In this document: piece by piece, positions 1-64,000 of the stretch
Position numbering within the stretch: the stretch's first letter is position 1
How the letters are laid out: each line of letters begins with the position of its first letter
Assembly: GCF_963921235.1 (NCBI RefSeq)
Contig: NC_086097.1
Coordinates: forward strand, 5,208,001-5,272,000
Reading direction: 5' to 3'
Length of the DNA: 64,000 nucleotides
DNA from: Mobula hypostoma
Taxonomy: Eukaryota
Notes under the pieces: model-generated
Told to the model about the DNA's origin: nothing
Database searches by the model: none
The model's input: only the letters and a program-made list of their open reading frames with translations
Translations under genes and position numbers: made by a program

Positions 1-749
1 GATAGACATGTAAAGGTCAATTTAGCAGAGTGGCAACGAGGGCCCATTTCCTCATTCTAAAACTCCATCACTCTGTGACTATGACCAAAAAGAGGTGGAT
101 GCAGCCCGAATTCATCACAAGAAAAGGCCTCCCCATCATTGAGCACAGCACAAGGAGCACTGCCGCAAGAAAGCAGCATCCATCATCAAGGACCCTGACC
201 ATCCTGGCCATCCTCTATACTCAACCACTGCCATTGAGCTGGAGGTACTGGAGCCCGTAACATCGACTGTACTCTTTTCCAGAAATGCTGCCTGGCCTGC
301 TAAGCTCCTTCAGCATTTTGTGTGTGTTGCTTGGATTTCCAGCATCTGCAGATTTTCTCTTGTGTATGTTCAGAATTGTGGTGAATATTAGGCCCATGGG
401 TTGAGGTATTTGATGATGCACTGTTCGCCGAGCTTGGCAATGAGTCTACATAGAATAGTACAGCACATTACAGGCCTTTCGGCCCACAATATTGTGCCGA
501 CCCTCAAACCCTGCCTCCCATATAATCCCCCACCTTAAATTCCTCCATATACCTGTGACATAGCTTGGTGACATTTCCTCACCAGTCAAGGTGACATCCT
601 TATCGCGCTGTTGTTGGTGTTTCTCTCTGGGAGTGCTCGCATTTATATAGCCTTCCGTTCGCTTGCTTTGGTCCTGATTGTTTACCCATTCAGCTGGCCT
701 TTGAATTCTATTGGTTTGCATTTCTTTAGCTGTTAGGTGTTCATAGATG

Positions 750-1260
750 GTAAACACGAGGAAATCTGCAAATGCTGGAAATTCAAGCCACACACATCAA
801 AGTTGCTGGTGAACGCAGCAGGCCAGGCAGCATCTCTAGGAAGCGGTGCAGTTAACGTTTCAGGCCGAGACCCTTCGTCAGGACTAACTGAAGGAAAAGT
901 GAGTAAGAGATTTGAAAGTTGGAGGGGGAGGGGGAGATCCAAAATGATAGGAGAAGACAGGAGGGGGAGGGATGGAGCCAAGAGCTGGACAGGTGATAGG
1001 CAAAAGGGATATGAGAGGATCATGGGACAGGAGGTCCGGGGAGAAAGACAAGGGGGGAGGGAAAGCCCAGAGGATGGGCAAGGGGTATATTCAGAGGGAC
1101 AGAGGGAGAAAAAGGAGAGAGATAAAAATAAATAACGGATGGGGTACGAGGGGGAGCTGGGGCATTAGCGGAAGTCAGAGAAGTCGATGTTCATGCCATC
1201 AGGTTGGAGGCTACCCAGACGGAATATAAGGTGTTGTTCCTCCAACCTGAGTGTGGCTTG
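750..1260 (-). mobile_element. Penelope-like element, 5'-truncated 3' end (subfamily B)
   Basis: Encodes the GIY-YIG C-terminus ATLRLEEQHLIFRLGSLQPDGMNIDFS, followed by a 3' region with a hammerhead-like motif (850-885). Matches copies at 8981, 13707, 16038 and 56520. Confidence 0.85.
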
Positions 1261-1835
1261 TTGTACTTCTATTGACCTTTCATTAATATTCCTCAGAATA
1301 TAAGTGGTGTTTGATGTTCCCTTCCCTTCGACAAAGCCGCACTGTTCTCCACTGATCTCTGGTTTAATTTTGTTTCTTATTCTGAGCATGATGATTCTAA
1401 GTAGAATTTTTGTGATATGTCTCACTAAACTAATTTTTCTGTGTTGTCCACACTCTGTTGCACCTGATTTCTTTGGCAGTGCAATGAATACTGTCTTTAA
1501 AAGATTTTCTGGTACTTTGCCACTGTTGTATATTCTATTCAATAAGATTGTTAATTTCTCTACACCAAAATCTTCTAGCGCTTCATACAGTTCAACTGGA
1601 ATGCTATCTGGTCCTATCTGCCCCTTTTGCACTTTCTTCATAGCATGTTCCACTTCTTCTTTCATTATTGCTGGGCCCTCGTTGTTGTTGCCAATATCAA
1701 ACTTGCCCTCTCGGTCTTTGCTGTTGTATAGGTCTTTGATGTATTCTGACCATCTTTGCAATATTTTTCCCTTTTCGATAATTGTAGAGCCGTCTTTTGC
1801 TTTTACACATCGTGTTGCTGCCCCACTTTTCTTCC
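1261..1835 (-). mobile_element. RTE-clade LINE fragment (RT N-terminal region)
   Basis: ORF 1165..1761: RWSEYIKDLY, GPDSIPVEL, ALPKK..ATEC, KILLRII, EQCGF..GKGT are typical RTE RT motifs. Confidence 0.8.
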
Positions 1836-2709
1836 GATTGGTGATTAGGCTCGGGTTAAATCGGGGGTCGTTGGGCAGTGTGGCTCATTGGTTCAGATGG
1901 GCCTGTTCCACACTGTATCCCTAAATAAATAGATAACTGAGACCTGGTGAGTAAATCTGTGATCCTGTCACTTAGCTGGATGGGAATAGCTCCAGTGAAG
2001 AGCAGATGGAATATACTGGATGTTCTATTAAGTTAGTTTTGTTTGATGTAATGTTTTAAATTATTTTTAAGTAATAGAAGATAAAAAATTAACATATTAT
2101 TATATTTTAAAGATTTTATTTGCATTTGACTTTCAAAAACATTCATATTTCTTAAAATGTTGACAGAAGTTCAAATTCAAGTTCAAGTTTATTGCCATCT
2201 GACTGTACATATATCCAACCATGCGAATCAATGTCCCTCTGGGCCATGGTTCATCACCAAGACCTATATCACACAAGGCACATAAAGCAAAATATTGCCA
2301 CAGATAAGTTAATAAAATATAATTCAAAACTCCTGTAATGCACAGCACAGGTAAACAATACAATAAAAGGTAAACATCTCACTGTCTAAGTGACGAGATC
2401 TCAGTGATTGCAGGGTATTCATGAGTCTCACTGTCTGGCAGTCCGAGACCTGCTGCTCCTGTACCTCCCTTCCGATGGTAGTGGGTCAAAAAGATTGTGG
2501 AAGGGGTCATGGGGATCTTCAACAGTGCTTCAGGACCTGCATCTGCTACACTCCTGAAAAATGTAACAAATGGGGCGAGAGAAAATATTGGCAGTTTTTA
2601 TTATCTTCTGTCTTGGGGTCCTCTGCCTCACAGCTTCCGGTCCACACAATTATGCAGCTAGGCAGAACACTCTTGATGGTGCTCCTATGGAACGTTGTTA
2701 GAATGGAGG

Positions 2710-5700
2710 AACAGTCACAATGTGCTGGAGGAACTCAGCACGTCAGTCAGCATCAGTTGAAAAGATTAGTCGACGCTTCAGGCCGAAACCCTTCGTCAGG
2801 ACTGAAGGAAGAACTTTGGGGAGGGTTTGAAGAATGCTGGTAGTTGAAAAAAACAGCAATTTGAAAGACAGAGGGGTGGGGGAGGGGAAGCAGGGAGGTG
2901 ATTGGCAGGAGAACAATGCGAAGTAGTAGAAGGAGGCGGAACTATGAGGGAGGTGATGTGAAATAGGTATAGAGGAAGGGAGGGGGAGGGAATTACCGGA
3001 AGTTGGAGAATTCTATGTTCATACCAAGGGGCTGGAGACTACCTGGACGGTATATTGGTGAATTGGTTAGCAGACAGGAAGCAAAGAGTGGGAATAAACG
3101 GGACCTTTTCAGAATGGCAGGCGGTGACTAGTGGGGTACCGCAAGGCTCAGTGCTGGGACCCCAGTTGTTTACAATATATATTAATGACTTGGATGAGGG
3201 AATTAAATGCAGCATCTCCAAGTTTGCGGATGACACGAAGCTGGGTGGCAGTGTTAGCAGTGAGGAGGATGCTAAGAGGATGCAGGGTGACTTGGATAGG
3301 TTGGGTGAGTGGGCAAACTCATGGCAGATGCAATTTAATGTGGATAAATGTGAAGTTATCCACTTTGGTGGCAAAAATAGGAAAACAGATTATTATCTGA
3401 ATGGTGGCCGATTAGGAAAAGGGGAGGTGCAACGAGACCTGGGTGTCATTATACACCAGTCATTGAAAGTGGGCATGCAGGTACAGCAGGCGGTGAAAAA
3501 GGCGAACGGTATGCTGGCATTTATAGCGAGAGGATTCGAGTACAGGAGCAGGGAGGTACTACTGCAGTTGTACAAGGCCTTGGTGAGACCACACCTGGAG
3601 TATTGTGTGCAGTTTTGGTCCCCTAATCTGAGGAAAGACATCTTTGCCATAGAGGGAGTACAAAGAAGGTTCACCAGATTGATTCCTGGGATCGCAGGTC
3701 TTTCATATGAAGAAAGACTGGATGAACTGGGCTTGTACTCGTTGGAATTTAGAAGATTGAGGGGGGATCTGATTGAAACGTATAAGATCCTAAAGGGATT
3801 GGACAGGCTAGATGCAGGAAGATTGTTCCCGATGTTGGGGAGGTCTAGAACGAGGGGTCACAGTTTGAGGATAGAGGGGAAGCCTTTTAGGACCGAGGTT
3901 AGGAAAAACTTCTTCACACAGAGAGTGGTGAATCTGTGGAATTCTCTGCCACAGCAAACTGTTGAGGCCAGTTCATTAGCTATGTTTAAAAGGAAGTTAG
4001 ATATGGCCCTTGTGGCTACAGGGGTCAGGGGGTATGGAGGGAAGGCTGGGTTCTGAGTTGGATGATCAGCCATGATCATAATAAATGGCGGTGCAGGCTC
4101 GAAGGGCCGAATGGCCTACTCCTGCACCTATTTTCTATGTTTCTATGTTTCTATGTTTCTATATGAGGTGTTGTTCCTCCAACCTGAGTTTAGCCTCATC
4201 ATGGCAGTAGAGGAGGCCATGTATGGACATATCTGAATGGGAATGGGAAGCAGAATTGAAGTGGGTGGCTACCGGGAGATCCTGTCTGTTGTGGCGGACA
4301 GAGTGGAGGTGCTCGACGAAGCGGTCCCCCAAGCTGCGTCGGGTTTCACCGATGTAGATGAGGCCGCACCGGGAGCACCGGATGCAATAGATGACCCCAA
4401 CAGATTTGCAGGTGAAGTGTTGCCTCACCTGGAAGGACTGTTTGGGGCCCTGAATGGTGGCAAGAGAGGAGGTGTAGGGACAGGTGTAGCACTTACGCTT
4501 ACAGGGATAAGTGCCGGGTGGGAGATCCGTGGGGATGGACATGCGGATAAGTGAGTCGTGGAGGGATCGATCCCTGCGGAAAGCGAAGAGGGGTGGAGAG
4601 GGAAAGATGTGCTTAGTGGTGGGGTCCTGTTGAAGGTGGCGGAAGTTGTGGAGGATAACGTGTTGGATCCGGAGGCTGGTGGGGTGGTAGGTGAGGACAA
4701 GGGGAACTCTGTCCCTGTTGTGGTGGCGGGAGGATGGGGTGAGGGCCAAAGTGCGGGAAATGGAGGAGATGCGGGTGAGGGCATCATTGATCACTGTAGA
4801 AGGGAAACCATGATCCTTAAAGAAAGGGGACATTTGAGATGTCCTGGAACGGAAAGCCTCATCCTGGGAGCAGATGTGGTGGAGATGGAGGAACTGGGAA
4901 TAGGGAATGGCATTTTTGCATGTGGCTGGGTGGGAAGAGGTATAATCGAGGTGGTTATGAGAGTCAGTGGGCTTGTAGAAGATGTCAGTGGACAGTCTGT
5001 CTCCAGAGATGGAGACCGAGACATCGAGAAAGGGGAGAGAAGTGTCAGAGATAGACCAAGTGAATTTGAGGGCTGGGTGGAAGTTTGAAGTAAAGTCGAT
5101 GAAATTGACGAGCTCAGCATGGGTGCAGGAAGCAGCACCAATGTAGTCGTCAATGTATCGAAGGAAAAGTTGGGGAGACGTACCAGAATAGGTTTGGAGC
5201 ACAGACTGTTCCACATAACCAACGAAGAGGCAGGCGTAGCTGGGTCCCATGCAAGTTCCCATAGCTACACCCTTAGTCTGAAGAAAGTGGGAAGAGCCAA
5301 AAGAGAAGTTATTAAGTGTGAGAACCAGTTCCGCCAACCGGAGGAGGGTAGTGGTGGTGGGGAACTGGTGAGGTCTATTGTCCAGGTAGTAGCAGAGGGC
5401 TTTGAGGCCTTCTTGATGGGGAATGGAGGTGTATAAGGATTGGACATCCATAGTAAAAATGAAGCGGTTGGGACCAGGGAACTGGAAGTTATTGAAGAGG
5501 TGGAAGGCATGGGATGTATCCCGGATGTAGGTGGGGAGGGACTGAACTATGGGTGACACAATGGAGTCCAGGTAGGCAGATACAAGTTTGGTGGGACAGG
5601 AGCAGGCAGAAACTATGGGTCTACCGGGACAGTCAGGCTTGTGTATCTTGGGGAGGAGGTAAAACCGAGCGGTACAGGGTGTGGGAATAATGAGTTTAGC

Positions 5701-6740
5701 GGCTGAGGATGGAAGGTCTCCGGAGTTGATAAGGGCAGTGACGGTACAGGAGACAATGGTTTGATGTTTTTTGGTGGGGTTCTGTTCCAGGGGTAAGCAA
5801 GAGGAAGTGTCAGAGAGCTGCCGTTTGGCCTCAGTGTCGTAGAGGTCCGTCTGCCAGACTACTATAGCACCACCTTTGTCAGCGGGTTTGATGGTGAGGT
5901 TGGGATTAGTGCGGAGAGAGGGAGGGCAGTGTGTTCAGAGGGAGTGAGGTTGGAACAGGAGAGAGGAGTGGTGAAGTTGAGACAGTTGATGTCTCGGTGA
6001 CAGTTGGAGATGAAGAGATCGAGTGCAGTAAGAAGGCCCGTGCGGGGTGTCCAGGAGGAGGAGGAGGGTTGAAGACAGGAGAAGGGGTCATCAGTAGGGG
6101 GAGGGGAATCCTTGCCAAAGAAGTAGGCTCGGAGACATAGGCGACGGAAGAAGAGTTCAGCGTCACGGCGGGCTCAGAACTCACTGAGGTGTGGTCGGAG
6201 GGGAAACAAAAGTGAGGCCCTTGCTAAAGACAGAACGTTATGCCTCAGAGAGGGAAAGGTCAGAGGGGATGGTGAAGACATGGCAATGTTTGGGGCTGGG
6301 GTTGGAGAAGGGTGAAGAGTGGGAGGTCTCAGGAGGGAGAGGAGGGTTGGGATGTTCAGGGAGAGCGGGATTAGGGGAGGATGAGGAATCAGAGGAATGG
6401 ATGGACGATGAGGGGTAGAGGGATGTTTGGGAGTCGATGGGAGGAAAGAGGGTAGTGGGGGAATAGGATAGGCGGTGGGACCCAGCAGCAGTAAGAGCGG
6501 TTCCAGTTTGGAGAGTTTCAGGACCTCCGTAGGAGCTGGATCCTAAACTTGGCGTGGCGGAGACTGTATCCTGCAGTGCCCCAGAACTGAGGTCGGAGTC
6601 GGAAACGAATGAGTTCATGGCTCGTCGGGGGCTGGTTCCCCTTTTCGGGAGGCGGTGGTTCCAGTCAGGGTCAGAACCAGAGGCGGAGGGTCTCCGGCCT
6701 GCTGAAGGACTGAGAAGTCGAGGTCCGAGGGGTTTCGGTC
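2710..6740 (-). mobile_element. Penelope-like element (Neptune-like, Cys-rich linker), long arm, interrupted by CR1 at 3056-4160
   Basis: N-terminal SKGLTFVP, then KPADKGGAIVVW. RT motifs TMDVQSLYTSI, GVAMGT and LRYIDD; CYTCP linker; GIY-YIG motif VIY...YIGET (ORF 4159..5559). The C-terminus resumes at 3055-2993. Confidence 0.92.
3056..4160 (+). mobile_element. Young 5'-truncated CR1 LINE
   Basis: Uninterrupted 333-aa ORF with GVPQGSVLGP, KFADDTK and LVRPHLEYC; (CTATGTTT)n tail; flanked by (T)ATAT target duplication at 3051-3055 and 4160-4164. Confidence 0.95.
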
Positions 6741-8192
6741 CGGCTACGCCTGCCTCTTCGTTGGTTACGTGGAACAGTCTGTGCTCCAAACCTATTCTGG
6801 TACTGCTCCCCAACTTTTCCTTCGATACATTGACGACTACATTGGTGCTGCTTCCTGCACCAATGTAGTCGTCAATTTCATTGACTTTACTTCAAACTTC
6901 CACCCAGCCCTCAAATTCACTTGGTCTATCTCGGACACTTCTCTCCCCTTTCTCGGTGTCTCGGTCTCCATCTCTGGAGACAGACTGTCCACTGACATAT
7001 TCTACAAGCCCACTGACTCTCATAACTACCTCGACTATACCTCTTCCCACCCCGCCACATGCAAAAATGCCATTCCCTATTCCCAGTTCCTCCATCTCCA
7101 CCTTATCTGCTCCCAGGATGAGGCTTTCCATTCCAGGACATCTCAAATGAACCCTTTCTTTAAGGATCATGGTTTCCTTTCTACGGTGATCAATGATGCC
7201 CTCACCCGCATTTCCTCCATTTTCCGCACTTCGGCCCTCACCCCATCTTCCCGCCATCACAACAGGGACAGAGTTCCCCTTGTCCTCACCTACCACCCCA
7301 CCAGCCTCCGGATCCAGCACATTATCCTCCGCAACTTCCGCCACCTTCATCAGGACCCCACCACTAAGCACATCTTTCCCTCTCCACCCCTCTCCGCTTT
7401 CCACAGGGATCGATCCCTCCGCGACTCACTTATCTGCACGTCCATCCCCACGGATCTCCCACCCGGCACTTATCCCTGTAAGCGTAAGTGCTACACCTGT
7501 CCCTACACCTCCTCTCTTGCCACCATTCAGGGCCCCAAACAGTCCTTCCAGATGAGGCAACACTTCACTTGTAAATCTGTTGGGGTCATCTATTGCATCC
7601 GGTGCTCCTGGTGCGGCCTCCTCTACATCGGTGAAACCCGACGCAGCTTGGGGGACCGCTTTGTCGAGCACCTCCACTCCGTCCGCCACAACAGACAGGA
7701 TCTCCCGGTAGCCAGCCACTTCAACTCTGCTTCCCACTCCCATTCAGATATGCCCAAACATGGCCTCCTCTACTGCCATGATGAGGCTAAACTTAGGTTG
7801 GAGAAGCAACACCTCATATACCGTCTAGGTAGTCTCCAGCCCCTTGGTATGAACATAGAATTCTCCGACTTCCAGTAATTCCCTCCCCCTCCCTTCCTCT
7901 GTCCCTATTTCACATCATCTCCCTCATAGTCCCGCCTCCTTTTACTACTTCGCATTGTTCTCCTGCCAATTACCTCCCTGCTTCCCCTCCCTGACCCCTT
8001 TGTCTTTCAAATTACTGTTTTTTCCAACTACCAGCATTCTTCAAACCCTCCCCAAAGTTCTTCCTTCAGTCCTGACGAAGGGTTTCAGCCCAAAACGTTG
8101 ACTAATCTTTTCAACTGATGCTGACTGACCTGCCGAGTTCCTCCAGTGCATTGTGAGTGTTCCTTTAACAACAGCATCTGCAGATTATTTAG
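6741..8192 (+). mobile_element. Penelope-like element, inverted short arm (RT C-half, GIY-YIG, 3' end)
   Basis: ORF 6769..7878 closely matches ORF 4159..5559 in the opposite orientation. The two-arm unit is flanked by a 14-bp TSD TGTTAGAATGGAGG (2696-2709, 8193-8206). Confidence 0.92.
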
Positions 8193-8980
8193 TGTTAGAA
8201 TGGAGGCTGGGAGTCTTGCTTTTCTAAATGGTGTGTTTGTAGGAGAAGCTACCATGTTGGATTCCTTGAAATTTAATTAGAAAACTCCTTTCTGGGAATG
8301 GATTTTAAATAAATGTACACCTCACCCATTTCTAGTCCAATAGAAATGTACACTTCAAACATCTCTAGTCCAATGGAAATGCATACCTCAACCATTGCTT
8401 CTGTTTAATATCTCATCTGAAAGACAGGGAATAGGTACCGTGCCTCGATTACCTTACCTACATGAAGGTTGTGACTTGATCTGTGCTAATTAAATCCTAG
8501 TTTCAGAGTTATAGAATGCTACAGAACAGAAACCGTCCCTTTGGCGCATCTAGTCCATGCCGAATTATTAATCTGCTTTCTCGCATCTATCTGTACCTGG
8601 GCTATAGGTCTCCATACCCCTCTCATGCAGGTACCTATCCAAAATTCTCTTAAATGTTGAAATTGAACCCACATCCACCAGTCATTCTGACAGCTTGCTC
8701 CACACTCTCACCACCCTCTGAGTGAAGAAGTTACTATTACATTACATTTCAGATCCTGTGCTTTGCTCCACATGTCACATTGTTTAATCACACCATTCTT
8801 CTTTCTCCCTGTGTCATTTAACATTATCTGTTTGAATTTACAAGCTGTGAAATAACTCAAAGATAGGCTGCATTTCATGTGGCTATATGTGAGGCAAATT
8901 ATTTATCTGTACAGATTTTACTCTTCTCTTCTAGATCTCTAATACACTATTTAGACCATAAGACGCAGAAGCAGAATTAC

Positions 8981-10473
8981 AAACGCAGACATGAGGAATT
9001 CTGCAGATGCTGGAAATTCAAGCAACACACACAAAAAATGCTGGTGAACACAGCAGGCCAGGCAGAATCTACAGGAAGAGGTACAGTCGACGTTTTGGGC
9101 CAGGACCCTTTGTCAGGACTAACTGAAAGGAGAGCTAGTAAGAGATTTGAAAGTGGGAGGGGGAGGGGGAGATCCAAAATGATAGGAGAAGACAGGAGGG
9201 GGAGGGATGGAGCCAAGAGCTGGAGAAGGGAGAGGATCATGGAACAGGAAGCCTGGGGAGAAAGAGAAGGGGGGAGAGGAGCCTGGAGGGTGGAGAGCAA
9301 CCAAGGAGTTATAGTGAGAGGGACAGAGGGAGAAAAAAGAGAGAGAGGAAAAAAAGCGGGGGAAATAAAAAATATATAAAAAATATATTAAATAAATAAG
9401 GGATGGAGTGTGAAGGGGAGGAGGGGCATTAACAGAAGTTAGAGCAGTCAATATTCATGCCATCAGGTTGGAGGCTACCCAGACGGAATATAAGGTGTTG
9501 TTCCTCCAACCTGAGTGTGCTTCATCTTGACAGTAGAGGAGGCCGTGGATATAATGGGAATGGGACGTGGAATTAAAGTGTGTGGCCACTGGGAGAGCTT
9601 GCTTTCTCTGGCGGACGGAGTGTAGGTGTTCAGCGAAACGGTCTCCCAGCCTGCGTCGGGTCTTGTCAATATATAGAAGGCCACACTGGGAGCACCGGAC
9701 GCAGTATATCACCCCAGCCGACTCACTGGTGAAGTGTTGCCTCACCTGGAAGGACTGTTTGGGGCCCTGAATGGTGGTGAGGAAGGAAGTGTAAGGGCAT
9801 GTGTAGCACTTGTTCCGCTTACAAGGATAAGTGCCGGGAGGGAGATCAGTGGGGAGGGATGGGGGAAACGAATGGACAAGGGAATCGCGTAGGGAGCGAT
9901 CCCTGCGGAAAGTTGGGGGGGGAGGGAAAGATGTGCTTAGTGGTGGGATCCCGTTGAAGGTGGCGGAAGTTACAGAGAATTATATGTTGGACCCGGAGGC
10001 TGGTGGGGTGGTAGGTAAGGACCAGAATAACCCTGTTCCTAGTGGAGTGGCGGGAGGATGGAGTGAGAGCAGATGTGCATGAAATGGGGTAGATGCGTTT
10101 GAGAGCAGAGTTGATGGTGGAGGAAGGGAAGCCTCTTTCTTTAAAAAAGGAAGATATCTCCTTCATCCTGGAATGAAAAGCCTCATCCTGAGAGCAGATG
10201 TGGCGGAGACAGAGGAATTGCGAGAAGGGGATGGTATTTTTGCAAGAGACAGAGTGAGAAGAGGAATAGTCCCGGTAGCTGTGAGAGTCCGTAGGCTTAT
10301 AGTAGACATCAGTAGATAAGCTGTCTCCAGAGACAGAGACAGAAAGATCAAGAAAGGGGAGGGAGGTGTCGAAAATGGACCAGGTAAGCTTCAGGGCAGG
10401 GTGAAAGTTGGAAGCAAATTTAATGAAGTCAACAAGCTCAGCATGCGTGCTGGAAGCAGCGCCAATGCAGTCA
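8981..10473 (-). mobile_element. Penelope-like element (subfamily B), 5'-truncated, inserted in a CR1 3' tail
   Basis: Degraded RT/GIY-YIG reading frames; TSD AATTAC at 8975-8980 and 10474-10479. The host CR1 tail continues at 10474-10860. Confidence 0.88.
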
Positions 10474-11126
10474 AATTACGCCATTCAGCTCATCGAGTCT
10501 GCCCCACCATTCCACAAGGCTGATTTGTTATCCCTCACAACCCATTCTCTTGCCTTCTCTTGCCTATAACCTTTGACACTTTGACTAATCAAGAACCTAT
10601 CAACCTTCGCTTTAAATATACCCAATCACTTGGCCCCCACAGCAGTCCGTAGCAAAAAAATCCACAGATTTACCACCCTCTGGCTAAAGAAATCCCCCTC
10701 ATCTCTGTTTTAAATAGGCGTCCATCTATTCTGTGTTTGTGCCCACTGGTCCTCGACTCCTCCACTACTGGAAACATCCTTCCCACACCACTCTACCCAG
10801 ACCTTTCAATATTCAATAAGTTTCAATGAGATTCCCCCTCATTCTTCTAAACTTCAGTGAGCAAAGAGGAGTGGGCTCAGGGTAAAACATAATACCACAT
10901 GCATGGTACACTCTGCTTTTGAAAGTGTGTCTCGTACAAATCACTTGATCTGACTTTTATAAGCTGATTACTATGTGCTTATTCTACAACATTGTGTATT
11001 AAGCGTTTGCAATTGCATAGAACATTTTGCTCCATTTTTTAACTCAATACAAGTCACTCAAAGTATTAATTATAAAGATGTTTTTTTACATTTCATAGCT
11101 TGCTGTTCTATTATTGATTCTATATG

Positions 11127-11280
11127 CAAACAACAGGAATTCTGCAGATGCTGGAAATTCAAGCAACACACATCAAAGTTGCTGGTGAACGCAGCAGGCC
11201 GGGCAGCATCTCTAGGAAGAGGTACAGTTGACGTTTCAGGCCGAGACCCTTCGTCAGGACTAACTGAAGGAAGAGTCATC
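11127..11280 (-). mobile_element. Minimal Penelope terminal insertion carrying the hammerhead motif
   Basis: 154 bp matching the extreme end of subfamily B; 14-bp TSD ATTGATTCTATATG at 11113-11126 and 11281-11294. Confidence 0.85.
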
Positions 11281-11967
11281 ATTGATTCTATATGTTGTTT
11301 TTACACTGGGTTAAACAAAACCACTTTAAAATTAAAGTTTGACTATAAATCTCCAGGTGTCACTAGGAGTGATTCATACGAACTATAATCAATATGACTG
11401 TTTTGTTCTAAACATGTACTGAGTCTTTATGCTGTAAAAGATAATTCACAAGAAATAATGTATCTCTCCCCTGCGGCATTTTCGTCTCAATACATCAAAA
11501 GGACATCTTCACACCGCAGTCTTTTTGAGTAACCACTCGATAAAATTGCTAAATTTCTTACCTTTAGACACTAGTGAGTATTTTGGACTTATCAAACCAA
11601 TACTCTGGGCTATATTATACATTTCGATGGTTGACAACATGAAGTATCATTTTACTGGCCGCTGCTGGCATTTCCACAGACTGTAATATATCTATTGCCA
11701 GCAAATATTAAGCCCATCAAACTCTGGCTGGATTTGGGTGATTTACTTCGTTATTTGCCTGTTTTTCTATTGATCGAGACTGTGTAGGTCTAGATGCCAT
11801 TTTAACTCTTTGTACCACCTTTCCACCTTATGTTTGAACACCAATCACACAATTTTCATGTAAAATCATAACCCCTTTGCAATTACATCATGCCACACGG
11901 TTTTTTTATTCCCTGCTTCAGTTATAGAAATATGAAGCCACTTTATGTTGTGTTTTGTTCAGATATA

Positions 11968-12943
11968 CAGTCGATTCTGGCTAATTGGGACACACCAGGA
12001 GCAGTGCACTTTGCCCCAATTCACTGAAGTTTCATAGAAATAGTTTAAAAAAATGGACAAGCTATCATTTCCCTGAGAAGTAAATGATGTATTTAAATGA
12101 AATACAGAGCAAATTAGAACACTACCAATACCTCTACAGTACTATAAAACTACGTATTATTTTGTAATAGTTATCAATGGAGGAATTTATTCAGTGTGTA
12201 GGAGCCATGTATCTGTCCTCTATCTGTTGTGTGTGCTGTGGTGCGCCTGTATTTTGCTAACTAATTCATGAGTGGGGGCATGGTAAATGGAAGCAAATAA
12301 GTTATGTATTCTTGCATATTGTGTGGCAGTTTGTAGCTTGGGACCAACGGAGGCCATATCTTTGCTGACCGCTGGGATAACGCTCAATAATGCATAATTG
12401 TATATTTGCTAATTGCTAATATAAAGTGTTTGACGTTTGGAGCAATTATTGGAGTTGTGGGCGCACCTCACAAGTGTAACAGTCCGTATGGTTGCAGGTT
12501 AGCAACAATTGTTTTTGGTTTTGTTTATGGATTAGTTTTGGAATACTATGATGCTATGTTCATTTGATATGTTCATATAAATGGATAAAATCAGTGCAGA
12601 CACCTATTGTAGATAATGGACTGCCTTCACTGTCTTTCTGTATGAAGGAGTGTCAAAAATCACTGCTTTTTAATTTGGCGTCTGTCAGTCCAATGGATAA
12701 CATAACACAAGAACACACAACTGATGCTATTTAAGAACTGTTTGCTGTAGGCATGGAGTAGCATCTAACACCCACACCAGTCCATGAACTCATGCTAGTT
12801 AGAAATGATCGGCAACAGGCTCCTGTCTCAATTAAGCAGCATAATGTTCCAAGTTAACAAAGGAAGTCCCACCAATTTTCTCCATATTTATACTTTAAGA
12901 ATTGTCCCAAACAAGCGCTGCCCCAATTAACCAGAATCCACTG
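11968..12943. mobile_element. pogo/Tigger-like non-autonomous DNA transposon
   Basis: Approximately 25-bp TIRs (CAGTCGATTCTGGCTAATTGGGACA versus rc CAGTGGATTCTGGTTAATTGGGGCA), TA on both flanks, no transposase ORF. Confidence 0.75.
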
Positions 12944-13706
12944 TAATACACATGATTTGGACCTCTGGCATTCAGTTCTTCCCTGTCGTGAACTCCCAAT
13001 AGTATTTAAGCTGTAACATAATAACTTACCTTGCCTATCACATCCCCCGGGTCCCCTCCTCTTTCCCTTTCTCCCATTGTCCACTCTTCTCTACTATCAG
13101 ATTATTTCTTCTCCAGCACTTTACATTTTGCACCCACTTGGCTTTACCTATCACCTTCCAGCTATCTTCCTTCCCCTCCTCCTACCTTTTTATCCTGTCA
13201 TCTTCCCCTTTCCTTTCCAGTGCTGAAGATGGGTCTCGGCCTGAAACATCAACTGTTTATTCATTTCTGTTAAGATGTATTCTGGAGTTACGGAATAGAG
13301 CAAACATTAATTTCAACAGCAAGCAGCTTTCAGATTGGAATGTGGATTGTAAATTGAGTTTAAAATACAACTCAGAACAGTGGCCTTCCTGGAGTTGCAG
13401 ACTGGGGTCGATTGCAAACCAAGAAACACCCTATTGACCTGAGATATCTGCATTTGCGTGAATGCAGCTGAGTGACAGTGGTGATTAACATTCAGTTTAG
13501 AATGCCTTGAGTGTTGATGTGAAGATCTAGGTGTATGAATCAAAGTAAGCAGTATGAATGCATTGTGACTATAGAGTTGTCCTCTTGTTATCTTTGATCT
13601 TCAGTACATAAAAAATGTTATGTAATATTGGGTCAAGGAGGCCTTGTCTAAGAATGTCTCCAGTATGATGTCTGCTTGTTCTACTGAATAAAGACTACTG
13701 AATAAA

Positions 13707-14210
13707 GGCCTCCTCTACTGCAAAGATGAAGCCACACTCAGGTTGGAGGAACAACACCTTATATTCCGTCTGGGTAGCCTCCAACCCGATGGCATGAACA
13801 TTGACTTCTCTAACTTCCGCTAATGCCCCACCTCCCCCTCATACCCCATCCGTTATTTATTTATATACACACATTCTTTCTCTCACTCTCCTTTTTCTCC
13901 CTCTGACTATACCCCTTGCCCATCCTCTGGGATTCCCCCCCCCCTTTTCCTTGTCCCTGGGCCTCCTGTCCCATGATCCTCTCATATCCCCTTTGCCTAT
14001 CAACTGTCCAGCTCTTGGCTCCATCCCTTCCCCTCCTGTCTTCTCCTATCATTTTGGATCTCCCCCTCCCCCTCCCACTTTCAAATCTCTTACTAGCTCT
14101 TCCTTCAGTTAGTCCTGACGAAGGGTCTCGGCCCAAAACGTCGACTGTACCTCTTCCTTGAGATGCTGCCTGGCCTGCTGCATTCACCAGCAACTTTGAT
14201 GTGTGTTGCT
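13707..14210 (+). mobile_element. Penelope-like element 3' end (subfamily B)
   Basis: GLLYCKDEATLRLEEQHLIFRLG coding end plus 3' region; hammerhead-like motif at 14111-14146. Confidence 0.85.
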
Positions 14211-14959
14211 TTTATCCATTAGCTTCCATGTCTCCCGGTGACTTCATTCAGAGTCACTAGATTTGGGAGCTCATCTGGGATCTGAACCTAGGACATGTCA
14301 CATAGGTGCTGCCTGACCTGTTGAGTTCTTCAAGCATATTGTCTGTGTTGATTAACATTTTTCATGCAGCTTTCGAACAGACTTCGCCATGTAGATCCAC
14401 CATAATTACACAAGGATGTAAGATATAGATCACAAGTAGGTCATACATGCCCCTGAGTCTGCACCTCTACCAGGTAAGAGCACCTTCTGCTTCAATAATG
14501 GAAAAATATGCATAAGTAACCATGCAGGAAAATAACACCAAAGTACACATGATTAACTTCTCCTGAAAGATAACAGCATTGTGAAGAATTACTTCTCTAG
14601 TAGATTGAAAAATGAAATGTTATTGCTCACCTTTCGTCTCTTTCATTCAGCTGTGCTCAGTCAATCATTAATATTATTACTACAGAAAGAATCCAAGATC
14701 TGAGGGATCAATTAGGGCTGATGGTTGTATGTCGTGACAAGGGAATGAGGCAGTATTGACATTTGCCTCCTTTGGTTTGTGTCTGCTGGTCTTATTGTAC
14801 TAAAAGTAAATAAATTGGATTTTGTTGATGAAATTTTACTTCACAGATATAACTGTGCAATAAACCTTTTTACAAAATTGATTCAGTGGCAGAAACCTTC
14901 CATTCTAATGATATACGCACCTATGTTTTGTTTGGCTGTGGAGTGGGTTTGCTATTCTT

Positions 14960-15430
14960 AGATTCATAGAAAAGTACAGCACAGAAACAGGCCCTTCAGC
15001 CATCTAGTGTAACTAACCATTTAAACTGCCTACTCCCATCGACCTGCACTGACACTATAGCCCTCCATACCCCTAACATCCATGCACCTATCCAAACCAC
15101 TTAAACATTGAAATTGAGCTCTCATGCACCATTTGTGTTGGCAACTCATTCCACACTCTCATGACCCTCTGAATGAAGAAGTTTCCCCTCATGTTCTCCT
15201 TAAACTTTTCACCTTTCACTCTCAACCTATGACCTCTTGTTGTAGTCCCATCCAACCTCAGTGGAAAAGGCCAACTTGCATTTAGCCTATCTATACCCCT
15301 CATAATTTTGTATACCTCTATCAAATCTCCTTTCAGTCTTCTATGTTCCAAGGAATAACCTATTCAATCTTTCTTTTAACTTAGATCCCCCAGACCTGGA
15401 AACATCCTTAATGTTTCTGTACTCTTTCAA
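14960..15430 (-). mobile_element. CR1 3' fragment
   Basis: ORF 15088..15351 RRLKGDLIEVYKIM...NFFIQRVMRVWNELP is the CR1 ORF2 C-terminus. Confidence 0.8.
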
Positions 15431-16037
15431 CCTACATTTTCTTTGCTAATGGGGCTGATTGCTACTCTTACACTTTCGTCTCACCTGCATACTGTTAGTA
15501 GAACATTTATGTTTTTTGGGCCACATTAATATCCACTGCATTTATTTATCCAGTTTCTGGAAGACTGATCTTAATCCTAAATAAGTTGAAATAGAAATAA
15601 CATAAAAAAAGAAAAGTAAAATAAAATTGACTGATCTGGATATCTGAAACTTAAAAAATGCTGGAAATACTCAGTACATTAAAAGAGAAAAAGTAAGTGG
15701 ACCGTTGAAACAAAAAAAACCTGCCTGTGAGAGGCATGGAAGACAAAATTGCTGACAAGTGCTCACTGAATCTAGCTTCAACAGTGGTAGCCAATCAGTA
15801 GAAGAGAAATGTGGTCCAATATGAGCCTTTTGGCTCCAGGTTGAGACAAATACAGAGAACCATACACTCAGATTTGAACAGGAGCTCCCAGAAGTTCCTT
15901 GGAAGAGAGCTGAATTGACTGCAGTGCTTCTGTAATGGTTATCCATATCACACATGTTGTAACAAAATCACAATAGCTACAGCAATACCTTCAAAGTAAA
16001 CTACAAAGGTTTTCAAAATAGATCGAAGATTAATTAG

Positions 16038-16448
16038 CAAACACGAGGAAATCTACAGATGCTGGAAATTCAAGCAACACACACAAAATACTGGTGAACA
16101 CAGCAGGCCAGGCAGCATCTATAGTAAGAAGTACAGTCGACGTTTCGGGCCGAGACCCTTCGTCAGGACTAACTGAAAGAAGAGCTAGTAAGAGACTTGA
16201 AAGTGGAAGGGGGAGGGGGAGATCCAAAATGATAGGAAAAGACAGGAGGGGGAGGGATGGAGCCAAGAGCCGGACAGGTGATTGGCAAAATTATACAAGG
16301 TTGGAGAAGGGAGAGGATCATGGGACAAGAGGCCCAGGAGGAAAGAAAGGGGGCAGAGAGCACGAGAGGAAGATGGAGAGCAGGCAAGGAGTTATAGTGA
16401 GAGAGAAAAAAAGGGGAAAAAATAATTAATTGATAAATAAATAAATAA

Positions 16449-16480
<32 letters not shown>

Positions 16481-17049
16481 ATAAGGGATGGAGTAAGAAG
16501 GGGAGGAGGGGCATTAATGGAAGTTAGAGAAATCAATGTTTATGCCATCATTGCCTACCCATACGGAATAGAAGGTGTTGTTCCTCCAACCTGAGTGTGG
16601 CTTCATCTTGACCGTCGAGGAGGCCATGAATAGACATATCAGATTGGGAATGGGATGTGGAATTAAAATGTGTGGCCACTGGGAGATCCTGACTTCTCTG
16701 GCGGACAGAGCGTAGGTGTTCAGTGAAACGGTCTCCCAGTCTGCGTCAGGTCTCGCCAATATATAGAAGGCCACATCGGGAGCACCGGACGCGATATATC
16801 ACCCCAGCCGACTCACAGGTGAAGTGTCGCCTCACCTGGAAGGACTGTCTGGGGCCCTGATTGGTGGTGAGGGAGGAAGTGTAAGGGCATGTGTAGCACT
16901 TGTTCCGCTTACACGGATAAGTGCTGGGAGGGATATCGGTGGGAAGGGATGGGGGGTACGAATGGACAAGGGAGTCACGTAGGGAGCGATCCCTGTGGAA
17001 AGCAGGGGGGGGGGAGGGAAAGATGTGCTTGGTGGTAGGATCCCGTTGG
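16038..17049 (-). mobile_element. Penelope-like element (subfamily B), 5'-truncated
   Basis: GIY-YIG region KCYTCPYT...GVIY...GLLYIGET; TSD AGATTAATTAG at 16027-16037 and 17050-17060; internal (GATA)n tract. Confidence 0.9.
16135..16170 (-). ncRNA. Minimal type I hammerhead ribozyme motif (intact core)
   Basis: Reverse complement reads AGUC-CUGACGA-A-GGGU(CUCG)GCCC-GAAAC-GUC-GACU: conserved CUGANGA and GAAA boxes, GUC cleavage triplet, stem I AGUC/GACU and a loopless palindromic stem III (ACGU). Confidence 0.8.
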
Positions 17050-17566
17050 AGATTAATTAGATTTGAATATTGATATCCACAGAGGAATGCGCTGACTGGG
17101 ACATTCCAGGCTGTGGAGTACTGTACCTGCTGAGCGACACACTGAGGCTTGAGGCCACCAGTACAAGGCTCTGGGGAAAGGACCACAGTGTAGGGTTTTT
17201 TCCTGCTGGAGAGTAGTGGGCTGGGTTGGAGGAGGAAGACCCTCAATTACTGCGATAGCATATACCACAGTGGCAGCAGTGCTAGTGATGTGTGTGAATG
17301 GAATAGAACAGGGCACAAAACAAAGACAAAAAGGCATTGCACCGTTTAGTTTTGTAAATAATTTTTTATGCTGACAAAAACTGGTACAGAAAACATAGAC
17401 ATTAACAAACTGAGAGCTTGTTAAGAGCCATGTCCAAGTTCAAGGAGAATAATGTTGTTCTCTTTGAACTTAGACAAGGCTCTTAACAAGCTGGGTTGTA
17501 GAGGCACTGCACCAGTTGCCTCCATCTCTCACGATTGTGGGCGAGTGCCTGGTTACGGCAAAGCTC

Positions 17567-17832
17567 TCTCCGTTCCACTCTGCAATGCTGTCTGCCCATT
17601 TCCTCCCCTGCCTTCCGTCCTCTCCGTTCCACTCTACAATGCTGTCTGCCCATTTCCTCCCCTGCCTTCCGCTCTCTCCGTTCCACTCTACAATGCTGTC
17701 TGCCCATTTCCTCCCCTGCCTTCCGCTCTCTCCGTTCCACTCTACAATGCTGTCTGCCCATTTCCTCCTCTGTCTGCCACTCTCCGTTCCACTCTACAAT
17801 GCTGTCTGCCCATTTCCTCCTCTGTCTGCCGC
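17567..17832. repeat. Minisatellite, about 5 copies of a 54-bp unit
   Basis: Unit CTCTCCGTTCCACTCTACAATGCTGTCTGCCCATTTCCTCCCCTGCCTTCCGCT; last copies slightly shorter. It abuts an RTE-like 3' end on the minus strand (AHNRERWRQLVQCL). Confidence 0.9.
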
Positions 17833-18319
17833 TTTTTCGTTTCAACTGCACAATAATACAGAGCAATACATAATAAAAGAACTAGAAATTATAACAAGGA
17901 ATATATCAACTAAAAATTAAATTAAATAAGTTGTGTAAAACGAGAACAAAATAAGAAAACAAATAGTAAGGTATGTTCATGAGCTTATTGTTCATTCAGA
18001 AATCTGATAGCGGAGGGAAGAAACTGTTTCTGAAATGATGAGTGTGTGTCTTCAGGCTCCTGTGCCTTCTCCTTCATGGTAGCAATGGGAAGAGGGCACT
18101 TCTCGGGTGATGGGGGTCCTTCATTACAGACGCCACCTTTCTGAGGCACTGCCTTTTGAAGAAGTCCGTGATGCTGGGGAGGTGAGTGCCCAGGATGGAG
18201 CTGGCTGCAGCTACTTGTATGAGTTCACCACTTCACCATCACCACCAGTTTGGATGTAGGAGCCCATTGTGACTGTAGAAATAGCCAGGAGTGAACCAAA
18301 ATGACCAAGCCCAATGCTT

Positions 18320-18605
18320 TTTTGATTTATCAGTTCAGCCACAGTGCAGTGTAGGCCCTTCTGGTCCTTCCCCTGCAACCCCACAACCCCAAATATCCCT
18401 AATCAAATCATGGGACAATTTACAATGACCAATTAACCTACCCGGTATGTCTTTGGACTGTGGCAGGAAACTGAAGTATATGGGGAAAGCCCATACGTTC
18501 CACAGGCGAACGTGTAGAGACTCCTTACTGAACAACACTGGAATTGAACTCTGAACTACGACACCCTGAGCTGTAATAGCGTCTCACTAACCTCTACATT
18601 ACCAT
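18320..18605 (-). mobile_element. tRNA-derived SINE (V-SINE-like)
   Basis: A/B-box-like head, central TTCCTCCCACAGTCCAAAGAC-type core. Related copies at about 21240-21530, 21570-21705, 29645-29925, 38980-39250 and 39690-39960. Confidence 0.65.
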
Positions 18606-20349
18606 GGCATCCAGCTCTTCATTACAGCCTAATATGGAAACACCATTGCCTTTGACCAGAAAACCCTACAAAAGGTACTGGATTCAGCCCAGTACATCAA
18701 GGGGTAAAGTTCTCCCAACCACTGAGCACATCTACATGAAAGGCTGTCATAGGAAAGCAGCATCCATCATCAGAGATCCCCCATCGCCCAGGCCATGCTC
18801 TGTTCTCACTGCTGCCATCAGGAAGAAGGTACAAGAGCCTTGACATTCACGCCAACAGGTTGAAGAACAGTTAATATCCCTCAACCATCAGGCTCTTGAA
18901 TAAAAGGGGATAGCTACACTCACTTGTCCCATCATTGAAATGCCCGTACAACCAATGATCTCACTTTCAACGACTCTTTATCTTATTATCTCATGTCCTT
19001 CTTATTTATTACTATTTATTTATATTTGCATTTGAACAGTTTATTGTCATCTACAGTCTGGCTGATCTTTCATTGATCCTGTTATAGTTATTATTCTATA
19101 GATTTGCTGAGAATGTCCAGAAGAAAATGAATCTCAGGATTGGAGATGGTGATATATATTTATTTTGATAATAAAATTTCATAAAATGCCATCAGGTAGA
19201 AGGTACAAGGTCCTCTGGACTTGCACCACCAGGTTCAAGAACAAATTGAATTGTTGAATGTTGAATTGACTTTATTTCTTACATCCTTCACATACATGAG
19301 GAGTAAAAATCTTTACGTTACGTCTCCAACTAAATGTGAAATCTAAACTACCCCACAACCATCAACCATCAGGCTTTTGAACAAAATGGGATAATTACAC
19401 TCATTTAAGGACTCTTTTATCTTGTTATTTCATGTTCGTTATTTATTGCTATTTATTTATTACCTGTATTTGTACAGCTTGTTGTCCATTGATCCTGTTT
19501 ACATGTATGGGTCGATAGTATGCCCACAGAAAAGGAATCTCAGGTTTGTACTAAGTGACATCTATGTACTCTGATAATAAATTTTACTTTGAACTTTTGA
19601 ATTTTGAACTTCACTTTGAACTTTGAAGACCAATTTTATGCATCTAGAGCATGTAACTAAGATGTAGTATTGATTTACCTTTGACAATGGTGAGATATTC
19701 ATGAAAACACATCCTCATTTTTCACAATTTCTTTATATGTCTGACAACGCTCTAAATTATCTCTAACTTGGTAGTGTAGCAGTTAGCGCTATGCTGTTAC
19801 GGCTCGGAGCATTTGGTGCAATTGTTACCAGTATAGTTCCAAGGACGAGTTTAGTGTCCCACTTGACTATTTGAGAGAAAGAAGGACAGATTTCACTGAT
19901 GGAGAGAAATAACTTTAAAAGGCTGATAACCTTTCAACCTTGTTTATGGTGCTAACATGAAACTTAAAGACTAACGAAACTAAATGGAACAAGCACATCG
20001 ACCCCCAAATCCACCCGTGCCCCACAAAATAAAACAGAAAGTTCGGGCAAAAAACCACAGAATGTAAAAAACCATAAGCGTGAAAAAAAAAGTCTATAGC
20101 CCAGGTCCATGATACTCTCCGGGCACAGTAGGGTGATGAAAAGGCAGGTCAGCAAGTGCCCACATTCGCCTCCATGTTTCAATCTCCCTTGTCACTTCAA
20201 TCGGTGAAGAATGGAAGTTTAATTGGTGAAATAGAATCAAACATTGGCTCCATTTGCTTCGGGTTTTGAATTCTATTATTCTAGAATTGAAAGAGAACCA
20301 TTGAAGTCACTCCCATTGCCACTTTCTCAGTGAGCTACTCATTTTAAGA

Positions 20350-21180
20350 GAATCATAAATCAATACAACACGGAAACAGGCGCTTCTGCCCAACCCTTCC
20401 ATGCTGAGCCAGTTACCGAACTGAGAGAGTCCCATTTAAGACATAAAACGATACATCAAGGGAGTAGAATTATGCCATTTGGTCCATCGAGTTTGCTCCA
20501 CCATACCATAATGACTGATTTATTATTCCTCTCAATCCCATTCTCCTGCTGGTAGCCTGTAACCATTGATGACCTGACTGATCAAGAACCGTTTTAAAAA
20601 TGCTCAATTTCTTGGACTCAACAGCTATCTGTGGCAATGAGTTGCACAGTTTCACCACCCTCCTCATCTCTGTTCTAAATGGATGTCTCTCTATTTGGGG
20701 GAACTTCTTTACTCAGAGAGTGGTAGCTGTGTGGAACGAGCTTCCAGCAGAAGTGGTTGAGGCAGGTTCGATGTTGTTGTTTAAAGTTAAATTGGATAGA
20801 TATATGGACAGGAAAGGATTGGAGGGTTATGGGCTGAGTGCAGGTCGGTGGGACTAGGTGAGAGTAAGAGTTCGGCATGGACTAGAAGGGCCAAGATGGC
20901 CTGTTTCCGTGCTGTAATTGTTATACGGTTATATGGTTATTTGCCTGTATTTAGCTCGGATCCATCTAAACCTTCCCTACTCATGTTCAAATGCCATTTA
21001 AATATCGTAATTGCACCCACATTCACCATTTCCTCATTACATGCACTCACCATGTTGAGTGTGTTGCTCCATAGCTCCCTATTAAATCATTTCCTCTCAC
21101 GTTAAAGCTATGCCCCCCCAATTTTGGACTCCCCTACCTTGGGTAAAAGATTTTGGCTAGTTTTCCTTATCTCTGCCCTG
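20350..21180. mobile_element. Nested CR1 3' fragments (host on minus strand, with a head-to-head -/+ pair inside)
   Basis: Host CR1 tail split at ATTT (20434-20437 and 20939-20942). The insert is a minus-strand CR1 end (20438-~20695) plus a plus-strand CR1 end (~20697-20938). Confidence 0.7.
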
Positions 21181-22469
21181 ATTAATATTCCCAGACAACT
21201 AACTATCCCAGTTTCCATTGTCTTTACTTAAGAATGTTGGGGCTCCACAGTAGCATAACGGCTAGTGCAATGCTATTTCAGCTCGGGGCATTGGAGCTCG
21301 GAGGTCAATCCCCACATCATCTGTAAGGAGTCTGTACGTCCTCCCTGTGGAGTGTGTGGATTTTCTCCAGTTGCTTCAGTTTTCTACAGTCCAGAGATGT
21401 ACCAGTAAGTAGATTAGCTGCTCATTGTAAATTGCCCTATGATTAGGTTACGGTTCAATTGACGGCCTGCTGGGCAGTGCAGCTTGAAAGGCTGGAAAGG
21501 CTTGTTCCACGCTGAATCTCCATAAGCTAAACAAAAAAATAAACAAGAGTAAATTAAAAACATAATTAGTTAACTGTGGGAGTAAACCAGAGCACCAGGA
21601 GGAAACCCATGCAGTCATGTGGAGAACATACAAACCCCTTACAGGCAGTGACGGGAATTGAACCCTGGTCACTGGTACTGTAAAGCATCATGCTAACCAC
21701 TGTGCATGGACTTGTATTACTTTGTTAGGACTCCTTCTGTAAGGAGTTTGTACGCTCTCCCCATGGGTTTCCTCCGGGTTTCCTCCCACAGTCCAAAGGT
21801 GGTAGTTGTTTAATTGGTAACATGGATGCAGCACAGGCTCACTGGGCCAGAGGGTGTGTTACCATCAATTAATCAATCAATAGGTAAATATAAAGAAATA
21901 GTACAGTTTACCAAAGATCGTTGTGCAGGATTGTAAAATGTTGGTTTTAGTTTTAGTCAGTAAATCATCAGTTGAGAGTAGCGGCATATGAACCTGTCAA
22001 AACAATGCTCCAGGATTCATTCCTTTCCATCATGAGAGAACGGAGGTGTGGCGATTCACAGCACTGTTGTAGAGAAGAACTGTCAGCTTATGATGGATCG
22101 AGTTTCCCAAAGGGAATAAAAAGCTCTGACTGAAATAACTTAATTTGGGTTGGTGTTGTCCTGTGAAATCCCAGGGAAAATAACAGCATCAGAGGAAGGT
22201 CATTTGATACCAAACAATTGGTTTATTGATCATTGCAGAATGTCTTTCTGGTGCTTCCCACTCCCTCCCTTCTCCCTTCCCCTTTACCTGACCATGATTC
22301 CCCTCTCCCTGCCCCCTTCCCACTCACTGTCTACAATAGAGACCCATATCAGAATCAGATTTATCAACACTTATATATGTCATGATTTTTTTTGCGGCAG
22401 CAGTACAGTGCAATACATTAAATCACTACAGTACTGTGCAAAAGGCTTCAGCACCCTCGCTAAATGTAA

Positions 22470-23530
22470 GTGCCATGTGCTTCCCTGGTGTCATGGATTC
22501 TTGATTACTTGACTGGCAGACCACAGTACGTGTGCTTGCAACACTGTGTGTCTGACAGAGTGATCAGCAGCACTGGGGCTCCACAGGGGAATGTCTTGTC
22601 TCCATTTCTCTTCACCATTTACACCTCGGACTGCAACTACTGCACAGAGTCTTGTCATCTTCAGAAGTTTTCTGATGACTCTGCCATAGTTGGATGCATC
22701 AGCAAGGGAGATGAGGCTGAGTACAGGGCTACGGTAGGAAACTTTGTCACATGGTGTGAGCAGAATTATCTGCAGCTTAATGTGAAAAAGACTAAGGAGC
22801 TGGTGGTAGACCTGAGGAGAGCTAAGGTACCGGTGACCCCTGTTTCCATCCAGAGGGTCAGTGTGGACATGGTGGAGGATTACAAATACCTGGGGATACG
22901 AATTGACAATAAGCTGGACTGGTCAAAGAACACTGAGGCTGTCTACAAGAAGGGTCAGAGCCGTCTCTATTTCCTAAGGAGACTGAGGTCCTTTAACATC
23001 TGCCGGACGATGCTGAGGATGTTCTACGAGTCTGTGGTGGCCAGTGCTATCATGTTTGCTGTTGTGTGCTGGGGCAGCAGGCTGAGGGTAGCAGACACCA
23101 ACAGAATCAACAAGCTCATTCGTAAGGCCAGTGATGTTGTGGGGATGGAACTGGACTCTCTCACGGTGGTGTCTGAAAAGAGGATGCTGTCTAAGTTGCA
23201 TGCCATCTTGGACAATGTCTCCCATCCACTACATAATGTACTGGGTGGGCACAGGAGTACATTCAGCCAGAGACTCATTCCACCGAGATGTAACACTGAG
23301 TGTCATAGGAAGTCATTCCTGCCTGTGACCATCAAACTTTACAACTCCTCCCTTGGAGGGTCAGACACCCTGAGCCAATAGGCTGGTCCTGGACTTATTT
23401 CATAATTTACTGGCATAATTTACATATTACTATTTAACTATTTATGGTTCTATTACTATTTATTATTTATGGTGCAACTGTAACGAAAACCAATTTCCCC
23501 CGGGATTAATAAAGTATGACTATGACAATG
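22470..23530 (+). mobile_element. Rex1/Babar-type LINE, 5'-truncated, young
   Basis: Uninterrupted 303-aa ORF: STGAPQG.VLSPFLF, KFSDD, LNVKKTKELVVD, YKYLG, RLYFLRRL, HPLH. 3' AATAAAGTATGACTATGAC tail. Confidence 0.9.
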
Positions 23531-25675
23531 AAGTTTAGATGGTGGGGTAGAGAAACTTAAGGATTTGTAGCAGCAGTACAGTACATTGCATAAAATTATC
23601 ATAACACAAAAATAATTAAATGGTGTAAAAGAGAAATCGTAAGGCAGTGAACATGGATTCGTAGATGCAGCCTGGCCTGCAGAGTTCCTCCAGCATTTTG
23701 TATGTGTTGCTCGCCTTACCCAGTGTGATGTGTGATGGAAATGAACTTTACCCTCTTCTGAATCTTCTTGCTCTTCATTTGCTTCGATTTTGTAGTCAGC
23801 GAGCAAAGGAATTAAAGGAAACTTTAATTTTCCCTCCTGAGTGGGTTATATCCGGTAGAACACAGGGCTATTTGAGTTGTAAATGCGGGGTAATTATTCA
23901 CAATTAGCACACATCAAATCAATGTGTGTGTGTTTTTCTCAGTAGTCCTTTGCATCCCAATTAACTCTATGTGGTATAAAAATAATCAAGTGGAATATTA
24001 AATGCGTCCATCCAATTTAAACCGTCTAGTAGGTGAGAATACTTGACCTCTCAACAAGATGGTCTAACTTTCAATCCATGTTAAAATAAACAAGTGAGCC
24101 AAAGACGGTTCAGCACTGACTGGATGGGCTGAAGGACCTGTTTATGTGCTGCACTTTGACTCTGTGAGACTATGACTCTACGTTATAGCAAATTCTGCTC
24201 CAGAAAGTGCAAACATTATATTTCAGGAAATAATGTATTAAAATTGGAAAGGAATTCCACTCTTAAAAAAAAAGCTCAGGACTGCCAGGGATGAAGGTGT
24301 AGTTAGCAAAAATTTCCTGTAGTTGTGTGATTTTTAAGGTGCTTTTAAAATGTCACAAATTCTGGACACGCTCCGATACAGTGGCTGCTCTGTGACCAAT
24401 CAAAGGTGTAATTGTTCATCCTTCACATCTTTTTCAAAGTAGCAAGGTACGTTTGTATATTAAAAACATGAAGAACTGTGGGTCTATCCCATTGTCGAGT
24501 TGCTCGATAGCGCGGGAGCTAGGCTTGAGCTGAGGCCTGCTGCAGAAACTCAAGGAGGAAGGCCTCAGAGGTGATGTGGGGAGGCTGTACACAGTGCAAC
24601 AAACAGTGCAAATGATTGTATTTTTGTGTTCCGTTGAATGACAATTAAACTTGAACCTGAAATTGACTTGATGGTCTTTTTGAATGACCTTAAAACAGTA
24701 CACTGTGTCAAAATAATGAGACGATAGAAGGTGAAGTTGTGACTCCTTGTAGCCCAGGGAAATGTAAGAGAGGCGGATAAAAAGAGATAATATCACTCCT
24801 GTTTATTAGTCAATAGACTGGTGTGGGAAGTTCCTGGGGAGTTTCTAATTATCTTACCAGCAGGATCCCTGACAAAACAGCATAATTGGCAGAATTCACA
24901 ACATGTCTTTGGGGCTTCCTCCAATCAAGTGTCTCAGTTACAGCTGGAGAATGGGGAATTCCCTGCTGAATTTATAGTCTACTCCATTTGCAGTTGGCAG
25001 ATGTCCAGTGAAAGACTGTTTAACTAAGTAGCAAGTATAAAGCACTGGTAATGTATTCAAGAACCAAAGATGCTATGTAAAATACCCCTTGACATTTGTA
25101 CCCCAGAATAATAATTCTATCTATGAAATGTATCAATGCCTCTCATAATCTTATAAACTTCCATCAGGTCTTTGTTAGCCTCAGAAGTTCCAGATTAATC
25201 AATCCAAGTTTCTCCAATTTATACCATTGAGTCTAGGCAGCATCCTAATAAATATCTTCCACAATGTTTTCAAAGCCCCCACACCCTTCCCGTAATGTAA
25301 GAAAGCAAGATATTTATATGAAGCTGGAATGAAGAATGTAGCTTAGCAGGTAGCAAATGCCATTACGGCTTGGGGCATGGAGTTCAGAGTTCAATTCTGG
25401 TGTCTTCTGTAAGGAGTCTGTATGTCCTCCCCATTGAATGCGTGGGTTTTCTCTGGATCATACTGATTATGGGCACCAATCCATTCACTGATATATTCTC
25501 CATTTGGCCTTCAATGGTCCGATCTACGTGCAACGTTGAACTGAACTAAACTGAATACTACTGGACTCTTGGTCGGATGTTCAATATTCTCTGTGTTCTC
25601 CACTTGCTTTTTGCCATTTGTGCAATTTGTTCTTTTCTCGTGAGTTAGGTGTTTGAAGTTTTCTTGAATAGGTTC

Positions 25676-25985
25676 TGTGCCATATAGCCTACATTATAAT
25701 AAGGGACTACTTTATGTTCAAAGCCAAGATTGGACTCATAAGCCACTTCAGAGCCCATAAGGAGATCAACAGAACGAAGACCATCATCCTCGACCTCAAG
25801 AGATAGCCACGATGACAACGACTTTATGTTTTAGTCACACGTCGTTGTCTGCGCTATTAGGCGCGTATTGATCTGTACGTGTGTGCTGAGTTCGGATTCG
25901 GCCGGTAAAGAACCATGAAACTTAGATCCCATCTCCAGCATTTTTATTAACAGCATTGTTGTGTAGCCAGACCACATACACAACA
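25676..25985 (+). repeat. 5' LTR (198 bp plus a 112-bp insertion)
   Basis: Aligns end to end with 29034-29231 after removing 25719-25830; about 17 substitutions by manual count. Confidence 0.93.
25719..25820 (+). mobile_element. RTE LINE extreme 3' end inserted in the 5' LTR
   Basis: Translates KAKIGLISHFRAHK, resembling the RTE C-terminal C2H2 finger end; 10-bp TSD ACTTTATGTT (25709-25718, 25821-25830); absent from the 3' LTR. Confidence 0.75.
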
Positions 25986-26359
25986 AATTGACGACGAGGT
26001 TAATGAACCTACATCGTATCGGAACGCCGTGTTTTAATTGGTAACAACACTCGGAGGAAGAGCGCAAGGAACGAGCCAAGGAGCGGGAGAAGGAGGCAGA
26101 GTGAGGCCGCGAGTCCGAAAGGAAGTGGGAGCACAGCCAGTGTCGGGAACGTCGGGAGACCAAGAGACACAATCTGAGCCACAGCACATCCAGCCGAGAC
26201 CACAGCCTGCGCTGACCCTCAGGGACTGAGGGTCTGCCTGCCCCAGAGGGGAGATAAAAAGGAGTGACACATGCATCTAGACGGAGTGGCGCTAGCAAAA
26301 AGGACATGTGAGTCAAAAAGAAAACTAGGGGAGAACGGGGCTTAATTAACATAACAAAG

Positions 26360-27550
26360 ATGGCCATGATCGGAACCATTACAGCATTTGATAGTGGCAT
26401 TGAAGACTGGGCAACTTACATTGAGAGAGTGGAGTTATAGTGTGAGGCTAGCGGTGTTAATGATGAAAAGAAAGCCAGCGTCTTACTCAGTATTATGGGA
26501 GCAAAAACATACAAGCTGCTACGGAGCTTGTTAACCCCTGAAAAGCCAGCTGACAAAACATTCAAGCAAATAGTAGACACTCTCCAACAGCATTTAAACC
26601 TCAAACCACTGGTCATTGCTGAAAGATTTAAATTTCACAATCGGAATCAAAGCAAACATGAAAGCATTTTTGGATATTGTGCTGAATTGTGCAAATTATC
26701 AGAACATTGTCAATTTGGAGCTGGTCTATCGCACGCATTGAGGGACAGGTTAGTGTGTGGCATGCACTGTGAAACCACACAGAAGAGGCTCCTGGGTGAA
26801 AAAGACCTTACATTAGAGAAGACGCTGAACATTGCAATATCAATGGAAAGAGCAGCACGGGGTGCTTCAGAGATTCAACAAAAATCTCTGGAATATGCTA
26901 TGTATAAAATGTCACTGAACAGAAATGAAGGGAAGAAATGTTACTGTTGTGAGAACAGGTCACATCACCCTGGTGACTGTTGGTTTAAAGACAAAGAATG
27001 CAGAAACTGTGGCAAACAGGGCCACACTGGCAGAGTATGCAAAGCTAGTAAACAGCAGAAAAAGGACAAAATACAGAGAAACAAGAAACCCCAGAAAGGA
27101 AAACACAACAATGTACACAAAATGGGCGAAAGCAGTTCTGATGAAAACGACTCAGATGAAAGTAAATTGTCTTGTCTGCAACTTCACAGCGTGAAAGAGA
27201 CAGATGATCAAAGAGTAATAAGGATCACTCCATAAGTGGCAGGTGTGAGACTTAAAATGGAGTTGGATACAGGCTCAGCTTTAACAGTGATCTCTGTACA
27301 TGACTACAAATGACTGTTTTCTCACATACCTCTGAAACGAACTAAACTACTGCTAAAGACTTACACAAGACAGAAAGTGCATCCCAAATGTGAAATTAAA
27401 GTGACAGTGAACTATGGAGTCAAAACACAGCAACTGAACCTCTATGTACTGAAAAATGGAGGACCACCATTGCTGGGACGTGAATGGCTCAGGAAAATCC
27501 AGTTGGATTGGCACACCATCAAGGCACTAGATGTGTTAACAAAGGAGGGC
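26360..27550 (+). pseudogene. Gypsy gag plus aspartic protease (single frame, 3 in-frame stops)
   Basis: MAMIGTITAFD..EDWATYIER, PLVIAERFKFH, LRDRLVCG, two CCHC knuckles (CYCCENRSHHPGDC, CRNCGKQGHTGRVC), protease MELDTGS and LLGREWL. Stops at 26438, 27233 and about 27311. Confidence 0.9.
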
Positions 27551-27565
27551 AGCTCGGTGGGGAAG

Positions 27566-28499
27566 ATGTCCACAGCTCTTCTCTCACCCATGGTCGACTA
27601 TTACAACGATGAGGAGGAGCTAGACAGCGTCGATGATGAGGATGAACGCAGTATCCGTGGCTGCGACTCGGATGAAGATACAGAGGATGCAAGGGAGACA
27701 GATATTGCCAATAAGCAGGATGATGAAGACTACCTGGAAGTAAAAGAACAGATGTACCGGAAAAATTGACATCTCCCAAAAGACAGCTACAGCAGTTACA
27801 GGAAGGCACTTTGCAGGAGTATCAGAAAAGGATGAAGGATCTAGATCAACAATACAAGGAAAGAATACAAAACGCAGAGCTTTTTTCTGCAACTGGAGAC
27901 AGAACAAGTGGAAAGGAATTATATTAAAGAGAAGAAAGCAGCAGTGAAGGAATTTGAAGATAAAAAGATTGAGTTAGAAGGGAAAAAAGAGGATTGAGAA
28001 TGAGAGGCTAACAATGGAACTCACAGGACACTCTATGGAGGTAAAGTTAATAATGACTAGGAAACTAAGGAGGAGACCTAATGACCCTGTTCCAATTACA
28101 GACAAAAGACGAAAACCTGCACCTGCGCAGTTAAATTACTTGTTAACAGATGAACAGATAATAGAAGATCTGAGAACTCTCAATAAGCTTAAATCTCCAA
28201 AAATACCAGCATCTCTGTCTTCTCCTGAGCATCTTCCCAGCACTCCTGCTGAATCACCAGCACAAAGATATGAAGCATGAATAGAAGATGGTAAGTTATA
28301 TTACGATTAGAGATGGTATCATAAAGGTCAGGCTATCTATTTGGAATCTAATGAGAATACAAAGATTGACTGTGTAATTAGCTCAGTTGGAACAAATGAG
28401 ATATGGGTAAGGAAGACAAGTGATAGCACAAAGATGCGTGTATATCTAGGACAGCTGCACAGAGGAGTCTTCATTATACGGAGGCGATCTGCTGCATAG
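27566..28499 (+). pseudogene. SUDS3: Intronless retrocopy of Sin3 histone deacetylase corepressor complex component SDS3
   Basis: Recognisable from start to stop: [132 protein letters not shown]. Frameshifts near 27758, 27885 and 27990, a deletion of about 24 nt, and stops at 28278 and 28308. Confidence 0.95.
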
Positions 28500-29033
28500 A
28501 ACTCTTAGCAAGTTGGAGGTGCACATCTTCTTAACTCCCTATGCTCAGAGGTCAACTTTTCATGACTTTTATGTGGAAATCTGTATTAAAACAAACAAGT
28601 TTATTGAGAGACTGAAGAACACACTATTTGAAGACACTTTCCAATGCCATCTCAGTTTTGACGATTGTACATATTTTTAAGAATAACATTCTCCTTTTCA
28701 CGGATTTCACTTTGCTTTCGTCATCTTTGTAAGATGGAGGTGACTACTCTTTATGGCTGGAACCTGCCAATTTGTGGATTGTTTAATTTATTCCAGACAA
28801 CAGACTGAAGACCTATTTGCTTCATGCCAGACAATCTAGAGAAGACCCATCCCCCCAGAGACTTGAGTTATAAATTCACCAAAAGTGAAAAAAGGGCTTG
28901 TTATAATTTGATATTATTAAGTTACTAAGTAAACAAATGGTAGGTGTTTGTACGTTAAGGGTAAACATATTTGTTTTGCATAATGCCCCAGTAAAAAAAC
29001 AGTTGATACACTATTAAAATAAAAGGGGAGGAG

Positions 29034-29231
29034 TGTACCGTATAGCCTACAGTATAATAAGGGACTACTTTATGTTTTAGTAACACGTCGTTGCTTGCGC
29101 TACTAGGCACGTATTGATCTGTACGTGTGTGCCGAGTTCGGATTCAGTGAGTAAAGAACCATGAAACTTAGCTCCCGTCTCCAGCATTTTTATTAATAGC
29201 ATTGTTGTGTAGCCAGGCCACATACACAACA
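29034..29231 (+). repeat. 3' LTR (198 bp)
   Basis: Begins TGT right after the PPT, ends ACA, followed by the GGTTC TSD. Confidence 0.93.
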
Positions 29232-30164
29232 GGTTCTATGGTGTTTCTCTGTTTTGTGGCTGCCCGTGGGAGGACAAATCTCAGAGTTGTATTCTGTATG
29301 CATACTTTGATTATAAATGTACTTTGAATCTTTGATCATTTTAACTTCCAAGTTCTGAGGAACAGATTGTAACAGATGCCACAATTGTAAAAGATTATGT
29401 GGTTGAGAATGTGGCCATACTGGGGTAATCAAACACAGTGAGACATAATGCATAAATAATAGAGCTGTGAGAATTAACTTTGTGAATATGAATATGATTA
29501 AATACATGTCTTATGAATAACTTAATGCATTTACACATCCACCATACGACATTTATGAGCTCTAGTGCTTCCTCCTGATTTCTGAACAGAACAGTAGTTG
29601 GGATAGTGATATGGATTAGAAACCAGGAAAATAACAATCAGTTTTTATTTTATTTAGAGATACAGCGTGGAACAGTCCCTTCCAGCCCAACGAGCGGCAC
29701 CACAGCGCAATTTAATCCTAGCCTAATCCCAGGACAATTACAATGGCCAATTAACCTACTGACCAGTAAGTCTTTGGAATGTGGGAGGAAAGCGGAGCTC
29801 CTGGAGGAAATCCATGTGGTAACGCGGAGAACGTACAAATTCCTTACAGAGAGTGCCAGAATTGAACTCTGAACTCCGACACCCAGAGCTGTAATAACAT
29901 TGTGCTAACCGCTCCTCTACTGTGGCAGTTTGCAACGGTCCACTTCAAGATTAAGAACTGTGACAGGCAAGGGTGAAAGGAAAACCTGGAAATCTCTTGG
30001 CTACGGCTAACAGAGGAGAGAGAGAGTATAAATCCAGTGTGAGATCAAAGGAAAAAGTGTGATTTCAATGGGAGTTACCTTAAGATAAACCTGTTGATTA
30101 TAAAACCGCTGTGGACAATTGATGAGAACCAGTTACTGCCCATGGTGCTGGAGGTTTTCTGTAG

Positions 30165-30990
30165 AGTCAGAGAGTCATAGAGAAGTACTGCACAGAAACA
30201 AACCCTTTGGCCCATCTAGTCCATGCTGAAACCTTTTAAACTGCCTACTCCCATTGACTAGGACTGGGACCAGGGTCCTCCATACCCCTACCAAGCACGT
30301 TCCTATCCAAACTTCCATTAAACATTGAAATCAAACTCGCATGTACCACTCCTGCTGGCAGCCCATTCCACACTCTCATGACCTTCTGAGTGAAGAAGTT
30401 TCCTCTCATGTTCCCCTTCAACTTTTCAGCTTTCACCCTCAACCCATGACATCTGATTGTCGTCTCACCCGACCTCAATGGAAAAAGCCTGTTTGCGTGA
30501 AGCCTATCTAGACCTCTCAAAATTTGGAAGCCACTATCAAATCTCCTCTCAATCTTCTATGTTTTAAGGAACACAGTCATAACCTATTCAATCTTTCCTT
30601 ATAACTCAGGACATTCAGACCCGGCAACATCCTTGTAAGTTTTCTCTGCACTCTTTTAAACTTGTTACATCTTTCGTGTAGGTAGGTGACCAAAACTGCA
30701 CACAGTACTCCAAATTAGGTCGCACCAGCGTCTTATAGAACTTCAGCATTACGTGCCATCTTCTGCACTTAATACATTGATTTGTGAAGGCCGTTGTGCG
30801 AAAAGCTTTCTTTACGACCTTATCTCCCTGTGATGCCACTTTCAATGAATTACGGACATTTATTCTCAGATCTCTTTGTTCTACCACACCATTGCTTGTG
30901 TAAGTCCTATGAAAATGCAAAGCCTCGCACTTGCCTGAACTTAATTCCATCTGCCATTTTTCTAGCTGATGCCGATCCCTCTTCATAGTT
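30165..30990 (-). mobile_element. CR1 fragment (degraded)
   Basis: LVRPNLEYCVQFWSP and NFFTQKVMRVWN in broken ORFs. Confidence 0.85.
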
Positions 30991-30994
30991 AGAT

Positions 30995-31850
30995 AGACGT
31001 AGATAGTTTAGGGGAACGGACAAAGAAGTGGCAAATGAAATACAATGTTGGAAAGTTTATGGTCATGCACGTTGGTGGAAGAAATAAACGGGCAGACTAT
31101 TATTTAGATTGGGAGAGAATTCAAAATGCAGAGATGCAAAGGGACTTGGGAGTCCTTGTGCAAGATACCCTCAAGGTTAACCTTCAGGCTGAGTCGGGTG
31201 TGAAGAAGGCAGATGCAATGTTGGCATTCATTTCTAGAGGTACAGAATATAAGAACAGGGATGTGATGATGAGACTCTATAAGGCACTCGTGAGACCACA
31301 CTGGGAGTACTGTGTGCAGTTTTGGGCTCTTTATGTTTAGAAAGGATATACTGACATTGGAGAGGGTTCAGAGAAGATTCACAAGAATGATTCCAGGAAT
31401 GAAAGTGTTACCGTATGAGTAATGTCTGTCAGCTCTTGGGCTGTATTCCCTGTTGTTCTGGAGAATGAGGAGGGATCGCATAGAAACAGTCTGAATATTA
31501 AAAAGCCTGAACAGATTAGATATGGTAAAGTTATTTCCATGGTAGGGGATTCTAGGACAAGAGGGCAGGACTTTAGGATTGAAGGACGTCCATTTAGAAC
31601 TGAGATGCAGAAAAATTACTTTAGTCAGAGGGTAGTAAATCTGTGGAATTTGTTGCCACGAGCGGCTGTGGAGATCAAGTCATTGAGTGTATTTAAGGCA
31701 GAGATAGGTAGGTTCACGATTAGCCAGGGCATCAAAGGGTATGGGGTGAAGGCAGAGGAGTTGGATGACTGAAAGAATTGGATCAGCCCATGACTGAATG
31801 ACTCAATAGCCCAAATGGCCTACTTCTGCTCCTTTATCTTATGGTCTTAA
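30995..31850 (+). mobile_element. CR1 fragment (degraded)
   Basis: QRDLGVLVQ..LVRPHWEYC..GRPFRTE; tail TCTTATGGTCTTA. Confidence 0.85.
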
Positions 31851-34800
31851 CAGGCAGGTAGGCAGAGGAAGTGGTGTGGTTTTGTTGGTGAAAATTGAAA
31901 TCAAGTCATTAGAAAGAAGTGACATAGGGTTGGAAGGTGTAGAATTGTTGTGGGTAGAACTAAGGAACTGCAAGGGTAAAAAGACCGTGATGTGACTTAT
32001 ATACAGACACCACCCCGCCCCCCGCCCAAATAGCAGTAAGGATGTGGTCTACAGATCACAATGGGAGATTGAAAATGCATGTCAAAAGGGCAATGTTACA
32101 ACAGTCATGGGGGATTTTAATATGCAAGTAGATTTGGACAATCAGGTTTGTGCCCAAGAGGGGAAGTTTCTAGAATGCCTATGAGATTTTTTTTTAAAGC
32201 AGCTCAAGATTGAGCCTATGAGGGGATCAGCTATTCTTGATTGGATGTTGTGCAATGAACCAGAATGAATTAAAGAGCTTAAGGTAAAGGAACACTTAGA
32301 GTTAAGTGAGCATAACATGATCAGATTCACCTTGAAATTTGAGAAGGAGAAGCTATAGTCAGATGCTTCAGTATTCATATAGAGCAAAAGGAATTATGGG
32401 GACATAAGAGAGGAGCTGGTTAAAGTTGTTGGCAGACCAGCAGTGGCTGGAATTTCTGGGAGCAATTTGGAAGAAACAGGATGTATACATCACAAAAAGG
32501 AAGAAGTATTCTTAAGGCAAGATGCCACAACTGTGGATTGCAAAAGAGGTCAAAGCCAACATAAAAGTCAAGGAGAGAATAATATAGAAAAAAATAGTGA
32601 GAAGTTAAAGGTTTGGGAAGCTTTTAACAACCAACAGAAGGCAACTAAAAAGTCAAAAAGCAGAAAAAGATGGAACAGGAAGTTAAGCTATTTAATTATA
32701 AAAATGAGGATAATAAAAGTTTCATCGGATATACAAAGTGAAAAGAGTGGCAAGAGTAGATATCAGACTGCTGAAAATTGATGCTGGAGAGCTAGTAATA
32801 GAACATAGAAACATAGAAACATAGAAAACCTACAGCGCAATACAAGCCCTTCGGCCCACAAAGTTGTGCTGAACATGTCCCAACCTTAGAAATTACTAGG
32901 CTTACCTATAGCCCTCTATTTTACTGAGCTCCATGTACCTATCTAAATGTCTCTTAAATGACTCTATCGTATCCACTTCCACCACCGTTGCCGGCAGCCC
33001 ATTCCACGTACTCACCACTCTCTGAGTAAAAAACTTACTCCTGACATCTCCTCTGTACCTACTCCCCAGCACCTTAAACCTGTGTCCTCTTGTGGCAGCC
33101 ATTTCAGCCCTGGGAAAAAGCTTCTGACTATCCACACGGTCAATACCTCTCATCTTATACACCTCTATCTGGTCACCTCTCATCCTCCGTCACTCCAAGG
33201 AGAAAAGGCCGAGTTCACTCAACCTATTCTCATAAGGCATGCTCCCCAATCCAGGCAACATCATTGCAAATCTCCTCTGCACCCTTTCTATGTTTTCCAC
33301 GTCCTTCCTGTAGTGAGGTGACCAGAACTGAGCACAGTACTCCAAGTGGGGTCTGACCAGGGTCCTATATAGCTGCAACATTACCTCTCGGCTCCAAAAT
33401 TCGATTCCACGATTGATGAAGGCCAATACACCGTATGTCTTCTTAACCACAGAGTCAACCTGCACAGTTGCTTTGAGCGTCGTATGGACTCAGACCCCAA
33501 GATCCCTCTGATGCTCCACACTGCCAAGAGTTTTACTATTAATACTATATTCTGCCATCATATTTGACCTACCAAAATGAACCACCTCACACTTATCTGG
33601 GTTGAACTCCATCTGCCACTTCTCAGCCCAGTTTATCAATGTCCCGCTGTAACCTCTGACTGCCCACCACACTATCCACAACACCTCCAACCTTTGTGTC
33701 ATCAGCAAACTTACCATCCCATATCTCCACTTCCTCATACAGGTCATTTATAATAATCACAAAGAGTAAGGGTCCCAGAACAAATCCCTGAGGCACACCA
33801 CTGATCACTGGCCTCCATGCAGAATATGACCCATCTACAACCACTCTTTGCCTTCTGTAGGCAAGCCAGTTCTAGATCCACAAAGCAATGTCCCCTTGGA
33901 TCCCATGCCCCTTTACTTTCTCAATAAGCCTTGCATGGGGTACCTTATCAAATGACTTGCTGAAATCCATATACACTCCATCTACTGCTCTTCGTTCGTC
34001 AATGTGTTTAGTCACATCCTCAAAAAATTCAATCAGGCTCATAAGGCACGACCTGCCCTTGACAAAGCCATGCTGACTACTCTTAATCATGTTATACCTC
34101 TCCAAATGTTCATAAATCCTGCCTCTCAGGATCTTCTCCATCAACTTACCAACCACTGAGGTAAGACTCACTGGTCTATAATTTCCTGGGCTATCTCTAC
34201 TCCCTTTCTTGAATAAAGGAATAACATTCGCAACCCTCCAATCCTCTGGAACCTCTCCCGTCCCCATTGATGATGCAAAGATCATCGCCAGAGGCTCAGC
34301 AATCTCTTCACTTGCTTCCCATAGTATCCTGGGGTACATCTCATCCGGTCCCGGCGACTTATCCAACTTGATGCTTTCCAAAAGCTCCAGCACATCCTCT
34401 TTCTTAATATCTAATTGGGGAGAAGGAAATTGCAGACAAACTGAATAAGTATTTTTGTATCAGCATTCACTGTGGAAGAAACTGGCAGTATGCCAGAAAT
34501 TCGAGAGTGTCAGGGGGTGTAAGGTTCTGGGGAAGTTGAAAGATTTGAAGGTAGATAGGTCACCCAGATGAGATGGCATATATCCTAGGATCTGAAAGTG
34601 GTGGGCGACGAGATTGTGGAGGCAATATTAATGATCTTTCAAGAATCAATTGATTCTTGCTTGATTCCAGAAGAATGGAAAATTGCAAATGTCATGACAC
34701 TCTTCAAGAAGAGAGGGAGGTAGACGAAAGGAAATTCTAGACCAGTTAGTCTGACTTCAGTGGTTAGAAAGAACTTGGAGTTGATTGTTAAGGATGTGGT

Positions 34801-35890
34801 TGTGGGGTACTTGGAGTCACATGATAAAAAAGGCTGTAGCCGGTATGGTTTCCTTTAGGGAAAATCTTGCCTCACGAGTCTGTTGGAATTCTTTGAAGAA
34901 ATAAGAAGTAGGATAGACAAAGGAGGATCGATTCATGCTGTGTACTTGGATTTTCAGAAGGCATTTGACAAGGCACTACATATGAGGCTGCTTAACAAGT
35001 TAAGGGCCCACGTTATTACAGGAAAGATTCAACATGGATAAAGCTGTAGCTGATTGGCAGGACGCAAAGAGTGGGAATAAAGGTAACCTTTTCTGGTTGG
35101 CTGCCCGTGACTAGTGGTGTTCCACGGTGGTCTGTGTTCAGACCGCTTCTTTTTACAATATACGTCAATAATTTGGATTACAGGGTTGATGACTTTGTGG
35201 CCAAATTTGCAGACAGTATGGAGGTGGGTGGAGGGGCAGGCAGTTTTGAGGAAATAGAGAAGCTATAGAAAGATTTAGACAGATTAGGAGAATACATAAA
35301 AAGTAACAGGTGGAATACAGTGCTAGGAAGTGTATGGTCATTCACTTTGGGAGAAACAATGAAAGGGTAGACTATTTTCTAAATGGAGAGAAAATTCAAA
35401 GATCTAAGGCACAAAGGTTAATCTGCAGCTTGAATCAGTGGTGAAGAAGGCAAATGCGATATAAGCATTCATTTTAAGAAGACTAGAATATGAAAGCAAG
35501 GATGTAATGTTGAGACTTTATAAAGCACTGGCAAGAACTCATTTGGAGTATAGTGAGCAGTTCTGGGCTCTTTATCCCTAGGAAGGATGTGGCAAAACTG
35601 GAGAGGGTTCAAAGGAAGCTCTCGAAAATAATTCCAGGATTGAAAGGCTTGTCATATGATCAGTCTATGATACTGGAATTTACAAGAATGAGAGGAGAAC
35701 TCATTGAAACCTATCGAAAGTTGAAAGGCCTTGATAGAGTTGATATGGAGAGGATATGGGGGCATGAAGGGATACGGGGAGAAGGCAGGAGACTGGGACT
35801 GAGAGGAAAATTGCATCAGCCACGGTGAAATGGCAGAGCAGACTCGATGGACCAAATGGCCACATTCTGCTCCTGTATCTTATGGTCTCA
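31850..35890 (+). mobile_element. Old CR1 (endonuclease through 3' tail), interrupted by a younger CR1
   Basis: APE motifs (VMGDFN, ILD, SEHN.I) at about 32100-32330; RT remnants at 34410-35750; tail CTTATGGTCT near 35885. Confidence 0.8.
32800..34411 (-). mobile_element. CR1, 5'-truncated, nested
   Basis: KSPGPD, NYRPVSLTS, QHGFVKGRSC, FADDTK, LVRPHLEYC; (CATAGAAA)n tail at 32800-32827; TAAT at both junctions. Confidence 0.9.
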
Positions 35891-36509
35891 TGGAACAGGA
35901 ATGATTATCAGTATGGAGCAATATGTAGGGGAGTCGGTTAAGGCTCTTAGCTGATAGATTGAGACAGATGGATAGGGGATGATGGGTATCTGGAACCAGG
36001 TGGGGTAAAGGAGTCGACCAGCCAGTAGCTGGTAGGTGATAGGTGCAACTAAATGATGGAAAAATGGAATGATGTAGCGGGGGGTACTTCGCTTTAAGAG
36101 AGACAAACAAAAGAAAACTTAGATGGTCTAGCAAACATAAAGATGAGCAAGTCTGCAGATGCTGTAAATCCAGAGCAAGATACACAAAATGCAGGAAGAA
36201 CTCAGCAGGTCAGGCAGCATCTATGGAAGTTAATAAACTCTCAATGTTTTTGGCTGGAAAGCATCTATTTAAGAAGAACACTGGGAGGGTGGGTTACCTA
36301 AAGTTTCAAAACTTGATACTCAGTTCATTGAACTAGAAGATAATCAAGAAGCTATCCAAGCAGATTATGGAATTTTGTTCTTCCAATTTGCATTTGACCT
36401 CTGCATAACAATGGAGAAAGCTGAGGATTGACACAGCGATGTGGGAAAGGATAAGGCAGTTAAAATAACATGCAACCAGAACTACAAGATGGCCATTTTG
36501 GACAACCTT

Positions 36510-37500
36510 GGTCAGTAAGGATCAGTAGCAACATCTCCGCTATGTTCAATTTCAACGCCTTTCTCAAAAAAGTTTGCCCTCAGCACCCTACTTTACTCAC
36601 TGTGCACTCATGATCATGTGACCAGATTCTGCTCTACCTCTATCTGCACGTTTCAGTGTGATTTTACCGTACGGGGCCATATCTTAAATTACAATGAGAT
36701 GAAGTACAGGAAGGAGATAGAAAGCTCAGTAACATGGTGTCATGATAACAACCTCTCTTTCAATGTCAGCAAAACAAAAGAGCTGGCTGTTGACTTCGGG
36801 AAGAGGGGCATCGCACATGCTCCTGGCTTAATCAATGGTGCTGAAGTTGGGAGGGGTAAGCGTTTGAAGTTGCTCTGAATGAACATCATCAACAGCCTGT
36901 TCTGGTCCATTCACATTGACCTCATGGCTACAAAAGCACAGCAACACCTCGACTTCCTCAGGAGCCTAAAGGAATTCAGCAGGTCCACGTCCACCCTTAG
37001 CAATATTTATCAATGCACAATAGAAAGCCTTCTTCATCATAGCTTGGTACAGCAACTGCTCTGCCTGAAGTGTTGTTGAGGATCCCTACCACCCATCCCA
37101 CCACCTCTTTGACCCACTACAGTTAGAAATGAGGTCGAGGGGAATCAGGGCTAGGACTGGCAGACTGGGTAACAGCTTCTTCTCGTAGGCAGAAGCTACA
37201 GAAGCATTCAGCACTGGATAGGCAGACTGGGTAACTGCTGTGAGACTAATGAATACCCTGCTGCCACAGAGGTCTCATCTTTAGGACAGTGAGGTGATTA
37301 CTATTTATGTCTACTGTTTAGCTGTACTGCACACTACATGCACTTTGATTTATGATCTATTAACTTATTTGTGGTGATATTTTGTTTTATGTATGTGCTG
37401 TATGTGATGTTTGTTTTATGGGGGCACTGTGGTCCAGGGGAATGTTGTTTCATTTGGTTGTATACATGTACAGTCAGATGGTGATAGACTTGAACTTGAA
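36510..37500 (+). mobile_element. Degraded Rex1/L2-like LINE pieces
   Basis: WCHDNNLSFNVSKTKELAVDF and KAQQHLDFLRSL. Confidence 0.7.
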
Positions 37501-38121
37501 TGTGAGCAAAAGAAACTGTGGAGATCTGTGGACACAGCTCAGCACTTCACACAAATAAACCTCCCCTCTACGGGCTCTGTCTATACTTCTTCTGTTTTAG
37601 TAAAGCAGTCAACATAATTGACACCCCACCCACCCCAAACGTTCCGTCATCTCCCCTCTCCCACTGGGCCGAAGATATGATCCAATCTGAAAGCCCATGC
37701 AACCAGACTCAGGGATTGCTTCTGCCTCATGGTCCCCTAGTACAATAAGACTGCATAATCTACCTTGTTATGATCCTATTGTCTGCACTATACCTTCTCT
37801 GTGGATGTTACCCTTTATTCTACATTCTGTTATTGTTTTATCTTGTACTGCTGCAATGCACTGTGTAATTTGATCTGTATGAACAGTATACAGGACAACC
37901 ACAGTACTGTATCTCGGTATATGTAACGATAATAAACCAATTCCAATGCTAGTCCCAACGTGGGTAAGAGTAGAGACAAATAAAGATACTTGACTTTCTT
38001 ACTCAGCTGCTACTTTGCTTACACTGTGTCTGACTTTCAGCAGAGGGTCATACACAATGGCCAATGTGAATTAGAACAAACTGTTGAAATATATACAGGA
38101 TTAAGAGCAGAAAATGTTATT

Positions 38122-38785
38122 TTTAGATTATGAGGACACTCAGTCCTCGTTTATTGTCATTTAGAAATGCATGCATTAAGAAATAATACAATGTTCCTCC
38201 AGTATGATATCACAGAAACACAGGACAGACCAAGACTAAAACTGACAAAAACGACATAATTATAACATATAGTTACAACAGTGCAAAGAAATACCGTAAT
38301 TTGATAAAGAGCAGACCATGGGCTCGGTAAAAAAAATCTCAAAGTCCCGATAGCCCATCATCTCATGCAGACAGTAGAAGGGAGAAACTCTCCCTGCCAT
38401 GAACCTCCAGCGCTGTAAACTTGCCAATGCAGCACCCTGGAAGCACCCAACCACAGCCGACTCTGAGTCCGTCCGAAAACTTCGAGCCTCCGACCAGCCC
38501 TCCGACACCGAACACTGAGCACCACTGCCGAGTGCTTCGACCCCGCCCCGGCTGCCGACCAACAAGCAAAGCCGAGGACTCGGGGCCTTCCCCTCCGGAG
38601 ATTCTGGATCACACAGTAGCAGCAGCAGCGAAGCAGGCATTTCAGAAGTTTCACCGGATGTTCCTCCATGCTCACACGTCTGCCTCCATCAAATCAGGAT
38701 TGTGCACGGCACCTTACTTGACAGGTAACAGATATTCATCACCGGATTGGCCGCTGCGCGCTGCATCGAACCGCCATCTGCTCCT
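38122..38785 (-). mobile_element. CpG-rich non-autonomous retroelement (SINE or short LINE derivative) with L2/Rex-like tail
   Basis: Minus-strand end AATGACAATAAAC plus stem-loop GAGGACtgagtGTCCTC; the CpG-rich body contrasts with the flanks. Family not identified. Confidence 0.5.
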
Positions 38786-40647
38786 CTCTTTCATATAATT
38801 TACCACCTTTGCTGTTTCACTGGCAATGTTTAGTGTTTATGCTCATAGACTAAGACTGGTTTAACTCCTGAGACAGCAACGTCGACCCTAACTGAAGAGT
38901 ATCCACAGCAGTTTTAAGCTCTGACTGAGGAGAGTTTTGGTTCTTTTTTGTGCTGAAATGTTGACAAGGATATGTTTAAGGTGTAGAGTGGTGATTAGCG
39001 TGACACTATTACAGCTCAGAGTGTTGGAGTTCAGAGTTCAATTCAGGTACATCTGTAAGAAAATTGTACGTCCTTCCTGTGTAGCATATAGGTTTCCTCT
39101 GGGGTGCTCAAGTTTCCTCTCACAGTACAAAGTTAGTAGATTAAATTATCATTGTAAACTGTTCCGTGATTAGGTTAGGGTTAAGTAGGTGGGTTGCTGG
39201 GTAGTGTGAGTCTTTGGGCCAGAAGGATCTGTTCCATGCTGTATCTCTAAATAAAAATATAAATAAAATGCTTAGTTTAAGTTTATGGTGATATGCTTAT
39301 AGTAAGTTTGGTAAGGCGGAGTACGAGGAAAACCTTCCGCAATATCACAAGGATATATGTTATGCATGAAATTATGCCACAACTGTGGTGGCGACTGAAG
39401 GTTTGGAGCTGCTGAGGGTTTCTGGTATCGGGCTTGAGGTGCAATCCAGATTCCCAAAAGCAAAACACTGCGGATGCTGGAATTGTAAAATAAAATCAGA
39501 AAGCACTGGTAATACAGACAGTGTCTAAGGAGAGAGAAACAGGGTTAAAATGTCTCTGGTCAAATCAGAACTGACTTGCACAGTTTTTCTAGCTCTTGAG
39601 GTGGCATAATTTTAAGGTGTTGGACAAAAGTACAGGAGGGATATCAGAGGCAGATTTTATTAAAAAAAAGAGTGGTAGGTGTTATTTTATTTTAATTTAG
39701 AGATACAGCATGGAACCAGCCCTGCTGTCTGTTCCCAGCAACCCACCTAGCCTAACGTCAGGAGAATTTACAATGACCAGTTAACCTAATCGGCACGTCT
39801 TTGGAATGTGAGAGGAAACTGAAGCACCCGGAGGAAACCCACTCTTTCACAGGGAGAACATACCAATTCCTTACAGGAGACACCAGAATTGACCTCTGAA
39901 CTGTGGAATACCCTGAGGTGCAATAGCACTGCCCTACCCACAACACTATAGTGGCACCCTAGGTGTGTGCAACACGCTACTAGTGTGGTGGTGGAGGCAG
40001 ATACATTCGGAACATTTAAGAGACTCTGAGATAGGCTCATTAATGAAAGCAAAATGGAGGGCTATGTGGGAGGGAAGGGTTAAAGCAGGTTAAAGGTTCA
40101 GACCAACATCATGGGCCAAAGGGCCTGTACTGTTCTACGTAAAGCAAGAAGAACAAGCAGGCTCATAGTTAGAGGTCGGGTTGCACTATCCGATTTTACC
40201 TCATGTTTTCAAGTCAGAGATTAATGAAGGGAAATCCAGTCTGTCCTGTTAATTCTTTATTCAATCATTTCAAAGTTACAGAAACAAGGCACAAGCTGAT
40301 TCCAATTACTCATTCTTTTTAAAATTATTAACATGTATTTTGCTCCTCTAATGGATGTGAGTCCTAATTTTCCTATGCATGGTTTAATATAATTGTCCTA
40401 GAAATGACCGGATCTGATATTAAAATGATAGATTCTCATTCTTACTTAGCTGTGTGCTTGCATTTTACAGGAGAGGATCACGCACTATGACCAGACCTAT
40501 CATTTCAATCAAAAAAAAGTCATTATGGTTTATCAAACGAGACTGAATAACACCATTACCACATTCATATCATTTCACACCTTTGTGGCTCGCTGCTGCT
40601 GTTTCTATGACTCGCCAAGTCCATGCTGACCAATCAGCGACGTCCAC

Positions 40648-40947
40648 ACTTACTTACTGCCTGTTAGGCTGCTGATGCTTCGGGCCGCAATGAATGTCCT
40701 CCATTTTCGTTGCTGGTTCCGCAACAATTTTTTAGACCAGTCAGGGTTGTTAGCGCTGAGTTGAACCCTCGAACCTGGAGGACCAGTGGACCACTCTTAG
40801 TCTGGCCTCTGCCCTTTGACCTGTTTAGCGTGGATGACCCTACCGAGAATCAAAGCACAAGGCCCTGATTCCAGCCAACATGGCTCTCTGGGTCAGTGAG
40901 GCCCACAAGCCTCCAGACCACAACAAGGCTGTGGTCCTCTTGGAGGT
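40648..40947 (-). mobile_element. Short RTE derivative (5' UTR joined to 3' end)
   Basis: rc begins GGACCACAGCCTTGTTGTGG...GAGCCATG...GGTAGGGTCA...GTGGTCCACTGG, resembling BovB/Rex3 5' UTRs; ends in a (TAAG)n tail. Confidence 0.6.
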
Positions 40948-41856
40948 GGTCCTACATTAATCATGATTATTTAAGAATAAGAATTAGCTTTAATATTACT
41001 GGCATACATCATGGAATTTGATGTTTAGTGGCAGCAGTGCATTGCAATATATAATAATTTAAAACACTATAAATTACAATATGAAATATATTTTTTAAAA
41101 TTAATTAAGTAAGTAGAACCAAAAGAGAGTAAAGAAGGACAAATAGTGAGGTGGTATACACGGGTTCATGATCTATTCAGAAATCAGATGGCAGAGTGAA
41201 AGAAGCTGTTCCTAAACACTGAGTGTGTGTCTTCAGGCTCCTGTACCTCCTCCTTGACGGTAGCAATGAGAAGAGGGCATGTCCTGGATACGGCATTTCC
41301 TGCTGAAGATGTCATCAATGCTGGTGCCCACCATGGAGCTGGCTATATTTGCAACCTCCTGCAGTTTTTTCCCAATCCTGTGCAGTCACCCCTTCACTAC
41401 TCCTCAGATTCTACTGTTGACTTACATGAACAATTCACAGCAATTTACATAAGTAATTTAATGTACCCATCTTTGAGGTGTTGGGAGAAATCAGTACACT
41501 CGAGAGAAACCCATGCAGTGGTGGATAGAATGTGCAAACTCCACACAGCAGTACCCAATGTCAGAACTGAACTCAAGTCTCTTGCTCTGTGAAGCAGTAG
41601 CCCTGCACACTGTGCCATTTTGCCAAATTCCACTTTTCATTATCTCTTTGTTTCAAGCATTATTGATGAGAACATATTTCCCTATAATCCGGAGTTAAGC
41701 ATTTTCAGACAATGTGTGAACAAAGAAGAGTCAAACACAAACTTTTGTGATTGTGAGTTACTGGTCTATATTCTGGCTAGTGTGCTGTGTGGCAGTATGG
41801 AACAGGGGACACACTGTAAATCTATCAAGATTGCTTCTTTAGTGATGGGTTTAAAA

Positions 41857-43075
41857 CACTGGTCCCCAACCACCAGGCCATGGACCGGTACCGGGCCACA
41901 AAGCATTCGCTACCGGGCTGCAGGGAAACGATATGATTTGGCGACATGAGTCAGCTGCACTTTTCCTCATTCCCTGTCACGCACACTGTTGAACTTGAAC
42001 GCACACGAGGTCATTACCTGCGCGTCATCCATGTCAGCGCGGGAAGGAGATCTACCCCTCGAGCCTGCAAATGACAACGGGCTGAAAAGTATGTTTGACA
42101 TAACATCTCTGCCGGCATTCTGGATCAAAGTCAAGGCTAAATATCCTGAGATAGCCACAAAAGCACCGAAAACCTTGCTTCCATTTCAAACATATCTCTG
42201 CAATGAATGCAATGAAAACTAAATTGCGGAATGGACTGGACATAAGGAACCCCGTTCGAGTATCGCTGTCTCCCATCACCCCTCGATAGGACCGTCTTGT
42301 TGCAGGGAAACAAGCCCAGGGCTCCCACTGATACAGCGAATTTGGTGTGTTGCAATGATTTTATATGTTCATACAGGGAAAATATGTGCTGTGTGTTTAA
42401 TATCCAAATATTATTTAAAATGTTATGATGCTATTGACTTATAAGTGACCTATATAACCATATAACAATTACAGCACGGAAACAGGCCATCTCTGCCCTT
42501 CTAGTCCGTGCCGAACGCTACTCACACCTAGTCCCACCGACCTGCACTCAGCCCATAACCCTCCATTCCTTTCCTGTCCATATATCTATCCAATTTTTCT
42601 TTAAATGATAATATCGAACCTGTCTCTATCACTTCTACTGGAAGTTCGTTCAACACTTTCTTCAAGCTCCCCTGTTCTCCCCTGATAATTGACTTATCAT
42701 TATATCCATGCGAGGAAAATATGTGCTGTGTGTTTAATATTAAATATGTTAGATAAATCGTTTTAGAAATGAAATTGAGTGTATTAGCCACTTATCACCT
42801 CTATTTCAGTTGTGATTAACACCCCCCACCCCCGAACAGAATCGCCAGAAATGATTTGTAGAAAAATAAATCGGCACGTACACGCATGCGCACACAGGTG
42901 CCCACGCAAGGCTTCCGGTCATGGTAGTCTTTCTCGGGGTAAACACAACATATTTGACTGCTACTCTTGTCCGTTGGCACTGCTACTCTTGTACCCCCCC
43001 CCGGGGTTGGCCAGTCCGCAAGAATATTGTCAATAATAAACTGGTTCGCGGTGCAAAAAAGTTTGGGGACCCCTG
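41857..43075 (+). mobile_element. hAT-Charlie non-autonomous DNA transposon (MER1/Charlie3-like)
   Basis: Perfect 8-bp TSD GTTTAAAA (41849-41856, 43076-43083); TIRs CACTGGTCCCCAAC / rc CAGGGGTCCCCAAA; transposase C-terminal remnant FWIKVKAKYPEIA...LLPF.TYLC...KQAQGSH*; internal CR1 tail at about 42450-42656. Confidence 0.9.
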
Positions 43076-43380
43076 GTTTAAAACATACAATAGCTTTTGG
43101 CAGAAAGTGTGATGGGTACGTGAGAGAGATTCAATGTCAGGGAAACAGGATGGGGAGCAGATCTGTTGAGGATAGTCTCGAGAGGTTAAATTTTATCCTC
43201 AGTCATTGTGAAGAACAATACAATTTTACCTAAATAAACCTCAGCCTATGACTCTGTCAATTATAGATGCTTCCGCTCTATAAAATGGCCTGCTGCACTC
43301 TTAAAAGCTTTAGAAATGAATGTAAATCAATGTCCCCACCTCAAACAATGGTCTGCACTTTTGATATGTGACCAGAAAAT

Positions 43381-43622
43381 TGTGGTCTATTTAATATTTC
43401 AGTAATGTTTGAGTAATCTTGTGTTGGTTGATTCAGCATTCCTGTATATTTAAATAATTCATTACATGTTATATGTATAAATACGTGAATTGTATACGTT
43501 ATCAAGCTACTACATAATATGTGCGCATCTCACTTAAAGTAAACACAAAGTAAGACTCACAGTTTGGACTCCCATATCTTCCTTTGAATTAGTTCAATGT
43601 TTTGAAGTTATAAAACATAACA
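43381..43622. mobile_element. Candidate solo LTR
   Basis: 242 bp, TG...CA termini, flanked by GAAAAT direct repeats (43375-43380, 43623-43628). Confidence 0.55.
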
Positions 43623-43974
43623 GAAAATGTGTCAGTTCAACTGGTAATGTGCCATTTTGATTGCATTGACAAGAATGGCATTAGAAAGGTCAGAATAGCT
43701 CAATCTGAATAACAATGTGAGACAGCTTTGCAACAGAGTTAAATGTGGCCAGTTTTAAATGACAATCTCTTGGTAGATTAATATTTTGTAGGAACACATA
43801 CCTCGAATAGATGATATGTTTTTTTAAAGAATTACTAATCTAATCCAACACATTTATTTGAAATGAAGTATTTTGAGATAACTTGGGTTACAAACTTCTT
43901 TTTCTTCCAAGGCAAAACTGTGCAATGTGGGTGAAAAATTACTTTAATAAGGAGAAGTGTCCGTTCAATATGAA

Positions 43975-44645
43975 TAAACTCTTCTTGGGCTTCCAGCCGG
44001 TACAGGTATTAACTATAACCAATGTTTCGATGACAAACTCTGTCATCTTCTTCAGGGGTGATCCCTGGGCATATGCTAGTCCGGTGCTATTTATCTAGTC
44101 CTTCCCTCCTGATTGGTTAATCCTCATCCAATCAGGTTTCCACTCTCCTACCTTGTTGACAATTAAATTCCAGTTCTTACTTAGCGCGAAACCTTCGACT
44201 TTGTAAAAATTCTTTTCCTCTAGTTTTATTTCAATGGCTTCCTTTACCAGGTTAAAATAAAAACATTTGGTGTGCCACAGTAGTCTTGTGCTGTCAAAGT
44301 CAATCCTATGGCCATTGCAAATGCAATGTTCTGTTACTGCTGAATTCTTCAGGTAACCGAAAATGGATACACCTCCTGTCCTCCTTGATGTGAGCTTCCA
44401 CCGTGCATCCTGACTGGCCAATATATACTGCGCTCTATTCACAGGGAATCCTGTAAACACCAGCCCACCTGAGTCCCAGGGCATCTTTGGCCAGCGTAAA
44501 GTGTGATTTGAGCTTCCTTATGGGTTTGTGGATAGTCTAAATCCAGTGTTTCTTCAGGATCCTGGCGATCCTTCCAGAAACCATGGAAATATAGGAAAGA
44601 CAGGCGGTAGCAATGGGGTCCTCCTTGTTGTTTGGTTTCCTGGTT
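43975..44645 (-). mobile_element. Second Penelope-like family (Poseidon/Penelope-type GIY-YIG C-terminus)
   Basis: SAVTEHCICNGHRIDF...KEAIEIK in ORF 44095..44484; hammerhead-like motif just downstream. Confidence 0.7.
44015..44060 (-). ncRNA. Hammerhead-like motif, second family
   Basis: rc CCC-CUGAAGA-A-GAUGACA(GAGUU)UGUCAUC-GAAAC-AUU-GG: core boxes and a 7-bp stem II present; stems I and III weak. Confidence 0.55.
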
Positions 44646-47600
44646 TTTCCAAATATTGAGCTGAATACTAGTTCCTCCTCCACTCTCGGCTTCAACACCT
44701 TAATCATTTTAGTTTGGCTCAGCGCTTAAAATCGGACAAATATTGCTTCATTATCTGCTCTTGGGTTCAGGCTCTGCTGCTTCAATCCGGCCCGAAGTCC
44801 ACTCTGGTAATGACTGCTGCTACTATACCTGCAAGTTCAAGAGCCCAGTTCACTGAATATTTCAGGATAACACAAAAAACTCCAGGTGTTACAGCTAGTT
44901 CAAAAGCACACCTCCCAGCTGAAAATTACAAACTGCAGGTTTCAGTGATCATAATCCCAAAAGTGTATTTGTAGTACAATTGTTAGTAGTTTTGTTATCT
45001 GTCTGAAAATCGTTGCTGTGTCTCACCAGCGCCATCTTCGTGCAATGATAGGTACCCCAAAGCTGCCTCTCCATGACCAAGGACGAACAACAGTGTGAAG
45101 AAAGACAACAAAACTGTGCTAATACCAAAACAGAAAAAAAAAAATGATAAATAAATAAGCAATAAATATTGAGTTGTAGAGTCCTTAAGAGTAAGTCTGT
45201 AGATTCTGAAATCAGTTCTATGAGGGGTGAAATGAGCTATCCCCTCTGGTTCAAGAGCCTGATGGGTGAGGAGTAATAACTGTTCTTGGGCCTGGTGGTG
45301 TGAGTCCTGAGGCTCCTGGACCTTCTTCCTGATGGCAGCAGTGAGAAGAGAGATGGAAGAACACAACAGATTGAGCAGCATCTGCGGGAAGAAGTAAATT
45401 GTTGATGTTTCAAGTTGAAATCTTGCATCAGACCAAACACAGGAAAGCAGCATCCACCGCCTAGGAAACTCACCTCCCTACTGCTCTCTTCTCTCACAAA
45501 CAAGAGAAAATCTGCAGATGCTGGAAATCTGAGCTGCGCACAAAATGCTGGAGGAACTCAGCAGGCCAGGCAGCATCTATGGAAAAGAGTACAGTCGATG
45601 TTTTGGGTTGAAACCCTCTTCTCTCAGCTGCCATCAGGAAGAAGGTAGAGGAGCCTTAGGATTCACACCACCAGGTTCAGGAACAGTTGTTACCCTCAAT
45701 CATCAGGCTCTTGAACAAAAGGGGATAACCACTCAACTTCACTTGCCCCACCATTGAAATGTTCCCACAACCTATGGACTCACTTTCAAGGATTCTTCAT
45801 CTCACATCGTTGATATTTATTGCTTTTTCTTTCTCTTTTGTATTTGTGCAGTTTGTTATCTTTTGGACATTGCTGGTTTATCCGTCCTGTAGGGTGTGGT
45901 CTTTCATTGATTCTATATGTTTTGTATTATAGTTCTTAGATTTACTGAGGATGCCCTTAAGAAAATGAATCTCAGGGTTGTGTATAGTGACGTACATGTA
46001 CTGTGATAATAAATTTACTGTTAACTTTGAAATTCAGGCTTTCGACTTGAAACATTAATCATTCTGCTCCTTGCCGAGATGCTGATTTTTCCAGCCGTTG
46101 TTTATTGCTGTTGATTACAGGATTGCAGTCCCTTGTGTGTCAAACAGCAATGGAACTCGGGATTGAACGATCATTTTTGCTGGTTGTTCAACGGGTAAAG
46201 CCCTCTCCACCACTAAGCAGATTTACAAGGATCGATATTTATTGTTTACTTAATTATTATTTTTTTTCTTTCTGTTTGGTATGTTCACAATTTGCTGTTT
46301 TTTGCAAACTGTCTTGTGTGAGGTTTTTCATTGATTCCATTATTTTTTGATTTGCTATGAATGCCCACAGGAAAATGGATCTCGTGGTGACATGTATGTA
46401 TTTTGATAATACACTAACTTGGAACTTTGACGTTGAGCGACAGAAGCAGGTTTAGTAGTTGTGCTCCTTTGCTGCTGATCTCAATTGTTCCCCACAATTA
46501 AATCTCTTTGATTCGGATTTTGCCATCAACACATCAATATCGACAAATATGATTCCATTCTGCCCTGCAAGCAGGAACTGTTCGTCCATTTCCAACATGC
46601 GACATCCTCTCAGCAGATCCTTACAAAGGATGGCCAAGACCGTTGCGAGGGTCACTGGGGTCTCTCTTCCACCCATCCAAGATATTTACCAGGAGTGCTG
46701 CGTACACAGGGCCCTTAGCATCGTTAATGATCCCTCCTGTCCAACAATCTATTTGACTCCCTATCATCTCAGGCAGGAGTACCATCACATTGGGACAAGA
46801 CTATTAGGTTGGGAAACAAGTTCTTCCCTCAGGCTGCGAGACTACTGAACTCCCTGACACCGCACAGGTCCCATCACATATGAAGCACCAATAACATTAT
46901 ACTGTTTATTTTTTAACTTGTGTCGTAAATGCACCTTATTATTTATTAATTTATTTATGGTAAAATTGCTTTATGTGCTTTGTGAGTTATATGTACTGTG
47001 TTTTGCACCTTGGCCCAGAGGTGTGTTAGTTTGTTTGGTGGTATATATGTGTATGGCTGAATGAGAATACCTTTAAACAAGGGGTCCCTGGAGCCCGGGT
47101 TGGGAACCACTGGCTCTGGACGAATGTTGTTTCATTTCATGGTATAGCTGTGTGTGGTTGAAAGACAATAAACTGAACTTGAATTTGGTCCAACAAAGCT
47201 CCCAACATTGTTCTAGTCTCTAGAGTTGCAGTTCGGTTTATATGAAATCACTTCCTATGGGTAAGCTGTTTTTTATATCATTTCCTGTGCGGGTTAGTTA
47301 TGTTCTGAGCACACAATGGAAAGACATTCATCCACGTCCTCTCTATATTTTCCCTTGAAATAGCAATATCTGTAGTCTTTAGTTTTTGGAATGTTGGTAA
47401 ACATTTAGTTGATATATTTTGAAGGAAGTATTATGCTTAATTTTGTCCTTGTGTCACGAATTTACTCTTGTTTACAGAATATCATTATGTGAGTATATTC
47501 ACACATGTGTATGTTAACAGCGGTTGAGAGAATAATCAACAGGATTAGTATATTCAGGTGTGCAAAGAATCTGTATTCAATCTAATACATATTTTACTTA

Positions 47601-47874
47601 ACTCTCTGCAGTTTCAAAGTAAAGAAATCTAATTAAAAACCCCAATGAAAGCTTCCATCTTGGGTATGATTAAAAAAGGTCAGAGTGCTGAGACCAGAGG
47701 AGAGGGATGGGCTGGTGTTCGGCTCGCCGCTCGCGAGGTTTACTCAGCTCTGAGCTGAACTGAGGCTGTGGCCTGCAGCTAACCGGCTCCTGAATCAGCT
47801 ACAGTGATGACTGGCTTTGTGGCTGTGGACCCATTTCCATAAACTTCAGTTCTGAATGTTATTTGCTTACTTTT

Positions 47875-48430
47875 ATAGAGTCATAGAGAAATGCTGCACA
47901 GAAACAGACCCTTTGGCTCATCTAGTCCATGCCGAAACCATTTAAACTGCATTCTCCCTTAGCTTTCACTACCTCTACCATCCATGTACCTATCCAAATT
48001 TTGCTAAAATGAGGAAATTGAGCTCACATGCACTATTTGTGCTGGCAGCTCATTCCACACTCTCATCACCCTCTGAGTGAAGTTGTTTTCCCTCATGTTC
48101 TCCTTTAACATTTCACCTGTTACCCATGACCTCTGATTGTAGTCTCACCCAACCTCTGTGAAAAAATCCTGCTTGCATTTACCCTACTTATACCCTTCAT
48201 AATTTTGTATACCTCTGTAAAATTTCCTCTCAGTCTTCTATGTTCTAAGGAACAAAGACCTAACTTATTCGATCTTTCCTTATAACTCAGGTCCCCTAGA
48301 CCTGGCATTATCCTAGTAAATTTTCTCTGCACTCTTTCAATCTTATTGACTACTTTCCTGTGGGTAGCTAATCAAAACTGCAAATGATATCCCAAATTAG
48401 ACCTCACCAACATCTTATACAACTTCAACA
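47875..48430 (-). mobile_element. CR1 3' fragment
   Basis: QRKFTRIMPGL..RRLRGNFTEVYKIM. Confidence 0.8.
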
Positions 48431-51400
48431 TAACGTTGTTTGCATGGTTTGCTTTTTCTGCACATTGGGTGTTTGACATTCTTCTTTTTGTAATCGGTTC
48501 TATTGGGCTTCTTTGTTTTGTGGCTGCCTGTAAGGAGACAAATCTATGTATAGCGTACATACTTTTGTAATACATTTATGTTTGTACTTTGAACTTTGAG
48601 TGTATTTCATAGCTGTGTACAGATCCACATTAAGGGTAGTAGGAATGTTTTAGATTTCCTCTTATTGACATTGCTGATCTTTAAGTCATTTATAGGTTTG
48701 TCGAATGACACAGGCAATATGTCATTCCTATGTTGTCTAAAAGTGCACCCACTTCTGAGATTAATAAGAGGCTGATGAGGGATGAGGATTGAATTCATGT
48801 AGCGCTGGCTGGTTTCTCGTTCCCATTTATGACGGCACTACTGAGGGCAGGTGACAGCTTACTGGCAGCTCATAAAGCAAGAAATAAAACTAAGTACTTT
48901 ATTGATAACACTTTTTCTTTGGAAAATTGTGGTAAACAATCAGTGCAAGCAATGAGGAGTTGAGCGAAGGCGTGGCTGTCCCGAGGGTCAAAGCGTGTGG
49001 GTGAGACATGGAGTTGGAGCAAGGACGGGGCATGTTCAAGATGGAATCAGGGCCTGAGAAACAGAGAAAAGTCGGATTAGAGGATTTACAAACTCTGCTG
49101 AGCAAGGACATCGATCTAACAGCTAAGCCAACTTGGAAAGGTCGGGTACGGGCCAGAACGTGGCAGCGGGGTCCAGGCCCAGAGCAACAGTCGCCAGGTT
49201 CTAGTGTGAGGAACGACCCAGTACTTGGACAATTTAAATGCTGGCCTGGAAGGGTTGAAAAGGCAGTGTGTTTGGACCAGAGGCAAGGGTGGAACTTGTT
49301 CTGCTTGCTGCTCCAGAACGTTCACTCTGCTCTCCATGGACCGAGTCTGAGGCTGTGGGCCTGCTCCCGTTTCTCCGGGCTCCATGTTTGTGAGCTCCAC
49401 AGCAACTTGCCTTACTGTGTGATGGACCGAGTCTGAGGCTGTGGGCCTGCTCCCGTTTCTCCGACCTTTGAGTCTATGGACTCACTTCCATTCTGAGTGC
49501 TGTTACTTGCTTTCATTGTTTGAGTGATTAGCGTTTTTTTCTCTCTCTCTGCTCATTGTGTGTTTGTTAGTCTTCCTTTTGAATGGGTTCTTTCGGGTTT
49601 CTTGCTTTGTGGCTGTCTGTAAGGAGATGAATGTCAAGGTTGTATGATTGAAAATAAATGTACTTTGAACTTCTCTGTTTCATCCCTGTGATCTATTGTT
49701 AATCAATCAGGATATCCAAGTTACCAATTTAAATATGATAGTGAGAGCTCATAGTTTATATAAACTTCATTTGTTACAGAATGCCTCGAAATACTGTGAT
49801 TCAAAGATGATGCCTCAAAAAGGCAGAATCCATCTTTAAGAACCCCCATCACCAAGGACATACCCTCTTCTCATTGTTAACTTCAAGGAGGAGGTGCAGG
49901 AGCCTGAAGACACACACTCGATGATTCAGGAAGCGTTCCTCCACCTCTGCCATCAGATTTCTGAATGGACTAGGAACCCATGAACACTACCTCACTACTT
50001 TTTCCTTTTTGCACTTAATTTTTAAATATATATTTCTTATTGTAATTTAGTTTTTATTATTATGTATTACAATGTACTGCTGCTACAAAACAACAAGTTT
50101 CATGATGTTCTGTTTGCCAATAGTATTGAACCTGATTCAAATTCTGAGGGATGCCATGTAACTGCAAATCTCATTTTCCATAACCTGGGGATAACAATCT
50201 AATTAAACACAGAATTATTTAGATGATGATGCTTTATATTCAATTTTCCAACTCTATTAGACATTATCGCTATTTAAGCAGATTAATGGTTAAATTTATG
50301 TCTTGGTTTCAACAATAAGGAGCTTTGTGTAAACAATGAAATTCCACTTTTCAATTTGATTTACAATGTAAGATGATTCCATTAATAAATGCATTTTGTA
50401 AATCTGCTTAGAAACATAGCCTGAAATAATGTTCAGGCTTTGTGATCGTATCACAAAAAATGTATTTAGCATTTTAGCATAACACTCAGATGTTTCCAGA
50501 AGGCTTCTAGCACAGTGAGTTTAAATACACTCATTATCAATGCTAAAACTGTGGAGTGCAGCATCTATTTTTAACACAGATGCATGTGAAATGCCTTGGT
50601 AAGCATTTCACACAGTGTACTGAGGAACTAAGCTGGTCAGGCAGCATCTACGGAAATGAATAAACACTCAATGTTTCAGGACTGGAAAGGAAAGGGAAAC
50701 AAGCCAGAATAAGAAGGTGGTGGGGGGTGAATGGGAAAAATAAATGGTATGTGGTCGGAGAGTCAGAGAGAAGCAGAGATCACAGAGGGGGAGTAATGAG
50801 AGAGGTCTCATGGAACTGCCATCAAAAAGAAGATTTAAACTTCTTCAGGATAGCTGTAGAGTTATGTAACGGGTGACAGAAGACTCACAAATGTCATAAT
50901 AGAAACCGTTCTACATGTTTTACAATCACCATCGTGGAGTTGTTGTGCTCACTTTGAGAGATGGTGTCTGCTGTAATGATGTCAGTGTACGGCAGTTGCT
51001 TTTGGTTTGTTGCTAATGGAAGTAAAGAGCTGCAGCTTTTGTTAAGCACATAAATGACTCTCACTCGGTTTATTGACAAAATCCTACATTGGTGTACCTC
51101 GATGAAGCTTTGCAGTGGATCACAAATCAAAAACATAAGAGACTCTGCAGATGCTGGAAATGTCTATGCAGGAGAAACTTATACATTATAATACATTGCA
51201 ATGTACAGCTGCTGCAAAACAACAAATTTCACGACACACGCCAGTGATATGAAACCTGATTCTGATTCTATGACCATAATTAGTCTTGAACTGACTTCCT
51301 CAGAAGTGTTTCCTACTTTCCTCTCAGGTAGACTTGCACCTACTTTGAGAAGTGCAAGTATTCCTCGGGCAACGCATCACACTGATACCTTGAGTTCTGA

Positions 51401-51762
51401 TGATGGACTGGGATCAGATGGCACTCTTACCAAAGGTGAGGGCCTTTGTCAAATACTAGATACGATTTTTCTTAAAACTGCCGATGCTGGAAAACCTCAA
51501 TAAGAACAGAAAGTGCTAGAAACACACAGCAGAACAGGTAGCATCTGGGGAAAGGGAAACAGAGTTAACATTTCTTGTTAACGTCATGTATGTGCTGGTC
51601 CAGAGCATGAAGTGTGGAGATAAATCAAGACCATGCATGTGCTGATCCTTAACACTGAACCTTAGCACAGATCATAATAGCTGATAAATTCAGGAAGATT
51701 GGGTAGATTATTTTATGGACGTATAAGCTATATACAATCTGTGTATATACCTAAGCTATCTT

Positions 51763-52079
51763 GAGAAGAAGGCATCCGTTAGTCTTGCGAGACCATGGAT
51801 CTGCGCCTGGAAAGTCTTCACTCTCCAGGTCACAGGCCTGGGCAAGGTTGTATGGAAGACCGGCAGTTGCCCATGCTGCAAGTCTCCCCTCTCCACGACA
51901 CCAATGTTGTCCCAGGGAAGGGTATTAGGACCCATACAGCTTGGCACCAGTGTCGTCGCAGAGCAATGTGTGATTAAGTACCTTGCTCAAGGACACAACA
52001 CGTTCCCTCGGCTGGGGCTCGAACTCACGACCTTCAGGTCACCAGTCCAATGCCTTAACCACTTGGCCACATACACACA
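51763..52079 (-). mobile_element. tRNA-derived CORE-type SINE with RTE-like tail
   Basis: rc: A box GTGGCCAAGTGG, B box GAGTTCGAGCC, CORE-like GTGTCCTTGAGCAAGGTACTTAA; 12-bp TSD CTAAGCTATCTT (51751-51762, 52080-52091). Confidence 0.85.
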
Positions 52080-53379
52080 CTAAGCTATCTTATGTATTTA
52101 TATTTATAATATCAGCTGTTTATTCATTGCCATAGATGTTGCCTGACCTGCTGAGTTCCTCTGGCATTTTGTAATTGATTACATCAGCCCTCTTTTTACA
52201 CATCAATATGACGTTCAGTACATCTGAATTCACCTTGTCCACTCTTAACTTCCTGCTCCAAATATTCCACCATCTGTCCTTCAAGACCTTCAACATTGTT
52301 CAATGTCATTTCCTGTACAAGTGTAAAGGAGAATGAAATAATCGTTATTCTGGATCCAATGCAGCACAAAAAAAAACACAAGATAAAGAACACAGTCATA
52401 ATAATCAATGTGAGGTGTTTTTGTGGTACTTGATTTGAACTCTGTCAAGGCTGTGGGAATTGGTTTCTTTGTCTTTCCCATTTAAACCTCTTTTTTAATA
52501 CCATTACTGGTCCAGGGAAAATCTCCAGAACACGATGAAGCAGCTGGTAATATATTGTGTAATACTTATTGTGATACAGGGCCTGTGGTTCTTATCTTTG
52601 CAACATCCAGGTGTATTTGTTCACATTAGGAAATTAGAATATAAGAAACAGAAGTCAGCTTCTTGTGCCTGCCTTGCATTCAATAAGATCAAGGCTGATC
52701 TTCTCCCTCAGCATAGCATCTCTGTGTTAACTTTTGATTAATTCAAATCCTCAATTTCTAAAATCCATCAATTTCTGTTTTGAATTTACGAAGCAATTTC
52801 TCTGCCGCTCTTCAACCATGTGTTCACCCAGACTCACTTCACCTATTCCTTCTGCCCCCTCCCCACCTCCTTATTCAGGCTTTATTCCCCCTCCTTTCCA
52901 GTTCTTATGAAAGGTCTTTGCCCAAAACGTTGACTGTTTATTCATTTCCAAAAAAATGGTGCCTGACCTCCTGAGTTCTTCCAGCATTTCGTGAGTATTG
53001 CTCTGGATTTCCAGCATCTGCAGAATCTCCTGTTTTTATGAAATGCACCTATCCAGTAATCAACCTTGTGGCCCTTGGCTGCTGTGCATTTATTGTAAAG
53101 CCAGAAATGTAAACAATATTCCAGATGCATTCTTACAAGAGTCCTCTATACTTGTAGCATTGTGTCTCTACCTTTGTACATAAAACCTGATGCCAAAAGA
53201 CAAATACGTTGTTTGACTTGCCAATTGCTTGTTGAATCTATATGTTTATGTTCAGCAATTTATATACGATGACCCTCAATTTGCTCTGAACACTAACAGT
53301 TTTCAATCTCTACAATTTAAAATTAGTTTGTTTTTCTATTTTTGTGAATAATAGGACAAATTCAAATTTATCCACATTA

Positions 53380-55385
53380 TATTTGAGAAGTCCATGTGAT
53401 ACAGTATCTACAATTAGGGAATGAGACAGGGCAAGTGGCAGATGTTTGTGTAGGCGAAGATTTTGCATCTAGTGACCTCAATGCCATTAGTTTCAAAGTA
53501 AATATGTAAAAAAATAGGTCTGGTCCATAGGGTGAGATTCTAAATTGGAGAAAGGCAAATTTCGATGGTTTCAGAAATGATTTGGCAAGTGTGGATTGGG
53601 AGAGTCTGTTTTCTGGAAAAGGTGTACTTGGAAAGTGGGAGGCCTTCAAATACAAAATTTTAAGAGTTAAAAGCTTGTGTGTGCCTGTCAGTATAAAAGT
53701 TTAAGATAACAAGTGAAGGGAACCTTGGTTTTCAGGAGATATTGAGGCCCTGGTTCAGAGAGAAAAGGAGGTGCATAGAAAATTTATGCAGGTAGAAACA
53801 AATGAGGTACTCGTAGAGTACAAAAAAAGCAGGGGAATGCTTCAGAAAGAAATCAGGAAGGTTAAAGAAGGCATGGTTGATCCAGCAGACAAGGTGAAGG
53901 AAAATCCTAAGGGATTCTACAGGTATGTTAAGAGCAAAAGGATTGCAATGAACAAAACTGGTCCTCTGGAAGATCAGAATGGTAATCCATGTGTGGAGCC
54001 AGAGCAGGAAGCGGAGATCTTAATTGCATCCTTTGCATCTGTATTTACTCAGGAGATGAATACAGAGTCCATAAAAGTGAGGCAAACTGGCATCAATTTC
54101 ATGGACTCTGTACAGATTACAGAGGAGGAGGTGTTTACTACGCTAAGGCAAATCAGGGTGGATAAATCCCCAGGGCCTGACAACGTGTTCCCTCTTACCC
54201 TATGGGAGGCAAGTGTAGAAATTGCCCAGGCCCTAGCAGAGATACTTAAATCATCCTTAATCGTGGACTGATTAAGGATGGTCAGCAAAGGTTCGTGCAT
54301 GAACGGTCATGTCTAACCAAACTTACAGAGCTTTTTTGAAGGAGTTACCAAGACAGTGGATGAAGGCAAGACAGTGGATATTGTGTACATGGACTTTAGC
54401 AAGGTATTTGAAATGATCCAGCATGGGAGGTTGGTTAAGAAGGTTCAGTCACTCGGCATTCAAGATGAGGTAGTAAATTGGATTAGATATTAGCTTTGTG
54501 GGAGAAGCCAGAGAATGATAGTAGATGGTTGCCTCTAACTGGAGGCCTGAGACTAGTGGTGTGTCACAGGGATCAGTGCGGGGTCCTTTGTAGTTCGTCA
54601 TCTATATCAATCATCTGGATGATAATGTGGTTAACGGGATCAGCAAATTTGTGGATGACTCCAAGATTGTGGTGGTATTGGACAGCAAGGAAGGCTATTG
54701 TGACTGGCAGAGGGATCTGTATCAGCTGGACAAATGGGGTGAAAAATGGGAGATGGAATTTGATGCAGACAGGGTGCGAAGTAGGACCAAGGAGGGTAGG
54801 ACTTACATAGTAAACAGTGGTGAAGTGAGGAGTGTGGTAGAACAAAGCGATCTGGGAATACAAGTCCATAATTCATTGCAAGTGGTGTCACAGGAAGACA
54901 GGATCATAAAGAAAGCTTTTGGCGCTGTGGCCTTCATAAATCAATGTATTGAGTACAGAAGATGGGATGTTAATGCTGAAGTTGTATAAGACATCATTGA
55001 AGCCTAATTTGGAGCATTGTGTGCAGTTTTAATCACCGACCTACAGAAAGATGTAAACAGGGTTGAAAGAGTGCAGAGCAAATTTCAAGCATGTTGCCGT
55101 GGCTGGAGGACCTGAATTATAAGGAAAGATTGAATTGGTTAGGACTGTGTTCTTTAGAATGTATGAGGTTGAGAGGAGATTTGGTAGAGTTATGCAAGAT
55201 TATGAGGGTTGTGACAGTGTGGAATAAGCTGCAGTCCACGTGAGCTCGATTTGGAGAGAAGTTTGAATAGGTACATGGATAGTAAGGATATGGAGGTCTA
55301 TGGTCCTGGTGCAGGTCGATGGTAGTGAGCAGTTTAAATGGTTCAGCATGGACTAGATGGGCTTAAGGGCCAGTTTCTGCCCATC
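53380..55385 (+). mobile_element. Old CR1 with frameshifts and deletions
   Basis: KENPKGFYRYVKSK, FASVFT, KSPGPD, SKFVDDSK, DLGIQVH. Confidence 0.85.
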
Positions 55386-55579
55386 TATTTGTTGTATTCT
55401 TACATCTCCTTTCAGCTTTGTATCATCACAAAACTTGGATTTAGTATTTTCTTATCTAAATCACTATGATGGCACTCCCAGTTTCCCAGATTCCAACCAA
55501 ACATTATCCCTTTATTCCTACTTTTTATTATCTGTGCATTAACCAAATCATGTGCTCTAATTTTCTTAAATATCCACTT

Positions 55580-56423
55580 TGCACCTCAGTCTCAACATGG
55601 AGAAGACAAAGGAAATCATTGTGGACTTCAGGAAGGTGCAGATGAACTATCCCCCTCTGCGAATACATGGCTCCTTCATAGATAGAGTTAAGTGCACCAA
55701 GTTCCTGGGTGTTCACATCACTGATGACCTCACCTGGACCTTTAATATCACCTCCCTGAACAAGAAGGCACAGCAGAACCTCCACTTCCTAAGAAGATTG
55801 AGGTAAGCAAGGTTTCCACCCCCCATCTGAACTCTGTTTTACAGGAGCACCATTGAGAGTGTCCTGACAAGTTATATCTATAACTGGTATGGGAGCAGTT
55901 GAGCATCAGACCAGATATCCCTACAAAGGACTGTGAGAACAGGTGAAAGGACCATAGAGGTCTCCCTACCATCCATCATGGATATTTATCAGAAGCGCTG
56001 CAAACACAGGGCCCTTAGTAGTAGCAAGGATCCCACCCATCCATCCAGCATCCTCTTTGACTTTCTACCATCAGGCAGGAGACTCTGATGCATCAGGACA
56101 AGAACAGTCAGGATGGGAAACAGTTTCTTCTCCCAGTATTACGTTTCTGAATTCACGGCCATATCGTACTCAAAGTGTCACTGGTTAATCTGTTCCGTAC
56201 CTTACAATATTGAAAATTAATGCACTTTAGTTTGTTATTTATGTGTGATTCATCTGCAGATATTATCCTGACCGTCATAACTTATCATGTGTTATGTGTG
56301 TCATGCTCACTACAGTGCTTTACACCCTGCTTCAGAGAAATGTTGTCTCGTTTCTATATACATGATATGGTTATATGCATGATATACATGTACATATTTC
56401 AATGGCAATAAACTTGACTTGAC
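55580..56423 (+). mobile_element. Rex1/L2-like LINE 3' fragment
   Basis: LNMEKTKEIIVDF..KFLGVHIT..KKAQQNLHFLRRL; tail AATAAACTTGACTTGACTTG. Confidence 0.75.
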
Positions 56424-56519
56424 TTGATCACCTTCACTCAATGCTTCCATCCCTCCAGTGTTTGCTCAGTTCTGCCATCCAGTGTTTGCTCAGTGGAAGA
56501 ACAAGCTGGACACTCAAGG

Positions 56520-57265
56520 ACTTGGATAACACACACCAAAGTTGCTGGTGAACACAGCAGGCCAGGCAGCATCTCTAGGAAGAGGTACAGTCGACGTTTC
56601 AAGCCGAGACCCTTTGTCAGGACTAACTGAAGGAAGAGCTAGTAAGAGATTTGAAAGTGGGAGAGGGAGAGGGAGGGGAGATCCAAAATGATAGGAGAAG
56701 ACAGGAAGGGGAGGGATGGAGCCAAGAGCTGGACAGTTGATTGGCAAAAGGGATATGAGAGGATCATGGGACAGGAGGCCGAGGGAGAAGGAAGGGGGGA
56801 GAGGGGAAAAACCAGAGGATGGGCAAGGGGTATAGTCAGAGGGACAAAAAGAAGAGAGAGAAAAAGAATTTGTGTATATAAATAAATAACAGATGGGGTA
56901 CAAGGGGGAGGTGGGGCATTAGTGGAAGTTAGAGGAGTCAATGTTCATGCCATCAGGTTGGAGGCTACCCAGACAGAATATAAGGTGTTGTTCCTTCAAC
57001 CTGAGTGTGGCTTCATCTTTACAGTAGAGGAGGCCGTGGATAGACATATCAGAATGGGAATGGGATGTGGAATTAAAATGTGTGGCCACTGGGAGATCCT
57101 GCTTTCTCTGGCGGACAGAGTGTAGGTGTTCAGCAAAATGGTCTCCCAGTCTGCGTCGGGTCTCACCAATATATAGAAGGCCACATCGGGAGCACCAGAC
57201 GCAGTATATCACCCCAGCCGACTCACAGGTGAAGTGTCGCCTCACCTGGAAGGACTGTCTGGGGG
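56520..57265 (-). mobile_element. Penelope-like element 3' part (subfamily B)
   Basis: GVIYCVWCSRCGLLYIGET...GMNID; hammerhead-like motif at 56589-56624. Confidence 0.88.
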
Positions 57266-57321
57266 TCTTCTCTTTGTGACTGTATGATACTCTGCAGCTG
57301 TAACAAAGTATGCTATGTTTT

Positions 57322-58266
57322 AGAAACATAGAAACATAGAAACATAGAAAATAGGTGCAGGAGTAGGCCATTCGGCCCTTCGAGCCTGCACCGCCATTTA
57401 TTATGATCATGGCTGATCATCCAACTCAGAACCCAGCCTTCCCTCCATACCCCCTGACCCCTGTAGCCACAAGGGCCATATCTAACTTCCTTTTAAACAT
57501 AGCTAATGAACTGGCCTCAACAGTTTGCTGTGGCAGAGAATTCCACAGATTCACCACTCTCTGTGTGAAGAAGTTTTTCCTAACCTCGGTCCTAAAAGGC
57601 TTCCCCTCTATCCTCAAACTGTGACCCCTCGTTCTAGACCTCCCCAACATCGGGAACAATCTTCCCGCATCTAGCCTGTCCAATCCCTTTAGGATCTTAT
57701 ACGTTTCAATCAGATCCCCCCTCAATCTTCTAAATTCCAACGAGTACAAGCCCAGTTCATCCAGTCTTTCTTCATATGAAAGACCTGCCATCCCAGGAAT
57801 CAATCTGGTGAACCTTCTTTGTACTCCCTCTATGGCAAAGATGTCTTTCCTCAGATTAGGGGACCAAAACTGCACACAATACTCCAGGTGTGGTCTCACC
57901 AAGGCCTTGTACAACTGCAGTAGTACCTCCCTGCTCCTGTACTCGAATCCTCTCGCTATAAATGCCAGCATACCGTTCGCCTTTTTCACCGCCTGCTGTA
58001 CCTGCATGCCCACTTTCAATGACTGGTGTATAATGACACCCAGGTCTCGTTGCACCTCCCCTTTTCCTAATCGGCCACCATTCAGATAATAATCTGTTTT
58101 CCTATTTTTGCCACCAAAGTGGATAACTTCACATTTATCCACATTAAATTGCATCTGCCATGAGTTTGCCCACTCACCCAACCTATCCAAGTCACCCTGC
58201 ATCCTCTTAGCATCCTCCTCACTGCTAACACTGCCACCCAGCTTCGTGTCATCCGCAAACTTGGAG
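57322..58266 (-). mobile_element. Young 5'-truncated CR1, near-identical to 3056-4160
   Basis: ORF 57426..58202 differs from ORF 3055..4056 at one residue; same (CTATGTTT)n tail; GTTTT at both junctions. Confidence 0.95.
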
Positions 58267-58899
58267 TTTTCTAAGTGCCTTGTGCGGTGTGCTGTGTGTT
58301 TTACACCTTGTCCCTCAGGGAAAGCTGTTTCATTTGGCTATATTCATATATGGTTGAATGGTAATTAAACTTGAAATTGAATCTGAACTTGAACCTTATG
58401 GAATGCTTATTAAAAACACAACCGCGCTATATCCTGATACGCATATCATATACACAGGCGCGATGAAGGGTCTTGGCTGGAAATGTCAGATGTTTTTTCC
58501 TCTCCATAGATGCTGCCTGACCAGCTGGTTTCCTCCAGCACTTTGTGTGTCTTGTGATGCATCAATTAGTCTGCCTTTATCTATCCAGCTAGTAACAGGT
58601 CAGAAAACTCCAACTGATTTAGCAGACCTGATAACCCTTTGACAGAACTGTCCCAGAGTTACACTCAGACCTTGGTTCATTGTGGTAGTGGGAACTGCTT
58701 TCGGGGGCTCATTAGTGACTGCTTTTCCAAATCCCAAGGACGCGGCCTAGAAGACAAGCATGCCTTTGGGGTTCTGAGGTTTCGCAGCCCTGTGGATGGG
58801 CTGATTCTATGCTGGTGTCACCGATCGAAGCATCGCTGGAGAAAACAGAACATCGGGAGTAGTGGATCAGCTGTCGGAGGCTGCGTACTTGGTGAATTG

Positions 58900-58931
<32 letters not shown>

Positions 58932-61254
58932 TTGCCGATTCTCGGGTCGGTGAGCTCAGAAATAAAAGCGATGTGACAGACATTATCATCACAGATCAGC
59001 AAAATGTTTGGTTATGTCTCACTTCTCGCTGTGAAAGGGGGTCACCTTTTTCTTTTTATTAGGGAGAGGGAGCCCTGTGTATGTCAAATTTGTTGGGTGA
59101 ACGATTAAGTTTTTGTTGTACTGTGGATCATGGTCTTTCTTGGGGGCTTTGTTATTGTTTGCTTGGTGGGTGGAGGGTGCTGTTGCGTTTTTATGGAAGT
59201 GGGTGGAGGTGGGGGAGGATCGTTGCTTTGCTGCTGCTTGTGTGTGGGGTTCTAATGTTTTTACTGCCTCTTTGGAGCACTCTTCTGTTTTGTGGATATC
59301 TGCAAAGAACAAGAATTTTAGGAAGTATATTGCATGGATTTCTCTGATATTAAATGGAACTACTGAAATATAAATCCATTTTGACTTTGTCTTTCACATT
59401 TTTGTTTTCCACATGCTCTGCCACTGCTAATAGATTCCAACATTTTCCTTTCAACTAATGTCAGCCTGGAGCTCTCTGATTTAGCTCTATTTACTTAAAT
59501 CAAGTATTTACACTTTCTGCCATCTGAATTCTGGGGATAATTTCCAGCATCATTGGAATTTAGGAAGATAACAACCTCTATTGTCATTGCCACCCCTTCA
59601 AAACCATAGAATTCAGGACATTATATCCACAGGATTGACTACCAAGGAGTTATAGAGTCATAGAACACAACTGAAACAGGTACTATGGCCCATCTAGTCT
59701 ATGGCAAACCATTAATCTACTTACTCTCTTGAACTCTATTTGGACCACAGCCCTCCATACCACACATGTACCTATCCAAGCTTCTCTTACATGTTGAAAT
59801 AGAACCCACATCCACTACTAGCTTGTTCCACACACTCGCCACCCTCTAAGTCAAGAAATTTCCCTTCAACATTTTACCTTTCACCCTTAACCCATGACCT
59901 TTAGTTGCGGTCTCACCCAACCTCAGCGGAAAAAGCCTGCTTACTTTTATTCTATGTATACCCCCCATAATTTTGTCTGCCTCTATCAAATCCTCTCAAT
60001 CATCGACACTCCAGGGAGTAAAGTCCTAACCTGTTCAGCCTTTCCCGATAAGTCAGGTCTGCAATCCTGGCCACAGCCTTGTCAATTTTCTCTTCCATTC
60101 TTTTAATTTCCAGAACGTCTTTTTTTTACTCATATTAATTATTTGTGCTCCATGTTCACTACATTTTTAGCGACTTCTTGTATTTTTATTCAGTTAATAA
60201 CATATTTGTTTAATCTCCTTCTTCCCTGGTATAGTTTACCCTGGCTCTTTCAGTATGTAACCCACATTAACTTTAGCTAATTTTATCCCTTAGAAGTATT
60301 TATAGAAACTCTAACAATGGCTTCCTTGTTACTAATGTTGAATGTATTCAGATAAAAAAGATTCAAGATTATTTGAAGTCATTTCCAGTACAGAAGTGGA
60401 AAGGAGAACAAAATAATTGTTACTCCAGACCTGATGCAGCACAAAAAAACACAATATGAAAAAGAACACAATAATAGGAAAGGCACAATAAATATAAATA
60501 TGTAAGATATACATAGATTGATTGTATGTCCATAAAATGACACTAGGCACAGGAGTGTCTGTACATAAGGTGACTCTGACAGCAAGTGACAAAGTAGAGG
60601 TGGTTGGGGATGTGGAGTGGTGGGTTAGTGGGTGGAGGTGTTAATCAGAGTTACTGCTTGGGGAAAGCAACTGTTTTTGTGTCTGGCGGTCCTGGAGTGG
60701 ATGCCATGTAACCTCCTCCTTGATAGGAGAGGGACAAGCAGTCCACGAGCAGGGTGTGTGGGATCCTTCATGTTGTTACTGGCCCTTTTCCAGCATTGAT
60801 CATGAAGTAGGCTTATACAGAATAGAACAGCCGAAAGGCTTGTACTGTTCTACGTTCTAAAAAATAACAAAAACAATATTTTTTCTGTATAAGTGAATTG
60901 GAAATGACTGCATTGGTGCTTAAGATATGTGATAACAGGATATCAACTTCAAACTTTCTTTATAAAACTGAGAAACTAGATTAGAAGAAAGTTCATCATA
61001 AAGCACAAGAGTAGCAATTAAAAAAAAACAACTTTGAACTCCAGAAATTCTCTTGTGCAGATGATGGGTCTGTGTGGTTTAGTACAAGGCTGGGATGAAT
61101 GTTGATATTCCGGTGTTCCAACGTTCTGGATACTTTGGGGTAAGATTGTTTAGTATCATTTCCGGTACACAAGTGTAAAGGACAATGAAATAATTGTTAC
61201 TCTGGATCTGATGCATCACACAAGAAAAAACACACAATAAGATAAAGAACCCAA

Positions 61255-61640
61255 TACTTTATACTTTATACTTTATTGTCGCCAAACAATTGGTACTAGA
61301 ATGTACAATCATCACAGCGATATTTCATTCTGTGCTTCACACTCCCTGGATTACAAATATTAAATATTAAAGATATTAAAAATATTTAAAATTAGTAAAT
61401 ATTAAAAAATTAAATTATAAATAATAAACAGAAAATAGAAAAATGGGAAGTAAGGTCGTTCAAAAAAACCGAGAGGCAGGTCCGGATATTTGGAGGGTAC
61501 AGCCCAGACCTGGGTCCGGATCCGTTCAGCAGTCTTATCACAGTTGGAAAGAAGCTGTTCCCAAATCTGGCCATACGAGTCTTCAAGCTCCTGAACCTTC
61601 TCCCGGAGAGAAGAGGGACGAAAAGTCTGTTGGCTGGGTA
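61255..61640 (-). mobile_element. Rex1/L2-like 3' end
   Basis: LLSGRRFRSLKTRMARFGNSFFPTVIRLLN; (TAAAGTA)n tail. Confidence 0.75.
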
Positions 61641-61699
61641 AAAACACAATAAATATACATAAATTAGATAGCTTCTGGTCAAGATGCTGCTCTCTCAGT

Positions 61700-62790
61700 T
61701 GACATAGAAACATAGAAATCCTACAGCACAATACAGGCCTTTCGGCCCACAAAGCTGTGCCAAACATGTCCTAACCCTAGAACTACCTAGGCTTACCCAT
61801 AGCCCTCTATTTTTCTATGCTTCATGTATCCATTCAGGAGTCTCTTAAAAAACCACAGAGTCAACCTGCGTAGCAGCTTTGAGTGTCCTATGGACTTGGA
61901 CCCCAAGATCCCTCTGATCCTTCACACTGCCAAGAGTCTTACCACTAATGCTATATTCTGTCATCATACTTGACTTACCAGAATGAACCACCTCACACTT
62001 ATCTGGGTTGAACACCATCTGACACTTCTCAGCCCAGTTTTGCATCCTATCAATGTCCCTCTGTAATCTCTGACAGACCTCCACACTATCCACAACACCC
62101 CCAACCTTTGTGTCATCAGCAAACTTACTAACCCATCCCTCCACTTCCTCATCCAGATCATTCCTAAAATTCACAGAAAGTAGGGGTCCCAGAACAGATC
62201 CCTGAGGCACATCACTGGTCACCGGCCTCCATGCAGAATATGACCCGTCTACAACCACTCTTTGCCTTCTGTGGGCAAGCCATTTCTGGATCCACAAAGC
62301 AATGTCCCCTTGGATCCCATGACTCCTTACTTTCTCAATAAGCCTTGCATGGGGTACCTTATCAAATGCTTTGCTAAAATCCATATAGACTACATCTACG
62401 GCTCTACCTTCATCAATGTGTTTAGTCACATCCTCAAAAAATTCAATCTTGCTTGTAAGGCATGACCTGCCTTTGACAAAGCCATGCTGATTATTCCAAG
62501 TCATATTATGCCTCTCCAAATGTTCATAAATCCAGCCTCTCAGGACCTTCTCCATCAACTTACTGAAGTAAGACTCACTGGTCTGTAATTTCCTGGGCTA
62601 TCCCTACTCCCTTTCTTGAATAAAGGAACAACATCTGCAACCTTCCATTCCTCTGTAACTTCTCATGTCCTCATTGATGATGCAAAGATCATTGTCAGGG
62701 GCTCAGCATATCTCCTCCCTCGCTTCCCACATAGCCTGGGGTACATCTATTCCGGTCTTGGTAACTTATCCAACTTGATGCTTTCCAAAT
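61700..62790 (-). mobile_element. CR1 with internal deletion, same subfamily as 32800-34411
   Basis: ORF 61845..62558 QHGFVKGRSC..VPQGSVLGP..FADDTK joined directly to the 3' tail. Confidence 0.88.
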
Positions 62791-63539
62791 ATCTTCTTCC
62801 AGATAGCTTTTTTATTTCCTTTAAGCCTGTTTTAGCACCTATTTTTCACCTTAAGTATGTTTCTGGGACTGTTACAGCTCATGATTTACAGTTCGGAGAT
62901 CGTTAGAGTGATCCAGCGCTTTGTTGTCTCCAAGAAGATTCCAGGAAGCAAGCACGTACTTGGACAGCCTCGATGTGAAGAAATTTTGAGATAAGTCACG
63001 AGCCAGTGTTCGAATCTGACAATTAAAGCATCGAGGAAGAATGAGACATCAAGGTGAATGGGAAGGCGAGTGAGAGTGTCAGCACTGACGGCCTGTCTTT
63101 TGATTGCTGCCGGAGAAGGATTCCGTGAGTGGCCTGTCACTATGTGGCTCACTGTGGCCGGCAGATAGGCCTCTCTCCCTTGTGTGGCGTTGCTCTCTTT
63201 TGGTGATATTGTAGGGTGGTATCGTGGTTCTGCGTTTATAGATTAGACTATTGCATTTATGAATCATGGACTTCTTTCAGACTTATGGTTTTTATATTCT
63301 GTTTCTTTATCACCCGTTCCTTTTCCATTTTGTTGTGCGAGGGGAAGGTGTTTGGATGTTGACGTTCTGCAATGTTCTGTTAGCTTTTTTGTGTGGGGGC
63401 GAGGGCTTGGTTTTTGAGATTGGTGTTCCCATTCTATTTTGTGTGTGGGGAGGGGTATTTGGGGGGGTTGATGATCGGTATGCCTTTTTTTTGTATGTGG
63501 GAGGGTTGGCTTGACGTTTCTCTCTGAATGACTTTCTTT

Positions 63540-64000
63540 CTTTTCAAATCTTTTTATTAAATAAGTATACAAAAGGTAAGCCATATAGGCACTAATACAC
63601 TGTTAGAATATAATAAAATTATAGGAGATATTAAAACAGAAAAGAAATGATACAAACAATGTAATTTAAACATAAAATAATAAGGTAACATAATGGTATA
63701 CTAATTTATATATATATATATATATCAATAGAAAAAGGAACCCCCCCCCAAAAAAAACCACCGTGCAACTAAACTAAAAGCAAGGCAAAGCAATGGGCTA
63801 TCTTGGAAACAAGTAGAGTTAAAAGACTTAAAATCACGTCCTCAAACCCGACCTCCATTAAAAACAGTAGAAAAAAACAAGAAGGGAATATAAATATGGA
63901 GCAAAAAGGGGAAGAAAAAAAATTACATTAAATGAAAATATTGAACAAAAGATCTCCAGGTCTGTTCAAATTTAAATGAGGAGTCATAAAGATTGCTTCT
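63540..64000 (-). mobile_element. L1-clade LINE 3' end (runs off the window)
   Basis: rc translates RSNLYDSSFKFEQTWRSFVQYFHL (ORF2-like end), then a T-rich 3' UTR, AATAAA and an A-rich tail. Confidence 0.65.

Follow-up and report, generated by a model that had tools for sequence, protein, structure and literature searches.

The window analysed here is a stretch of 64,000 nucleotides of Mobula hypostoma (contig NC_086097.1, positions 5,208,001 to 5,272,000), and all features described below lie on its forward strand. At positions 25676–29231 it holds what is very probably a Ty3/Gypsy LTR retrotransposon, non-autonomous and of the K02A2.6-like lineage, in which a spliced SUDS3 cDNA replaces the RT-RNase H-integrase region. 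The 5′ LTR (25676–25985) and the 3′ LTR (29034–29231) were delimited by LTR-LTR alignment and blastn (E = 2.5e-63) and found to be 91% alike (18 mismatches in 198 aligned positions), the alignment falling into two blocks of 43 nt (93%) and 168 nt (91%). The 5′ LTR is split by a nested 99-nt foreign repeat (25719–25817) lying between 10-nt direct repeats, and the depth of contigs of public runs in the bin 25674–25810 was about 10 times that in the next LTR bin. The LTR termini are TG...CA, and the 5-bp target-site duplication GGTTC can be read directly on either side (25671–25675 and 29232–29236), as can a polypurine tract of 13 purines (29021–29033) abutting the 3′ LTR, so that the LTR pair, duplication and polypurine tract named among the borders of a Gypsy LTR element in the original prediction were recovered. 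They were confirmed by empty sites in paralogous copies of the host repeat, where contigs joined position 25636 to 29228–29234 with 33–35 letters between (25636 to 29228 with 33 letters in 4, 4 and 6 contigs, 25636 to 29234 with 35 letters in 2, 3 and 1 contigs, for runs X1, X5 and X10, respectively). The 5′ LTR is followed by an untranslated leader (25986–26359), the region where the primer-binding site is expected; no TGG-initiated tRNA-complementary stretch was found within about 50 nt of 25985, and ARAGORN gave no tRNA genes in the 64-kb window for comparison. No further copy of the element was found in the 64-kb window. This copy was inserted into another repeat and then decayed, and it does nothing now. 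The region around it is repeat-rich, and the window also contains LINE reverse transcriptases.

Downstream of the leader, gag and an aspartic protease are encoded in one frame (26360–27535), which opens at the ATG at 26360 and is interrupted by three in-frame stops at codons 27, 292 and 318. Its translation contains two CCHC knuckles (C-X2-C-X4-H-X4-C) and the motif LDTGSA, and was 59–79% identical to Gypsy ‘K02A2.6-like’ polyproteins, which bears out the gag-protease assignment made from the DNA letters. The best full-length relatives were gag-PR-RT-RNase H-IN proteins of 1311–1318 amino acids with 59–62% identity over gag-PR. Their homology to the element ends at 27535–27559 and nothing matches beyond; none of the six full-length relatives matched the element past its own residue ~405 (E<1). 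The RT-RNase H-integrase region, which comprises about 900 codons in the relatives, is thus absent as predicted, and since no RT, RNase H or integrase match was obtained, the element is regarded as a non-autonomous derivative. In Pfam searches, no family was found at E 0.01 or better in seven stop-free fragments, and in the read-through proteins the gag and protease matches were weak and below curated cut-offs.

The cargo of about 1.28 kb consists of a leader of ~20–30 nt, the whole SUDS3 coding sequence from start to stop codon (27566–28500) and 324 nt of 3′UTR (28501–28824), in agreement with the short 5′ leader and the roughly 300 bp of 3′UTR that had been proposed. Residues 1–327 of the parent SDS3 are covered without introns over 27566–28496, solved SDS3 chains matched (7sxi_A, E 1.5e-39; 2n2h_A, E 4.2e-8), and the last 172 codons were 88–92% identical to cartilaginous-fish SDS3. 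Pfam PF08598, which SDS3 homologues carry, had no match in the window fragments scanned, and no Pfam match was obtained in the SDS3 C-terminal half of the read-through protein. The expectation of an intronless start-to-stop coding sequence held for coverage but not for an open frame: the copy has four frameshifting indels (near 27764, 27881, 27980 and 27983) and two premature stops (28278 and 28308), and it lacks eight codons of SDS3 orthologues. The SUDS3 in the window is a pseudogene with a broken reading frame. The description of the cargo as a full-length mRNA was too strong, because the leader is only ~20–30 nt and the 3′UTR ends at 28824, whereas a parent-like contig (X15 record 23, 1055 letters) fits 28563–28824 and continues for ~790 more letters that do not match the window; X15 is taken as RNA by guess only, and were it DNA, the contigs called ‘parent-like’ here would represent a further copy without introns and not the parent. 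The predicted lack of a poly(A) tail and of a target-site duplication around the SUDS3 part was also borne out, as no A-run is present at 28824/5 (the nearest is an A6 at 28888) and no direct repeat of at least 7 nt flanks the SUDS3 part. The stretch 28880–28895 behind a TATAAA was considered as a poly(A) remnant and rejected, because the parent-like contig departs 60 nt earlier and the depth change lies at 28824.

At the 5′ junction, element homology fades into the SUDS3 leader within an 18-nt zone (27536–27553), as judged by tblastn and by the leader of a gene model. The strong tblastn match ended at 27535 in four of eight relatives, at 27553–27559 in three and at 27595 in one, the last being a chance extension, and similarity to the leader of the shark SDS3 gene model begins at 27545, so that the zone resembles both the element and the SUDS3 source at the protein level; the switch points are bracketed to zones rather than mapped at nucleotide level. 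Gag-PR and SUDS3 share one reading frame, and no stop lies between the end of the protease and the SUDS3 ATG. At the other end, the terminal non-coding tail of the element (28825–29020) precedes the polypurine tract, as had been expected of an element-like segment after SUDS3. This tail is called element-derived from a depth step, the summed depth rising about 7-fold from the bin 28688–28824 to the bin 28825–28961; 28825–29033 does not resemble the pol C-termini of the relatives at the protein level.

Contigs of the public runs X1, X5, X10 and X15 were fitted to the 4.1-kb stretch at a likeness of at least 80%; these runs made up the whole comparison, to which C, E and F, at word shares of 0.27–0.28, and G and H, at 0.13 and 0.10, did not contribute. 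The numbers of fitting contigs were 18,523, 16,875 and 14,723 for X1, X5 and X10, respectively. Across the nine SUDS3 bins, summed depth had medians of 10,806, 4,753 and 2,165, against 13.2, 9.5 and 8.7 in the single-copy flank bin 29373–29500, giving ratios of ~820, ~500 and ~250, which are ratios of summed contig depth and not copy numbers. At single SUDS3 sites, 10–73 contigs per run in X1 and X5 and 4–44 in X10 carried a different letter. Depth was much lower in the bin 28688–28824 (1,886, 683 and 103 for X1, X5 and X10), indicating that many copies differ or are deleted there. Among 32 individually listed pieces of the ~51,960 fitted, contigs 8–12% unlike the window bridged the 5′ junction (X1 record 4, 27443–27678; X5 record 28, 27422–27633; X15 record 19, 27501–27758). 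The 3′ junction at 28824/5 was crossed, with a single additional letter, by 9 contigs in X1, 3 in X5 and 2 in X10. Many diverged copies with both junctions were thus represented by contigs in at least two related organisms. The SUDS3 part is not single copy, its depth being ~250–800 times that of the single-copy flank with tens of variants per site, and the suggestion that a whole family was mobilised gained support from the many diverged contigs of three organisms that cover SUDS3 and bridge both junctions, together with changes shared with Mobula proteins. The chimera appears, on this contig evidence, to have been multiplied many times with its SUDS3 cargo.

The proteins in question, P0161 and P0177, are annotated as Mobula ‘SDS3-like’, and in P0177 (Mobula birostris) the same leader leads in frame into SDS3; the reading frame of P0161 is uninterrupted. 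All three family sequences (the window, P0161 and P0177) have in common an 8-residue gap and three substitutions that were found in none of four cartilaginous-fish SDS3 orthologues (P0130, P0197, P0123 and P0124), which points to descent of the SUDS3-bearing family from one founder. The extra letters of the parent-like X15 contig at 27975–27978 were present in no X1, X5 or X10 DNA contig covering the site. The window and the parent-like X15 contigs differed at 50 of 1,108 letters (4.5%), which is half of the LTR-LTR divergence of 9.1% and indicates that little time separated the capture from the insertion.

The LTRs and both internal ends are kept, pol is replaced rather than interrupted, and the cargo is intronless and free of a poly(A) tail and a flanking duplication, an architecture that supports the capture of a spliced host mRNA during reverse transcription of an LTR element. 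It matches the route that had been proposed from the DNA letters, and from it we infer the template switches themselves. The chimera would have arisen once, inside a virus-like particle, where reverse transcriptase working on element RNA would have jumped, within the SUDS3 3′UTR, onto a SUDS3 mRNA packaged in the same particle and would have returned to element RNA shortly before the SUDS3 start codon. A Gag-protease-SDS3 fusion would have been the product of the founder. Since the chimera would have retained the LTRs, leader, gag-protease, polypurine tract and tail, it could have been copied in trans by enzymes of autonomous relatives, and it may then have been amplified in one burst. A double template-switch model and its hallmarks, junction microsimilarity being a key one, are set out in the portions of Tan et al. 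2016 (PMC5131818) drawn on here.

A second route to the same structure would be capture in the manner of viral oncogenes, in which an element inserted upstream of or within SUDS3 had its protease end fused to exon 1 by a genomic deletion or a read-through transcript, the introns were spliced out, and only the 3′ junction was made by a template switch. The 5′ junction lies in the 5′UTR, a few tens of nucleotides before the start codon and in frame, and thus resembles the Gag-Onc fusions that transforming retroviruses carry. PMC5131818 also points to routes that do not depend on similarity, transduction among them. However, an extra rare event would be needed, namely insertion next to SUDS3 followed by a deletion, whereas the double switch is the route documented in that paper, at 25 of 29 Drosophila junctions. 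We therefore consider the oncogene-style route unlikely; nothing in the window tells the two apart. Far less probable is the insertion of a LINE-made SUDS3 processed pseudogene into a master element whose pol was later deleted and which was amplified in this damaged form. LINE reverse transcriptases do occur in the window, and the consulted part of a preprint on retrocopies (bioRxiv 10.64898/2026.06.26.734816) ascribes those of vertebrates generally to non-LTR machinery, but poly(A) at 28824/5 and flanking repeats of at least 7 nt are lacking, the 3′UTR is truncated where the parent-like contig goes on, and the 5′ end joins the protease in frame with no remnant of pol on either side. An assembly chimera, in which the gag-protease/SUDS3 and SUDS3/tail joins would be collapsed-repeat artefacts, might be thought of in such a repeat-rich region, the more so as X1 is possibly the same sample as the source of the window's assembly, but it can be practically dismissed, since contigs of other loci (8–12% diverged) and the run of another organism bridge the 5′ junction, 14 contigs spread over three runs cross the 3′ junction, and P0177 of Mobula birostris carries the same leader-to-SDS3 reading.

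The proposed template-switch capture of SUDS3 into a Gypsy element can be compared with several known systems. In acutely transforming retroviruses, a spliced host cDNA fused to gag replaces replication genes, and these viruses are helper-dependent. The SUDS3 element likewise has its host cDNA in frame with gag in place of replication genes and would need a helper; unlike those viruses, it is germline-inherited and without env, its cargo is a corepressor subunit and not a growth gene, and it shows no sign of a cellular phenotype. The maize element Bs1 is low-copy, in contrast to the abundant SUDS3 element. Both are non-autonomous LTR elements with transduced host sequence and a hybrid ORF (PMC13317346, PMC5131818), but the plant genes represented in Bs1 number three and are all incomplete (PMC13317346), whereas the SUDS3 element carries one complete animal coding sequence. 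With the LTR-mediated retrocopies of Tan et al. (PMC5131818, in the parts consulted), it shares an intronless cDNA replacing part of the internal ORF, retained LTRs, the lack of poly(A) and duplication, a 3′-truncated mRNA and the possibility of further retroposition; those retrocopies are mostly single, young and partial, whereas here the whole coding sequence is fused in frame to gag-protease and belongs to a high-copy family in related species. The same source cites retroviral oncogene capture by RT template switching, and describes human HERV-K/FAM8A1, in which a vertebrate LTR element also captured a host mRNA, now a processed pseudogene, but as a single untranscribed locus rather than an amplified family.

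LTR-mediated gene capture is a known mechanism, and the SUDS3 case is unusually complete and prolific for a vertebrate, offering a clean example with a complete host coding sequence, an in-frame gag-protease and a successful non-autonomous family. We found no description of a SUDS3-carrying LTR element in the literature on SUDS3 retrocopies and in that part of the LTR gene capture literature which was covered. In the preprint mentioned above, which surveyed 244 genomes, SUDS3 is among the five most retrocopied cartilaginous-fish genes, and MIPOL1, SDF2L1, SLU7 and ZNF276 are likewise named as top retrocopied genes; no LTR carrier is named in the part consulted, where such lists are explained by biased expression in the germline with selective retention afterwards. 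The SUDS3 element offers a concrete mechanism for this high rank: if most copies stem from one LTR-carried capture, their count would reflect transposon amplification instead of repeated retroposition or retention.

The cargo itself is most likely a passenger. As a subunit of a chromatin-silencing complex, it nevertheless provides a natural test system for whether captured genes help transposons. It is conceivable, though we think it improbable, that the founder fusion, with its 8-residue gap in the coiled-coil part, acted as a decoy in Sin3-HDAC assembly, or that hundreds of SUDS3-bearing copies coupled the repression of the element by host small RNAs to that of an essential corepressor gene. 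Either route would, if true, blunt repression and could explain how an element without pol came to make up about a third to a half of the family's sequence mass. Taken more broadly, the non-passenger reading would make the top retrocopied cartilaginous-fish genes transposable-element cargo rather than independent retropositions. Among the annotated proteins, no gag-PR-SDS3 fusion was present in the matches listed (the best 120 of 602 and the best 120 of 689). P0014 was considered as such a fusion and rejected, its 98% coverage being a chance alignment through an acidic stretch. The zinc-finger part of another protein, P0027, showed generic C2H2 clusters only.

The element at 25676–29231 was delimited by two direct repeats (aligned blocks of 43 nt at 93% and 168 nt at 91%, blastn E 2.5e-63), which start with TG and end with CA and differ at 18 of 198 aligned positions (13 transitions; K2P distance 0.098). 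GGTTC at 25671–25675 recurs at 29232–29236 on the other side of the element, and a 13-purine tract (29021–29033) directly adjoins the 3′ LTR (29034–29231). No further copy of the element was found by blastn within the 64-kb window. Contigs of four public sequencing runs were then fitted to a 4.1-kb stretch spanning the element at 80% likeness or more. X1 and X15 come from organism A, X5 from organism B and X10 from organism D; X1 may be the window's own sample, and X15 is guessed to be RNA. The contigs described individually (32 of about 51,960 pieces) are examples, not totals. The element is located within another, very abundant repeat, and contigs of other copies of this host repeat joined 25636 to 29228 with 33 letters between (4, 4 and 6 contigs in X1, X5 and X10, respectively) or to 29234 with 35 letters between (2, 3 and 1). 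Since these lengths are those expected for an empty site with one GGTTC, the insertion borders and the duplication are supported by paralogous empty sites. The LTR pair, target-site duplication and polypurine tract of the original prediction were borne out. For its PBS-like site, no TGG-initiated stretch complementary to a tRNA was seen within about 50 nt of 25985, and ARAGORN detected no tRNA gene in the window. The host repeat itself (25537–25675 and 29237–29335) has a very high copy number (summed depth of 122,771 for bin 29236–29372 in X1). The 5′ LTR contains a 99-nt foreign block (25719–25817) flanked by two copies of a 10-nt word; the summed depth of its bin in X1 (108,715) was about ten times that of the adjoining LTR bin, indicating a piece of a short repeat that is far more abundant and was inserted later than the element.

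A single frame of 469 codons runs from the ATG at 26360 with three stops (codons 27, 292 and 318), and its gag-protease part (26360–27535) holds two C-X2-C-X4-H-X4-C knuckles and LDTGSA. Pfam matches of this part were sub-threshold only (19.7 bits for DUF7083, whose cut-off is 27, and 18.8 for gag-asp_proteas, whose cut-off is 28.2). Homology was strong all the same: 602 proteins reached E 1e-3 or better, with P0003 (63% identity) and P0005 (79% over 269 residues) in the lead. The best longer relatives were polyproteins of 1311–1318 residues with protease, RVT_1, RNase H-like and integrase domains, many of them named 'K02A2.6-like' or 'Gypsy retrotransposon integrase-like'. When eight relatives were compared with the window by tblastn, each gave one strong hit, which ended at 27535 for four, at 27553–27559 for three and at 27595, a chance extension, for one. 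None of the six full-length polyprotein relatives matched the window further at E<1; reverse transcriptase, RNase H and integrase are therefore absent from the element rather than just decayed, as had been predicted along with the retained gag-protease. A related gag, 56% identical to that of the window, forms the first ~300 residues of P0027, a predicted protein of 498 aa, and this likeness ends where the protease starts, to be followed by an acidic region and by zinc fingers of the C2H2 type, which matched generic C2H2 clusters only; P0027 may be a second chimera of gag and a host gene in the same Gypsy lineage. An X15 contig of 550 letters with a very high depth of 2,189 matches no more of gag than its zinc-knuckle part (26975–27208), diverges at 27208, and may come from some other element or from a gene derived from gag.

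Behind the protease, the sequence matched solved SDS3 chains (7sxi_A, E 1.5e-39; 2n2h_A, E 4.2e-8). It also matched 689 proteins with E values of 1e-3 or lower, and the best 120 of these were nearly all named SDS3 (Chiloscyllium punctatum 92%, Callorhinchus milii 91% and Mobula birostris 88% at the top). The M. birostris orthologue P0130 aligned to it without introns over residues 1–327 (1–138 at 27566–27979, 149–327 at 27984–28496). The predicted intronless copy therefore stands, from start to stop in coverage though not as an open coding sequence: it is broken by frameshifts near 27764, 27881, 27980 and 27983 and by stops at 28278 and 28308, and lacks 8 codons found in every SDS3 orthologue compared. 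Among the break sites with contig data, readings unlike the window were in the majority at 27881 and two gag stops and made up a varying share at 27980 and at 27983, so that these breaks look private to the window copy.

The SUDS3 start codon (27566) is in frame with gag-protease, and no stop intervenes. Element homology is secure as far as 27535, the shark gene model P0123, its own leader read in frame, resembles the window from 27545 on, and the alignment of the M. birostris 'SDS3-like' model P0177 begins ten residues upstream of the start codon; these alignments place the 5′ junction within 27536–27553 and give a SUDS3 leader of only about 20–30 nt, in line with the short leader predicted. 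At the other end, an X15 contig of 1055 letters fits 28563–28824 and continues for ~790 letters without likeness to the window, and summed depth in X1 rises ~7-fold from the low-depth bin 28688–28824 to bin 28825–28961. Both observations place the 3′ junction at 28824/5, behind 324 nt of 3′UTR, close to the ~300 bp anticipated. With so short a leader and a truncated 3′UTR, the cargo is less than the full-length mRNA of the original prediction.

According to Tan et al. (PMC5131818), LTR-mediated retroposition is marked by a partial intronless mRNA that replaces internal ORF sequence between two retained LTRs, without poly(A) or duplication, and can be followed by secondary retroposition; the element shows this structure. 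We infer two template switches within a virus-like particle, the first of which would have led from the 3′ tail of the element to the SUDS3 3′UTR, and the second from the SUDS3 leader back into the protease/RT border. The chimera would have retained all cis requirements and gag-protease, and would then have been copied by enzymes of autonomous relatives. Read-through or deletion with a single switch, as in an oncogene-style route, could also yield a chimera, and we regard it as improbable. A LINE-made origin of the SUDS3 copy is disfavoured, since 28824/5 has no run of five or more A (A6 at 28888 and A7 at 28993 come closest) and the cargo has no flanking repeats of at least 7 nt, as predicted. 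Mis-assembly of the junctions is likewise disfavoured by diverged contigs bridging the 5′ junction (for example, records 4, 28 and 19) and by 14 contigs that cross 28824/5 with one extra letter (9 in X1, 3 in X5 and 2 in X10).

Capture was apparently followed by amplification. The numbers of fitting contigs were 18,523, 16,875, 14,723 and 988 for X1, X5, X10 and X15, respectively. In the three DNA runs X1, X5 and X10, the single-copy flank bin 29373–29500 had depths of 13.2, 9.5 and 8.7, and median summed depths were 10,806, 4,753 and 2,165 over nine SUDS3 bins and 21,840, 10,164 and 5,914 over eight gag-protease bins. The SUDS3/flank ratios (about 820, 500 and 250) are to be read as 'hundreds' only, as summed depth is not copy number. 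Non-window letters at single SUDS3 sites occurred in 10–73 contigs in X1 and X5 and 4–44 in X10, and contigs of 196–264 letters entirely inside the CDS (records 5, 6, 14 and 29) differed from the window by 8–12%. Together with the diverged contigs over both junctions, these data support the mobilised LTR-gag-SUDS3 family suggested in the original prediction.

The window shares an 8-residue gap and three substitutions, absent from all four cartilaginous-fish orthologues, with P0161 and P0177, annotated as 'SDS3-like' in Mobula hypostoma (321 aa) and Mobula birostris (480 aa), respectively, which points to one founder. Over most of the SUDS3 part X15 gave one contig per site and left the flank bin without cover, from which we guess that X15 is RNA and its SUDS3 contigs the parental transcript; the extra letters of an X15 contig at 27975–27978 were in none of the X1, X5 and X10 contigs covering the site. 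Between the window and the X15 SUDS3 contigs, 50 of 1,108 letters (4.5%) differ. This is half the LTR–LTR distance and, with the 8–12% separating other copies from the window, fits one burst soon after capture. In the flank of the element, an organism B contig (record 30) differs from the window at 3 of 219 letters and an X1 contig (record 8) at none, so the burst is probably older than the divergence of organisms A and B. The LTR distance would translate into about 20–100 million years at an assumed 0.5–2.5e-9 per site per year.

Gag-Onc retroviruses and the HERV-K/FAM8A1 locus are among the closest known cases. So are animal LTR-mediated retrocopies (Tan et al., PMC5131818) and maize Bs1, described as holding only incomplete pieces of three genes (PMC13317346). 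The SUDS3 element differs from these in three respects: its CDS is complete and in frame with gag-protease, it has become a high-copy element in vertebrates, and what it carries is a Sin3-HDAC subunit. SUDS3 ranks among the five most retrocopied parents in cartilaginous fishes in a 2026 preprint, whose accessible part relates retrocopies to non-LTR elements and does not mention an LTR carrier (10.64898/2026.06.26.734816). Our literature search found no published description of this element.

The neighbourhood is transposon-rich, with several reverse-transcriptase ORFs. One of them (4162–5934, minus strand) also has a GIY-YIG domain, a combination typical of Penelope-like elements, and lies within a 95% inverted pair (arms 4160–5111 and 6869–7820). 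A 946-nt inverted repeat with 100% complementarity has its arms 53 kb apart (3216–4161 and 57321–58266), the left one overlapping a reverse-transcriptase ORF; either a very young transposon pair or a duplication in the assembly could account for it. A tandem array of about seven 54-nt units occupies 17509–17884.

Follow-up and report, generated by a model that had tools for sequence, protein, structure and literature searches.

How does a complete, intronless copy of a host gene come to lie between the long terminal repeats (LTRs) of a retrotransposon, and does such a composite spread? The question is raised by a 64,000-nucleotide stretch of Mobula hypostoma DNA, referred to here as the window, in which positions 25676-29231 form an LTR element in which gag-protease is followed by a full-length SUDS3 cDNA without introns, then by a short remnant of the pol end and lastly by the 3' LTR (Table 1). 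SUDS3 encodes SDS3, a subunit of the Sin3-HDAC corepressor. An earlier note on this DNA had proposed that the element took up SUDS3 by template switching in place of pol, and that it might have mobilized the gene as a family. Comparisons with the parental gene, with an autonomous partner element and at the junctions support the first proposal. We conclude with high confidence that a gypsy element captured SUDS3 by template switching, that the product spread in a burst mobilized in trans and made later captures, and that its copies then decayed neutrally.

Table 1. Features of the element copy in the window, with the basis on which each was assigned
Feature	Position	Strand	Basis
Target-site duplication GGTTC	5' copy 25671-25675; 3' copy 29232-29236	+; +	Direct reading
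5' LTR (TG..CA), split by private insertion	25676-25985	+	Direct repeat with 3' LTR
Fragment of another repeat, ~100 bp, inside 5' LTR	25719-25818	.	10-bp duplication ACTTTATGTT on both sides
Primer-binding site TGACGACGAGG	25989-25999	+	Majority of copies: TGGCGACGAGG
gag (two CCHC knuckles) and aspartic protease (DTGS)	26360-27553	+	Translation; 64% identity to P0121
5' junction microhomology GGGCAGC, 7 nt	27547-27553	+	Common to autonomous element and SUDS3 5' UTR, three-way comparison
SUDS3 5' UTR remnant, in frame with protease	27554-27565	+	Aligns to parent exon 1, C78:8439661-8439525
Intronless SUDS3 CDS, start to stop	27566-28499	+	PDB SDS3 match; exon-by-exon parent match
SUDS3 3' UTR, first 342 nt, without poly(A)	28500-28840	+	Aligns to parent
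Tail of autonomous element: last ~11 pol codons (..PQRLEL*) and 3' untranslated part; type A 3' junction	28841-29020	+	L061 match
Polypurine tract AAAAGGGGAGGAG	29021-29033	+	Direct reading; kept beside 3' LTR in copies
3' LTR	29034-29231	+	Direct repeat with 5' LTR

The element borders on which the earlier note had relied, namely the LTR pair, the GGTTC duplication, a site resembling a primer-binding site and the polypurine tract, are all present. The two LTRs, with TG..CA ends, align in two stretches, one of 168 nt at 91% identity and one of 43 nt at 93%. The insertion that splits the 5' LTR is absent from other copies, whose alignments cover 25676-25718 and resume from 25818 or 25850. In contigs from sequencing runs, this insertion (25719-25818) has high contig depth and loose ends. 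The primer tRNA was identified by a pattern search of the genome: the majority primer-binding sequence, TGGCGACGAGG, is an 11-nt complement to the 3' end, ..CCTCGTCG(+CCA), of 15 tRNA-Ser(GCU)-like genomic loci, and the reversed-pattern control gave 0. An Rfam search of the window returned no match. The attributes of a Ty3/gypsy element are thus seen at both ends, with an LTR pair, TG..CA termini and a short (4-6 bp) target duplication, and with a tRNA primer site beside the 5' LTR and a polypurine tract beside the 3' LTR.

The coding part agrees with this assignment. In the window copy the gag-protease region is broken by three in-frame stops, at 26438, 27233 and 27311, and was ancestrally a single frame; at 27233 the window reads TAA where the autonomous element (L060) has CAA. 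The translation is 59-64% identical to polyproteins P0121-P0124, the closest of which, P0121, is a gag-PR-RT polyprotein. Pfam matches to this region are weak (gag-asp_proteas at 19.1 bits, under the 28.2 cut-off); the pairing of a CCHC gag with a D(T/S)G retropepsin is evident from the translation and from the identity to P0121. In the relatives P0122 and P0123, the protease (DTGS) is followed by reverse transcriptase (YLDD) and then by the integrase zinc finger and DDE domain; the PR-RT-RNaseH-IN order is seen in relatives, the window element itself being without pol. No env was found in the element or in the domain lists of its relatives. The element in the window is one decayed member of a family of non-autonomous LTR retrotransposons of the Ty3/gypsy type.

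The autonomous partner was read as two short stretches, 1001 and 501 nt long, from a single element. The comparison with such an element, which the earlier note had suggested, was informative at both ends of the replaced part. L060 is 92% identical to the window gag-protease over 636 nt without gaps, and departs from it exactly at 27553, where it enters reverse transcriptase. In the contigs of run X16 this autonomous continuation is visible as a loose end at 27553. The other piece, L061 (on contig C50), supplies the pol end, the polypurine tract and the start of the LTR; its pol ends in ..PQRLEL*, which resembles ..PKRLDL of P0122. At 28838-28873, L061 matches the window in 31 of 36 aligned columns (86%), four of the other five being a gap; from 28898 the match is 88%. 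The gag-protease followed by an absence of RT, RNase H and integrase, as first described, is therefore confirmed, the partner's sequence from the end of the protease to the last ~11 codons of pol being gone, and the segment before the polypurine tract that had been called element-like (28841-29033) matches the pol end, 3' untranslated region and polypurine tract of the autonomous element. Among the top genome matches to P0121 there was no stop-free partner; every one contains stops, so no present-day source of enzymes is found among them.

The cargo was identified as SDS3 because PDB sequences and a homologue search settled its identity. It matches the SDS3 chains 7sxi_A (E 1.4e-39) and 2n2h_A (4e-8), and 1125 homologues were found at E<=1e-5, with PF08598 in all 120 of those listed; the best is a ray SDS3, at 89%. 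Pfam searches with the broken SUDS3 pieces of the window gave nothing at E 0.01, and a PDB search with the 55-aa middle piece gave no match. The parental SUDS3, which the earlier note had expected to be a multi-exon locus, is a 12-exon gene on contig C78, and all 12 exons align one by one and collinearly with window 27544-28840. Its spliced coding sequence specifies 319 aa and is the same as the named ray SDS3, P0004, minus an 8-aa stretch in the P0004 model. Near the 3' end, window 28399-28840 is 94.8% identical to C78:8380738-8380296. The whole SUDS3 part spans 27554-28840 and includes a 5' leader of 12-19 nt and 342 nt of 3' UTR, in line with the short leader and about 300 bp of 3' UTR first proposed; parent transcript contigs continue beyond the point at which the UTR ends in the element. 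The SUDS3 reading frame had been described as running from start to stop. It is indeed full-length and intronless, but it is not open in the window copy, which has frameshifts at about 27758, 27881 and 27990 and in-frame stops at 28281 and 28308. A 24-nt deletion at about 27975, between TGAGTT repeats, is found throughout the family and removes 8 aa that lie after the acidic N-terminal part of SDS3 and before its Sin3-interaction region. The form of SDS3 carried by the element is distinguished by this deletion and by P187T and S263G.

The junctions record how the host and element sequences were joined. At the 5' junction the protease is fused in frame to SUDS3, and the junction together with the 5' UTR remnant forms the linker ..KEGSSVGK-M. 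Two types of 3' junction occur with this one common 5' junction, and deletion cannot turn either into the other. Type B has a 5-nt microhomology, CAGAC, and type A, that of the window copy, has none. Microhomology, for which the earlier note had suggested looking, is therefore present at the 5' junction and at one of the two 3' types. As that note had also stated, neither a poly(A) tract nor a target duplication is present around the SUDS3 part of the window copy. Element sequence was replaced rather than interrupted, and both LTRs were kept.

Pattern searches of the genome gave 315 matches to the 5' junction (control 0), and 112 and 155 matches to the type A and type B 3' junctions, respectively (reversed-pattern controls 0). 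The partner's own PR-RT sequence was found at 184 places (control 0), fewer than the 315 of the family. It should be noted that these counts are pattern matches allowing 2-3 mismatches and CpG-degenerate positions, and not a curated census. The junction was covered in all 40 scored matches, which were drawn from 661 first-look candidates; the 39 copies other than that of the window are those closest to it at the junction and are a non-random set. By a strict pattern, 11 of these 39 have both LTR ends, flanked by perfect 5-bp duplications in nine cases and by duplications matching at 4 of 5 positions in the other two. The target duplications of the 11 are all different, and the suggested extension from a single capture to a mobilized family is thus borne out. 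No copy among the 40 sampled has a whole open SUDS3 frame. Diversity of SUDS3 among the copies is 0.080, 0.070 and 0.080 at the three codon positions, and distances within and between sub-groups all lie at 7.1-8.3%; the copies form a star-like, single burst followed by neutral decay. Near-fixed differences between the family and parental SUDS3 comprise 10 synonymous and 2 non-synonymous changes. Sequencing-run contigs under two organism labels also bridge the 5' junction; a junction contig of run X17, with only 25 nt on the element side, was not taken as bridging.

Some sub-families carry further host sequences. A YBX1-like cold-shock cDNA is joined in frame to SUDS3 at a junction with 28 pattern matches (control 0), and a fragment of RNF213 in antisense orientation is joined to SUDS3 at 56 matches and to the 3' UTR at 25 (controls 0). 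The cold-shock cargo was recognized by Pfam (CSD, E 3.6e-19) and by its match to YBX1 (6lmr_A, E 9e-38), and the other by its match on the opposite strand to RNF213 residues 3719-3941 (E 5.6e-38), a piece whose source may be one exon and not a cDNA. The YBX1-like domain lies behind a truncated SDS3, and these sub-families are without two thirds of SUDS3. Two other origins were considered for the extra segments of variant copies: as SUDS3 introns they had no match in the 60-kb parent locus except common repeats, and as pol they were negative in a tblastn search with P0122.

The arrangement of the junctions suggests the following course of events. Reverse transcriptase, at work in one of the autonomous partner's particles, would have left the element RNA near the end of pol. 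It would then have copied a co-packaged, spliced SUDS3 mRNA, beginning in the 3' UTR and ending about 12-19 nt upstream of the start codon, and returned to element RNA just past the protease via the 7-nt microhomology, so that the ~2.7 kb for RT, RNase H and integrase was replaced. The founder presumably kept both LTRs, the tRNA-Ser primer site, the leader, gag-protease and the polypurine tract, and its RNA could therefore still have been packaged, copied and integrated by the enzymes of the partner. It probably encoded a single Gag-protease-SDS3 fusion protein, with SDS3 as a passenger cargo. In one burst this founder reached 315 or more insertion sites, with duplication of 5 bp of target, and further template switches during the burst would have given rise to the second 3' junction and, in sub-families, to the YBX1-like cDNA and the antisense RNF213 fragment. 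Neutral decay then followed in all sampled copies.

Several other explanations bear on parts of this history. The 5' junction could instead go back to a chimeric transcript, made by read-through or by splicing, of the kind invoked in the classical model of oncogene capture; the joints in run contigs include no transcript spliced from leader to junction like that of gene model P0009. The SUDS3 part might also be a processed pseudogene made by a LINE, which fell into a gypsy element and was then amplified with it. LINE reverse-transcriptase fragments are abundant in the window, and in the available text of a preprint that relates the number of retrocopies to non-LTR elements (10.64898/2026.06.26.734816), SUDS3 ranks with the genes that have most retrocopies in cartilaginous fishes. 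However, the absence of poly(A) and of a target duplication around the SUDS3 part effectively excludes a later LINE-made insertion: the 3' UTR ends 342 nt past the stop codon without an A-run although parent transcripts extend further, pol is replaced and not interrupted, microhomology is present, and a single 5' junction is common to two different 3' junctions. We regard this origin as extremely improbable. It is also highly unlikely that the host took over some copies as working SDS3-like retrogenes. NCBI has at least six 'SDS3-like' models among those listed for two Mobula species, two of them complete at 311 aa; all six listed carry the family hallmarks, and contigs from runs that are putatively of RNA bridge the junction. 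Against this, the 40 sampled copies hold no open SUDS3 frame and their diversity is neutral, and a few frames would stay open by chance among several hundred copies. The RNA nature of the four runs used is a guess, and carry-over of DNA from a 300-copy repeat could yield such contigs.

If the cargo was more than a passenger, a Gag-protease-SDS3 protein and later a YB-1 fusion may have aided the element, by bringing Sin3/HDAC and an RNA chaperone into particles, by blunting host silencing or by titrating out the host's silencing complex. A helper cargo, if real, would account for a family without pol outgrowing its partner (315 versus 184 places), and the SUDS3 and YBX1-like sense-strand captures are both in frame with gag-protease. 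As far as the available parts of the reports go, bird endogenous retroviruses (ERVs) took up cold-shock domains several times (PMC12287698), and links to HIV have been described in a SAP18-HDAC1 complex in HIV-1 virions and in YB-1 as a cofactor (PMC2685004, PMC6040738). However, the copies bear no mark of purifying selection, the codon positions being equally diverse, and sub-families that had lost two thirds of SUDS3 spread anyway (28 and 56 copies). The excess of synonymous over non-synonymous near-fixed differences probably reflects silent-site drift of the host gene itself after the burst, two in-frame joins have a chance of ~1 in 9, and cargo-free non-autonomous elements often outnumber their partners, according to the available text of PMC5131818. 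A contribution of the cargo to the spread of the element is therefore unlikely in our judgement. Were it true, the lineage would have collected replication helpers, and the cold-shock captures of bird retroviruses would be a parallel case of one adaptive theme. SDS3 as a passenger on a trans-mobilized element remains our preferred reading.

The gene for a host chromatin-silencing subunit was thus carried, whole and in frame, by a retrotransposon and multiplied several hundred-fold in a vertebrate germ line. Preservation of the founder junction together with several later template switches provides a natural record of the shuffling of host messages by reverse transcriptase. The family points to a concrete way in which the excess of SUDS3 retrocopies reported from cartilaginous fishes can have arisen, with the caution that retrocopy counts can reflect one mobile family and not many independent events, and it shows that annotation pipelines label element copies as 'SDS3-like' genes. 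Cold-shock domains have been taken up repeatedly by reverse-transcribing elements, and the family adds an example from a fish lineage.

Acutely transforming retroviruses are pol-defective, carry a host cDNA in frame with gag, acquired it by a non-homologous 3' template switch and depend on a helper. The ray family is like them in its loss of pol, its in-frame fusion of gag with host cDNA, its 3' template switch and its presumably helper-dependent spread. In contrast, it is an intracellular gypsy retrotransposon without env that is inherited through the germ line, its cargo is a corepressor subunit and not growth-promoting, and it is fixed in hundreds of genomic copies; with neither env nor a transforming cargo, it resembles these viruses in mechanism only. 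The Bs1 element of maize, LTR elements of rice and the human HERV-K-FAM8A1 are low-copy. All three carry pieces of host genes, as cited in the available text of PMC5131818, and they are like the ray element in holding pieces of up to three unlinked cellular genes between LTRs; as far as that text describes them, they are from plants or a single human locus and hold gene fragments, whereas the ray element took up a complete coding sequence.

Literature searches on non-autonomous elements with transduced genes and on Mobula transposable elements found nothing relevant. On the uptake of cold-shock domains, He et al. 2025, Mol Biol Evol (PMC12287698), describe 46 bird ERVs and infer repeated independent captures, in the available text. 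There, as here, a host cold-shock domain of the Y-box type was taken up by a reverse-transcribing element; the bird cases so described are retroviruses, whereas in the ray a gypsy element holds the domain as a second cargo behind a truncated SDS3. The part of the preprint at hand (bioRxiv 10.64898/2026.06.26.734816) places SUDS3 in the top five parental genes by retrocopy number in cartilaginous fishes, and the SUDS3 retrocopies counted there are very likely copies of the LTR family described here. That part offers no mechanism for SUDS3 and links retrocopy load to non-LTR elements, whereas the vehicle here is a family of LTR elements.

The closest parallel is with the LTR-mediated retrocopies of animals described by Tan et al. 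2016, Genome Res (PMC5131818), in which, in the available text, the median microsimilarity at switch points is 6 bp, some loci combine several parental genes, and the authors suggest that behaviour as non-autonomous elements is possible. In those retrocopies, as in the ray element, an intronless host cDNA replaces the internal part, both LTRs are kept, and there is neither poly(A) nor a duplication of the cDNA's own; microsimilarity here is 7, 5 and 0. As described there, however, each case is a single locus or exists in a few identical copies, in contrast to the at least 315 insertions found here, a number exceeding that of the partner. The ray family further differs from the cases in that text by the in-frame fusion of a complete coding sequence behind gag-protease, and by two 3' junctions on one 5' junction with continuing captures (YBX1-like and RNF213 antisense). 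LTR-mediated retroposition by template switching is already known as a mechanism; what is unusual is how far the family was amplified and that one capture followed another.

Translation of the window gave a single frame encoding gag, which has two CCHC knuckles, followed by a DTGS protease (PR), and the protease frame ran stop-free through a linker into the SDS3 start. Pfam matches to gag-PR were weak; in a homologue search the four top-ranking polyproteins (P0121-P0124; about 1300 aa in three cases) shared 59-64% identity with it over their gag-PR part. The order read in P0122 and P0123, PR, RT (YLDD), integrase zinc finger and DDE, is that of Ty3/gypsy. The cargo is SDS3: its C-terminal piece matched the PDB entries 7sxi_A (SDS3, E 1.4e-39) and 2n2h_A (Sin3-interaction peptide, 4e-8), and a stop-free frame of another copy matched 1125 SDS3 proteins, the best being from rays (89%). 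There are three stops in gag-PR of the window copy, and its SUDS3 frame is broken by three frameshifts and two stops. Thus, of the intronless start-to-stop SUDS3 CDS described in the earlier note, the full-length intronless copy stands and the open frame does not.

The parent gene was sought with a 48-aa query including eight residues missing from every element copy. A single locus, at 8.40 Mb of contig C78, ranked above 149 element copies. Twelve SUDS3 exons lie in the surrounding 60 kb, collinear with window 27544-28840, which provides the alignment to a multi-exon parent that the earlier note had proposed. Two are micro-exons of 20 and 22 nt, and a U12-type AT-AC intron (C78:8398854-8395736, locus L055; ATATCCTT...AC) separates the exons for ..KPAP and AQLNYLL... 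The spliced product of 319 aa equals the named ray SDS3 (P0004) except for an 8-aa stretch in the P0004 gene model. Window 28399-28840 matched the parent last exon and 3' UTR at 94.8%; past the equivalent of 28840 the parent is unrelated to the window sequence. No A-run was seen at the 3' UTR end in this comparison, in agreement with the claim that the SUDS3 part lacks a poly(A). A 24-nt stretch (KENLIAEL), bracketed by two TGAGTT repeats within a single exon, is missing from all copies, a deletion of the kind that RT would produce by slippage between short repeats.

A search of the genome with P0121 gave 57,249 first-look candidates, of which 63 were scored; many were gag-PR-RT elements, and the top matches among the 63 contained stops and aligned across residues 1-712 at 66-72%. 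The highest-ranking one (L060) supplied a 1-kb piece that is 92% identical, without gaps, to window 26918-27553. Beyond this point it enters RT (..KEGSKATSERLSQILADSEEVF..) and the window enters SUDS3, so that the autonomous element called for as a comparison was found and diverges at 27553. A 0.5-kb piece of the same partner (L061, contig C50) contains the end of pol (..RRPPQRLEL-stop), followed by the 3' untranslated sequence, polypurine tract and LTR start, and matches window 28838-28873 and 28898-29131. The junction microhomology that the earlier note suggested looking for was present in part. Three-way comparison revealed 7 nt (GGGCAGC, 27547-27553) at the 5' junction. The 3' junction of the window, type A, in which 3' UTR ..GACAATCT is fused to pol AGAGAAGACC, has none. 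In the alternative type B, the 3' UTR is cut 228 nt earlier and fused to CAGACGTTACCCGGAGAGGCAGAGAAGACC with 5 nt of microhomology (CAGAC). Because type B has 20 nt more pol but less UTR, the two types are not interconvertible by deletion; they represent two separate switches with one common 5' junction.

The LTR pair, GGTTC target duplication, PBS-like site and polypurine tract reported earlier were all located in or around 25676-29231. The repeat finder (window 25000-30000) aligned the LTRs at 91% over 168 nt and 93% over 43 nt, GGTTC is present at both flanks, and the polypurine tract AAAAGGGGAGGAG adjoins the 3' LTR. The insertion in the 5' LTR, a fragment of a different high-copy repeat, postdates the landing of the element. 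The common primer-binding sequence is the 11-nt complement of a tRNA 3' end, ..CCTCGTCG plus CCA. The primer is tRNA-Ser(GCU), because 15 genome loci combine the anticodon loop CTGCTAA and a T-loop with the exact matching 3' end (reversed-pattern control, 0). Copies L018, L025, L036, L040, L041 and L046 have a 5' LTR of ~198 nt and a 3' LTR of ~224 nt, and L016 has the opposite; a ~25-nt indel thus distinguishes the two LTRs of a single insertion, a difference that may reflect recombination between co-packaged sub-family RNAs.

Features of the SUDS3 element, its junctions and its genome-wide patterns
Feature	Location or sequence	Genome matches	Remarks
5' LTR	25676-25985		TG..CA ends; read in sequence and by repeat finder
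3' LTR	29034-29231		TG..CA ends; read in sequence and by repeat finder
Private insertion in 5' LTR	25719-25818		~100 bp; flanking 10-bp duplication ACTTTATGTT; absent from other copies
Primer-binding site	25989-25999, TGACGACGAGG		directly 3' of 5' LTR; TGGCGACGAGG in most copies
5' junction, partner	CAAAGGAGGGCAGC / AAGGCT		
5' junction, chimera	CAAAGGAGGGCAGC / TCGGCGGGGAAGATG		
5' junction, parent	GGGGGCGGGCAGC / TCGGCGGGGAAGATG		
5' junction pattern		315	reversed-pattern control 0
Type A 3' junction pattern		112	reversed-pattern control 0
Type B 3' junction pattern		155	reversed-pattern control 0
Partner's own PR-to-RT pattern		184	reversed-pattern control 0
Y-box segment	L014:732-1958, - strand		also L015, L038, L042; in frame with SDS3, 5' UTR included
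RNF213 fragment (RNF213as)	L030:3236-4032, opposite strand		also L035, L036, L011, L032, L043, L045 and Y-box group
SUDS3/YBX1 junction pattern		28	
RNF213as/3' UTR junction pattern		25	
SUDS3/RNF213as junction pattern		56	

A search with a 301-nt query across the junction yielded 661 first-look candidates, and all 40 scored matches, on many contigs, covered the junction at 92-100%; the 39 other retrieved copies share an identical in-frame 5' junction. A strict search pattern for the two LTR ends made target duplications scorable in 11 of these 39; the 5-bp duplications were perfect in nine and 4/5 in two, and all were different. These 11 copies and the 315 junction matches bear out the suggestion of a mobilised family. 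In the tree the window copy and L009, 1.9 Mb apart on contig C1, are nearest to one another (support 0.97). A segmental duplication was considered for this pair and rejected since the target duplications differ (GGTTC versus GATGG); the two are insertions from a single late source.

Variant copies carry extra segments, for which SUDS3 introns and pol were both rejected, as neither matches. Four sampled copies have a 1.2-kb segment in place of the equivalent of window 27943-28532. The first 700 nt of this segment comprise a Y-box protein 5' UTR and most of the CDS (Pfam CSD, E 3.6e-19, above cut-off; YBX1 6lmr_A, E 9e-38), fused in frame at SDS3 residue ~127. The remainder is an opposite-strand fragment of RNF213, an antiviral E3 ligase gene; it spans 221 contiguous residues (3719-3941 of 9jwg_A, E 5.6e-38), and another ten sampled copies contain it in different arrangements. 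Its left borders differ between sub-families.

SUDS3 diversity among 40 copies was equal across codon positions (0.080, 0.070 and 0.080), none of the 40 had an open frame over the whole CDS, and distances within and between structural sub-groups were 7.1-8.3% throughout, with a star-like tree. Identity to the parent mRNA ranges from 92.1 to 95.4% across the copies (median 93.9%), and near-fixed differences occur at 14 of 936 coding and 3 of 120 3' UTR sites. Two of the 14, alignment artefacts at the deletion edge, were left out; the remainder comprise 10 silent changes and two replacements (P187T, S263G). P and S are retained in seven true SDS3 proteins (rays and a chimaera), and the six NCBI 'SDS3-like' models from two Mobula species all have T and G together with the deletion; the replacements are thus of element-side origin. 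The number of silent differences, ten, is close to that which host silent sites would accumulate while each copy drifted about 4%. Since this number matches the expected host drift, there is no evidence of selection retaining the cargo or of a long interval between capture and burst. Public annotation names family copies as 'SDS3-like' genes (P0002, P0003, P0005, P0006, P0007, P0009); the protease-SUDS3 linker is part of both P0009 and P0003, and P0009 fuses it to the element-leader frame as if spliced.

Between 12 and 43% of the element's sampled words were found in twenty sequencing-run rows under eight coded organism labels. Four small runs, whose RNA status is a guess, were examined for junction contigs. 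Contigs from X15, X16 (both label A) and X19 (label G) cross the 5' junction and reach 31 nt or more into either side, and thus the junction coordinates are confirmed independently of the assembly. In the same runs, spliced parent-type contigs carry the 24 nt and extend into the parent 3' UTR, and one loose contig end at 27553 is the partner RT continuation. Outside the element, the window is dense in non-LTR RT frames (1165-7878, 9846-10475, 22470-23381, 33872-34459, 53717-62597), several as near-identical pairs such as 2962-4056 and 57426-58337; no host gene frames were seen there and no Rfam matches.

Our search found one preprint on SUDS3 retrocopies (10.64898/2026.06.26.734816, 2026), whose available passages put SUDS3 in the top five parental genes of cartilaginous fishes by number of retrocopies and give no mechanism; the titles and abstract openings of other literature naming SUDS3, retrotransposon and LTR were unrelated to such an element. 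Excerpts of PMC12287698 describe repeated capture of cold-shock domains by bird ERVs. At the level of sequence the element is well documented. The observation and the capture interpretation of the earlier note hold, and intact frames in the window copy do not. The gag-onc transducing retroviruses work in a similar way, but the SUDS3 element is not one of them, being without env, not exogenous and without an oncogene. The mechanism is that of LTR-mediated retroposition, in which, according to the accessible parts of PMC5131818, internal element sequence gives way to a cDNA, the switch points show microsimilarity, several parental genes are sometimes involved and further non-autonomous retroposition is possible. 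New features are how far the element has amplified in a vertebrate, its carriage of a Sin3/HDAC subunit CDS that is complete and in frame, a surviving record in which one 5' junction is paired with two 3' junctions, and the serial captures by this element lineage.

Follow-up and report, generated by a model that had tools for sequence, protein, structure and literature searches.

The window, a stretch of 64,000 nucleotides from Mobula hypostoma, harbors at 25676-29231 a 3.56-kb, non-autonomous Ty3/gypsy retrotransposon copy, flanked by a 5-bp target duplication, in which an intronless copy of the host chromatin gene SUDS3 stands in place of reverse transcriptase (RT), RNase H and integrase. 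The best explanation, which we consider probable, is that the element belongs, as a single decayed copy, to a gene-carrying family in which the in-frame join of Gag, protease (PR) and SDS3 was most likely a one-in-three accident and SDS3 a passenger. The structure, an in-frame Gag-PR-SDS3 join, is supported, whereas a function of the fusion protein is not.

Architecture of the element

The element has the direct long terminal repeats (LTRs) with TG..CA ends and the short target duplication of Ty3/gypsy elements, together with a CCHC gag and a DTG aspartic protease. The pol order of this group, RT - RNase H - integrase, is seen in its relatives as PF00078, then PF17917/PF17919, then PF17921/PF00665. 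All three are absent from the window element, which is therefore non-autonomous. Its features are as follows.

25671..25675, plus strand: target-site duplication GGTTC, left copy, read directly; the right copy is at 29232-29236
25676..25985, plus strand: 5' LTR, with TG..CA ends
25989..26001, plus strand: primer-binding-site-like stretch, 3 nt past the LTR
26360..27546, plus strand: gag (CCHC knuckles) and complete aspartic protease, Ty3/gypsy 'K02A2.6-like'; DTG at 27257-27265, stops at 26438, 27233 and 27311
27547..27553, plus strand: 5' joint, 7-nt microhomology GGGCAGC
27554..27565, plus strand: SUDS3 5' UTR, 12 nt, forming the last 4 linker codons in the gag frame
27566..28499, plus strand: SUDS3 coding sequence, free of introns, with 311 codons in the Gag-PR-SDS3 family and 319 in the parent
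28500..28837, plus strand: first 338 nt of the SUDS3 3' UTR, long form, without poly(A); the match to the parent's last exon stops here and the parent continues
28838..29033, plus strand: 3' remnant of the autonomous element, with the last pol bases, untranslated tail and polypurine tract
29034..29231, plus strand: 3' LTR, 91-93% identical to the 5' LTR

The 5' LTR of the window copy contains some 100-112 extra bases, at 25719-25830, that are absent from its 3' LTR and from sister LTRs (198 bp). The primer-binding-site-like stretch starts with TGG in 24 of the 28 copies shown and has one change in the window copy, and the polypurine tract, AAAAGGGGAGGAG, occupies 29021-29033. The gag-PR region shares 61% identity with the gag-PR-RT protein P0121 over 418 aa and 56% with P0125, and it aligns without a break with four autonomous copies from the same genome as far as the 5' joint. 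In Pfam it gave weak DUF7083 and gag-asp_proteas matches, which lie under the curated cut-off in this decayed copy.

Capture of SUDS3

The parent SUDS3 gene was found in the genome with a 33-place degenerate pattern and lies at G000:C78:8439658..8380296, where its 12 exons extend over 59 kb; all 12 are joined, without introns, in the element. The identity of SDS3 comes from a protein search; taken one by one, the SDS3 fragments in the window are too short to give an Sds3 match in Pfam. A preliminary description of this DNA had placed SDS3 where RT normally sits, and this is borne out by the autonomous copies, which have RT directly after the protease. Similarity to the autonomous copies ends 8 codons past the motif ...WHTIKAL. 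The heptamer GGGCAGC is found both in the open reading frame (ORF) of the autonomous element, just past the protease (four copies), and in the SUDS3 5' UTR.

At the other end, the joint of the long form lies within the SUDS3 3' UTR and shows microsimilarity of at most 2-3 nt. A form with a short 3' UTR harbors 16 extra bases of autonomous sequence, with its joint at a second microhomology, GACAGAC (7 nt), which fits a recombination between the chimera and an autonomous element. The best four matches to the 3' piece are all chimeric copies, and among 10 further places sampled, three have sequence other than SUDS3 upstream of the 3' remnant. At one non-chimeric place this upstream sequence runs into integrase-like ORFs, in which zinc-finger, core and C-terminal motifs were recognised by eye. 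The guessed 3' end of one autonomous copy was rejected, as it proved to be unrelated repeat sequence and not the end of the element.

Measured against the chimeric retrocopies of Tan et al. (2016), the element has an intronless copy of a multi-exon parent replacing an internal ORF, shows microsimilarity at the switch points, and carries neither poly(A) nor LINE-type hallmarks. The capture is LTR-mediated gene capture, an already known kind, of which the SDS3 family is a new case.

Reading frame in the window copy

The gag ATG at 26360, the DTG motif (codons GAT-ACA-GGC, first base 27257) and the SDS3 ATG at 27566 had been described as sharing one frame, and all three positions are indeed 2 mod 3. 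The stop-to-stop frames 26312-26440, 26441-27235 and 27314-27769 lie in this same frame, parted by single stops at 26438, 27233 and 27311. Also confirmed was the ORF at 27377..27769, which starts with GTG at 27377 and is open from the protease end (LLGREWL..WHTIKAL) into SDS3, with 13 linker codons between the two. This open leader adds almost nothing to the case, because only 12 nt (4 codons) of SUDS3 5' UTR separate the joint from the ATG; the remaining linker is the retrotransposon's own reading frame.

The stops had been taken as single-base lesions, two of them plausibly CGA>TGA. Those at 27311 and 28278 do stand at CpG-type sites, but three frameshifts had been overlooked, and because of these SDS3 is out of the gag frame in the window copy, leaving it at about 27758. 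The first is a 1-base loss at ~27758 that is absent from all 29 other copies compared, the second a 1-base gain at ~27881 that is missing from 26 of the 29, and the third a 2-base loss at ~27983 of bases that 27 of the 29 have kept. Stops within SDS3 follow at 28278 and 28308. With the exception of the stop at 27311, the other lesions of the window copy are private or in the minority among the 30 copies.

The family and its founder

A query of the genome with SDS3 DNA only gave 512 first-look candidates, and all 40 of those scored match at 91-100%. For comparison, 30 of the at least 512 copies were picked as the best matches to the window. All 30 have the same 5' joint, and at least 80% are without parent codons 140-147, a 24-nt in-frame loss that is the sole internal SDS3 deletion of the family. 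On the strength of these two shared features all copies come from one capture, and they are therefore not replicates of the in-frame join. Identical 5-bp flanks, different in each copy, are seen in 13 of 23 readable copies, with 7 more one letter apart (table read by eye). The copy tree is star-like, with a median end branch of 0.047 and inner branches of at most 0.013, and the median divergence between LTRs is 0.102 (n=25). The Gag-PR-SDS3 family, as read from these sequences, is one old burst of at least about 500 insertions.

Every one of the 30 copies is broken, and none has an intact SDS3 frame. There is, however, no stop or frameshift common to all 30, and the 13-codon linker is free of lesions throughout. 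With the family frame defined by those columns that half or more of the 30 copies fill, the distance from the gag ATG to the SDS3 ATG is 1206 nt, and SDS3, at 311 codons, follows in the same frame, giving 713 codons in total. Since the copies have no lesion that all of them share, the founder probably carried one continuous 713-codon Gag-PR-SDS3 frame. The earlier claim that the captured form encoded Gag-PR-SDS3 therefore stands in part: the copy tallies make an open 713-codon frame very probable, but a majority reading would carry the protease stop at 27311, which is found in 18 of the 30.

This stop is the basis of an alternative in which the founder was never a full fusion. If 27311 was already a stop in the founder, or in many of the source copies, translation would end 25 codons past the DTG and SDS3 would be untranslated cargo. 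Besides the 18 chimeric copies, three of four autonomous copies have the stop; the split at the site among the 30 copies (7 CpG-type, 18 stop, 5 other) does not match the pooled pattern of CpG decay (chi-square p = 0.0003); and the stop letter is dominant in contigs of two of four sequencing runs. We nevertheless think it unlikely. Twelve of the 30 copies are without the stop, and seven of these have the CpG-type codon, which back-mutation rarely gives. The stop is unclustered on the tree, where it needs 9 changes compared with 9.7 after shuffling; an equally uneven split is seen at four or more other CpG sites; and related elements elsewhere have a sense codon at the site. The stop was also considered as a subfamily marker and rejected, as it shows no tree clustering and no significant tie to the long or the short 3' UTR form (5/7 versus 13/5, p = 0.14). 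A single nominal association (p = 0.008 among 15 tests) ties it to a site at a distance of 154 nt.

Origin of the in-frame join

In the mechanism that we favor, and as the anatomy of the element shows, two template switches onto a co-packaged spliced SUDS3 mRNA took place during reverse transcription in the particle of an autonomous element, one within the SUDS3 3' UTR and the other at the 7-nt microhomology in the SUDS3 5' UTR. The product retained its two LTRs along with the primer site, gag, protease and polypurine tract, with RT, RNase H and integrase exchanged for SUDS3. The GGGCAGC microhomology is by happenstance codon-aligned in both partners, so that the founder would be one 713-codon Gag-PR-SDS3 frame. 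The chimera would then have been copied in trans by the enzymes of the autonomous element, a presumed trans-mobilisation, and a single burst of at least about 500 insertions would have been followed by neutral decay of all the copies examined. We agree with the preliminary description that an in-frame join has a one-in-three probability by chance.

Another reading is that frame continuity itself mattered, in that a cargo read through with Gag-PR multiplies better in cis, the identity of SDS3 being irrelevant. The fusion protein might bind its own encoding RNA, as is reported of the gag-pol fusion of the mouse IAP I-delta-1 element, or a long ORF might spare the RNA from decay. Consistent with this, both gene-carrying gypsy elements seen in the genome are in frame at the joint, the SDS3 deletion preserves the frame, and the linker has no lesion in any of the 30 copies. 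There is also a precedent, since in the part of the report used here (PMC6466679) the I-delta-1 gag-pol fusion works in cis and gives most new IAP insertions. We regard this reading as doubtful, however. It draws on n = 2 captures (p ~0.11), the second of which was read from one decayed copy, and if the unclustered stop at 27311 was present in the sources, the frame was truncated yet spread went on. Moreover, in gag, PR and SDS3 alike, the variants shared among the 30 copies favor no codon position: shared non-CpG variants fall at 131/116/148 over the three positions (p=0.36), and singletons at 377/377/392.

The second capture is an unrelated gypsy element of the same genome, read from that one copy, which carries a fragment of a host RRM protein and is in frame across the joint. 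Pfam gave nothing on this element; a structure-bank search gave weak RRM matches, and protein-atlas RRM leads stand at 0.85-0.86. Slu7 and MIR-domain genes, chosen from the genes named in bioRxiv 10.64898/2026.06.26.734816, were not amplified as captures in the genome (5 candidates for Slu7, one multi-exon gene, and 28 for the MIR-domain genes). Taken post hoc, the SDS3 deletion, being a multiple of three, and the two in-frame joins make three one-in-three events, or ~1/27, an observation that counts against accident.

This is a hint that frame continuity may be favored among chimeras that multiply. The wider proposition, that high-copy LTR-gene chimeras in the ray lineage are preferentially in-frame fusions of Gag, protease and host protein, with read-through of the cargo aiding multiplication, we consider improbable. 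Were it so, the RNA might be marked or shielded in cis by the fusion that it encodes, or a chromatin or RNA-processing cargo in the particle might blunt host silencing. In-frame chimeras would then be germ-line analogues of Gag-oncogene retroviruses, and a general pattern of this kind would point to a translation-linked rule for which chimeras spread.

Selection and the fate of SDS3

Against the parent protein the copies have a median identity of 90.9%, and are thus ~9% diverged, whereas the parent SDS3 protein is itself 100% identical to P0002 and P0038 and 99.7% identical to P0007, from three other rays. By the NG86 method, dN and dS are 0.042 and 0.144 between parent and copy, 0.069 and 0.124 between copies and, by subtraction, 0.007 and 0.082 on the stem. 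The copy-copy ratio of 0.56 is read as a transition/CpG artefact because the variants are spread evenly across the three codon positions. As a signal of constraint, the ratio of 0.09 on the stem was set aside, because the stem includes the parent's own lineage, which is unpolarisable without SUDS3 DNA of another ray; likewise the parent-to-family branch, for which a dN/dS estimate had been proposed, holds too few changes and is unpolarisable. The 18 fixed differences from the parent, 14 synonymous and 4 non-synonymous, look constrained in their split, yet most are placeable on the parent's own lineage. As the burst was fast, selection tests among copies have little power for a short active phase. 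The open frame under purifying selection that is expected of a functional retrogene is found in none of the 30 copies.

It had been suggested that SDS3, possibly released from the fusion by the protease or carried within particles, could have served as a decoy for Sin3/HDAC silencing or have modified it; on this reading it would have helped the element to spread. The probably open frame of the founder would allow this, and the three SDS3 segments with solved structures, namely the coiled coil, the Sin3-interaction segment and the C-terminal domain, are all retained. The copy number is also far above the few copies of the LTR chimeras described in the part of Tan et al. (2016, PMC5131818) used here. 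The idea nonetheless seems to us very improbable, as the copies show no detectable constraint on SDS3 and the 8 lost residues lie in the segment solved as a dimerising coiled coil. Three amino-acid changes are common to 70-97% of copies, against a parent that is invariant among rays, and the RRM-protein cargo of the second in-frame chimera has no evident link to Sin3/HDAC silencing. Nor is a fused Gag-PR-SDS3 annotated among proteins of 392-1248 aa: with the 713-aa read-through as query (X at stops), the widest single match covers 60%, so that no protein spans both halves. Among the sequencing runs on record as RNA, none has the stretch; contigs across the joint occur in two of four sequencing runs, the kind of which is only guessed. 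With variants even over codon positions and a protein divergence of ~9%, neither the decoy nor release by the protease finds support.

Least probable of all is that the host adopted one or more copies as a working SDS3-like retrogene. Two ray species do have annotated 'SDS3-like' proteins with an open frame of 311 aa, but their identity to the parent, 89-90%, is no higher than that of the broken copies. Among 512 copies, chance alone would leave ~8 SDS3 frames open, and none of the 30 examined is intact.

Significance and comparison with known systems

In the portion of a survey of cartilaginous fishes available here (bioRxiv 10.64898/2026.06.26.734816), SUDS3 is among the five parental genes with most retrocopies, and retrocopy abundance is linked to non-LTR elements; that portion makes no mention of an LTR vehicle, a joint or a Gag fusion. 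The gypsy vehicle explains, in the examined genome, the rank of SUDS3 as a top 'retrocopy parent' of these fishes, and it counsels against attributing retrocopies of this sort to the LINE machinery, or taking those with open frames for genes that have been retained. In addition, the joints provide a clean example of microhomology-guided template switching. Gene capture by animal LTR elements has so far been mostly a matter of single or few copies, but SUDS3 on its gypsy vehicle reached hundreds in a vertebrate genome.

Acutely transforming retroviruses likewise capture a spliced host message by template switching or recombination and fuse it in frame to gag. These Gag-oncogene viruses lose replication genes and become helper-dependent, but they are infectious, act in somatic tissue and carry a cargo under selection for what it does to the cell, whereas the SDS3 family is a germ-line retrotransposon whose cargo bears no sign of selection. 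In plants, maize Bs1 and rice LTR elements contain transduced pieces of cellular genes between their LTRs, at low copy and with fragments of several genes.

A close comparison is with the LTR-mediated chimeric retrocopies of Tan et al. (2016, Genome Res; PMC5131818), in which, according to the sections of that paper used here, an intronless host mRNA replaces internal ORFs of an LTR element, switches show a median of 6 bp of microsimilarity, and the product can retranspose as a pseudo-LTR element. As in those retrocopies, both LTRs are kept in the SDS3 family, poly(A) is lacking, and microhomology amounts to 7 nt both at the 5' joint and at the 3' joint of the short form. In contrast to them, as described in those sections, the SDS3 family has at least about 500 copies and not single or few insertion sites, it contains a whole coding sequence in frame after a complete gag and protease, and its host is a cartilaginous fish, outside their survey. 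The mouse IAP I-delta-1 element is, in the part of its description used here (PMC6466679), also a non-autonomous LTR element with a novel in-frame fusion ORF, formed by an internal deletion that joins gag to pol, and new insertions of it are more numerous than those of its autonomous parent. I-delta-1, however, fuses its own gag and pol and has, on that account, a demonstrated cis effect, whereas the partner in the SDS3 family is a host gene.

Structure and affiliation of the element

The non-autonomous SUDS3 chimera of the window (25676-29231, 3.56 kb) is built from the following principal features.

25676-25985, 5' direct repeat, starting with TG and ending with CA, with GGTTC outside
26360, gag ATG
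27257-27265, GAT-ACA-GGC, the DTG motif of the protease
27547-27553, GGGCAGC, at the 5' joint with SUDS3
27566, SDS3 ATG
28837, end of the match to the last exon of the parent SUDS3 gene
29034-29231, 3' direct repeat, starting with TG and ending with CA, with GGTTC outside

The gag-protease (gag-PR) product is 61% identical over 418 residues to P0121, a gag-PR-RT protein that starts with the same residues, and 56% identical to a second protein, P0125. Both belong to the Ty3/gypsy group and are 'K02A2.6-like' by their source labels. The match stops 8 codons past ...LDWHTIKAL, where both proteins enter reverse transcriptase (RT). When a sister copy is read through, with X at stops, it matches SDS3 proteins of the Sin3/HDAC complex with E down to 1e-166, the best protein matches being several 'SDS3-like' entries from two Mobula species.

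The 5' LTR of the window copy harbors some 100-112 extra bases (25719-25830), the ends of which repeat a short LTR motif, and neither its own 3' LTR nor the LTRs of sister copies (198 bp) contain them. Immediately downstream lie two facing ORFs (30615-31007, minus strand, and 30993-31340, plus strand), which have in common a reverse-transcriptase-like tail motif, ...LVRP..EYCVQFW, and look like LINE-type fragments.

The parent gene and its capture

The parent SUDS3 gene, found via a parent-specific peptide that is absent from the element copies, lies on contig C78 of the studied genome (G000:C78:8439658..8380296) and comprises 12 exons over 59 kb, all of which are present in the element, joined without introns. 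The spliced model encodes 319 residues and equals the annotated manta-ray SDS3 (P0002) save for an 8-residue stretch of that annotation. These extra residues, placed at the exon 9/10 boundary and absent from the proteins of other rays as well, probably reflect an annotation or splice-site difference. Intron 7 (~8398854 to 8395736, within locus L037) has AT-AC ends and begins ATATCCTT, and resembles a U12-type intron.

Four autonomous copies of this genome, which belong to the same gypsy family, align without a break to the chimera through gag-PR up to AAGGAGGGCAGC. Past this point the autonomous copies enter RT, while the chimera continues as TCGG.GGGGAAGATG, which is the parent 5' UTR. The seven bases GGGCAGC at the joint are common to the autonomous element and the SUDS3 5' UTR. 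With just 12 nt of UTR between the joint and the ATG, the open leader consists almost wholly of the retrotransposon's own frame. At the other end, the match to the parent stops 338 nt beyond the stop codon, although the parent sequence continues, and no poly(A) is present at this 3' joint. The final 196 nt before the 3' LTR end in a polypurine tract. At 3 of 10 further genomic places sampled, what lies before this stretch is not SUDS3, and in one of the three the preceding sequence runs into integrase-like ORFs. The stretch therefore represents the autonomous element's own 3' end. About 29 nt of this piece (region 28898-28926) stand in tandem twice in most sister copies and once in the window, as judged from the pattern of BLAST blocks. 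In its anatomy, the element corresponds to LTR-mediated retroposition with template switching guided by microsimilarity, as described by Tan et al. 2016 (PMC5131818).

A multiplied family

With the 2140-bp stretch of the chimera as query, the genome yields 2071 first-look candidates, autonomous gag-PR among them. An SDS3-only query yields 512, and all 40 of those scored match at 91-100% over nearly their full length. Among 23 copies in which both 5-bp flanks are readable, 13 have identical pairs, each with its own sequence. Of the rest, by our own reading, 7 have pairs that differ by one letter and 3 have pairs that do not match. Such copy-specific duplications indicate separate integrase-made insertions.

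The window copy was compared with 29 sister copies, chosen as its best matches. All 30 have the 5' joint in common, and 80% or more of them have lost an identical set of 8 parent codons (24 nt), which together point to one capture. The lost codons lie in the part of SDS3 whose structure was solved as a coiled coil. From the block pattern, the 3' UTR is long in about 12 copies and short in about 17. Rather than showing a simple deletion, the short form carries 16 extra bases of autonomous sequence, joined at a second microhomology, GACAGAC (28606-28612 in the window; also in sister copies L050, L051, L054 and L057-L061). Its sequence would fit a recombinant between chimera and autonomous element, and such an origin fits the latter's role as helper.

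The 30 copies form a star-like tree (median end branch 0.047, inner branches no longer than 0.013), and the two LTRs of a copy diverge by a median of 0.102, indicating one old burst.

A probable ancestral fusion frame

The gag ATG, the DTG motif and the SDS3 ATG lie in one frame, as the preliminary description had stated, all being congruent to 2 mod 3. In the stop-to-stop frames of the window, this frame has no interruption other than three single stops (26438, 27233 and 27311), and the stretch from the GTG at 27377 to 27769 is open, as had also been claimed, taking in the protease end, a 13-codon linker and the start of SDS3. The view that single-base stops account for the present damage is incomplete. 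The rest of SDS3 falls into pieces in three different frames and, relative to sister copies, has three frameshifting indels that had been overlooked, as well as two further stops.

Lesions of the window copy and their occurrence among the 29 other copies
Stop 26438: 0
Stop 27233: 1
Stop 27311: 17
Frameshift ~27758: 0
Frameshift ~27881: at most 3
Frameshift ~27983: at most 2
Stop 28278: 6
Stop 28308: 0

Lesions were tallied column by column over the 30 copies, in place of a consensus, the register being set by those columns in which half or more of the copies have a base. Within this register, the gag ATG lies 1206 nt from the SDS3 ATG, and SDS3 continues the frame for 311 codons, for a total of 713. 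No copy is intact, each carrying from 3 to 14 stops or frameshifts, and the linker is free of lesions in all 30. No indel is common to 8 or more copies beyond three that mirror lesions of the window copy and a fourth located in the 5' UTR. The lesions of the window copy are private or confined to a minority, with the exception of the protease stop at 27311-27313, which is found in 18 of the 30 chimeric copies and in 3 of the 4 autonomous ones.

This exception lies at a CpG-type site, where 7 of 30 copies keep a CpG-type codon and 5 have other codons. Typical CpG sites of the family are half decayed, and the split at 27311 differs from the pooled pattern (p = 0.0003), the stop being commoner than ordinary CpG decay would predict; a comparable imbalance is seen at no fewer than four other sites. 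The stop does not cluster on the tree (9 changes, as against 9.7 in shuffles). Our reading is recurrent decay, with a stop that may already have been polymorphic among the source copies; if it was, spread did not require the fusion frame to be complete. A nominal negative link connects this stop with the CpG site at 27157.

The proposal of an ancestral Gag-PR-SDS3 frame, with SDS3 in the place of RT, gains support from the 713-codon register and from the autonomous copies, in which RT follows the protease. We consider it probable that the founder carried this frame uninterrupted.

Selection

Variants are spread evenly over codon positions 1, 2 and 3, both as singletons (377, 377 and 392) and as shared non-CpG variants (131, 116 and 148), the two classes not differing (p = 0.36), and no codon-position bias is seen in gag, PR or SDS3 separately. 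The copies have a median identity of 90.9% to the parent protein, which is itself 100% identical to manta ray and sawfish SDS3 and 99.7% to that of stingray. The suggestion that the fusion acted as a decoy or modifier of Sin3/HDAC silencing finds no support in these even codon positions, nor in an identity of about 91% set against an invariant parent. Annotated open 'SDS3-like' proteins are equally diverged from the parent (89-90%), and about 8 open frames are expected by chance among 512 copies, given a mean of 4.1 lesions per SDS3. Parent and family are separated by 18 fixed differences, 14 synonymous and 4 non-synonymous, one of the latter abutting the 24-nt deletion and so possibly an alignment effect. 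Most of the synonymous differences can have arisen on the parent's own lineage since capture.

Joined forms in sequencing runs

In two of four runs, contigs (27501-27758 and 27423-27856) cross the 5' joint, extending more than 31 letters to either side of it. Spliced parental SUDS3 contigs, which include the 24 nt and the longer 3' UTR, occur in these runs as well, as do contigs in which RT follows at the joint. As the type of these runs is guessed and none is recorded as RNA, the contigs show that joined forms exist in several related organisms, and no more.

Comparison with other gene captures

A second gypsy element with a host fragment, L053 (G000:C1:5773900-5777150), lies 502 kb downstream and carries an RRM-like sequence. 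No DNA similarity links it to the SUDS3 element, and its gag-PR protein is 40-49% identical to P0121 and P0125; it therefore belongs to a different lineage. In its joint region (1638-2132), protein alignment traces the gypsy frame to position 1862, and what reads like the beginning of an RNA-recognition motif lies in this same frame. A 98-codon open frame (1836-2132) spans the joint. Sister captures out of frame had been envisaged as evidence against the fusion. This one is in frame, making two of two independent captures (p about 0.11), with L053 read from one decayed copy. The in-frame pattern in two unrelated chimeras may be taken as a hint.

SUDS3 is one of the five parent genes with the highest numbers of retrocopies in cartilaginous fishes (bioRxiv 10.64898/2026.06.26.734816), and the accessible text of that source mentions neither an LTR vehicle nor a Gag fusion for these retrocopies. 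No published account of this element was found in the literature on SUDS3 retrotransposons or retrocopies or on Mobula transposable elements. The kind of event is known, and the SUDS3 chimera provides a case of LTR-mediated gene capture that is both well resolved and present at high copy number.
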